A stretch of DNA of 63,566 nt, the filler included, from Platydemus manokwari (lineage: Eukaryota), in assembly GCA_037951405.1 (NCBI GenBank). It is 5 parts of 5 records of this genome, joined end to end, with 100 filler letters (N's around TTAATTAATTAA, not from the genome) between each part and the next. Parts side by side here need not be neighbours in the genome. Positions count along the whole stretch, not along the records: positions 18,415 to 28,786 come from JBBMOY011138883.1; 4 more parts are not named here. One strand, written 5' to 3'. Every line of letters begins with the position of its first letter. Positions within the stretch are counted from its first letter, which is position 1. This document shows positions 1-63,566 of the stretch, one piece after another. Both the position numbers and the translations under genes were made by a program. The notes below the pieces were generated by a model, which saw only the letters and a list, made by a program, of their open reading frames with translations, had not been told where the DNA came from and did no database searches.

Positions 1-1246
1 GTTATGTTTAAATGATTTGGTAAAACAAAAACTTTAAACAACTAAAAAACATGAATAACTTTTGACTCAGCCTAATAATCAATATCTTTTTACAAATTGT
101 ACATCAATATTTTAAATTTAAACCATACAGCAGCATATAAAATATAAATTGTCAAAATCTTTAATATTTCGCTTTTCGATTAGCGGTTTATATCAGCCTT
201 GTTGGTTCGAATTTGTTTAAAGTCCCGGGTGTAATTATACGTATTGTGAGATTTTCATTTGCCTCGCGTTTCAGCGTAGTTTGAAGACTACGTAAAAGGC
301 GTTAATAGAAAATTGTATGATGAAGTTCATGTGATTGCATCTCGATTAATTGCTTATTGAATAGTTATTAGATATTAACGGGTTGTATTTTTGTGGATTT
401 TCTTAACGTTACATCTTTATATGGGGATTAATTTCAAATCAACGGGCCTTCACTTTCTCTAATTGTTGTTTTACATCGAAATGAAAATAAAATTTAACAG
501 TAAATATAAAATATTGTGCCCCATAAAATATTATTAGAACATATATAAATACGTAACACTTCTGATACGTATTTTTGTGCTTTTACACATGAATTTCGAG
601 TCAATCAATACAATATGCATTGATATTCAGCAAAATACAGTATTACCTAAAATGAAATTGCCTTTTTAATAAAAGCTAAAATAAAAGCTGCCCACTATTC
701 ACATAATCGATAATATTTACCACTTCAAAGCTTATATTTCTAGATCCCAGCGCTAAAGTAGTTTGATATATGTTCTACTAACTGCCGATGCCTCTTTGTT
801 GAAATGTATTTTTACTCTGCCAAGATTCAGTTGAACTCTGACCATTCTTGTTCTTCAAAAATATTTTTTATAAAATATAATTGACGATCGATTTTCGTAT
901 TAATATTTTTCTACGGCGTTATTGATTTCTTTCAATACACATATTGATAATTTAAAAATATAAAAACGTTTTTGTTCACTTTTTGAAAACTATTTTGAAA
1001 TTTTTGAAAAATATCGTTAAAAATGATAAAAAAATCTATTTAAATCGATTTCATTTGATACAACATCGATCTGAAATGTAAATATCGAAAACACAAAATA
1101 TAATGATTGTTTATCCACACCAAATCGATGAACTGTATAAGCATAAAGTCAAAAATCTCATTTTTATATTTTCATGTGATGACTGAATAATGAATTGAAA
1201 ATTTTGTGATTTATTGATTAAGATTTAGTAAATCGATCTTGTGAAG

Positions 1247-1519
1247 ATGAAGATTAAATATCTTTTCTTCCCCGAAAATAATATTTTTATAATAATTTTC
1301 ATTCTATCCAGCAAGTTTTAATGGTTGATTGATAATCGGTTTCATTGACATTCACGATTCATTTAGTCTTGTGTTCTGCTATTTGTACATTGATCGACCA
1401 TCGATATGGGATCGATATCATCAGTAATAAAGATTGGAAATTACTTTCTGCAGACAAATATTCGTCCAAGAATCTATATTTCGTTGTATTGCAAGATCAT
1501 GGCAAGTCATTGTTGAAGG
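1247..1519 (+). CDS. Probable first two exons (signal peptide) of the LRP5/6-like gene
   Basis: ATG at 1247 reads MKIKYLFFPENNIFIIIFILS. Removing a putative GC-AG intron at 1311-1366 continues in frame as ILCSAICTLIDHRYG...KSLLK, ending at an AAG|GTAAAG donor. The N-terminus is hydrophobic and signal-peptide-like. The link to the exons at ~3270/3474 is inferred. Confidence 0.45.
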
Positions 1520-3473
1520 TAAAGGTTTATGTATTTACTAATATGGGAATATATTGATTATTTTGACGAAAATCACCAACTAATCAATCTATTGCAACTC
1601 AATCCACTGGCGTGCTGATTTAAAGACATAAAAATGAGCCATGAGAGATTGGATAAATTTTTTGTGGAAAAAATCGATTAAATAAATAAATAATCACGTG
1701 ATGAAAATTTATTAATTTATTTATAATTAAAAATTAATTTAATAAATTACTTAAATTAAATTTAAAATCCAGTATTATAATATTGATTATTATTATTTTA
1801 TTTATTATTTTTATTATGATAATTATTTATTATTAATATACATAATCAATACATTAAAATAATTATTTTATTATCGATATATTATTGATATATTATTATA
1901 AAATTACCAAAAATATTTTTTTTACCTTTTTATTATCAATGTTAATATCCAAAATATTATTACTCCAATAATAATTAATAATATTTTTAATCGATATTAA
2001 TTATTATTATAATTATCATTATTCTCCATAAATATTTTGTGGCTCTGATATACAACAAATCATCAACAAATCGAGAGAAATTAACAAATAAATTATTTAT
2101 AATTTAATCGACATCTCAAGAACTGATTAATTTGGAACCTGTTCGTAAATCCATTGAAGGCTGCCGCGAAATATTTTATTGTTCGATATAGAATAATAAA
2201 ATCTGCCGCGCTATGGAAATCCGAAATAATTTATCGGCACAATAACCCATATATTTCCCACAGGAAAAAAATCTTTATTATCATTTCTTGTTTAAATTCG
2301 TCTCCATTCTTTGATTTGATTCCATTATTATCATTGTCAATACAGGGATTCGTTTTATTTCTTTCTCTCTCTCTCTCTCTCTTTATTTGCTTTGTCGGCA
2401 TTCTCAATTTTGTATTGTGGTTTTTTTTTCTATCGAAATTAAAAATAGTATTGCCACTTATCATTCTCAATTTAGCGTGGTAGTCATGGAGATATATAAA
2501 TCATCAAATCAATTCTGATTGGCTTAATGATTATTTATCGGGAAACCGTTTCAATTCATCCGTAATTCTCATTGTGACGTCATCATTCTCGTAATGAAAA
2601 TTAATTAATGATATTTCCATTCGTCCAGAAATGGTATTTTATTTGTGACCAATTTGTTGAATTAATTGATTTATTTCCCTATTTTTGAGTATATAATTGA
2701 TTTTTTTATGAATTTTTATCTTGTAAATTTAACAGAATTGAGTTTATTGATTTTTCGTTTTAAACGTATCGATTTTGTTTGATTTTTTCGCACTTTCATT
2801 TTGATCTTGTGGAAAAAATGTCCATTCAAATCAACGCTGTTAATTGTGTTCTAAAAATATTGCCGAATTTTTATACAGTAGTCTCCGGAAAAATGTCAAA
2901 TATTGAGTCGACAATCAGCAGGGAAAAACTATAATCTTTCATGATTTATTCCGACAAATATTGATTTTAATTTAAAATTTGGATTTATTGAGTAACTTAG
3001 TTATTATGTTGATTACACAATATTATTGACTTACTTCATTGATACAATTGATTATCATTTGAATCAATAAATTTTTTTGTTGATTTTATTCGATTATCAA
3101 ATTAAACCGAATGTACTTTAATGGATTTTTTATTTGAAAAAATTCCCTCTTCACTTGTTATCGATTCGTATATTAGTGAAATGATTACAGATTAGTACAA
3201 ATCCACAACGGATTCAGTAATTAATCAATTTTCAATCTTCTGGTGTGTGTGGGTGTGCGTGTGTTTCATGCACAACCGAGATAACTACATTTATTCTTCT
3301 TCATTCTTGTCTGTATTGGTGAGTACCACGAGCACCAGTATTCACGCCCAAGTGATTCTTTATGTTATACATAGATAAATAAATAAATTTCTTTAGTTTT
3401 ACTGTTCTCATTTCGGGACGCACTTTAGTCTAACATTTAAATTAATATCTTTAGAGCTCTTTATCTGTTTCAG

Positions 3474-6400
3474 ACGTTTCATATCAACAGTTCTAAAATT
3501 GTGGTAATGCAAGATGTTCTCAAATATCCAGTACAGTCTGCAGTAACAGTGGCAGTCGATTGGATCAATGGAAACCTATATTGGGCAGACAAAATTAATC
3601 GATTTATTGAAATCGTTGATTTAAATAACGGATTGGATTTTCCAATTTCAAGAGACAGGAGACGCATGTTGTTTACAAGAGGAATGGCAGATATATATTC
3701 CATAGTAATTGATCCTTGGGAACAGTGAGGATTAGTTATTGATTATGAATGATCCTCTGAATACATCGATAGATATATGTTTTGGTTGCAAATAGGTGCA
3801 GATATGGTTCTCGAGCGAGCAAGACTTGATGGATCAGATAGAAGAGTAATCCACAGATCAACCCAGTACAAAAGTTCTCGTTTAGCAATTGATCGCCATC
3901 GGAAGATGCTCTTCTGGTGGGGGATTGAGAGTGCTATTCACAGGGTTGATTATCAAGGTCAAACGGGATGCACTATGCAAGTAAAAGGAGGTAATATTCA
4001 AGATAAAATCATGCAGATTAACGATTTTATAAATTAAAGATTGGAAACGCTGGAGTCCTTCTTTTCTCGTTTTTACTGATGGAAAATTGATGTATTTAAA
4101 CGAAGAAAAATTATGGGTGACATCCTTTAGATGTGGTCACGGAATTGCGTTAATATTAAATGTGAGAAATTCGGATGTTCCAATTGCTATAGTTACTGGA
4201 AAACATCAATTAACAGTAATCCATGGTTAGAAAATACATTCCTTCTCTCAAATCATTTTCGCGTATTATTGTAGATCGACTTACAAGTCCCTGTATTGGA
4301 AAAGTGTGCTCATCCATCTGCCTTCCTACATCAGATAATCAATACCGATGCACTTGTATGACTGGCATCAATCTTCCGAAAAACACTTCTGTTTGTCCTT
4401 CTTTGGCAACCAGATCACTCATAGTGGCAAGTCCCCCTCAAATATATCAAGTATCTCTCGATACCGATCAGAAACACATGGAACCGTTATTTGAACATGC
4501 AGGCATTCCATTTCGATTGGCACATGATTTTTTCTCGTCTTCTTTGTTGTATGTCGACTACAATTCCAGTGCGATTTATTCTTTGAATTTGAATGAATAC
4601 AGCACTCCCCGGAAATTGTTGTTGGATTTTCCGGTGTTTTCTCAAATGCCAGCTAGTTTCGCTGTGGATTCCATTTCACGTAATATCTATTGGATGAATC
4701 ATAGAAGTTCTGAGGTGTGGGTGGCTCGCATGACTAGTGATAATCGATTGAAACATGCCGCTCTTCTATTGTCGTGGTTGCCAAATTCGTTATTCCGAGA
4801 TTCATTCAGTTCTGGTGGCCATAATCGCCAATCAAATCCTCCAGGTGAATTAGCTGTCGATTGTTTCAATCGATATCTTTTCGTTGTTGTTATTGGTGAC
4901 GGTGTAAATTCCATTGAACGCTATTGGCTAGATGGCAGTCACAAGTGAGTCAGTGTGAAATTAGTTGACCACTCATGTTATTTGTATTATAATAATAATT
5001 ATTATTATTTAATTATTTTTACAGATTGATTATTATAATATTGATTATTAATATTTATGTTATCAGATTTACGATAATTAAATCTCCAAATATTGATTCA
5101 CCTCGTGGTTTGGCACTTGATTGTAAAGGCCAACAGCTATATTTTGTCGACGCTGCCAGAGATGAAATGTTGAGTATCGATTATCATGGCAACAATGTTC
5201 GAATTATCGCTCGAACATTTCCCGATTTTTTTGGCCTGGCTTTTATAGGTGTGCTTAATTGAGTTCATCATATGCCATGAATCATGTTTCATGTAGATGG
5301 CTTCGTTTATTGGACAGACACCGAGACGCTTTGGGTGAATTCTATTAAATACGACGGCTCCCAACGATCACAGGTTGCATCCACTTACAATTTGAGAGCA
5401 CCGACAATGCCAATCGTTGTCGTTTCACGTAATGAGTCATACGATAAAAGTAATCTCGATTTGGTGGCTTGATAAAAGTATTATTGCCCATCTAGACTCT
5501 CCTTGTCGATATGAGTTGAACCGTTGTGAAGAGCTCTGTTTTCCCACTCGTTTGAATCATGATTCATATTCGTGCGGCTGTTCTAACCCAGCACACGTTC
5601 TGCTTAACTTATCGCATTGCAGCCATTCATCCACAATGATCGTTTATTTTAATTCATCTGCAATTGTGACTCACAAATTGGTTCCTGGCTTAACCAGGTT
5701 GACATTTGCTTTCTACGAAATTGTTTATCTCGTACTTATTTAATTAGTCGAGTCAGTTCACTTGGTACCAACCCGACTCGTGGCCATGCCAACTGTGTGC
5801 AAATGGATCATTTCCGAAATCACATTTACTGGATCGATGAAGAAAGCAACGTGAGAATAAATTTATATTTAGATTCCTGTGCTGTGTTTTGCTCGTTATT
5901 TTAGTCCATTTTCTGGTATTGTGAGAGGAATGGGATTGATCACATTTTATCGATTTACAATTTCATTTCACACCATATTATTTTCTTTACGAATTTTAAT
6001 GATTTATCGTTTATACTCTGCTGGATTTGAGAGAAAATATTCAAAAATGGAGTCTGAAATGACTCATGTTGTTTATATCTATATATTCATTGGCACCAAC
6101 TCTAAGTCATTTAATTATATCATTTATCGAATGCGCCAAAACCACCGCTATTCCAATAAACTTATTATAGTCATACTCTATCAATACACCGCTCTGTACC
6201 CGGTTAATTTTTTGAATTAAAATCCACAGATTGATTGAGATTGGAATTTTAGAATTAGAGTTTTGTAAACTGAAAAGATATCATTTTCTTCGATCGATTT
6301 ATTTAAACAAATAAGAGATAACAACAAAATCTTTTGATTGGATATGTTTCGGAATCTATTCGGCATTTGTTCTTGTCACAGCCTGCTTTTGGGTTTTCGA

Positions 6401-9400
6401 TTGAGATCTTGTGAAGACAACATTTAGGTAAGGAAAATAATGCTTTCTTTTTCTTTATCGTTAAATCCCCCAATACGAATTTCTAATTCATGTGATATTA
6501 AGCCAGTATTGATTTAAGAAAATTCGATTGCAATTTCATGTTTTCTTCAAATCTTCTGTAAAAGATTTAGGTGTGTTATGATAAAAATATCTGTTAAGAA
6601 CAGAATTCAGAATTATTGATTTCAAATCGGATTGGTCATGCAAATCAAATCGATTGACCTGACCCAGGTTTTGGGTTTTATAAAATATTTTTCATTTCAG
6701 TGTGTTATGAAAGCGAATACAGGCACCGACATGACGACAGAGTGGCAAATTTTGTGCTTATTCTCAGAAACAATCTCTAGTATTGCATTGGATATTGTAA
6801 GGAACAATCTTTATGTTTCCATCAGCAGCAAGATCTGGTCGAGAATTATTCTCGTCAGATTACCTTTTCCAAATTCTAATATGTCTTGGAGAAAAGTTGT
6901 CGTTTCAGGACAGTTGAAGAATAAAATTATTGGAGCAGTAGCTGTCCATTCATCTCAAAAGTTGAATATTTTCATAGATTGTGATCAGCTGTTATTTCAG
7001 AATTCAGATACATTTTTTGGTTCGAATCTGAAAGTGAGGAACGATTTAGTATAACTGAGATTTATCAAGCATATCTTGATGGTTCCAGTCCAAATTTGAT
7101 ATGGAAAGGTATCGCGGATATCCAAGAATTATCAGTGGGCGACAGTGGTAAATATTATGATTATATCAATAATAATATAATGATAATAACAATAATATAT
7201 AGTCAGTCATGTATTTTGGAAGAATAGTGATAACGGAAAAATCTATAAATACGATATAGTAACCAAGGCAATAGATATATTTCAGTTATCGTGGGATATT
7301 CTAAATAAAGTCAATATACGTCCTCCGGATTGGTTGCACGTGTATCCTGTTGAGCAATCGCTGTACTTATTTGTGGTAATTTTATTTTCAAAATCATCAT
7401 CGTTTTCACCTATTCTGATAGATATTGATTAAAATAATTTTAAAGATAAATAAATATAATTTTATTTATTTAAACAAAGAAATAATATTTAATAGCAGAA
7501 ATAATCTGAAAAGATGTTGTGCTTGAATATATAATATAAATCATTTGACGTTCATATTAAAGACTTCCAAACTAGAACGACATGTGTAGAAACATTTCGT
7601 ATATTCATAAAAAGTTATTGATATCATCTGTAAGTGTCCTGAGAATTTTCTGATTGGACTCATTGAGTATTCCAAATTATAGAAAATTGATGTGTCAATC
7701 CCGTACTCGGTTTTCCACAATAGAATCCACGATAACTGCTGATCATCATTATAACTTCCTGCTTAATCATCAGTACCTGTTGTGATTGCACTTTAGTTCT
7801 ATATCAGCACATTTTTCACAGCCTTGAAAAAATCAATATTGATCTTCATTTCTTCTTTTGATCACGTCGAATCATATCTGCTAAGAAAAGCTTAAAACGT
7901 ATTGGCGAAAATTTGTGTTTAAAAGAAGAAAATAATTCAAATACCCATATACAATCTTTCGATTAGAATCATTTCAACTGAATGGCGATGAAAAATTGAG
8001 ATTTTATGGTGAATATATCAAAACGGTACTTGTTAATAACTAGTAGATGATAAAAGTTATTATAGCATCACGGTTATATAGATTAATTATTGATTTGTGT
8101 TGACAATCCAATAATATTTATTGTGAGAACATATTGATAATACATTTTTAGTCACTCACATAAATCATCACCAACCAATCAATGATAAAATCGATAAATT
8201 ATTGTTATTTCATTTAGCATGACTCTATTTTTCATTTCGATTCAACGGATACGTCTCTTATTATCACATCTAAGAGACTGAAGCTCATTTTATACATTGA
8301 TAATTTCCCAATTGTCAAAGGGTTTTTATTGGTATCGAGAAGTACCGCCAATTCAAATTTAAAAGTGGCATTGGCCAAGACGGATGCATCTGCAAGATCG
8401 ATAATCATGTGCCCCACAATGAAAAACGATGTTTTCGATCAATGTTCTCAATTTTGTCTTCCTGCTTCAAATATGAAATGTGCCTGTGGTTCAATGTATT
8501 CATTGGGTTCCGATGGATCAAGTTGTTCGGGTAAATATTGATTTTCTATATTTTTATAATACTGTATTCTTCCTCTTAATCTCCACTTGGGGAATTAGAA
8601 AAATGTCGCGGTTAAGATGAGTTTTTTACAAGAAAAATAATAAAGAAGAGCAATTAAATGAACTTTTTATTTTTTTTATTATTCAATTGTCTTGCGTGCA
8701 AATACTTTTATTCTTCTTCAAGGGTTCTGAGACTTGATTCAGTCCTTCAATAGCTCTAAAATCAAACAAAATACCATAACATAATTCCTATATAGAAACA
8801 CTTACAACGTTATGAACGTCGTTATTTGATGATTCTTTGTCATCATCATTTAACTTGTCAGCTATTTGAACTGTCTTTTCTTTTAATACATTATCCGTAA
8901 TGATAGCACCTCTTTCTTCAAGTCCATCAACCCATGCTGACAATTCTTTGCGTAAAACATTAAAATTTAAAACTGGAACTCGCCAACCACTTCTGTGTAC
9001 AATATCAGCATTTTGAATCAAAAAAATCCTTGTTTCTCCTGATATCATTGATAGTTATTCTTTTGATTTATCTGAGAAAACCTCTGATATTCTGTTATCT
9101 AAATATACAGTTTAAGGTTCAATGTACTTCAAAATTTTTCAATTTTTAAACAACAATTAACTGTACCCACTTTTGTTTTGCCATAAATAAGGTCCAATGA
9201 AAATTTGTTCATCAACAATTAATATTAAAACAAGGTTATCATGTCAAAAATAAAAATAAATCATTAAAATATTTTTTAAAAACTGTGATGGTTAAAGGAA
9301 CTGGCAGCTAGGAGGAATTTTCCATTATAATTTCTGAATTTTCTAAAAAATTGGCGGTTGGAAGAAATGGCAGTTAGGAAGAGGAATATCGTATCTGTTA

Positions 9401-12400
9401 TTAATTCGATTCATTATATCGGGGTTGGAATCACCAATGCAATGCACTTTAGTCTTATTCGAATATAGATATATAAATTTTCAGATTATAGACTCCAGAA
9501 TTTTTATTTAAGATGGATCAATTTCTCGGCTTTGTGTTTTTGAACTTTTGTCTGTATTCAATTTTAGAATTTGATAGAGAAATTTTATTGATTTTCTCTC
9601 AATTGTCTTGAATCCTGTTGAGCAATTCTAGCTTATTAAATTCTATATTCGAGATAAAATCAAATGACTCATGGATTTAACCTGCTTAAGAAAGCTTAAG
9701 CCGGAATATTATTGATAATATATATTTTATTATTTTGTTTTTTAGTCCATATTTTTTATTTAATTATTTTGTTTATTTTTAGTTTTTATTTTTATTTTAA
9801 TTGCCCTATTAATATTATGTTAATTAAATTTTATATTAAACATAATAATATCATGAATTTTTAAAATTATTAGACTCTGGGGATTTTTTCATGGTCATGA
9901 TCAATACCGGTGAAATTATCGGCATAAAGGCCAACATTAGTCAAGATAAAGAAGATGATTTACAACTTACCGAATGGATCGAAGTGCCTGAACAACAGTT
10001 GATTCCGGGCCAAAAATTCATTGATTCAGTTCATTGGCTAAGCAGAAACATTGTTCTTCGTCTTGATAACCACGGATATCTAAGCGCAATTGACCAGATG
10101 CGACCTTTCGCCAAGATAAAATGTATGTTGTATTCATTTCATGTAAAGTTTTCTGCCATAAATTTTTAATTGAGAGCCATGGAAAGTGTCACGCTAATAT
10201 GAATGCATCACATGTTGTTTATTTCTGCCTGCAACACCAACGGCATGCATGCACACATATTTTTCTGACACTTGAAAATTGACTTGAAATCACCTATTGA
10301 TTGTAACATAAAGATGTGACTGAAGCAATGTAAATCAGGCGTGCAATGAAAGCATCCGTGAAATGTTATTGATTAATTCGAAAAAAGCACAATCATCGAA
10401 TATTACACCAAATAGATTCCTCTAAATACTTGGAAAATATGTGGAAACGCAAAAAATGTTTTCTTTCATAACTGTTTAAGTGAAAGAGGAACGTGATGAT
10501 TATCAATCGCATCAGGCAACAATCGAATCTATATCATGTTAAAATTTACCATTATATTTCTATGATATTTTATAAAACACAACGATTTTCGACGTTATTA
10601 ATAAATCTTTTATTCTGTAGTATACAAACAATTGACGGTTCAAGAAGAAAATGGTAATTCCACCAAATATTCGAATGCATACGAAAAGATTTACAGGCAT
10701 TTCCTTGAAAAAGATGCCAGCTTTAAAGATCGTTATGATGGTTCTCGTTTCAGTATGGCCATTGATCCAATAAGCGACACACTTCTGTGGTCAGACTGGG
10801 TTAATGGAATCATTGCTGTCGAGCGTCTTAATGCTGATCGGGATCGTATTGAATATTTGGGAATAATTTTGGATTTTCGTCTTTCCAGTAGAAGGCCTTT
10901 GCAGATAGCTATTGCTCCAATCTCAAGCTCGCTTATTTGGATAAGTGCCGATCTAGCACTATCTGGATCAAATGATAGTTCAATTTGGCGTCAATTTTGG
11001 ATTGAAATGTCAGATCTAGATGGCAGCAGGCGTTCTGTGTTGGTAAGAGATCCTGGTGTGCCTGCTTGCCTAACAGTAGATATGCATTCTGGACGAGTAT
11101 ACTGGATCGATATTAGTACAAACAAATTAATGTATCTGCATGTGAGTTTATTCTTTGAATCTCGGGAAACGGATGATATCTTTTGAAGGTACACTGGGAA
11201 AATTATCAGGTAAGAGCTGGACACATATTTGGACAGAATATGCGAGTAACCGTTAGTTCGTTACTATCTACTGGAGTTGGGACCTCCACGTCTACAATGG
11301 TTGTTCTGAAAAAGTATTTGCTTTGGACTGACTGGTTTCAGCAAATTGTGGCAAGCACTTCGCTTAACAATGCGCTGATGAAGCCATTCGGGGATATCGG
11401 TTCATCAGACAAGATCAATGTCCATAATTTACGATATCTGAAACACAAATTGAAAGGTGTTGTTAGAATGATATCTCGAGTATCACGGGAGTATTTCAAG
11501 TAAAAATTAATTTTTTATTTATATGAAAACTTATTTTTACTTTCTCATTTCAAATTATTTTTAAATAATGATATCCCAAGGAGACTGTGATGAAAAGTCC
11601 GATCGATGAGTTTGCCTGTGCATTTGTAACAATGAAGAGTGAAATCAATATATCTCTTTATTTAAACAAATATGTACTCTCGACTCTTATTACCGTGTTT
11701 TTGTTTCATTGAATCTGGAAATTTGATATTCACTAGACGTGCTGATTGGAATCCTAGGATTATAAGTGCTCCTTTGCATTGAAAATCATTATTGAGTCTT
11801 TTGTGAGGATCTTTCTGTTCCAATATTTTTTCCTCAAGTTTTATTATCCTTCACTATCTTGCTATATTCGTATTTTGTCTGGCACATTTTCAATGATGTC
11901 TCTAAATAGCATTTTTGCATCCATAAGCTATCATCTCATTCGCGGAAATTTTTGTGTTGTTCTACTGTGTTGCATTGATATATAATTTTATTCACGGGAG
12001 AAGATCGATTCAATTTTTCACAAGAAATCTGCCTTTCTAGAGATGTTGTAATCATTTTTCTCAACGTTCGAATGAAACGTTTCGCTTATCCATTTGATTG
12101 TTCATGATAAGAATAACTAAACTCTCGCTTAATTCCAGATTTTATACACGCATTCTTCATGTATTGACTTTCATTCGAACTGTCTCCAGCAATCAATCAA
12201 ATCGTTACATGATTTTCTCACTGGATTTCACTTCATTTATGATCGATGTTTATCTTTCTTTGTTTCGGAAATTGTGACCTTTTGCTTCACAAATTGATTG
12301 CCTTTCTGCTACTGGTTCTACACTGGTTGTTTCAGATGAAAAGACAACTGTCTAGTACCTGCTTCTGATAAATTATTAGTTGTTAATGTTGGTCTTTTAC

Positions 12401-15400
12401 GTGAAGACTTAATATCAAAATTTATTTTCTCCTCTAGATTTTATTTGAGTTTAGATTTGACAACTGACTCTTTACTTCCTCAAAATTTCGCAAACGTTTC
12501 CGATTGTTTCAATATATCTTTGCCGGAGATTCGATTCGTCGAAAGTGAACCTTTTATTCCAATATTTCGAACTTGGTTCGAAACTATGTCTCTTATTCTC
12601 GGTTAACATCTGAGTTCCAAACTCCTTCAACGAACTTCAAGAGTTATTTTACCCTTTGTTTTAAATCTCATCAATATCTTTGATCGACTTATTTGTCTCT
12701 GTGGAAATGTGCCCATCTTATTTTCTTATCTTGAAGTCTAAAGTTTCGTGCAACTTTTAACAATGCCTTCTATGTCAGTTCTTTGTTAATGGAAAAAATC
12801 GCTACTTTCAAATTAGTCATAATATCCATTTATTTAAATAAAGATGTTTGATAAAAAATATTAATTTTATTATATTTGATAGAGCCTCGTCTTTGGGAAC
12901 ATTATTACAGAATCACCCATGCTCGCACGGTATGCACACTTCACAGAATCAGCGTTGTTCTCATTTGTGCTTGTCAACTTTACCAATAAGTCTGACAGAA
13001 GAATACTCATTTTTGATGACGGCACAACAACTTTCCAACAAATACAGGTGCTCATGCCCATTGTCCATGGCAGTGACAACTCGAAATAAAATCGGTGTTT
13101 GTGTGAGATCACAATTTGTGAAATGCAACAGACATCAGGTTTTGTGCAGAGCAGGTCAGATTTTCTTAAGGAGAGAAGGAGTGTCTGCAGCAAGTTGTAT
13201 CCCAGCACACCAACAATGTGATATGCTTGAAGATTGCTTGGTGTGTTGTATGGGTTTTGAAAAAAATATAACAAATGTTCACCTTTTAGGATGGGTCTGA
13301 CGAGTTAGGTTGTAACTCTTGCAATTCTACCCATTCGTATAGTTGTTCGGGTTCTAATCTTTGTCTTCCTCAAAGCAAGAGGTGTGATGGTGTAGCGGAT
13401 TGTGAATCAGACGAGAAATGCTGCGGTACTCAGGTATGTTCATAAAAATTATAATAAGCTTTATAGATTAATAATAACTTTTCTTTTAAAAAATTGGATG
13501 TTAAAATAGCGTTGACAAGCTAAGATTCCGAAAACTTAACTTGTCAGAATAAGACTCTGAGAATTTCCAAAGATTATCTCATCAATCACGATTTTTTTCA
13601 TTGGTTCTCTTCCAGATTTCTTCATTGAGCTAAAGATTTTCAACAACTTCGCTTTGCGCTACATAAAGTCTTCGGTAAGCACTGGTACGTATGGTAATAA
13701 AGAGTTTATATATGTTAAAAGTAAGCTTCCACAAATTATTGGTTTCTCATCAATTCGACCTCATGTTTGTCGTCAATGTTGTCTTCTTCATTTTCACTGT
13801 TGATTTTCAGGTTTTGAGAACTGCATGTTGTTTACTTTTTAGAATATTACAGTGGTATTAGCAGAATATTGGAGCTAGCTGAGATAACTATGCGGAGAAC
13901 GAGAACAATATTGAAATGAAACATTGATACCGATATCGATTATTTGCGTGTTATTAGTGTACATAAATTATAAAATCAAACACCGTAATAGAGTGATAAT
14001 AATCATAAAATCGTAGCATCCAAATGATTAATTAGGATCTTTTGATTTTAAAACCAATTAAGTTATACGCAAGAGCTGGTTCCCAGCACCCCGAGAAAAA
14101 TATTTATTTTATATTTAGAGATTTGAATGTCTAAGCGGAACAGAACACACTCGTTGCTTGACGATAGCCGATAGATGTAATGGTATTAGGGACTGTGTTG
14201 ACGGTAGTGATGAAGACAAATGCCATTCATCAGATGTAAGTCTCAAGAGCGATCGATCATCATCTGATGAGAACATTTTGATGGGAAATCTCAACAATAA
14301 TCATACAGTGGCTATAATTGCCGGAACCATTGCTATATCGGCGTGTAGTATTGCTATTATATACATCTGCCTATCTCGGTAGGTTTTCAAATGATAACTC
14401 TTTATGGTTAGATTAATATTTTTCTGATAGTCGTTATCGACAGAACACGGTCCATGAATCTTGTCTGTTTCGTGCCAATAATGTTAACATCATGTTTATG
14501 TCAAATCCTCAAAGAACAAATCGACACCAACGTCGTAACACACCTTATCAACGACCAGGATCTCAAGACAGTAATTTCTATCACGCAAAATCGTGCGATA
14601 TCATTGACAACTTTAAACATTATGACGATACCGATCCGGCAAGTCAGTCATTGACATCTCTGTCCGACTGTTATAGACAAATTAAAAATCCACATCCCTA
14701 CCCATCGTCGGCATTAGGAAAACCACTCTTTACAATTCATGATAATATATTATTTCAATTATCTCAAAGACAAAGGTTAAGAGCTCATTGTACTAGCGAT
14801 ATTAGCGTTGAAGTAAGTTCTTACAACACATATCAAATTGTTTTTTTTTAATTTTTTGTAGAAACCTGTTAAGCCTCCACCTAGTGAGGTCACAATCAAC
14901 AGTGAAGAAGTTGGAAAACAGACGGACAACCAAGGTTTGATATACTTCGGTTTATGTACTTTGGATTCTTATAGTATTTATAATTCAATGTATATCTGTA
15001 ATGGTTTTGAAGGTTTATTGATCGAATCATTGACAATTCTTTCACAATCCGGAGATAGATCGATTTCTTTCTACGCATCAATATATTGATGGATAAAAAA
15101 CAAACGATCATTTCACTCACACACACACAATCGCAACTTAACTGTGAACATCTGTTGTGATTGTATTTTTGCTTCATATCAGATTATCCCACAACAAACA
15201 AACGATAATCTATAATATGTTTTTTTTTAATTATGATGTTATTATTAAAATTTTATCTAAAACATTATCGATTATTTCAGACGATCATAATGAAATCGTA
15301 TCTCAAAATTCATTGGCATCCAGCCTGTGTGAATCCGAATTGGAAGAAATATATGTACACAGATACCAATTAATGAAATGGCCATCGGCAATGGATAATT

Positions 15401-15699
15401 ACCCGTCTTGCTTGTTACAAAATCTTCTGTCGGCTTGCAATCAAACTTCACAGCTTCGCAGCAGCCCAACTACAGTTTCTCGAGATTATGTTGTGGAAAA
15501 TATTTATCGTCGTCGCAAACGGAAATTATTCAAACATAGAAGGCGTGGTAGGTCATATAAACCCAATTTGTCCTTGTCTCCGTCGAGAATAGCCCGAACG
15601 ATCAACTCTTATAATGATTGTGAATTGTATGTCGATTCGTCGTCTAATCTTCAAATATCACCTCCTCCGCCAAGTCCCATAACTGTTGTGTCCGCTTAA
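3474..15699 (+). CDS. LRP5/6: LRP5/6 (arrow)-like Wnt co-receptor, multi-exon
   Basis: Spliced model (GT-AG, mostly 45-55 bp introns) gives four degenerate YWTD propellers (YWAD, YWMN, YWTD, YWID, LWSD, LWTD). Each is followed by an EGF module (CSSICLP ~4308, CEELCFP ~5525, CSQFCLP ~8443, CSHLCLS ~12955). Then three LDLa repeats (CDMLEDCLDGSDE, CDGVADCESDE, CNGIRDCVDGSDE), a TM helix VAIIAGTIAISACSIAIIYICL (~14308-14373) and a tail ending PPPPSPITVVSA* (TAA 15697-15699). This is the diagnostic LRP5/6 architecture. Confidence 0.9.
8562..9391 (-). mobile_element. Internally deleted pogo/Tigger-like DNA transposon relic in an LRP intron
   Basis: Decayed psq-HTH-like start (MAKQKWVQLIVV*KLK from 9184) and a CENP-B-type HTH (FNVLRKELSAWVDGLEERGAIITDNVLKEKTVQIADKL, ORF 8788-9048). 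No DDE domain seen. Degenerate 24-bp TIRs (16/24 identical) at 8562-8585 and 9368-9391, each flanked by TA. Confidence 0.65.
11930..12200 (-). mobile_element. Ty3/Gypsy-type integrase relic in an LRP intron
   Basis: Minus strand reads DCWRQFE / ESQYMKNACIKSGIKREFSYSYHEQSNG*AKRFIRTLRKMI, matching the rve core (DxGxQF.S ... YHPQSNGxAERxxRT) with a frameshift and a stop. Surrounding 11580-12800 is probably more decayed element. Confidence 0.7.
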
Positions 15700-16880
15700 T
15701 GTGAATGTGTAACTATTTTTTGTTAATAAATGTGTTGTTTTCTACAGTTTATTTGTTGGGAATTTGATTTCCGTAATAATTCGCCAATCATTTCATTTTT
15801 AAGCATTTTTTATAAATTATTGATTTTGAATAATAATGTTTTGTGAAATAAATTGTCCGAGCAGGTTATCAAAAGAAAATCAATATCAAACGATTAATAA
15901 TCTCGACACAATAACGTAATGAACAATTTAAACAAAACCACGTGATTAATTATTAAGGTAAATAAAGTTTCCCAATTTTCTCCACTGATGGATAAGAAGC
16001 CAAACTTCAATGAAATTATACCCAGTATTTCAGTTGAGTTTCAAATAGATAAAGATTAGTAAAATATTTTCCATTTAATCTTCGCTGCGTTATCAATGAA
16101 GGAAAAAATATTGATTTTTGAGCATTAATGGAAAATTTCATAATTATTTTTGATAAGTTCACTTTTACAAAAATCATTAAGCAGTAATTTCAAAGTCAGA
16201 TTGAATTATTATTATTGATAATAATAATATTATTATTCAGACATTTTATTCGTGGCAATTCATATTATCAGTTCGAATAGTAAATGTCGATTTTATTTCA
16301 GCAAGGAAAAATTGATATTTTCGATTCAGTCAATCCATAATACATGGTTGCTATGGATTGTATTTATGATTATTTGTTTAAATTCCATTAATCGATTAAT
16401 AAATATTAATCAATATAATAATAACCAATACCATTGTTAAATTAAAGTGGAAAGATGAGAATACAGCGGAAGATATTCATAAAGTCTCTTTTGAACGTTT
16501 AGCAATTGGTATAAATCGATTATCTATAGTTAATTATGTTGATAATGTATTTTTTTATTCGATTCTATTAGATTAATGCTCGTCACCAGGTTTCTACATC
16601 TGTGAGATGTGCTGACTGTTATTTTATGCGACACCAGAACTAATCCCACTCGTTAATTTAGTAGGGCTGTGGTTTTAAGTACTATGGAGACAGGATATAA
16701 ATATTAGTTAAATTATAAATCAATATATCAATAATATCTCAATAATTAAATAATAATTTAATTAAATAATTAAATAACAATCAATAAACAAACAATGATT
16801 TCATATAAACAATAAATATATTAAATTTAGAATCTCAAAGATGCTGAAATAAACTGTTATTTCCGACAACAAACATTTAG

Positions 16881-17248
16881 AGTGGTCCGCATGGGATTCC
16901 TGAGAATATAATTGGTGTAACAAATGAAAGTGAAGAGGATGAGATTATAATATTTAATTTAACAGGAGCACATAGCTATGGACACATTAGTCAAGGTTCC
17001 GGATAAAAAATTGAAATTTAATCGATCGCATTGTAAGTGTAAAAGAATTGAAAATCTCAGCATCCAATATCTGTAACGATGCAGTGGTATCAAAACTTGA
17101 GAACTCGGGATGTTTCTTCATTGAAAAATTATATGACAACAATTTTGGCAAATCCAGCATGTCGACATTCTGTAATGGAACAGTGTGCACTGAGCCTACT
17201 GTACAGTCATATTTTTTCAAGGTTAAACCATGGTTTCCTGTCAGTTGA
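16881..17248 (+). CDS. Possible small spliced gene or pseudogene of unknown function (Cys-containing)
   Basis: Phase-consistent putative exons 16881-16929, 16966-16995 and 17046-~17245 give SGPHGIPENIIGVTNERAHSYGHISQELKISASNICNDAVVSKLENSGCFFIEKLYDNNFGKSSMSTFCNGTVCTEPTVQSYFFK. No start or family recognised. Confidence 0.25.
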
Positions 17249-18135
17249 TTGGTAACCTGATTGGTAACCACGTTCCTATTTCAGAATTAGTTGTTATTAC
17301 TAATTTCTGTTTTATTCTTTATTTGGGGTTACACAAAATGCCAGTCTTGTTTTTCATTGTAATAAGTCGCCTTGGCTCGTGATTTCACATTTTTTTACTT
17401 TTCTCGTTTCGAGGCTTGAATTTTCATATTTTTATCTTTATTATTTCACTAACTATTATAAATATTTTATTTATTCCGATCATCTGGATCTCCTCACTGA
17501 CATTAATATATTGGTTCATATTAATCTCATCGGTTTTCGTTTGATTTTATCACTTCCCAACAAATAAAATTATATTTCTGTATAAAAGGATTCCGTTTAG
17601 TGTAACAAGATTTTATTGAAGCTATAAATATAATTGCGCCCGAGCAAAATCAATATCGCTAAATCAACAAATAACTCGGTCAAATGATGAATCGAAACAG
17701 ATGGATGACTAAATAATTATTATTATACCTTTCGAAACAAGAAAACCAGTAAAATCTCTGAAATTATTGCGACACAATCTCAACTGGTAATTATGGCAAA
17801 TGATATAAACTGTTATGCGAGAAACTCGGTCACAAGATTTAGTAGTTGTTTTATATATCAATAGCTGTATGAGTTCTGGCGAGATCCGGTTTACTCATGG
17901 GTTTACTGAATCCATCTATTAAACGGTATAATTTCAATAATAAACCATAAAAACTCTTGCCTTTCTTATTAAATAACATCAGTATCCGTATGAGTTATGA
18001 ATGCGTGAATCACATATTGCTATAAAGATATGATTTAACATTGTATATCACTACCAAATCAATCATGATTTCAATCGGTTATTGTCAAATCCCAGATTTT
18101 GTAGTGAAATGATTTACACAAAATAATATAATGAC

Positions 18136-18314
18136 AATGATATTGATACTAGAAATGATAACGATAATGATATTGATGCTAGAAATGATGACGATAATGA
18201 TATTGTTACTAGAAATGATGACGATAATGATATTGTTACTAGAAATGATGACGTTGATGCCAGGATGATGATGACGATGATGCCAGGATGATCATGATGA
18301 CGATGATGCCAGGA
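18136..18314. repeat. Minisatellite: ~4 x 30-bp units then 21-24-bp units, running into the contig end
   Basis: AATGATATTGTTACTAGAAATGATGACGAT repeated, then GATGCCAGGATGATGATGAC-type units. Confidence 0.9.
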
Positions 18315-18414
18315 NNNNNNNNNNNNNNNNNNNNNNNNNNNNNNNNNNNNNNNNNNNNTTAATTAATTAANNNNNNNNNNNNNNNNNNNNNNNNNNNNNN
18401 NNNNNNNNNNNNNN
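18315..18414. other. Artificial contig spacer (44N-TTAATTAATTAA-44N)
   Basis: Identical 100-bp structure occurs four times; the 12-mer places stop codons in all six frames. Confidence 0.97.
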
Positions 18415-18683
18415 AGATGTAATTCTCCGGGATATTTTCCTGTTGAAAATTTATTTAAAAATTTATTGTTTGTTATTTGAGATTGTATATCTCCACCTTT
18501 TTTGAAAAATGAAGAATATTTTTCTTTGAAATTTTGAAATTTTTCTTCTTTACTGCTTTTTTCATTATTAATAGTTTTTTCATTACTACTTTTTAAAATA
18601 TGTTTTTTAGTTTGTTCATGATTCCATTTATTATTTTTTGAATAACTTTTTTCACAAAAATCACAATAGTATTTTTCTACCAT
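18415..18683 (-). CDS. Polinton/adintovirus-like ORF: U1-type C2H2 zinc finger plus probable start of a parvovirus-type PLA2 (PLA2X) domain, truncated by contig end
   Basis: Intronless Lys/Asn-rich ORF with YYCDFCEKSYSKNNKWNHEQTKKH. It ends GKYPGELHL at the gap, resembling the ELHL..PGYxYxGPG lead-in of adintovirus/Polinton PLA2X proteins. The catalytic part is not visible. Confidence 0.55.
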
Positions 18684-18747
18684 TTTTTGTTAAAGAAATT
18701 TATTTATTTTTGGAATTTTTTAACTTTTTTTTTATAGTCGCTTCGGT

Positions 18748-18999
18748 AGTAGATAAGATAACCATACTTTGAGGAAAAGACCCCGTTTTCAGGTAATTAA
18801 TGAAGAAATTTACCTTTTTTTTATCGATTTTGTTTAGTACTTTTTTTAGTTTTTTTTTTTTTGGTGGGGTGCTAACCCCTTTTTTAGGTAAATAATGAAA
18901 AAAATTTACCTTTTTCATCGATTTTTCTACTAGTTTTTTTACTACTTTTTTATTAGTAGATTTGGGGTCTGTCCTCAAAGTATGGTTATCTTATCTACT
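18748..18999. repeat. 36-37-bp inverted repeat (AGTAG...CTACT) enclosing two ~85-bp imperfect direct repeats; Polinton-terminus-like
   Basis: 18748-18775 AGTAGATAAGATAACCATACTTTGAGGA is the exact reverse complement of 18972-18999 and extends to GACCCC/GGGGTC. Each inner repeat contains an AGGTAA...TTACCT mini-hairpin. Confidence 0.85.
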
Positions 19000-19222
19000 T
19001 GCATATCTAGTAAATCAGATTTTACAAGCATCTCATCTGAGCATGAATCAATTCAATGACACTATTAACCGTATGACTAAAATAGCACATCAAAACCTGA
19101 ATGGATGGATTCAATTAAACGGCAGATGGGATCAACTAATGCAAACAACTAATAATAATCAGACTACCCCAAACATCTTCGAAAGTCTAGGAATAGAGGA
19201 GCCCAGTGGTAACAATGAATTC

Positions 19223-19765
19223 ATGAATACGCTTCTAAAATATTATTAAGAATGAATGTCATAAGTAAAACCTCATTAATGATTGCACCTTATGATTGAG
19301 CCAAGCCAAATCTTTCCTCTATTTATTCTCTAGTCAACTTAATCGAATGTCCAGTAGTTAACCCATATAGAGTAAAAGAGGGACAACCAGTAAAATATTA
19401 TATGTATCAAGGGATGGATTTCTACCGAACTACTGTTAAAGAGTGTAGAGTAACTCGAGCAACATTTGAATATTATTGCGGCATACATAGTAGAACTGCT
19501 ACTTTAGATGCTAAGCTCATACCTCGAAATGTCAAAATAACACCTGGAAATTGTAAGGAAGCTTTTGACACTGAAAAACTATGAATAGATAACGAATTAC
19601 AGCTAAAAGCAAGAGAAGGGTCAATTTTAGTAGAAACCATTACCCAAGGAGGTACAATAGCAGCCGATGGCTCATGTACCGGTCGTGCAAAATATCGGAA
19701 GGGCCAACTCATCGAATTCGTAGTTGATATCAAAGACTACCAAATTGAATTACGCACTTATATGC
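19223..19765 (+). pseudogene. Chuvirus-type (class III, gB-like) envelope glycoprotein, N-terminal fragment
   Basis: One frame from 19252 reads IAPYD*AKPNLSSIYSLVNLIECP...YMYQGMDFYRTTVKECRVTRATFEYYCGIHSRTA...ITPGNCKEAFDTEKL*IDNELQL...TITQGGTIAADGSCTG...EFVVDIKDYQIELR. The YDC / SL...C / C-x9-CGxHS / C..A / G....DG.C.G pattern is typical of chuviral and chuvirus-derived retroelement glycoproteins. Two in-frame TGA (19297, 19582), a probable frameshift in the signal peptide and a 3' truncation. Confidence 0.75.
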
Positions 19766-20523
19766 CTCACTGCTTAATGCATTTTGGTTTTTATCGGGTT
19801 TTCTTGAAAATAATTCGTTTGATCGTAAAAATTCATTTCTAACTGCATTGTCTTGAATTAAATGGTGTATGATCGAACATGAATTTATTGATTTTCCATA
19901 AGTATTAATATTTCGAGAAAATAATAACCGATATTTGTTTTAAGCTCAAACTTCAGTGTTTTCAAGAAATCGTTGAAAAGTTTCAAAAAAATATTATGAA
20001 ATAAATCAATTATCAACGGGAAAAAATGCTTTAAAATTAATTTCGAATGCACTCAAACTAATTTTCTAAATATTGTAATACGTAATAATTCTTCATCATT
20101 AATTTAACTCGGTTTAACTTTAAAATCAAATTTTATAAATGATTCTGAAATTTGAAGTTTTTATAGATTTATTTCAAAATCGATTTTCATCTTTCCTAAT
20201 TTATAAAAGAATTTCTTTCACCACAAATCTTATTTTTAAATTATAATTTGACCTTGAATTTGTTTAAGTATTCGCAGCGAAATTTATTAATTTCTTATAA
20301 ACACACAATTTCAAATCAAAAATGTTAACTATAGATTATTGAATATATTTTATATATCGATTAAATGATTTTATTAGTATAATTTATCTTTTAAATATAA
20401 TTTTATAAATATTGATTTGAAAATAAATTTAATTGTTCGACAATCGATAATAATTATAATTTAATTTTAGAAAATCTAAGATTTCAGATAAAAAAATAAT
20501 TATCTATTAAAAAATAATAATAA

Positions 20524-23500
20524 ATGGGGTAAGTCTTAGTCAATTGAACAGGAAATTATTGATTGAATTTCTAGAGACTTGGAAAATTTTAGGATTCAGC
20601 TCTACGATGGTAACTTTGATGGAGTCAAAAGCTCCCTATCAGCTGAATTCATAAACATCATAATCGACCAAGAGGTGAGAATTATTTGTTTGAATTAAGT
20701 AAAAACTAATGTCGACATCTTCAAAATTGTGTCGAAATCATAAACTCTTGTTGAACAAATTTTTGCTATAAAATGATTTTGCAGAACATTGAGGGATCCT
20801 CTATAATTTTACTACAAATATAATAAAAATTAGATTATATAATCGCTGATGTCACTTGTAATATTTTTGGATTATTAGCCAAATTAAAACATATTCCAAT
20901 AATCAATAATGAACATGTTCGACGAAATGCTTTAGAAATAGATTTACGCGAAACTACTGCCTGGAATTCATAAATAATGAAATCTCTTTAGCCAATTATT
21001 AAGACAATCACGAGATTTTTTCAATAATTTCTGAGGACTGGATGCACCCTGGGAGTTTAAGATATTATTCTGCGGCGCTATTAGTCAGACGGATGAAATA
21101 TCCGAAAATTATTTAACGCATTGTTCTTCATTCTCAAAAATATTTCGTACGACGCTCTATGAGGTGAAAAATATTCAAAAATATATCCGAATATATCCAA
21201 ATATTTGTAGACATGGTCCACCATTAGTCATGTCATTTTCACACACACACACACACACATATGTACAATGTTGTGCCCCTTGTGTGTGTTTAGAGTGGTC
21301 ATTGTTTCAAAAAGCATCATGTTGTTGAATCATTGATTATTGCAGAGCCAGACAACGCCGATTCACATAGCATGCCAACACGGACATTTAGATATTGGCA
21401 AATTATTGATTGAACACCAATGTAATATCGAAAGTGAAACGAAACTGGTATGGATATTCGTTACCAGTGTGATTTTTAAAATATTATCTTTTGCTCAGAA
21501 CTGGCGACCAATTCATATTGCCTGTTGGTATGGCCATATCGATCTTGTGATGTTATTGATCGAGCACCATTGTGATTTGGAATGTGAAACGAATAAGGTA
21601 AACTAAATCACTGAGTTATTCAATCATTGAAATTCCCATCAATCAATATCAATCAATATATATCCATTTAGAAAATGAGGCCCATACACGTAGCTTGTGA
21701 GAATGGACATCTTGACATTGTCGAATTATTGATCAAACATCATTGTGATATTGAATGCGAAACCAGTTCGGTAAATAATTTGTTTGTAATAATGCCAGAA
21801 AATATCTGAAAATAAATAGAATGAGAGACCGATCCATATAGCATGTTGGAATAGCCATTGTGATATTGTTAAATGTTTAATCCAATATCGATGCAATATT
21901 GAATGCCAGATGAAAAGAGTGAGGAAGTGGTTGGTAATTTTGTGATTTTTAAATCAATTATTGCTAGCAAATGAGACCAATCCATTACGGGTGCATGAAA
22001 GGCAAGCTGGATATAGTGAAATTATTGATTGAAAATAATTGTGATATTTATTGTCAAACTGATGTGAGTATTGATTTTTATTATTGATTATTAACAAATA
22101 GTCACATAAATGGGTCAGTTAATCTTTTTGTAGACATGGAGCTCTTGTCAAATACCGAATCCGTTGTGAAATCCCATGCCTCTCATCCTATTCTTAAAAT
22201 TACATGTGACTAATTCTCGTAAATGTCTTGAAAAATATTGAAATTCTTAACTTTTAATTTACTTCTTTGGAAGTACATCTAACGACACGGTCTCATAAGA
22301 AATGCGATTGAGTGCGAAAGACAATGTCAGTTAGAGCTTTAGTTTAGTTATCAATTTCTGTGGACCTAAGACAAGCAATGAGGAATGATTTTTGATAAAA
22401 AAAGAAGCTTAAATGATATGATCTTCCAGAAAAAACTGTTGAAGTTGTTGTATCTGTTTTGTTCTTTTGTCTAACTGGAAACGAGTTGAGCACAAGCTCG
22501 TAGTCATCCTAATCTATTCTTGTGAATCATTTGGTTCCTCGAAATATTGGCTGAAATATTCATTTTCAAAAATTTAATGTTTTCAATTTTTTATTGATTT
22601 TAAGCAGTTATCGATTTTTTTTCATTTATTATTGATTTCATTTAATTCATAATATTCGCTAAGTTTTAATTTTATTCAATAAACAATGTTTTTCGTTGAA
22701 TTTATTAAATTGTAAAATTATATTTCAAAGCAATCGGGATTATTGATCAATATTTTAATCAATTATAATTGCCCATCTCTATTATATTGGAAATAATTGA
22801 TCAACTAGCTTTATATTTAATATAATTGCTATTAGAGTTATAAATGAAGGAAAATAGTGTATCTCGACAGTTGTTGCAAATGAGATTTTGAAATTATCAT
22901 TTAATATTGCCATTTTTTACGAATCGATATTTCTATTGGATAAAATCTCATCACACACATGCTGATTGTTGTCAGTCTTCAATCAAATATTGAAAATCGA
23001 TCAAATCAGAACACGGATTAATTTGTCAATAGCATATCAGAAAATATTAGTTAATCGCAAATAAAGCTTAAACAAATTGACTTTCAAATGAAAACTTGTC
23101 ACAGTTTGTACCATCAGCGATGTTGCAGCGCACACCTCAATTTAAATACCGGCTTCCATATCAAAGTTCGCCGACATCATCGAGACATTGATATATCTTG
23201 TAAATAAATAGACGTTTTAATAACTGTTAATATCAAGGTTGACAAGATACAAAGAAATCATTCGCCCCTGAAGATTTTGTAAACAACATTACCTTTGTTC
23301 CGCACCATTTATTTGTTTACCTTTGTATTAATCGATTCTACGTTCGAAACAAACTGTTTGATATTGTACCTTTTTAAAATATCGTGTTATTCCTAGCTCC
23401 TCCCGTCGTGTATTAATTTCGAATTGAAACTGACTCGAGAGAGGCTTCTACAAAAATCTCTGCACCAATTTAGGAATTTGTTACCTCGGGGAAAACTGCA

Positions 23501-26500
23501 ATTCAATAGTTTAAAATTTACATATGAAGATTAGACATACATATGCGTGTTTTGTCTATTTGTTTCATCATCTACCAGTTATAAATTGATATCGGATGTT
23601 TTCTTTAATAGCTATCGATTAATAGAGATATTTAAAAGTGTTAAGCTAACATATATCGTTATGCCTGATACTTCTCAATTATTATCGATTGTATCATCTT
23701 GTTATCTGATTCCACTATCTAATTCATGTTACCTACTAACAGAAAGCACTCTAGCTCAAAACTATGAACTGAGTCCGATCACAATAGTGATATGTCAGTG
23801 AAGAATCTGCTTCTAGCTGTTATATCAATACTTCATAACATATATGCATCTAATACTACTTTCAATGCTAATATATCGTGAAATTTTATTACTAGACTAC
23901 TTCTACAACTACAAAGACTACCTCATTTCTTTTTCTTGTTGAAAACGGGTTTATTTATGGTGATTCTTTCAATACAACCACACACTGGTACGTCTGCTTG
24001 CGACCTCTTTACTAAAATATATAATATTCAACATGAATAATAAAAATAATTTTTATTTTCAAATTTATGAATTTTGTCTTTACAAATCGTTGATTTATTG
24101 ATTTATCGAATTTGTAATTTTTGGCGGATTCATTGATTCCACTTAAACTTTTATGAGTTTTTTTTCTTAAAATTCAAATTTGGTTATTGATTTCTGTGTT
24201 ACGTAAATAATGGTTTTAAAGGATTTTTAAAAATGCAAGCAACTTTAATTGGTTAATCTAAAGTATTGATTATTAATAAAATTTTGTTACTAACGCTTTA
24301 CTGGGCTCATCAGTGTGATCGGTACTAACATAAAGGAGTGTTATTATTAATCTCAGAAATCTCAGACCCCATTCAACTATATTCCACATTAATTTGCTAT
24401 GCGGAGATCTGATTTATACATACATATTTTATGATTTATCAAAATGGCTGGAGCTTGAAAATATTATTTCCATTTCATGTATATTTTAGATTTTGGGGTT
24501 TTTGTCTATAATTTCTTTATAAGATTATCTTGTTAAATGGAAATATTCTCTGTCGAATCACTGTTCAAATCGACGAATTCATTATTGGTTTTTTTCTATC
24601 TAAATTTTTAATGATAAATAAATTCACTGAGCTGTTGCCATCCAATGGGTGGATTTTGGATGCACATCAGTCCGTCATGTACACCCCTGAGCCTGATGTT
24701 TATTCTGAAAAAAATAAAAAAAACGATTATTTTTATTAAAATCTTGAATTGAAAAGAAGTAGAAATAGAAATTGCTGTCTCAGTATCCTTGGAAACAAGA
24801 TAAATTATATTGATTTTTTCTAAAATTTTGATTATAATGATTTTTAAAATATTTTTAATTGTCAATTAAAAAATCAATTAATAAATTGGATTGTGTGGCT
24901 GAATCTATTTGACATTTTTATATGATTCCAGGACGCATCTTTACCACTGGATTTGGCCACTCAATTCGGTCATGTAAATTGTGTCGAATATCTATCAGAA
25001 ATAATTGATAACAGAAGCAAAGTGAACGATTCGTTATGTTGTATTGTATTTATAAAACAGACTTTCAGACTTTTGCATTTATTCGATCCAACGATGTTGA
25101 AGGATTTGAAAAATTCTACAATTTTTCCAGTTTAGCAATACTGGAACCTGAAGTAGATAAATAATCGATTATTGATGGTATTGATTATTTATTTGATTAT
25201 TCAAGAATGGATTGTCTGTGATTGAGATTGCTTTGGAGAGTAATGCCGATAGAATCATTAAGTCCATTATGGAGAAAAGAACCAATAGTTCGGTAGAATA
25301 TTTATTGATTAAAAAATGATTGATTAATAAATGATTAGGAGATTTCATTCTTGATCAATGCCTTGAAAAATATTGAAAATACTGATCGAATAAAACTAAT
25401 CAAAGAAGTGACATCATAATTTGTGTTTGATGATTTTATTCGTTAATTCAGTGTATTCTTTATCGATCTATCAGAGACCACCATCAAACGGGTTTTCAAT
25501 GGGCTTGTTCACCCAATATCGTCAATGGCGATAGAAAACTCGTTGATTTAATTTGTTTTGAAAATTTATTGATTGATTAATTTTTTGTTATGTAGGTGTT
25601 ACCGTCATTCTTGGAATTAGCGGCAGAACACGGTGCTTATGCTTTTGTCAATGAGCTTTTAAGAAAGAGCATTTATAATGAAGAAGTCAGAAAAAATCAA
25701 TAATTTATTTCAGATATAAATGCTGTTTCATTATTTCAGTGTTGGATCAATGCAAGAAATATCGCACAAAATAAACATTTTGATCACATATTAAAATCAA
25801 TAACATCTAGACAATCTCTTATCAAATCACGACAACAAGTATTTTCTACTTTTCATTTCATTCATTCAACTTCATACATTTATATACATTTGTATACATT
25901 TATATACATGTATATACATTTATATACATGTATATACATTTATATACATTTGTATACATTTATAGACTTTTATATACATTTATAGACATTTATATACATT
26001 TATATACATTTATAGACTTTTATATACATTTATATATATTTATATACATTTATATACATTTATAGACATTTATAGACATTTGTATACATTTATAGACATT
26101 TATACACATTTGTATACATTTATATACATTTAGACATTTATATATATTTTTATATATTTGAAGGTCAATTTCAGTGGTTTACAAACATCAGTTTGTGATG
26201 GTGATATCGATATGGTGAAATATATTATCGATTATCATCTCACTGATATTCATTCCAATGAAAATGTAATAATGAATATTTGATAATTATTGATTATATT
26301 CCAATGATTATATCCAGATATTTCGAGCAGCTCTAACACTTGCTCAAACTGTTTGTCAAGATGAAATCGTAAATGTTTTGCAACTTTTTATTATCTCTCC
26401 TACCATTGAAGAATCAGAAGTTAATAAATCGATTGATTTTTTTCTGATTATTATTAATAATTATTATTATCGATTATAGAATGTACAATCTGTAGAATTC

Positions 26501-28261
26501 GATGAAGCAGCTTGTATTGACAATAATATCATTGAACCCGGTGAGCATAGATCTGTATATACATTACTGATTTTGTTTGAATGTTATCAATATATTTATC
26601 TTATCAGATATATTCTATTTAAAAATAATACTTAAAATCGATAGAAAATAGAAAATTTTGTTTCTAATGATTTTTAAAATGATCTTTAATTCATATCGAT
26701 TTTCTTATTTATCGATTTATGAAATTGATTGATCAAATCAAATACAAAATAAACGCTTATTTATAACACAGGTTGATGTACAATCATTTATTGATTCTTA
26801 ATATATTTAACAATATAATAATAATAATTTGTAATCGATATCTGACATCAATTGAAATAATTATTTTCTATTAATCAAGTATTGATCTTCTTTCAAATTG
26901 ATAGAATTACAGGAGCTTTGAAGAGAAAATATCCTGCATTACATAACAAGCCCCACACAGGTACTTAAAACGGCCGCCATATCTTTGATTTTATGGACAT
27001 CCTATTTAAGATTTGATTGATTGTATTTAATATTATCAAAGATGTTTTAATCTCTCCTAACATTGTTACTGAAAATAAATTATGAAAAAATTGATTTTAT
27101 TAATCAAAACAATATCATTGAAAAATGATCAAGATTTATTCGATAATGAATTCATTTTATTTTAACAGGACAGCAAGTAATGGTAAGTTGTGCCAGCAAA
27201 TTGATTAGATGCATGGAATAGTTGGTAAATGATATATGTAGCTGATTGAGTTATTAGAATTAATGTGACCAGTTTGGTATTGTTTGGAATTGTATATGTG
27301 GTGATCGCGCATGAGATTGAATATGAAATCTATAATTATTCCCAAATTTATTGATCCATCATAAATATTTATGATTAAATTTATGTGGTCACGATAAATA
27401 CAATTTCCACAAAAGCCCTTGAAATCCTTTGTTAAAACCTAGGAGTTGATCGTTTGACAAAGAAACTTCGTGTACTGTGATGCTTGCTGATTGGCTAACA
27501 TTTGTGGAGAAATTTTTAAAAATTGTTTCAACATATTGAAAATAAATGAGGTGCAAAAAATACATAAAACACGCTTTATTTTGGATTTTTAATACGCAAA
27601 ACATTTCATGGAAAATGCTAGCCATTTAAAATGGGATTTTCGCTTACTTTAATAACGATCAATACGGTTTATCGCTCAAAAAATTGAACAAGACATATAT
27701 CGAGTATCGGATTTTTGTGATTGAAAATGTTTCTTCATAAATTTTCGTGAAGCTTGATGTATTGATTGATTCTGCTTTCGATATTTTTCCACATCAAACT
27801 ATGTTGCATTATGGTATTTTCAAGGTTCCGGTAATTGATTTTATTTTCTGTTTATTCATCCATTACCCGTCTTATTTCTCCAGCTTCCGAAAATCATCTT
27901 TTCGTCAAATACCTTCTATTATGGTCCAAAATTCTAAAGAAAAAATATTTCTTTTATTTAAAAAGCGTAAAAGCTAATTCCTAACGAAAAATTAATTCTT
28001 AAAGTTTTCCGTGTCATTTGGGATATCTTAAAAATATCGACATTTTATTTTTTTCACATCAAATAAAAAAAAATAAAAAATATCGAAATTTAAATTTTAT
28101 TTTTTCACATTATTCGCTGCTTTGACATCGGTTGATGAATTTATTTTAATTTTGCACTTTTGCTTGCTGTTGCTTGTCGCCTTTCCTGTGTGAGAATCAA
28201 AACATTATGTTTCTATTTTCAGACCAAACCAGTCACTCAGCCTCAAGATGAACACCCATCT
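20524..28261 (+). CDS. Ankyrin-repeat protein, multi-exon, 3' end probably lost at the contig break
   Basis: ATG GG|GTAAGT at 20524. Exons 20575-20674, 21346-21447, 21499-21597, 21672-21770, 21820-21918, 21968-22063 and 24932-25021, then ~9 short exons to 26540 and probable exons at 26913, ~27169 and ~28223. Canonical repeats such as TPIHIACQHGHLDIGKLLIE and RPIHIACWYGHIDLVMLLIE. Introns are phase 0 across the repeat region. Confidence 0.85.
21240..21258. repeat. (CA)n microsatellite
   Basis: Run of CA dinucleotides in an ankyrin-gene intron. Confidence 0.9.
25873..26152. repeat. 10-bp tandem repeat (TATATACATT) expanding an ankyrin-gene intron
   Basis: About 27 imperfect copies with TGTATACATT / TATAGACATT variants. 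Confidence 0.95.
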
Positions 28262-28786
28262 TGTAAGTTAAAATTGTTATTGAAATGATGTGTTTGAAAA
28301 AATTGAACGAAATCGTACGTCACAATTTTTATTTTTGTTTTTTTTTTATTGATTTTATACATTTTGAAGAAATCATTGGAATTGGCTGATTGTCTTAATT
28401 TAAAAAGGCTATTATGTGGTAGTTTTTCTAAGGGTCTCTAAAGAACTACTCAGCCGAGATGGCTGACCTGCAATCCTAGAGTCCAACGTGACATATTCTT
28501 AAATATATTGTGTTATTGAGGTGGTTATGGATTTTAAGCAAAACGTGCTGGTAATGAACTTGTTAAATATATTTATGCAATATCGGTCAGTTAGGTTTCT
28601 AACTTTATTATCTTTTCCATGAAATCTGAAACATCACTGCTTAGCTATTCTTTACATACTCTTTCTACAAGAAAATTTCGTAAATGTGCTTCATGCTTTA
28701 TTCTTAATTCAACTCATAGTTACTAACATTATCCTGATGTTATGTCTATTTTTCTGTCTTATGTCATAGTCTTCCCAAACCATGTC

Positions 28787-28886
28787 NNNNNNNNNNNNNN
28801 NNNNNNNNNNNNNNNNNNNNNNNNNNNNNNTTAATTAATTAANNNNNNNNNNNNNNNNNNNNNNNNNNNNNNNNNNNNNNNNNNNN
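28787..28886. other. Artificial contig spacer
   Basis: 44N-TTAATTAATTAA-44N. Confidence 0.97.
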
Positions 28887-29288
28887 CAGAAAAAAATTAA
28901 AAATAAACAACCAATCAGAAACAAATATAAACATAGAATCAATATATAAAGAAAGTTAAAATAAAACGTATATCTGATGATTATATAACTATCTGTCCAA
29001 ACACACCAAGAATCAAGAAATAAATAATCGGTTATTTGTACATAAGAGAATCATTGCGATCATAGTTTATAGATCCATTGATTGTGTGATATATTATAGG
29101 CCAATAAGAACAGCAAAATATTTGTAAACAAGTATCATGCCAGTAATAAGAAAAATAATAATAACATTGTCCAAGACCTTAAGAACTGACAAATCAATTA
29201 CTAACTAAAAAGCTTGGATCAGTGAAAACGAAAATAAACAATTAGAAATGAATGTTTTTTATATAATATTTATATATCTTCTGGTAAG

Positions 29289-32200
29289 TTATTTTTTACG
29301 GCCCAAAGTGAAGAATTTCTTTTTTCCGTGATGACTTTCACTTGTGTCAGTTGCTCCATGCTGTTGAGAAGGAAGAGTATGTGATCGTACTGTACTGTCA
29401 GTTTCACCAGCGGCATTATTTAATTTTGTGATCCATTCGCTCATTTCTGCCTCTGATTTTGCTTGAAATAAATATTCACCACCATTGGCCAATTTGATTC
29501 TGAAAACGTTGACTCGCTTTGTGTAATCAGTTGCAGGTCCAATCTTAGCTCCGATCAACTGAAGTGGAGATTCATGGTGATATAATTCACTAGGTTTCTC
29601 CTTGCAATGCTTTTGGTCTTTATAAGCACTTAAAGTACTTTCATTAAGTGAAACATAAAGTTCATGCCATGATCGACCAGATGCTTTTTTATTTGCATTT
29701 TCCCATTCATGTTTTCGACTTAATGTTCCTTCGTGTGATTCAGAACTACTCTGTTTGGATGTCGTAGGATGCTCTATTGATTCTTCTTCCTGACTTGATG
29801 GTTTTTGAGAAGAAGTCATTTGTTGTGATGCAGATGAAGCTTCTAAGGTTACTTCCGATTCTATTGCTGGTTCTAACTTTTGTAATTTAGGAGTTGGAGG
29901 TGGTTGAAATTCTTTGATGGCTTCATTTATTCTTTGTAATTTATCTAGTTCTTTTTGTTTTTGAGCTTCTAAAGATGCTTCCTTAGCTCTCAATTCCAGG
30001 GTAGTCAATTTTTTTAACGCTTCAAAACGCTCTTCTTGAGTCATTAATGCTCTTTCAAAGGTGATGTGCTTTTTCAATAAAGCAAGAGTTTCATCGAGAT
30101 TTTCTCCTAGATCTTGACAACTCAAATATGTATATTGTGCCATTAACCAAGACTCAGCCATAGCTGCATCACGAGCAAATTGGTAGACTTCTAATATCAA
30201 ATAGAGATAATCGTATCGTTCAGTCCACTGATCAATCAAATTAACACGAGTAGTCACAACCTAAAAAAGAAATTCAAGTGAATATTCAGTTTGATTAATG
30301 ATTTAATTTCCTACTTCTATGCATTTCTCTCGAATATCGCTTTCACGAGGATGACGTCGATTTAGTAAAGTTCTTCCTAAACTAAGACAAATACTGAAAT
30401 TCTCTTCTCTGGCATCAATTTCAGCTTTCAGACTGCGATGATTATTCACAAGAAGATCAACACCGGCAACATCTCTGTAAATAATTTGATTCAAAAAAAA
30501 TATGAAAATATTTTTTGGAGATCAAACTTTTTCCGAATTTGTTTTTAAATGAACAATATATTTGAGAGATTTAATTTATTCCAAATGCTTATATATAGTG
30601 ATTATTATTTAATGAATGCCAGTAATTTGACTTTGTTCAATATTGTTGAACTGATATATTTTGTCAATCTTTTATAACATGTATGACTGGATAATATTTA
30701 TGATCCATCATCTTATGACTTTTATTCCATCAAGGGAATTTTATACTTACAAATTTATTAAAGTGATTTTACTTTATAAAATGTATATATTTAAAATTTT
30801 GTGCTTAAAATAAAGATATTCCAGGCAATATTGTACAGATAATGTAGATTATTGTTCCAAAATACAAGAGCTATATTGAAATTTTTAATTAGTAAGTTAT
30901 TGTTATAAAACTCACAAAATACAGAGACAGTAATGTTGGGTGAATTATTGCAATATGGTAAATAATAAACATGTGTTATATTCTTTACTGATTGAAAATA
31001 CAAAGTTAAAATATCAACTCATTAAGTTTTTAAATCGGTCAAAATGTTATAAATAGGAATTAATTGATTTTTTAAAATGTATTTCGATCAGTTTGATTGC
31101 GCCCAAATTTTGTAAACACATTAAATCATATTTTTAGATATTCGTAATTTTCGTAAAAGTCAAGTTCAGTGGTTATCTTATAAAATGTCATGTAATTAAT
31201 TATTTCAGTTTATATTTTTAAATAACTAATATAAATAATACACACTTATCTTATAAATCTTTATATATGTACTGAAAAGAGCTTGTAAAATTCAGTATTT
31301 CAATTCACAATTTTACAAACAATATAAAGATAATTAGCTACTTACATAACAGTAAGTATATAATAGTTAACATAATATTACTTTGGTTTATCTTTTGCAT
31401 CCATTTGTTGACGCATTTCATACATCCAATTCATTAGTTCTCGAACCATTGCCAAAAATCGATGAAGATCTGCTGCATCCAATAAATGAACTTTGCGAAA
31501 TTCTGATGCCATTTGTAATTCTCTCCAGGCATGAAGTAATTCATCGCGACGATCACAAATCATTCGTTCCTTTTGACCAGCATATAATGGTAACAAGTGA
31601 TTAGCGGTCTCAACTGCTGACTCGATCTGTTGACCTAATCTTTGTACTTCTTGTTCAAATGCTTGATGTTTACGTTGATAAGTTGCAACTGATTTTGCAT
31701 CACGACCCACTTCTTCTGGTATGACTAATTTCTTTTCCGATATTCTATCGAGGAGATCCTAAACAGGTTATTTCTTTAACAGATTTGATAGGAAATATTT
31801 AACTTTACAATTCAATATTTTATCAGAGACCATTTGTTTATAATTAGAAAAATAGACATTCCTATAACACTAGAAAAGTAAATAGAAAAGCAAGTAACGA
31901 AGCAGTCAACATACACACGCATACAGGAAGAAATGGACACACACTGTCGGTAGAATTATTCCAACACACATGCACTGTAGAGAATGAAAGACTAAGTATT
32001 CAGAAATTAGTTTATTCATAGAATCTAGCATATAATATCGATTTTCAATACACTGTACAAGAACGATATAATAAATAAACAGAATTGTTAGCCCTTGTTG
32101 AAATAAGAATGAAAAAGGAATAATTTTTCTATTCAAACAAAGGAAAAATGATTTTATTTTAATAACTCAGGAAGCTTGTAGTCATAAAAAATTAATTATA

Positions 32201-35200
32201 GAATTACCTATAATTATGAAAGGGTTCATGATTACATAAATTAATAAAAGCAAAGTTGTAAATCTGTTAAAATATCGAGGTATCGTGCAGAATTTCAAAT
32301 CGCTGCTTCAAAGTATTTTTAGAGGTATTAATTTTTAGGCTTTGTTAAAATGATGAGGCTGAGTAGCTAAGATAAAATAGTCCATTCTTATTTAATCTGA
32401 AAATAAATCAATCATTAAATTGGAAGCTATTTTGATTTTTAAAGATTAAAATTTTAATCGTATTTTGACTCAGTGATAAAATATTATTTACCTGACAATC
32501 ACTCAAGAATTTGTGCAAATCCCAAGCGGCTTTGAGAAGTTGTATTCTAGTTTCTATTAATTCTAATAAATCGGCCCAAGATTCATTTATTCTATCCTTC
32601 CATTGTGCAATTTCTGCAGACTCAGCGTGTCCTTGATTAATTAAGGCATCACATAATTCATTGGCAGCACAAATTCTTCCTCCACCAATTGTATTTGTTT
32701 CTTTTGCAAATTCAGTGAAACGATCTCTTAATAAACAACAATGTTCATAATCAGATCCCATTTCATGGCTGCTAGCCAATACTATTCTTTCAGCAATCCA
32801 CGTTTCTAAATCTACAATTTCCTTCAACAAATGATATAATTTAACATTTTCTTCCAATCTGAATTGTCTATCAGAACAGAGATCTCTTGATCCAGCATAC
32901 ATTTTGTCTACTTTAGATTGTTTTTGGGCAACGATGTCACTTTGCGGGTGACATGAGTGCAACATTTGCTGGCTGCGTTCTCCTAAACTTCTGATTTCAT
33001 CAGCATACTTTTCGATCATTTTTTCTATGTGCTGATGCTTTTTCATCAAATTATTTGCTCCTTGTTCATCCTAATAAAAAAATGTTCAAAATTTTATCCA
33101 CACAAAATGATTTTCCAAATCTAACAAAAAATAAGCAATTAAATTTATTTGTAACCATAAAGTAAATATAAGTAAAAAATTCAAATTTACTTTTGCCTTT
33201 TCAGGACTCATCAAATATAATTCTTGTTCTGCCATCCATGCTTCTGCCTCACTAGCGTCAAACAAATATTGTTGAGCCACAAGATTGTCTTCCAATATTG
33301 CGGATCGCTCAAAAAGTTTCATCTGCAACTCATCCCATAGTTCCCACAATTGCTTCATCGCGATTTCAAATTTTTCGCTTTGCGGATGGCCTTCAGAAAT
33401 CATTGTTTGCCCATCCTGTTAAGATAATTAACACCTTAACACGACAATAAATTATTCTTACGTCACAGACAGCCTCAATTCTTGGTTTATGATTATCGAC
33501 TTCATTGCTTAGTGTTTTTAATCGACGAATTAACTGTTGAACTGCTAACAACGAATCTCCAATGGCTCCATTATTTTGAACCAAATTAATCTTTTCTTCT
33601 ATCCACTGTTTCTCGTCTTCAATATCTCTTAAGAACTGTCGAACGCGTTTGCGTTTCATCAAATTGTCGCGTCTACCAGCTAATGGTGCCTCAACTTGGG
33701 TTAACTTTACTCTGACTTCTTGTTGCATCTGCTCGATTTCTTCTTCACGGTCTGGGTATTGTTCTTTAAGTTTTACAGCGTGAGTCTACAACACATAATA
33801 TTTCGTTGAATAAACAATCTTAATTAACGATGTAAGGAAAGTTAACTAAATGATTTTACAATTAAAACTGTGATCAATAAGTAAAATAATAATGACCTCC
33901 ATATCTAAAAGAAGTTTGCGCTTTTGTTCTAACTCTTTGTCTTTTTTTTCTTGATCTTTCATCTGTTCATTGATTTCAACTAGACCTACTTCTGTTTCTG
34001 AATCTTCTTCGGTCGTTATTATCTGAGAACTAATATCAGTAATCCATTCATTCATAGATTTAGCAGTTTCATTGAAAATGGTTTCTAGTTAACAATCAAA
34101 ATTCAATATAATAATAATACTTATTATTATTCCAAAAATACCTCGATTAGCATCGGCAATTTTCATACTCTTATCTTGAGCTGTTTTATTCAATTCTGAC
34201 CATTGTTGAGCTAATTCGTCAATTTTCTTTTGAGTTATCTCAGCAAATTGAGGTCGTTGTTGCATCAATTCTTCACCATCCTAAAATCAAGAAAATATAA
34301 AAAATTGTTTGGTTATAAAATAAATGAAATCAAAAAATGAGTTAGAATGTAAAATATGATATATATTATAGAATTTCATTTTTATAATTATTCAAAATTT
34401 TCAATAATGACAAGGGAATGCTTCTCATCTATTCACCAGATTTTAAATATTCGTCACATAAAATAATCATCATTTTAATAATAAAATAAAATTAATATCC
34501 AACAAAGGTTAATAAATTTTGAACTATAGATAATTTTAGAAATTAAGCATGAATCATTTTAAGTAAAAGGGAAATTACACATCATATTTTGGAGGAAAGT
34601 CCAATTTTAATGTAAGTTTTAATGAAATTTGGAAAACACCCTTGTAATAAAGAATTTATTTTTAATAAAATGAATTTATAATAATGCGGCTTTAACAAGT
34701 TTTAAGAAGTATCTCCAGATTTACATCTTGCAGAACGTATCTATCTAATAAAAAAACAATGAACTTAAAAACATATTCATGGAATATATTAAGAATATTA
34801 GATATCCAAAAGATCCCGAAATTGCTTCATATACAAGCTAGGATTTCAAGTACTGCGCTCAATAAGTCAACATTAAAGTAAAGTACGGATCTATTTAACC
34901 ATTTCAAATTAATCATTTACAAAATTGCTAATAAATGGCATGCCTACTGTGCCTAGAGAAAATTGTTTTGTTCTGGAATTAAAAATCTAACAAGAGCAAT
35001 TATTTCTTTTAAATACTGCATTGAATTACATATGTATATAATATTTTGTAAACAAAAAATTATTAATAACTTTTGCATAAATGAATCGACAAATATCCGA
35101 ATAATATTTTGATGAGAAGGATAAATTGATATATATATAAATGACATGTCGTTCATAGTTACAATAAAGCAATAAAAAGAATTTTTATGATTGATATTTT

Positions 35201-38200
35201 CATATCGGAATGATTCAAAGCAAAATAATAAATTGGGCAAAATTTGTATGTAAAATATTGAAATAAAGATATTATTTATGAACTCCAAATAAATGAAAAA
35301 AATTATAGATAGAAAATATATCAATATCTAATATGAATTCTTGAAATAAGATAGAGTTAAATTTTAATGTTAAGATATTTGTTATGTCACCATGTTAATA
35401 AATGACAAAGTTATGAATTTAACATTTCACTTTGCACTAACATATGGTAGAATAAATAAAATATGCATTAACACAAGAAATACGATATTTATAAAATACC
35501 TACTAAGATGAAAGTGTCAAATTAACCACTTAATAGAAAATGTCATTCGGAAACTTCTTTATTAACTCAATAAATCAAAGAAATCTCTCATTAAATTTGA
35601 AAATTCTTTATTGTTTTGTTGATAAAGGTAATATAATTATTAATTATTTATAATGTAATTATTAATTTATTCTATATCCATTTAAATAACATTTAATAAA
35701 ATATTCAGATTTCTACCAGAAATAACATTATTGAAAAATATTTCCACCTCATTTAGCTAGTTACGAAAATATCTCAAACATTATTATTAAATATCAAATT
35801 TCATGTCAATAACTTTCAACACCAAAAAATAATTCACTTTAACAGAAATTATATCACAAGTGTTTTAAAATTTATCATATAATGTAAATTACAAGCGTTG
35901 CACGCACAAAATGAATTTTAGAGATTCGAACCGTAGATTGAATATATCACATTATCATCACTATATATTTTTAGTAATTTCCCCATCACAAATTTTACGT
36001 GGCGTAACATTAAAGTATTTTTATATAGGTCAACTAAAACTCAACTTCTGAGGACTTTTAAATCTTTTGTATTTAATTATATAATAATATTTTATTTATT
36101 TATATAATAATACAAGAAAATATTTTCATTGTTTTTAATCAAATTTATCCTCCGTTGTCCTTTATTATGTAAAATAATTTAAAAAATGTGATATCAAGGA
36201 TACATATTTTGCAAATTTGATTCGCAAGAAAACTTTGGTTAAGGAAAATATATAAATTAAAGTGCAAATTTTGATCACAGGACATATGGAAATAATTTTT
36301 AATATAAATAAAATTATCAATTGTAGCAATTAATCGCTACAGTAAAATAAATACCAGATCATTTATCACTATTCAATTTGATAAGCAAAGATAGCTATAT
36401 TTATTTAAATGAAATCATGTTTTTATATTATTTTTGCACAATAACGGATATTTTATGTAGTGTATCAACGTTCAATTTACAAAACAAATATTTTATTTAT
36501 ATATATGGAAGTTGAATCAAATGATCTTTATCTAATGATTTTATCATAAATATTTTATAAAAATCATTTTCCTTACCTTAATCACTTTTTCAATTTTATC
36601 TTTATTCGCTCCAACTTCCTCTTCAAATGCTTTAAATCGCCCATAACGAGCTGATACATTCTGCAAATCTCGATATGAATCATCAGAAGCAATGATCATC
36701 TTTTCACCAATCCATTCTTCAACGTCTTCGACCTCTTGGTAAAATTCTTGCAATTCCAACTGAGCAGCGAGTAATTCAGAACGTTCACTAGATTTTCTTC
36801 GAATAGCTGCTCTCCTAATGAAATTAATAGTTATTTTAATCAATAGTTAATTTAATTAAGATGTTTTTCGAAATTATCGATTAATTCCCTTCGCATTGAT
36901 GAACTTATTAAATGATGTAATTATTACATCAGTGAATCCCATTTGTGCGGATATTTAGAATGAATAATATCGAATGTGTTCTTGTTATATTTATTATTTG
37001 AGGCGTATACTAAATAGTTTAAATCTGATTCACCTGGCTAATTAAACTGTGTGTAATCAAATAAACAAATTAACCAAATATTATTAAATAATCAACATAC
37101 AAAACATTGTTTCTATATGAATATTATAATAAATATTAACATTATTATCTTTACCTCTCAGCAATTTCATCGCATTTTTTCTGAATTTTCTCAGCATTAA
37201 AATTATTATCGGTAACGAGATTTCTTCCAGTTTCTATGAGAGCATCTATTTTAGCTTCATTGGTGATAGCATTATTATTAACATTATCATGTTGTTTAAT
37301 TGCTTCTTCAACTGCTTCAACAGATGTCTAAAATAAATGTCATCATAAATAATCAATTTTCAACATCATTTATATTAATATATTAATAATTTAATCCTAA
37401 CTGGGAGATCAGTTTTCATCACAGCATTTTCAAGACGGCTAAGGACGACGTCAATCTGTTGAGCATCTTTGAAAAAAGTCTAAAAAATATCACATATATC
37501 AATTAGTATTTAATTCAATGAATTACTTGAGCTTGTAAACTTTGATTTAATACAGCTTCTCTATCGTCACACATTTTCTCCAAACCTTCCCAACTTTCTT
37601 CGATACCGCTCAATCTTTGATTCAAAAACATATATTGGGCATCATCTTGTCCCTCAGTTACTTTCCGACCAAAATTGATGAGACGTTCGAATTCTGGTTG
37701 ATAAACAGCAATTTCTTGTTTCAGTTGATTGTGTTGATCTAACAGCTTTTCAGCTTCCTTAAAAAATCATTTATTAAAATTATATTCTGATAGATAAATC
37801 ATCACCTGAAGATTATTCGGTACGTCCTCTGATGCCACAGCTGTCTGAGATCGACTAAGCCACATTTGGAAATGATCTAGATCTTGTAAAAATCTTTGCA
37901 ACTCACTAGAATCATTTAGTTTATCATCGCGCTCTTTCAACATTCCTTTTAATTCAGTCCATAATTCACTAATTTTTGCTCGTTCTGGTTCGATAATTGT
38001 ACTAACCTCTGGTTTTCTTTGTTCGATATCGTCGGCTTCTTTATCAAGATGCTCTACTTTTGCTTCAATAGCTCTTAAATCTCTCTGAAGGCCACCCAAA
38101 CGTCTTTGCAATTGCATAATTCCTTCCAGATCATTGCCCAATTCGTCAGTAGACTGGATTAATTTTTCCTTTTCTATTATCCAATTTGCTGTTTCTTGAG

Positions 38201-41156
38201 CTTCAATTAAAAATTGATTATATTTATAGCTTGTTTCAATATCTTGCTTCTTCTTATCAACCATATCAGCAAGTTCATTCCAATTAATATTAAGATCATC
38301 TTGCTTCTGAATAATATGCTCGGTATTTGGATGCTCTTCAGATACTAAATCCTTCGACAATTCATTGACTTTACTGACTTTCTCAGCATTTGATCTCATT
38401 TCCGATTCAAAACAATCAAATCGATGTCGAATAACTTCCAATTCTTCCAATTCATCACTGGGTACAAGTGTGATGAGCAATTTTTCTTTTTCAATAATCC
38501 ATGTTTTTACAGAATCAGCAACATCGAAAAGTTTATACATTGACATAGCATCGAATAATTGTTGCTGCCGTAATTTGCTCAATTCTATTAATTCATCATA
38601 ACGATTATCAAGAGTATCAAGATGGCTGAAAATCTTGTTAGCATCTGTTTCTGGATATTCACTGATTGTTGACCCTTGAGCTCGTAATTGGTCTAAAGTC
38701 TGCCTGAAATTTGCCAATTCGTCCATGAGATCTTGGTGATTTTTTATCAATGCCTCAGTAAGGGCCAGTTTTGTACCGACATCTTCATTTTTCACAATCC
38801 TCAATTGATCAAGCATCCATGCATCAGCATCATCACAATCCGTTAATAATTGATAAAATTCCAAAGATTCTTCCAATCTTTGTCGTCTTTCTGCTGTTAA
38901 GTCAACGAGTTGTGCCCAAATAGTTTTCATTTTTTGAATTCTATCTTTGATCTTATCTTTACCCCAGTTGTCGTTTTCGATCAATTCTTCACCTTTCTGT
39001 AAGCCGGTTTCCAAAGCTTGTTGTCTGATTCGGACTTCTTCTTCGAGCGCTTTATGTTTACGTAAAAGTCTTTCCACTGAACTTAAATCATGACCCAAAT
39101 CAGGACTGGACATAAGTTGACTCTTTTCTTTGATCCATTCTTTATCATCTTCCATTTCCCAGAAGAATTGCCACATTTTCTTGGATTCTTGCAGTGCATT
39201 GTGTCTGTGGGATGCCAATTCCAATAAAGCTTGATAAGAATCTTTCAATTCTTGACAACGATTCTCCACTTCTGCTGGTTCAGCCGGTCGATATCCTTGT
39301 AAACTTTCATCGAAATCACAATCAATGAAAACTTGTGCTTGTTCTAGAACTTGATTCTTCCTGATTTCTAAAACTCTAATATCAGCTTCTAATAAACCAT
39401 GTTTCTGCAATAAATCGTCAACACCTAACAAATGTTTGCCACAATCTTCCGATTTCAATCGATTACCGATCTCATCAATCCAATCCAAAAGATAAATAAT
39501 TTCCTGGAATACATTTTGCATTTGTTTTGATAATTCCAAACGATTTCTGCGCATCTTCAACAATTCTAATAGTTCTTGCCACATACGAATAACGTTATCT
39601 TTTCGTGAATTGATTCTCTCAATATCATGATAATTCTCATCAGCCAATTCTTCAGCCACCGTCATCACAGCATTGACTCGTTCTTCATATGCAAATATAT
39701 CCGTTTCAATGGCTTCATGTTTCTTTGTTGCGGCTTCAACAGCGGCCAAATCACTACCGAAATTGTCCTGCGTCACTAATCGTTGATTTTCACTCAACCA
39801 AGCTTCTCTCATCGTTGTTTTTCGATCGAATCTTGATGCTAATTGATCCAATTTCTCCTGTCGAATCAATTCTTCTCTCAAACACAATTCCCGTTCATGT
39901 TCCGCCTTCTCCAATCGTTCCCAGGCTCGATTGATATCGGAAATGACTTTGCCTTCTTCCGGTGTGTACGGTTTCTGATTGTTAGCTCTCATTTCACTAT
40001 GGATTGTGAATAATAGCATTTCCAAATTGCCTTTTTCGTTAAATTTCGGTGGTTTCTCACTGATTCGATAGGTGTTGAATGCTGCTAATTGTTGTTGAAC
40101 ACCAGATAAAGAATTAGCAAATATCCGTTCATCTAACAATTGAATTGTATGATTGATCCATTCTAATAAATCCGATGATAATCGATCGTATTCCCGTATT
40201 CGATCTTCTGCTTCCATGGCTTGGCTTAATACTTTTCCAATACGTTTGCATTGAACGTTTTCGGTTTTCATTTTATTGAAATGGTGATAGAGCGTCACAA
40301 CGTACGTCATGATTGATTTTTCGTCTGGTTGTTCGACATTGATATCTTCGGCATCCAACAGTTTCGGAATCATTAAATCGTCTTCTGCAACATTGAAAGC
40401 ATTTCTCAAATTCTGCAATGGTGTGGACTTGTGAAGTTTCATATATTCAATGAGTTCTGGACAATGTTTGTGAATGATAGCATTGAACGCCAATCCATCC
40501 CGCCAACTGGTGGTGAAATTGCGAATGTTAACATTATTATATCCGGCGGTTTTCATTTGGCACCACAACAACAGAGCATCTTTAGCGCTTCGAGCATCGG
40601 AAGCATCGTATTCATCGAGAACGATATCTTGGATTTGAAATCGTAATATAATTGTCCATACCAAACCAAGTGTCAATCGAGGATTTCCATCGACAATATC
40701 GTGTGCGCCTACATTTTCCAAATGGACATGTTGATCAAGAAGAAAATTTATGGCTTTGTCAACATTAACCAAACAGTGAATACGCATTTTTCCACGGGTA
40801 GGTTTCGGTAATTTTTCACAGGCTAAAATTTCCAATAATTTGATCAGTTTTTTGCCGTCTCTTAAGTCCAAATATAGATCATCGACATATTCCGCAACTT
40901 TGGCCAAGTGTGAATTCATCCATTTTGTGAATGTTTTCTTCTGAACCATTTCTCTTTCCTCTGAATTTTAATATTAATTAATTAATTAATTACATTTTCT
41001 TATGAAAAAACCTGCTAAGGCTTTGATTCTTGATCGTTCATACAACTTTGAAACACTATCTCCTCCTTCAAATTCGTCATCATCACTGAAATATGCTCCA
41101 TTCCCATTTGCATTTGTATCCCATTTGATATTTTGCTGAATACTTTGAATTTCCAT
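29289..41156 (-). CDS. beta-Spec: Beta-spectrin (conventional, with C-terminal PH domain), complete
   Basis: ATG at 41156, MEIQ...YERSRIKALA|EEREMVQKKTFTKW. Tandem CH actin-binding domains (SAKDALLLWCQMKTAGY), a long series of spectrin repeats, then the partial repeat QFARDAAMAESWL. PH domain (LSRKHEWE..KKASGRSW...YLFQAKSEAEMSEW) and end KKKFFTLGRKK*. Exons join in phase through GT-AG introns. Confidence 0.97.
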
Positions 41157-41441
41157 TTCTAATCCAATTTAAAAGAAAATTTTTATTAAATCGAAAAAGA
41201 AGTATTGATATAATTATATATCTAAAATCACAGAAACAATGTCAGTAATGTAAATGTTATTAATTCATTATAACAATTTCATATAAATACAAATTTATGA
41301 TATATTTTTTTAAAATTTAATTTGAAAGATTTTTTTTATGATTCTTTTTTAGGTTTTTTGTTCTTAAAATATTTGATTAATTTTTTCAAATAATTAATTA
41401 AATATTATAAAAAGCTAAACATTTTGGGGATTAATTTTAAT

Positions 41442-41541
41442 NNNNNNNNNNNNNNNNNNNNNNNNNNNNNNNNNNNNNNNNNNNNTTAATTAATTAANNN
41501 NNNNNNNNNNNNNNNNNNNNNNNNNNNNNNNNNNNNNNNNN
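41442..41541. other. Artificial contig spacer
   Basis: 44N-TTAATTAATTAA-44N. Confidence 0.97.
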
Positions 41542-44502
41542 TGTATAGAACCGAAAGAGATTTTAGATATTTACTACGGTAGTGAGAAGATAAAAAAAAG
41601 GGTTGAAGAGAAGAGTGAATTAAAATCAAAGAGATATCATCTGTTAAAGAAAAGTAGATCGTGTTAAAATTTAGGTCTTTGATAAAAATATAACACAGAG
41701 GTTCTCAATATAAATATCTAAAAGTAGTTAATATTTTAAATTATATTGTTAGGGATTATATATAATTGGATTGTAAATACAATTATAGTATAAAATATAA
41801 AATTATAAAAAAGAAATATAAAATTTTCAAATTTTGACAAATATAGTGAAAATATTCATTAGGCAAATGGGGCAAAATTCTTCTGTATCGAACCTTTTGT
41901 AAATACATTAAGCAAGTTGTTTAAATGAAAACAAACAAAGTCAATCAACATGTGTACATAAAGAAAATAAGCAAGTTGTTTAAGTAAAAATAAACAAGAC
42001 AGCCAATAAAGATAATTGAGCTACGCAAACATAAAGACATTTGAATTTAGCAAAGTAAAGACAAACAAAATAAAGAAAAAGCAAAGCTTACTCTTGAAAA
42101 ATATAAAGACATTAAGAAAAAAAATTAAACAAATATGTAAACAAAGCTACACTTTGTCCCAGATAAGTGCTTTGTCTAAAACCAGTATAATACCAAATTC
42201 AGTAGAATTGCCTTACAGCGCTACAGTTAATCAATCACACGAGTAATTTGAAGCGACTTGCAACGAAAAAATTATCATGAGTAATTCATTCTTGTTAATT
42301 AACCATCCCATAGTTATCCGCAATCCCTTCACGGCCTTGTCAGTTACTATAACTCTTCTCTGTCGAAACTTTTACCGTGTCTGAGTCTGTGTCCGGGCTA
42401 TTAAGCGGCACTGACAATACCCATTATCTTTAGGGATAGGTATCCAACCTGCTCTTCTAGAAACTCTTGTAAATTACTATTTTCAGCTCATTGCTGATCG
42501 TGTATTTTCAACAAGTTATTCAGCTTGTATATCTGTTATGTAACTCAATAAACATTAGGATATACGTTGTGTTTTTGTTTAATTCTGTTATTGTCATACG
42601 TGCTATATAAGTGCAAGTATCCGCAATCCTTTGGAGTCACATTGCTTAAAACCGCTCAATCCTTGAGATACGAAATCTCCACAATATTCTTAAATTTATT
42701 GAATTTTGAGGCTTTTACTTACTAAATAAGACAAGTGCTTCATTCGTATCAAATTCTTAATTGTTTCAATTGAATTTCACTGCATAATGGACAAGAGATA
42801 ACCATGCGCAAGTCTGTATGGATTGCTTCATAAGCGGGACGTAATCATATTGAATAACTAATAATAACAAACGTATTCATTCTATCTCTAGCTAGCTTTA
42901 TGTTAATAAACAATGTCAGTCTTAGGTATTATACTATTACTATACAGTTTTCAAAATATAGGCGGTCAACTACTCTTCATACCGACATCAGTTGCCGTAA
43001 CGTATGACATAACAAAAATTAATATCAAATTTTATAAATTTATTCCACGAACAAAATGAAAATAATAAAGATAAATTATTATTAAAATTTTTAAATGGAA
43101 TTTTTCTGTTAGGTCATTAAGATTTGACTTTTTCAGACTTTTCATTACTTCACTGATAGCTTTAATAGATAATGTATGAGGAGAATAAACAATAACTAAC
43201 AACTATAAATTGTTAATAAATGCCGTGACTTTGGAAAATTGATTATCGAGAAATTAAGGGTTAAATAAAACAGAACACTGAATAACTCGAAACAAATCGA
43301 CCATTATAAAACTAAATAATCGTGTCATTAAATGAAAAGCTTTACATGCCAGTAAAGAATGTTGTACGAAAAAAGCAGTAAAATTAAAAGAAATCGATTG
43401 CGCAAAATTTGGTCAAAATAAATAAAAACACAATCAAATAAATGATATCAGTCACTTCTGAAAATGTTTAAGTAGGTATATCGAAGTATCACTCCGGCTC
43501 ACATTTATTTTTTAAAAGTGTTCCTGTGTGATACAAGTTTCCTAAAGATGAATAAAGATTTGCACAAATCGCGAAGTATTAATCTTATAAATCTGGAACT
43601 ATCATTGATTCACAGCGTCGATTAGACAACATTTACAAATATCCTAGAAAGTGAGGAAGACTTATATATAATTGAGTTAGAAACAAAATATAAATTGTAG
43701 TTAATCTTCGCTTAGGTAACCTTCATTGAATTACAAAATAGACAGTTCCTGAGAATTTCCCGCCAAATGTCTAACTCGAGGTAGTATAAATAAGTACACA
43801 TAATAATAACAAATAACTTTTAAAAATAAATAATAGACAAATAAATAAATATAAATCATTAATTTATCATCTAGCAGTTTAAGTAGAGTAAGGTTCATGA
43901 TTATTTTTCGCTAAAACATTAGTGAGGGTTCTAGGAGTACCGATCTTGACAAGCACCGAAAAGTTCTTAAGCAAGAGATTGTATAAGCCAAACCATAACA
44001 TATATTTTACATTATTGAGGACTTTGTAGAAGATACTTGTTAGATTAATAACTGCTTCCCTTTCGGGTAATTTTATGATGAGATTAAAACAATAATGAAT
44101 ATTTAAATAAATATATTATAATTTTATTTCGAAAACGTTAACGTGGGTGTTCATGAAAATATATCAACGTCGTTGTGGCTGGAAACAAAATATACAAACA
44201 AAAAAAAATACAAAACAAGATCAAAACGAAAAATCAACAACAAAATAACACAAATCATCGAAACACAAGAACAAAACGATTAAATATTAGATTTATTGAA
44301 TGATTTACAAAATAAATATGGCAACAGAAATGGATCTATCGTTATTAAATACAAATATGTGTGAATTTAATAATCTTAAAATTGATGTTCTCTCTATTGA
44401 CCACAGATAACTTAAAAATCTAGAATAAATATTCAAACATAAATTAATGCTGTATATTCTGTTATTTTTGTGTTTATTCTTTTAATATTCAGTTTTTTTT
44501 CG

Positions 44503-47500
44503 TTATTCGTATGATAGATTTCGTTTCCAAATCTTCACTTTACAGTCGCTGAAATTGAATTCAAATCGATAAATAAATGTGAAATAATAACAATAATAAT
44601 AATATTAATAGAAAAATAATTATGAGACATGCGTCCAATGAAAATCATATGATTCTGCTGTAAAATTTTATTCGTCCAATATTATAAAGATAAAGGAAAA
44701 ATCGATAAGAATAAACTTTATCGACAATAACAATATTATCGAAATAGTAATTGGCACAACATGTGATTTTAAACAGATTTTTATCGTAGTTATAAATATT
44801 TGCATTACCTTTTGGTCGTCATTGATCATTGAAATTGACCGAATTTTAGAAAAGTTCAAGAAAATGTTCGAATAAATTAAATGATATAATATTTATTAAA
44901 GCTGGCAAACACAATAATTGGTCAGTGGGAAATTTGCTTTATAGAATATTAGCGCCAATCCAATTATCAAAATATTGGAGGAAATCTATTAGATAACAAG
45001 TGATACCATATCACAAGATTCATTAACAATATATTGATCGTCTAAATACGGTGGGTATTGCAAGGGGAACATTAAACCAAATAAAATTCGGGTGAGGATG
45101 GTACATTAAATACCTGGCCACAGATAGTTGTTACCGTTATAATTATTATTTGGCCATCTAAATCAAAATGAGATACAAATAATTGGAATAACGGAAATTA
45201 TTTCGAGTTGAAAGATATTGGATCAATATCAGGATGCATAAAATCAATAGGAAAATGAATTTACCTAGAAGCGGAGAATATCCGATCGGACGAAGATTTT
45301 AAAGCTGTAATGCCGCACTCATGAGCTTGGACATCACCAATGTAAGCACAGTCTTCCGTGCTCCACAGTTTGATCACTCCAGATCGACAGCCACTAAGAA
45401 AGTGAACACTGTCTGAAGAGAAGCATAAGGCTTGAATCCAATCTCGATGTGCTTGGCTAAATGACGCAATAGGCTGAGCAGTTGACAAATCCCATTTCTT
45501 GATACATGCATCTCGAGATCCAGAAAGTAAAGTCTGATTATTTAAAGCTAAAGATTCCACACCATCATAATGTGGAGGTTGCAGTTCCACGACAGGAGTT
45601 ATCAAACCAACAGAGCCCGGTGAAACATCAAAAACTTTGATGTAATGATCCTGGAAACTCGATTGAAAAACAACATCAGGGAAACATTATTCTTGCCTTG
45701 GATCCAGTTACCAAAGTAGAGGAACATCGGTCTTTATCGGAAGCAGCTAGAACCATGACAGGAGCTTGATGGTTGCCATGCAACTTGCCAACGGCACAGA
45801 ATCGTCTCATATCCCACAACTTAACAGAATTAGCAGTTGCTAAAAACATGGTCACTCCGCCATTACTGAATGCGATATCCATTATGTAATTCTCTCCAGG
45901 TGGACATATGGTTTGGCGACTGTTTTGAGAAAATTCTGGAGGCCCTTCTTGACTCAAACCACTCGACCTGTTAGTTTATTATTGTATCAACAACATACAT
46001 TTATCTATTATTTTATCACCATAATGTTCTGATACACTTCCTACTATCCCTAATGTCCCACATTTTAATATAAAATGTACTGACGGTATACGCCAAGTTG
46101 GTAGCACTGGAGAATCGGACTTTAGTCACACTATTTTGATGCTCATTCAATGAATCAATCTCCGCCAATTTTGTCAAATCCCATATTTTTGCACATCTAT
46201 CTGTACATGTTAATAAAAATCGATATCCAATATTCGTCGTTTACCTTTACTACCGGTCAGTAATATGTTATCAGAGACATCCATATCTAATATAGCTTTA
46301 TGGTGACCTTCTGCAATGTAGAGACATTGCAAAGGCACGTGTGTAGCAAGAGGATTCTTTTTGGAAACCTGTGAAATTGCTCCTCTAGGAATAAAAGGAT
46401 ATTGAAAAAAATCCTATGACAAATCACTACTTTGTTGGGTTTGGCATAGATCGACTTGTTGTTAATCTTTTAAAGACATTATCGGGATTTTGAGATTTCT
46501 GACTAATAACTCTTCGCAGATTTGATGGACTAGCTGGAGGAGTTTCGGCAGTACTAAACCTAAAATTCCAATTGAAATAAAGTAATTATCGACAATGATC
46601 AAGAAAAAGAACGAAAATAATCCCAAAATTACAATTAATACTTATCAAAAATTCAATATTAATTCTAAATATTCTGTTTCAGAATGAATGAAAAAAGCCG
46701 ATAATTCTTTTGAACAAATAATATCTCCTTGACAACCGACACAAAATTTGATCATAAATCCAGTATCGTAATATTTTAATTGAGGGAAATTAAAAATTAA
46801 TTAAATTGAATTTTTAAAGACTAATGAAATTTAAGTTTTATTGGAGTCACAACAACTTGGAAAATATTGATTTATATATATATATATTACGTATATCAAA
46901 AGTGAAAACCGTTCGGTTGCAAATAAAAATGCTAACAATTGGTGTGCAAATAATTAAATAGTCACATTATCAAAGACAATTGAAACCAAATGATCAAAAT
47001 TATTATATCAAAATAAAGAAACCATTGTTGTGGAGTCAGTTACAACATTAATGTGAATGTTGTTTTATTGGTAGAATAAGAAAAAACCCGGAGAGATGGA
47101 TTTGAAATAAATAGATCTAAAATCTGAATTTCATTTAAAAATTCATGGTCACTTTAATTTCAAATATTGTTAAGATTGATAATGTGTTATTTTTTGAGAC
47201 TTATACTCGATCTATTTTATTGAAATATTCATTTTTCAGTTTCAAAGAAGAGATGTAATGTGCTTATTGAGCAATTCAGATTTGAGACAAATGAAACTTT
47301 TATAAACACGAATATCTTGGATCGAGTATTCAGTAAAACTGATTCTTTTTTGATTCATCAAGATTATCTTTGGATAATCAACGAATATGCGCATTTAAGA
47401 TTTTTATTCATATAAAAACTCTTATCTGGTTGTCGTTCGTTATCGTATTGTTATAATTTATTGTAGTTATTAATTCTTCTTGTCAATATCACATCAAGTG

Positions 47501-50500
47501 GTAAGAAAAAGCATACAAAGAGATTTGCAAATTATCGATTAATGTACTTGCATTATCAATGAATAAAATGTTTGAGGGATGCATTTTTTAAGGATTAACA
47601 TAAAACTCTTAACAATAAATAAACCGGATCGACATTAAGTGAATAGTCCAAAATCAAATAATTCTACTTAAATTGAGATGAATAAACATCGAGATATATA
47701 AAATGTTTAAGAATAGAGCCTTGAATCTATGGATTTAGAAAAGGGATAAAGATACTCGAGACAAAAAATATAGACCGGTAAATTTTCAGTTTATTCATAT
47801 TAATAAATAATTGGAATCATTAATATTATTACTATTATTGCGAGGATTATAGTCTTCTTGCGACACAATAATGCTTTCAAAGGATACAATTACATTAAAA
47901 CTATAAATGACCAATATTTGTTTGTAGAAATTGGTCTTCATTCTTAAATTCATTTTCGACTCGTAACACAACCATACTCTTGAATTCGATTATGAGAAGA
48001 TTAATCCCAGAAAAGTATAGAATTTCAACAAGAACCCATCGAATACAGAAATAAAAGGCTTATAGAGTTTGATACGAATTCCAGTGAATGGGTTTGGCCA
48101 AGAATTTAAGCTGCAATATCCATTTTGATCGAGATAGTTTGAGTAAAAATAGTCATATTATTATTCAAAATATGAAGAAGTTATGTAATGACGGTAAAAG
48201 AAATTAACTAGATGGTGTGGAAATGTTATGAACATAAAGAATATTTAGAATAAAGAAGTAGAGAATTATAAATGGAAAATTTGATATGAAGAATATAGAA
48301 TTCTTTAACAAGAATTGTGAAAAAAAGTCAAAATCTGTTCCATCGGATATATCTTCATTTTTTATCATGATATAAAAATTCCCACATTTTTATATTATAT
48401 CTTTTTTGACAAATATTTCAATTATATTTAAATAATTTCAATACAGAGAGTTTAACAGTTTTATTTAGCAAGATCCTTTTATAAATATTAATATGGTATA
48501 TTTAATTTTTAAAATATTTTTTCACTCAATTTTTAATAATTTTTTATTATTTATCATATTATTAAAAAAACCTCACAATAATCATTGCTGATAAATTATT
48601 ATCATTGAATTGATAACTATTAGAAATATACAAGAAATCATGGTTCACAGTTTTACTGTGTGCTTATTTATTCCTGCTAACCAGAGGTCCATTATATATA
48701 ATAATTAAATAAAATAGCAGCAGAAATATCAGTACAATTTCCTCATTCCAGAATTCTGTTAAATATCCATATCAAACAGCCGTTTAATAAACATTCACAA
48801 ATGATATTTAAAATACTTGGAGGTTTTTAATGAATGATTTATGGCAAAGAAAAGCGGATCTACCATCATAGTCCCGGAAAAGTTCCTAAATTGGGATTGT
48901 TATTTATGTAGCTTTTTCCTGAAATCACGGAAGGCAAAACACTAAGACAACAATTCACATACAAACGTAACAATGTTTGTTCCTTAACAATTCACACATA
49001 AATCAATTAATTATCAAATAATAAATGGATTAAAAATTTACGGTTGAACTTCATCCGTGGTGCTATTTCTAGACACAATCAAGCTTGTAGTCATAGATCC
49101 CCCAGGATGTTTCCATGTTAGCTGACGTCTCGCTATAGATTTGGTTGGAGCGAAATTATTTGAAGTGAATTTTGATTTATTTTCATCATTGGGTGAAGGC
49201 TCTTTCCACATTTCCAAATTATTTGCTAACAGACCTTTCGATGTTTCTGTTGGTGTTTGGGCAGAATGAATGTTTCTTTTCGCAGAGGGCATCAAGGAAG
49301 AATTGTTGTTGTTTTCAAAATTGAAAACCATCATCGACTTATCGGGAGGTGTTTTGATTAAACCAAGAAGCTCTTCAGGAGTAGCTGGTTTACGCTTGCT
49401 CTAGAAAATATTTTCATTGCGAATCGTAAAAGAAAAAATCGTTACGACAGGCTTTTTGAAATCGGAACTCTGAAATTGGTCCGTACATGAGCTCCTGAAT
49501 ACAAGAAATAAGTACATTTATTTGATGATATTCCTCCATTGGATAATAATAAAATAAAAAATCACTTTACCTTGATGGATTGCTGCCATTTGGGATATCT
49601 AAATCAAAAGAAAAATTTTAAAATAAAAGAAAAATAGTGATAATAATTATTAAAAAAGTTAAATCGAAAATACTTGTAGCGTAAAGAGAAAACTAAAGCG
49701 CACTAAATTCAAACATGCGAATTCTTGTAAAACTAATAACACAATGATTTCCTCGGAGCATCAAAAAAGTTATTTGCCTATAATTTTAATCATTTAGTTA
49801 CTGAAATGGATATTGATTTTCTCACAAATTTACAGATTCTCTTGATATTTATAAGAGTAGAAAACTTTTTAGAGTAAACATTAAGCTGATCATATCGATT
49901 ACACTGTATATTAATAATTTTTTATAGATGCCATTAGCAGAGGAAAGGTTAATTGGATTTATTACTTGACATGGTGCAAATGACTAATATATCCTTAAGC
50001 TAATAGCTTATCCTTATTAATGTTGTCTTTATAATTCAAGTCCAAGTTGATACCCTATTCCGTAGATATCTTTAAAACCAAGTTTCCTTAAAAATGCAAA
50101 AGCATAAAAAATAAATAAAGAAAAAGCTTTAATTCTGCAGACTTATATGTTTGACTACAAAGCATGAAAATTCAAAGAAATTTTTCAGCTCCATGCTTTC
50201 TTCAATAAGCTGCCTTAATATTTGTATTGATTTTCTATTATTCATTTTGTAATTAATTGATTAATACCAAATTTTAATAAAAATCTTTGAAAAGATAATG
50301 TATCATATATTGTACTTTATTCACATTTGATGAAAAATCAATAAACATTATTGATATAATTAATTTTATAAAAAATTTAAAAAGCAAGTTTATAGTTAAA
50401 ATTGATATTTTATGTACATTTTATAAGATTATTTAATATTCCATTTCATTAATTTTCTGTTATTTTGTGCCTTTCTCGGAAAATAACCCGTGTTCGGAGT

Positions 50501-53500
50501 TCAAGTAATCCAAAATAGTGAAATATTGTCAAAAAAACACATTTTTTTGCTTCAAAAAACATGTAAATCTATCAAAAAATCACCAATCTGTAGAATATTC
50601 AAATTTAGAGTTCTGTTAGAAAACATATTTTAAAATAAGCATTGTTCTATAAATTCTCAAAATATTTCTTCTATTATTAATGGCTCATCATATACACTGT
50701 AATTTGGGAATCATCTTCTCTGAAGTGATAGATAATATTAGATTACATTAAAGTGGTGAAATAATTATACACAGAGATAAATTACACCGACAAAAATACT
50801 TTTATTCTTTCATAACCAAACTTAATAACGATTTCATGACATTTATTGAACGAAATACATTCTAATTATGATAAGAAATAACAATCAAGCCAGTGCAAAT
50901 GAGTAAAAATTGCGTTGAATGTTATTTTATTGGTGATTTTGAATATGAGAACACGCTTATTTGAAAACATTTGTGAACTTCGATAAAATTAAATAACATT
51001 ATCGATTTAATTTATCATTTCAATCCAAAAAGACAAGCCATTTAACAACAGGATTGAAATATTTTAAATCAAAAATAACTCATGTAGATTTTTTTTAAAT
51101 AATGAGGTAATCATTTAATGACAGGCGGACTATTTGAAATTCAATTCTAAAGTTTGAACAGTTTGGAAAGTAGATAAAAACGTGTAAATAATATAAAATA
51201 TGAAGGATATATTGATTATCAAAGTCTGGTTATTATTGTCATAAGAGAATGATGAATCCATAATCAAAATTGTAATTTATGTACACTTGTAATCCTTCAA
51301 AAATAGTAAGAAAAATATGGAATTGTGCTGGAAAAATAGGGAAAAAATAGAAAAGGTAATCGAGAGTTCAAAAGTAGAGATCAAAGATGCTATTAAATAA
51401 TGACAAGAAATTATTTAACATGTGGCCTGTGCGGATTTTAAATTTAAAATAATAAAAATTATATTTGAAAGATTTTAAAATCAGATTTTTATAAAAATAT
51501 AATTTTTTTAAATAATTGTCATTAAAAATATAATTTCGTGTTGTGAGCTCTCATTTCGTTTTCACGGCGTACTTTATTAAATAGTAGAGGCTTATACTGT
51601 GCAAACTGTAACATCATAGATCTGTCCCTTTCAATCTTTTTAAACCCATCGTGTTTTATTATAACATAATATCGTGACAATTAAAACAATTAAAATTTTA
51701 TACTATAAAACAAACCAAATTATGATAAAATTACAAATAAAATTCAGATATTTATACAAATATCGTTGTTTCCTTATGACCAGTAAACCTCCCTTAAATA
51801 GTTGAGTGGTCAATATGAGCCATGCATTACTTATTTCGTTGCATTTATTTGTATCACATAACTGCTAACATTAAATCGTTCATTTAAACACACGCAGGAC
51901 AACTAATGGATAAATAATCTATATGGACCCGTACATACACAATTTAGAGAGATATTTATTCAAAAATCATATAATTACCTGAATCAAAAGGCATATCATC
52001 ACAATCATCATCATCTTCTGATTCATTGGCGAAAATACCATCCATATCAAAAGGCACAGTTGAATATTGCAGAGCAATGCGAAGCATATCTAAAGTTTGT
52101 TCCCTCTCAAGACATTTGGTTTCCAACTGGAACTTTAAAGTGCTTTCTTGCATTTCAAGTCCTTGGGCGAGTATACCCTTATTGATAGCCATCTGATAAA
52201 CCTGCTCCAGTAAATATTGAGCCTCATCGAGAGAACAATTCCCAATAATATCTGACACTGATTCTTCCAATTGCGATTCTTCGACTTCCAAAATATTCGA
52301 TTGGCATTCACTAATTTCCTCTTGAACACTCTCAATTTGAGATTTTATATTTTTCATTTCATAGACAAGATCATCGGTATTCTGATCGATAGACATTCAT
52401 TCATTCAACTGTAGACAATATTTAAAATTTTCTCACTTTGTTATCTTTGGCATATTCTGCTCGACGATTTTCCAATTTTTGATACTTTATACCCAATTTC
52501 TCTCTCTCCTTAACTCGTGTATTCATGTCTTGCTCAAAACTGTTTATTGTCTGACGTCTGATTATGGTTTTCTTCAGAGCGTTTTCAATAGAGTTTAATT
52601 TAGACTTTGTTAATTTTGCCAGTAAAGAATGACGTCGAACATGCGGTTTCGGTATCGAATTCGATGCTTTTTTCGCCGTTGTTTTGCTTGAAACAGAGGA
52701 ATTTTGAATTGGTGGAATGGAAATTTGCCTAGATCGATTAACCGTTCCATATTGATTTTGACGCCGACGAAGAGCTTCAACCTGAGTTTTTAAAATGAAT
52801 AATATGAATTTGAATATCATATATATATGTGGAAATAGTTCACGTTGCATCTGAGTAAAAAAGTAATAAGCAACCTTATATAAAGTATATAAGGTTACCT
52901 TGTAAACTATATAATCTATTAAGAGTCATAAATAAGTAGGGGTCAAGAGCTTGAATCAAAACAATAGTCGACCAAATTCAATAAAACTAATTGTGGCGAA
53001 GTTATCATTATAAACTTTGTCGTTGACATGGCTCCTTCAATGAAGACTATCAATAAAGGATAGTGGAATTGAAGTTAAAGAAATTTTAAGTTTTATGATT
53101 GTGACATTTTTAAATTTATTTATCGAAAGTGGAGTTACACTTGTTCTGCTAGAACTAAATACATTCTTATCATATTAGTGATTATCGGTATTTACAATAT
53201 GATGTCTTTAGAGACCAATATATAAGTTGACTACCTACTAGCAATTGTAATGATTCCAACAAAATCATAAAAATTCATTTGTTAAATTTTAATATTAAAA
53301 AATCTCCCATCGTATGATATGATAAAATCACATAAAAATAAAAAATCAATACCCCAGCTCTATTTTCCTATACTAACCGACCATAACAATTAAAAAGGAA
53401 ATTTACCGTCAACACTGCTTGATTTTTGTATTTAAATAATCATATTAATAAAATAAAATCTCACTTCTTCTTGTTTTCTTTTCAAAATTTGATTTTTCCG

Positions 53501-53764
53501 TGTCTTTTCCTGTTCCAATGTTCGAATTTGATTATCAGCAATTCTTTTCTCCTTGCGCAATTGGACAATTTCCTTATTACGAGTGGTTTCTACGACTCTA
53601 GTTCGTCGGGTTTCTTCACGGAGTTTTTTGGATAATTGGACTTTCATTCCTTTAAGATCGTTCAATTCCTTTTGCAATAACCGTAGCTCATGATCCTTGC
53701 GTTGTTGATTTTTGAGCATTATAGTGTGTTCTCGTTTGGCCGTTTGTAATTGATTGAGTTCAGA
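44503..53764 (-). CDS. KIF21: KIF21-type kinesin-4: coiled-coil stalk and C-terminal WD40 propeller; motor exons not in this contig
   Basis: Exon 53465-53764 (LQTAKREHTIMLKNQ...RNKEIVQLRKEKR...ILKRKQEE|VEALRRR) matches the KIF21 stalk. WD40 exons include PLQCLYIAEGHHKAIL, LTGSK, VTGSK|DHYIKVFD, LQPPHYDGVESL and LSGSRDACIKKWDL. Last exon 44503-44548 reads SDCKVKIWKRNLSYE*. Confidence 0.92.
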
Positions 53765-54540
53765 CTAAATTAATTTATAAGAATATCAATAACAAGACGA
53801 TACCCATGGTAAAATGATACTGAATCTCACTAAATTATAGTAATGGATATTTTATAAATCAGTAATAAATGAATAAAGTTTCAATTATATCCAGAGGTTT
53901 CATCGAAACAGGGAATCACTATAAATACTATAATGAATGGCAGAAAAATAGAACAAACACGCTGCGATCTATATAGGTACAATTAGTTATTTGATTGTAG
54001 ATAATGCCTGATCAATGAAAGAACAGAGAAAAATATTTCCAATTATTATATTTTTAATCGTGTATAATTTCATTGGATTTGAAAAGAATTTCAGAATTTA
54101 GATTTCCAGCACAAAAATGAGAATTTAATTCCGGGTAAAACTAAATCATTAAATTTTCATATGTTAATTACTGTAATTAATGCTTCATAACAATGGGAAA
54201 TGTGTGTGTGTTGTTGCTTATGTTTAATCTTTATAATCAGAAAATATGAGACATTTTTTCAACAAAGACAATAAACGGATGTTAAATAAAAATGAGAAAT
54301 TCTTTCTTTATTTTAAATAGTATTATCTTTGATAAAAAATATTGAAAATAAAGGGATAATAATTACTATTTGTAATTAAATGATTTTATCGATGTATAAT
54401 ATTAGCAATTAATAATATAATCAATATATAATATTATCGATAAATGATATTATTATATAATAAGATAATCAATAAATAATATAATCAATGTATGATATTA
54501 TCAATAATATTATTTAATAATATTATCATTTAATAATATT

Positions 54541-54640
54541 NNNNNNNNNNNNNNNNNNNNNNNNNNNNNNNNNNNNNNNNNNNNTTAATTAATTAANNNN
54601 NNNNNNNNNNNNNNNNNNNNNNNNNNNNNNNNNNNNNNNN
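54541..54640. other. Artificial contig spacer
   Basis: 44N-TTAATTAATTAA-44N. Confidence 0.97.
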
Positions 54641-54699
54641 TGTGATTACAATTATACAACAAATGCTACTTTTATACGATTATGGCCTATAAATTACTA

Positions 54700-54850
54700 C
54701 TTTTAATATGCAATTATTACAATGAATACAATATACAATGGATTTTAACACTACTTATATACACTCAAACGCTGAACTAATTCGATGTACAAATTCAATG
54801 GAAGCATGTGTTGGACAAAACAATTACCCTTAGTGCTATTGGGTCAGTGT
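54700..54850 (+). mobile_element. Possible highly decayed Gypsy integrase fragment
   Basis: WTKQLPLVLLG at ~54811-54843 resembles the post-catalytic W...LP.VLLG motif; the flanks are frameshifted. Confidence 0.35.
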
Positions 54851-54890
54851 AGGAAGAATATGCGAGATAAATAAGGATATATGGATTTTA

Positions 54891-54936
54891 CAGTAACTAT
54901 TCGTAACTATATCGTAACTATACAGTAACTATATCG
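54891..54936. repeat. Short ~10-11-bp tandem repeat (GTAACTAT core)
   Basis: Four copies: cagtaactat, tcgtaactata, tcgtaactata, cagtaactata. Confidence 0.8.
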
Positions 54937-56432
54937 TCTTCGGATATATAGTATTATTAAATACTCTTCCTATAAAATTACAGGTCATAAATTGAAACAA
55001 CGGCTGCAGAGAGATTGACGGCTTGACGGCACAAATTTATCTTCTTAATGACGAATCTTCTCAACACACTATTCTAGTGGTTTCAGGGTATTAAAGAGCT
55101 TTCTTTGTAACAGGCGGGTTTTGAAAGTTCGAAGGCATGTGATTTTTCTACTGCCTTATATATGTTTTGGTGATCAATGGGATTTTATTCGGGCTGAATA
55201 AAAAAATGCGGGTGGCTTTTATTCTTTATTGTGACGAATTCTCACAATTCAAAAGAATTATCTCTCTGCCTTGCTTGCCGTGCGGGGATTTTTATTATTG
55301 GGTATTATTTTAATATGCGGGTAATTTTCGGAAAAATAGGGGTTTTAAAAGTTAGATTTTTTATTCGTTAAGCAGAAAATGAAAATTATTAACTTATTTT
55401 CATTTTAATTATTTCTATTTCATCAATTTATTCTAAATTTTAACCAGAAATTAAACTAAATTTTTTATCCTAAATTATTATCATATTAAAATATGATAAA
55501 AGAATTAACTACAATTATTATCATTAGCCGAAATACTTAATATTTTAATTAATGATAAAGATTTTTTAACTATTTCCTATTTCAATTCTAACTAAATATT
55601 GTTATTATTAACACTATTATTTAACGACTAAGAACTCCGAATTACTTTGTTAAGGGTTTAAAATTCATTAACTATTCTGCTTAAGAAATAAACGACAAGA
55701 TAAAAAATAAGATTAGATTTGCACATCGGAATTATTTTTACAAAAATAATAAAAAATACTACTACTATACACCAATATCATAAGTATGCAATAAATGTTC
55801 ATTGTCATTTTCTCGGAACCGCAACATTTATAACCAAAATTTGAAAGGCATCTATGTAAGACTTCCAATAAATTTTATAAGTAATTGATCGGGCTTTCAT
55901 TGTCAATTTTTATATTTACCTTCAGTTTTTCATCTAGGATTGTCACAGCTCAACTTTGAATAGTAAAGAAGAACAAATCAAGAAGTCATTAAATTTTATA
56001 TATCAATAAATTTTTTATCGTTTTATAAAAGTCAATTTAGTTTTTAAATTATAAATTGACTTAATAAACTCTTCACACGTTTTTATAAAACAATTTAGAG
56101 TAACTCTCAATTTAATTCTAATGTTGATGGAGTTCACGTGAATTTTCAATATAACCTATGACTCAAAAATTAAAATTGTCTTTAAAGAATATAATTAAGT
56201 AAACTTTATAGATTATTGCAATACATTCAACAAATGAAAATTTATTTTAGGACACCGTTTCTTAACTTTAACTCGATATTTTTAATATTTTACAAATATA
56301 AACTTTATTTTTTCTGATTTTTTTAAAGAAAATTTTTATGATTTTTTATTATTATATTTAATAATGGGTTTTTATAGAAATTTAAAACAAATCAAAACGT
56401 GCCTTCAGATTACTTTATATATAAAACATATA

Positions 56433-59392
56433 AGTAGAAACATAAGTCGTTTTTATAAATATTTTATTCTATTTTCAAAATCACACCGTTTGTTTTTTAA
56501 TAGTAAAACGAATCTCTTATTTTTATCTAACTTATCTCTCCCGTTGTTTTTGAGTTCCTTTTTAGCCATTCAATTCTTCGAGGTTTTGGCTGTCCCTAAA
56601 AATCAAGAAGAACTTGATGTGGACTTGAAAATTTCAAAATTATGTGAGGACATTCATAACGATCTCCGTTCTTCTTTATCTTACGTTGATGTTTCTTCAA
56701 TAAAACTTCTTCAACTGTGAAAATTCTACAACCTCTTTTTATAGCATCGTACTTCTTTAAGTTTGTGACTATGGATCTTTCCTGATTTTCTGTTTCTTTA
56801 ATGATCTGGTCGTGATGCCTTGGTTCATTTAGTCGTAACTCATACATATAAAGGAGAATGTTGAATTGAACTCTGATATGTTGCATTGGTGATGAATTCA
56901 ATCAGCGATATTAATTTATCCCAAACCTGTTTCTCTGATGCCATCGTTGTTACCATTATGTCTCGCACCGTCCTTATCATCCTTTCGGTTAACCCACTTG
57001 CCTGATGTTGGTGTGGAGGGGTAAATTCCTGTTTTATTTGAATACGTATTGCTAATTCTTTCATTTCCCTTCGAATACTCTATCCCGATCAATGAGCACT
57101 GATTTTGGGACACCATACTTATAGATCTATTTATCGATGATGGCCTTCAAAATACTTGTTTCATCCTCTCGAATAAATGGCACCAAGCTTACTAACTTAC
57201 TGAATCTATCTACTATAACCAACAATCATCTGGTTTTAGTCATAAATTCCCCAAAGTCCGAAACGACGACAACGATCTGTTCCAGAAGGCCAAACTCTCC
57301 CTCGGAATCATAATCTCTTTAGTCCGTCCAATGTATACCTTCAGTTTAGCACAAATATCACAATTCCGTACTTCATGCTCAATGCTTCGTGACATATTTG
57401 GCTAGAAGTAAATTTTTTGAATATAATCGACCAATTTCTTATTACCAATATGGCACAACTCCTCATGAAGGTATCTCGTAAGTTACTGCGAATAAATCTC
57501 TGGTACAACAATTAGCTTATTTCCATTCTCATTATACACCATCATATCTTCAAACAATTCATTCATGTTTCTCTAAACTGTTAAAATATTTGCTTTTCTT
57601 GACCTCTGTTTCTGTTTTTCTTAACCATTTTCGAATGGAACCAACGACAGCATCTTCTTGTTGAATCTTTCTTATTTCGTCAATTTTTCAATTGAATGCT
57701 CGACAACTTTAATAAACCGAGTTTTTGGTTTACCTTCTTTAGCTCCCTGGTGCTGAGTTAAGCATTATGAACAAAATGCTTCGCCTATTCTTGAGAGTCC
57801 ATCAGCATTTCCATGACCTCATCCTTTCCTATATTGCAGTTAAGAATTCTAGAACCATAGTATTCATAGTATTCATTGGACCCTGAAACGTTGCTGGCGC
57901 GGTACATAATCCAGAAGGTAGTCTGCCCAGTTCTGGTGCTGAGCGTCGTTTTCATTTTAGAATCTTACTCAAATTCAACCTGATTATATGCTTGGCCTAA
58001 ATCTATTTTGGAGCAAACTTTTGCGCTATACACTGAGTCCAATAACGTTTGAATGTCAGATACCGGAAAAGAAAACCTCTCAGTCTGTTCGTTTAATTTT
58101 CTGAAGTCTAAACACATCCTTATCGATCCATCTTTTTAAGGAACCACGACCAAAGGAGAGTTCCAAGAGCTATTGCAAGCTGTTATGGTAATACTTTTTA
58201 GAAGATTTTCTATCAATTCATGCATTTTGGTTTCTCAATTTTTAGGCTGCCCTCTGGGGTTTTGAGCAATAGGTTCTCCTTTTGTACGGATCTCGTGCTT
58301 TTCCAATTTTGTTAGTCCCAAATCAAACCGAGAAGCCATAAAAATTGAGCTTATTTTCTTTTATACATCTATTCAATGAAATATCGTTCTTATTAGTAAT
58401 ACTCTTCAGTGCTATTCTGTCTTGGTCGCTGTATTTCTTTCTCACATTCTTGACATCAATTGATTTTATTCCTGCAAGGATAATTCTAAAAGTCTTCATC
58501 ATATCAACTCCCCTGATAAATCCTGGTGAAATTTCTTTTACTGCAATGATCTCTTGTACTAGACTTTTGTAGTTTCAAACTATTGGGATCCTTATCTTCC
58601 TTACACACGATTTGTGTGTATTGGAGAATAGAACAACCTATCGAATGTCAGAATTTTTAATCTTCGGCTCTCCAATGCTCTTGTTCATTTCTGTAATTCT
58701 GCACCAGAATCTCATAACATTTCAATATGTGTACCGTTGCATTCAGTTTTACTCCACTGTCTACCATTTGCTTTCTGATACATCTGTAAATGCTTCTTCT
58801 TCCTCTTGTCATCTTTCTTTTTTACTTCTATTCTATCTCTAGCTGATATATGTCCTTTTGACTCAACCCCACTGACGAAATAAGCACAGAAGTTTGATTC
58901 CAGTTTTTTTTCTTCCATGGAAAGTGATCTAACACAATCACTTGGTTCACTTTAAGTTTGAATATCGGCTTCATCTTCTTCGTCAGGTATGCACAAAACC
59001 ATTTCTCAATTTCTTCACTTGAAACAGTTTCCGTGAAACTGCTGAATTCTTGCCACAGCTGTTTGTCGTCATCTCTCAAAAGCATAACAAATGCAAATGA
59101 TAGCTCCATTTGATTAAAAGTCGCAAAATCTTTGATTGTTTGGAACCATTTCTCAGCTTGTTGGATTGATGAATCGAAGAATGATGGTTTCGGGATTAAT
59201 AACTCCTGCGTGTTTTGGGGCAGATTCGCAGAATTTTTCAGCCTCTCTTCCAGTTTGTTTCTAGTCAAAGCGTTAATTTAAGCGTGGTCTCCAGTTAAAA
59301 GATAACTCGTTTGCATCAATATTTTATTCTATTTCAAAATTAAACCGTTTGTTTTTTAATATTTAAACAAATCTCATTTTTTTTATCTAACT
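56433..59392 (-). mobile_element. Decayed, internally deleted Ty3/Gypsy LTR retrotransposon with 100-bp LTRs
   Basis: Direct repeats at 59293-59392 and 56433-56532. PBS-like TGGAGACCACG follows the 5' LTR and a PPT GGGAGAGA precedes the 3' LTR. Gag-like ORF 58828-59268. RT motifs SWNSPLVVVP*KDGSIRMCLDFRKLN, SKIDLGQAYNQV and LPSGLCTAPATFQ; RNase H end HGNADGLSR; integrase HHCC (HEELCHIG...CDIC) and core (VIVDRFSK, QASGLTERMIRT). Order RT-RH-IN, with many stops and frameshifts. Confidence 0.9.
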
Positions 59393-60138
59393 GTTTCAAA
59401 ACATATCAACACAATGTTACCAGTGCAAGACGAGATGCGATGCATTAAAAATGGAAAACCCAAAAGAAAAAAGTCACTTTAAACGAGGAAAATGGGGCAA
59501 ATTTATCAAAGTTTATAACTCTCCTATTTAATTTAAATGGGATTTTATATCCACCTTTACGTCAGGATCTATATAATTTAAAAAAAATTTGCTTTTCAAA
59601 TTTTTCAGAATTTGCATAGTATCTCATCTTTGTCCACCGATAAAAGAAATTATTCCACATTTTCACCAATAAAAATTACTCGTTCCTTGAAAATTTTTCG
59701 AGCAATTTCTAAATCTGCTCGTGGCACCATGTGATACACACATCTCAGAGTATTATTAATATTTATTAATTCAAAAGTTATGCCATTATAATAGGATGTG
59801 CAAACACACACACGCACACACACATATATATATTGTTATGAGTCATCGCGCACGTACATATTTTATACAAAAACTGATTATGTTAGAACTAAATCGATAT
59901 CGGCATTTCAGCAATACATCTGCAAAATCATTTTTATATTTTAATAAAATAATAATAACAATAATAATGTTGATACACAATGGATAATTTGAACAATTTC
60001 TAGAAACGATAATTTTGCAATGATATTGTGCGATATATTTTTATGAGGCTGCCTGTTGAGAAATGCTATCTAATGGAATAGAACAAATCAAAAACCTAAA
60101 ATCACAAAATCTAGTTACCACAATACATAATTTGTATA

Positions 60139-63100
60139 TTAGAGTTTAATTTGCTTTTCTTCACTACATTCTTCTGAACCACCACTGCCGAATGCTTTTC
60201 GTTTCGTGAATTTCATAGACATTAATGTACTCGAAGGAATACTATTAATATTTGGTGAATTGTATCTACTTACAATTTGTCAATAAATAATAATGTTAAT
60301 TTTTAAGTTAAACATATAATAAGGCCTTAGAGATTGAATAAGAAAAATTCAATTTGGATCATGAAAATAATTATGATAAATCGAGTTATGAACTGAATAA
60401 TGATCACATCCGGTGATAAATGGAATATTATCAATAATTTAAATTTTGGAGAAACTTTCATTGTATCTATATATATTATGAATTTATAAAGGATTTTTCA
60501 AATATTGCAATCTCAAAAATTTCTAATAAAATATTCTAAATTCTTTTAAAAGTCATGAAATACATTTTTTAGAAAAAATTCAGAGAATTTTAATTGTAAC
60601 ATAAAATCAATGAAACCTATTTATTACATCGTGAAATCATTAAATTAATAATATATATATATATATAATTAATCGATAAAATAAAGTGCAAATTGTATGA
60701 CTAATCATTTATAGAATAATGATTGCACTACGCATCAATTCACCGATATAGCAGCAACGTGAAATAATTGACGAAAAAGAGATATTATCGTCATGTAAAT
60801 ATTTTAATCGATTTTATTTTGTCCATTTCATTGATGTACCGCCACTCTTTAGGTGTTTAACCTACACATTTCCCCCCTTATCTCTCGAGATCAGTTATTA
60901 AATCATTTTAAATGTAATGAAATAAATTGAAGAAATACAAGTGCAAAAATGATATCAATGTTCCTCAGTCACGAGTTTACATGTGTTGATATTTTAGAAG
61001 TGAAGGATCAAATGGGATATTGAGATATTTCCCATTCATGCCTAATGGCATTTTGCCAATTTTCTCCTGGTTGCTAGGTGATAAAAAATTAGTTCCAAAC
61101 GAACACCTGACTTTTATTGGTCGAATTACGAATATCAAAAATAGAAATTTTGAATGGCCATATGTATAATGATAAAATATTCAAGAAAATTTATCAATAA
61201 AATCAACGATATTGAACGATGAAACGATTCGAAATGGAATAAAATCGAATGTGCAATAGGACATATTTATATATTAATCAATAATGAACATATGCGAGAG
61301 CTATCGCCAATATTATTTACAAACAATTGTCAATATTCAATAAACATAATAAATCCAATATCAACACGTGGTAGCCGAATGTTGCTATATTTAGATTGAC
61401 CAATCACATTTCGAGTTCATGAATCGCTCTAATGATTGGTAATGGACCAAACATGATTGTTGATTATGTCACCCGTTATATCACCACGACAGTTGTCGGT
61501 TGTTTATTCGATAAGAATACCAAATGAGTTGACAACATCGTTTCTATGTGTAAACGAGTTCACCCGATGGTTAATTTGTTATCGATTGATTTAATTAACC
61601 ACATATTTTTAATTAAAATTAATTAAGTCAGAAATTAATTGAATTGAAAAAATTGTCTCAATTTATGCACGTGATTTCGTAAATAAAATAATCAATTAAT
61701 TAGTTCATAAATTAATTAAAATATTTACTAATTATAAATCGATATTGATGTAAGAACCAATGAAACGTATCAAAGGGGTTTATAAAATCAATATGATTAT
61801 GAGCTTATTATTATTATAAATGAAATTTAATTAATTCAATTAATCCAAACAATTAATTAATAATTGATTTAATTAATTAATTTTAATTATAAATAATTAA
61901 TTCAATAAAAAAATACTTGTTGAAAACAGAAGATGTGTGAGGTGAAGAAACCTGAGATGGAGTTTGGGGAGCTGTGCTCGTCGAATTGTTGATCAATGCC
62001 CGAACGACATCGTTTAATTTCTTAATCAATTGTCCCTTCGATGATGTCAATGAACTTTTGTCGGGGAAATTATAATCTCTCTCGTCTTGAGTACACTAAA
62101 ACACCAGAAAAAACCCACCAACAAATTATTCAACAATCGATATAAAGAGAAAAGAAATCACCAAATGATATCGGCTCAACCAATCTGGCAATATTTCAAT
62201 CAATTTCAGAGCACCTTTGAGAATGAGCTTGACAGGTGGAATGTTATGGGCGAGATTTCCTGGTGAGAGTGAAACAGAAATCAATCAAATATTCAATTAT
62301 CAATTGGATTTACTCTCTAATTTGTGGAGAATATATTCAGCCACGAACCAATGTAACTTCTCGAAATACGGGAACAGAAAGCGGTCTTCTGTTTGTAATA
62401 ATCTCTCGATCTTGTAAATTCTAAAAAATCGACGCAAAAAATCAATCCTGAAACCTTTTCAATCCAATCGGCTTACTTGAGCTGTAATGGAATGCTTAGC
62501 GAATGCAAAAAATTCCCACCAAAAACAAGACTATCTTCCAACGTATGGACGGCATGAATCCAACCAGCTGGCAACAAAATCGTATCACCAGTTTTAATTT
62601 CGAGTTTATAAACTTCTGCCAGATTTTTGGAAGAAAATTTTTTTATTTGATCTGGAAAATAGAGCAAACGATTGTTGTATTCACCCATCCAACTTGTGTA
62701 CGCTTTGATATATCTCTTTCTAGGTGGGATTAAGTAGAAAACTTTGTGTCCCTGACAATTGTTATCAAATAAATCATTAAACATCACCATGATAAAATCT
62801 CACTGAGAAAACATGGTACCAAACAGATGAACCACCAAAATCGATGTGGTAATCAGTCCAGCTATCTTTCATGCTCATTAAACAATACTTTTGAACTGAT
62901 GGCTTATTGGCAATTTGATAAGAATTATCACAAGGCCATAACTTCTCAACAATACTCATTTCTTTAATCACATATGGCGGTTCAACAAGATGAGCAATAC
63001 TATAAATTTCTCGGTGAATAATACAATTCAACATTACAAAAATTACTTGGTATGTGAAATTTCTAAACTCAAAACATTCAAAAGTTTAGAACGTGGTTCT

Positions 63101-63468
63101 TTTTCACGAAAATAAGTCAAAAAATCATCAAATCTCATTTTAAATTGATCTTGTTTGACAACATCAATGACATCTAATATGTATCCACTTCCTAAATTTC
63201 GTCCAATATCTTCAATAGAAAATGGGGACTCTGGAACTACAATTCTTAAGCCTTTCTTTTTATGAATAATAATCGGTTTCGTAAAACCATTCTTGATAAA
63301 ATAATCCTCAGTAACGTCTTTTCCACGTAATTCCTTAAGTTGCTCACCAATTCTATTCGAAACAACAATTTATTTTTAAATCAAACTATCGACTTACGGT
63401 AAGGAAGGTTTTTCTAATAAAAATTCTAAAAATTCCTTTGTTCCGGACAATGGCATTTTTTCAATACA
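60139..63468 (-). CDS. KDM7: JmjC histone demethylase, KDM7/PHF8-type, 5' partial
   Basis: Motifs [80 protein letters not shown] and [13 protein letters not shown]; Fe ligands H-x-D...H are intact. Upstream motifs fit KDM7/PHF8 better than KDM2. The 3' exons (~61917-62095, ~60981-61074, ~60139-60267) are inferred by phase. Confidence 0.85.
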
Positions 63469-63566
63469 CTAATAATTACAAATTTAAATATACTAAAAAT
63501 AGTGTTCCTAAAACTGATGCCAAAAGGTAATTATACTAGATACTAAAAAAGAAAATTTATAAAAAA

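Follow-up and report, generated by a model that had tools for sequence, protein, structure and literature searches.

Polintons (Mavericks) and adintoviruses are the described systems closest to the left part of the locus analyzed here. In the available portions of the published descriptions, PLA2X consists of PLA2 plus pX and is carried by Alpha class adintoviruses (Starrett et al., PMC8502044), and one map in the supplement of that paper labels PLA2X and integrase separately. CAP and INT are likewise separate genes of the Sf Maverick in the relevant section of PMC5803895, and PLA2 appears in Polinton maps or groups in excerpts of two further sources (PMC3671162; 10.64898/2026.06.19.733378). 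Vertebrate Mavericks have terminal inverted repeats with (AGT)2//(ACT)2 or (AG)3//(CT)3 motifs at the two ends, according to a passage of PMC8097293. For the right part of the locus, two kinds of precedents are relevant. Excerpts on nematode Mavericks describe MFUS-1, an intact 866-aa core gene located inside the element (Widen et al., 10.1101/2022.07.12.499685; 10.1101/2023.08.22.554363), and an excerpt of PMC11071296 reports a candidate envelope gene in an adintovirus; the matched passages of 10.1101/2025.02.07.637071 contain nothing on Polinton envelopes. Chuvirus glycoproteins, in turn, are described in parts of PMC7642597 and PMC10084718 as multiplied through Pao elements, with LTR fragments on their flanks, and they occur both in Pao elements and as EVEs (also PMC12440569, in the part available).

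The locus lies within a window of 63,566 nucleotides from Platydemus manokwari (assembly GCA_037951405.1), in which contigs of an AT-rich animal genome are strung together by N44-TTAATTAATTAA-N44 linkers. One of the four linkers in this window (18315..18414, no strand assigned) bears out the contig start at 18415 given in a preliminary description of this DNA. The contig under study extends from there to 28786, and the DNA to the left of the linker is not shown to be adjacent to it. The change of composition near 19000 noted in the same description is also apparent: the sequence is T-rich with a GC fraction of 0.20-0.28 to the left of 19000 and A-rich with 0.34-0.37 to the right. Farther right, single-copy AT-rich host DNA leads toward an ankyrin-repeat gene (19762..21229, no strand assigned; depth 14-15 in contigs of the public run X1). 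This intron-containing gene begins at about 21337 (Ank match, E 8e-15) and has one repeat per short exon in 21337-22059. No Rfam match was found in 18415-20500. Elsewhere in the window, we observed a 10-bp tandem array (25806-26225), a 30-bp tandem array where the preceding contig ends (18098-18314), and host genes within 29292-40967, 45264-45686, 51959-53764, and 62476-63369, comprising a JmjC gene and exons named by eye from translations as beta-spectrin-like, WD40, and kinesin-like. Another contig, with no link to the locus under study, contains a decayed LTR-retrotransposon-like relic (56433-59383, minus strand) with a gag-like frame recognized by eye (58831-59277), a weak rve_3 match (56843-57079, E 0.02), and direct repeats 2860 bases apart.

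We interpret the locus as mostly an ordinary nesting of two mobile-element fossils, in which a Polinton-like end was inserted into an older env-bearing element, and assign this reading a probability of about 0.8. The preliminary description had favored the same reading, and it is supported by contig depth and by a contig that ends exactly at CTACT 18999.

The AGTAG...CTACT inverted repeat reported previously consists of two arms, 18748-18775 and 18972-18999 (both annotated on the plus strand), which are perfectly complementary (28/28) and lie 196 nt apart. No perfect inverted repeat in the window is longer, and the next one measures 19 nt; a 20-mer from it occurs at only these two sites in the window, with 0 expected (100 shuffles), and the hairpin strand has a folding z of -10 relative to 200 shuffles. 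The loop contains two 39-bp direct repeats that are 79% alike and 95 apart (18781..18914, plus strand). A 16-mer from the arm was also detected once each in 20 viral contigs, with the best agreement reaching at most 23 of the 28 letters, and was taken as a chance match. The AGTAG-type hairpin is absent from the nine related loci checked.

The boundary of the repeat was located using contigs of run X1, which holds 0.68 of the words of the window and may be its own source; the depth of these contigs is not a copy number. Among the contig pieces listed, one (18875-18999, depth 105, zero differences) stops exactly with the final base of the outer arm, which reads ...TCTACT. Another (18726-18837, depth 72, zero differences) runs through the inner arm and crosses to 18726, indicating that the AGTAG... 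arm is not an element end. To the right, a single contig of depth 19.5 covers 19066-19442, starting 66 bases beyond the CTACT 18999 boundary, and the host DNA contigs have depths of 14-15, so that the single-copy range is 14-20 and the repeat side, continuing through the left arm, stands at 5-7 times this depth. Because depths of 105 and 72 on the left contrast with 19.5 and 14-15 on the right, the left side appears to be common to near-identical copies and the right side does not. From the contig break and the read-through of the inner arm, we infer that the element ends at 18999 and that the hairpin lies within a multicopy terminal region of at least 274 bp (18726..18999, no strand assigned), likely a terminal inverted repeat. 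One end is present in the contig, and its TCTACT agrees with the published (ACT)2 motif (PMC8097293) in five of six letters. At least three contigs have the final 36 bases (from 18964) in common and differ in the inner sequence; these are possibly related families with the same terminus. None of the runs listed as holding words of the window is an RNA run.

Inward of this end lies the leftward intronless zinc-finger ORF that had been recognized previously. It starts with an ATG at 18683 and continues on the minus strand for 89 codons without a stop until it is cut by the contig start (18415..18683), leaving the 5' part. The encoded sequence consists of one C2H2/U1-type zinc finger (weak zf-U1 match, E 0.011, below the cut-off), a linker rich in K and N, and the lead-in motif to a PLA2-like domain of the parvovirus type. 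This motif is the only portion of that domain inside the window, the catalytic part falling outside. An exhaustive homolog search with this ORF yielded seven matches, among which P0003 shares the layout of finger and GGDIQ...YPGE, and P0001 matches the last 35 residues at 66%; in the Atlas, only zinc-finger look-alikes were found. A profile built from these three sequences retrieved four longer proteins among 1609 candidates. All four long homologs match rve above the cut-off, and the parvovirus PLA2-like family (PF08398) scores above the cut-off in two of them and below in the other two. The left ORF is 75% identical to P0008 and P0009 over 28 aa, ending just before their PLA2 core; these two proteins match rve above the cut-off and have a weak PLA2-like match. 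These closest long relatives have an integrase at their C-terminus in place of pX. The preliminary assignment to PLA2X was correct with regard to the PLA2 lead, but the closest relatives run in the same ORF into an rve integrase rather than a pX tail.

A profile of the four long homologs identified 4 viral and 21 metagenome loci, mostly 1-7 kb in length; P0003 and P0008 as queries found no relatives in viral contigs. The agreement of 98.5% between profiles A1 and A3 is partly circular because the A3 members were found with A1. We scanned 86 ORFs of at least 120 aa from 22 of the 25 loci (shorter ORFs and L003, L004, and L022 were left out). In three loci, a single unbroken ORF combines the PLA2-like domain with rve (L005:473-2146, L006:1303-2682, and L007:919-2082) and adjoins a Pox_A32 ATPase; L005 also contains a weak chromodomain match. 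The same combination in one ORF is seen in P0008-P0011, and an HD motif is visible in the PLA2 part; the fusion ORFs of L005 and L006 have an added N-terminal DUF5679. Both domains are below the cut-off in L010, and they occur in adjacent pieces in L016, L017, and L018. Stand-alone PLA2 ORFs with a similar lead-in are present in L001, L002, L024, and L025. One of these, L001, is a distant locus with pPolB and a double-jelly-roll gene; L002, a viral contig of 12 kb, has terminal inverted repeats, an A32 ATPase, and a 1625-aa ORF without a Pfam match. The stand-alone or more distant PLA2 proteins of these loci show 24-36% identity to the left ORF, compared with 75% for P0008 and P0009.

Judged by these relatives, the left ORF is of the Polinton type. 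It most likely represents the beginning of a gene for a PLA2-integrase fusion, and probably not a stand-alone PLA2X, given its closest long relatives; the tie to the fusion proteins rests on 28-37 residues, and the fusion in this copy is extrapolated from the relatives. The contig itself (18415-28786) contains no pPolB, ATPase, capsid, protease, or integrase core; because it ends at 18415, where the left ORF also breaks off, neither a Polinton core gene nor a target duplication is visible. With no core gene inside this contig, the call of a likely Polinton is indirect. At 18415-18511, the summed X1 depth is 2323, and at least seven contigs agree on the PLA2 lead-in and differ upstream at 18477, so that run X1 contains many diverged subfamilies of the left gene. 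In run X2 (another organism code, 0.04 of the words), a contig of depth 59 matches 18567-18688 with three differences and then diverges (window 18567-18733); the zinc-finger part may therefore be common to a second organism.

On the other side of the boundary, the short ORF of unknown affiliation noted in the preliminary description (ORF X; 19001..19249, plus strand) is present as a remnant of 82 codons, with its first ATG at 19043 and a stop at 19247-19249. Its frame is open right to the junction, as expected for a gene interrupted by an insertion, and it likely represents the 3' end of such a gene. ORF X matches no Pfam family, including those of polymerases and integrases; none of 24 candidates proved to be a homolog, the best Atlas score (0.84) is uninformative, and no second copy was found among 45 loci or elsewhere in the window. 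An in-frame ATG at 19252, 2 nt after the ORF X stop, opens the relic of a Monjiviricetes-type (chuvirus-like) fusion glycoprotein (19252..19761, plus strand), and no poly-A gene-end tract was seen by eye between the two. The earlier identification of this relic is upheld by a match to PF24664 (Monjiviricetes_fusion; E 4.3e-13; score 48.5 bits, cut-off 27; covering profile positions 25-181 of 653), obtained with X at its two stops (19297-19299 and 19582-19584). We take PF24664 proteins to be class III, gB-like fusogens. Only the N-terminal quarter remains, truncated at the 3' side near 19761, and no hydrophobic signal peptide is visible. No homologs of the relic were found among 344 candidate longer proteins, which is weak evidence.

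Diverged X1 contigs overlie both ORF X, where their summed depth is 224-391 compared with 19.5 for this copy, and the glycoprotein, where at least two of them continue past 19761, the point at which this copy gives way to single-copy DNA. ORF X and the glycoprotein thus belong to a diverged multicopy family of their own. Among the variant places in the glycoprotein, 17 of 30 are at third codon positions (p = 0.007). In the other copies, the 24 places comprise 15 third, 8 first, and 1 second positions, whereas second positions account for 4 of the 6 differences seen in this copy alone (Fisher p = 0.003). Therefore, the family appears to have expanded while under selection, and the decay of this copy came later. 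Neither an LTR nor a long direct repeat was found in contig 18415-28786, and the element containing ORF X and the glycoprotein is truncated on both sides.

The locus resembles Polintons and adintoviruses in its putative AG...CT-type end, its intronless inward-pointing gene, and the start of a parvovirus-type PLA2-like domain and, through the relatives of the left ORF, in the rve integrase (with the chromodomain of L005) and the A32 ATPase. It differs in that PLA2X or CAP and integrase are separate genes in the published accounts, as far as the excerpts extend, and PLA2X has a pX-like end, whereas here the closest relatives fuse PLA2 with integrase; furthermore, in place of (ACT)2, the end is TCTACT with an internal 28-bp hairpin. 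The presence of a class III-type fusion gene close to Polinton sequence is shared with the MFUS-1 Mavericks. However, MFUS-1, as presented in those excerpts, is intact and internal, whereas the relic here is broken and truncated, lacks the completeness of an intact fusogen with signal peptide and transmembrane anchor, and lies outside the inferred end at 18999, on the single-copy contig. In the sections available on Anakin Pao elements and Jingchuvirales EVEs (PMC7642597, PMC10084718), chuvirus-like glycoproteins are similarly multicopy, without neighboring L or N genes, and commonly decayed; unlike in the Anakin elements, no Pao domain or LTR was found in this contig, and ORF X matches no family.

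Several other explanations were considered. ORF X and the glycoprotein could be carried as cargo by the element to which the left ORF belongs, with the hairpin as an internal divergent promoter or origin. The intronless genes, tightly packed and divergent from the hairpin, would fit such an enveloped Polinton, as would the published precedents and the selection evident in the glycoprotein family. Against this, the depth of 105 drops to about 20 between 18999 and 19066, with a contig break at the arm's final base; the junction truncates ORF X; no stop interrupts the 89 codons of the left ORF, as opposed to the stops and truncation of the glycoprotein; and PF24664 was found in 0 of the 86 ORFs from the related loci, a weak negative as these loci are mostly short. 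We regard this alternative as improbable for this element. It would also not be an entirely new composite system, as the preliminary description had offered, since enveloped Mavericks have already been published (MFUS-1 and the adintovirus candidate). The broader proposition that ORF X and the fusion gene belong to a Polinton, either this one or a second family hosting the insertion, is unlikely; if true, there would be an enveloped lineage alongside, or identical with, the lineage that has hairpin ends and an integrase with a membrane-lytic PLA2 domain of its own.

The left element might instead be a shorter derivative or a stand-alone PLA2X module, which would leave the nesting unchanged. 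Such an origin is compatible with the lack of a visible core gene in the contig, with the heterogeneity of the family upstream of the PLA2 lead-in, and with the stand-alone PLA2 ORFs of four loci, but the best identities are to the integrase fusions and the packaging ATPase adjoins the fusion in three loci, making it quite improbable. A MITE-like 252-bp AGTAG...CTACT unit could also have landed between the left ORF and ORF X, in which case these would possibly form one element. The unit is multicopy, has no coding frame with a family match, and its perfect arms extend to 37 bp at 95%. We nevertheless consider this very improbable because the flanks, TTCGGT and TGCATA, show no 6-bp target duplication and the depth-72 contig joins the inner arm to 22 bases on its left, a flank common to several copies. 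Finally, the 18999/19000 junction could be a misassembly of two repeats near the contig end, given the fragmented assembly and the interval 18999-19066, which is unbridged among the X1 contig pieces listed; yet the join lies 585 bases inside the contig and coincides exactly with the end motif, a position not favored by random misjoining, and X1 cover is present in every bin of the stretch, so that this explanation is hardly credible.

Under the preferred reading, a multicopy element whose first gene points inward would end at CTACT 18999 with a 252-bp hairpin. The element is likely a Polinton/Maverick, in which one protein, the product of the first gene, likely combines a zinc finger with a PLA2-like domain and an rve integrase. 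Host DNA would be joined to the AG...CT ends by the integrase. The PLA2-like domain acts in parvoviruses as a virion entry protein; here, it might be packaged with the integrase and aid endosome exit, and the hairpin may serve as an origin or end-recognition structure. The insertion likely occurred in ORF X of a decaying copy of a separate multicopy element with a chuvirus-like fusion gene, which would already have been repeated under selection on the glycoprotein before the insertion. This copy would have lost its left part to the insertion and its 3' three quarters, gathering stops to become a fossil. For the identity of the older element, an env-bearing LTR retrotransposon is the most likely candidate, at about even chances, and another DNA virus-like element and a repeatedly integrated RNA virus are each less likely.

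If the envelope gene were Polinton cargo after all, the known enveloped Mavericks would be extended to a chuvirus-type fusogen. The side result outweighs the locus itself: there appears to be a group of Polinton-type integrases fused to a PLA2-like domain of the parvovirus type, whose HD motif is visible in the relatives. This fusion would be the freshest point and, together with the hairpin end, a probable novelty: it is undescribed in the literature passages retrieved, and subscription papers, Repbase reports, or supplementary maps may contain one. If the fusion is both real and active, the integrase, as a virion protein, would enter together with the genome; entry would thereby be linked to integration, and it could be tested directly whether Polintons move as particles.
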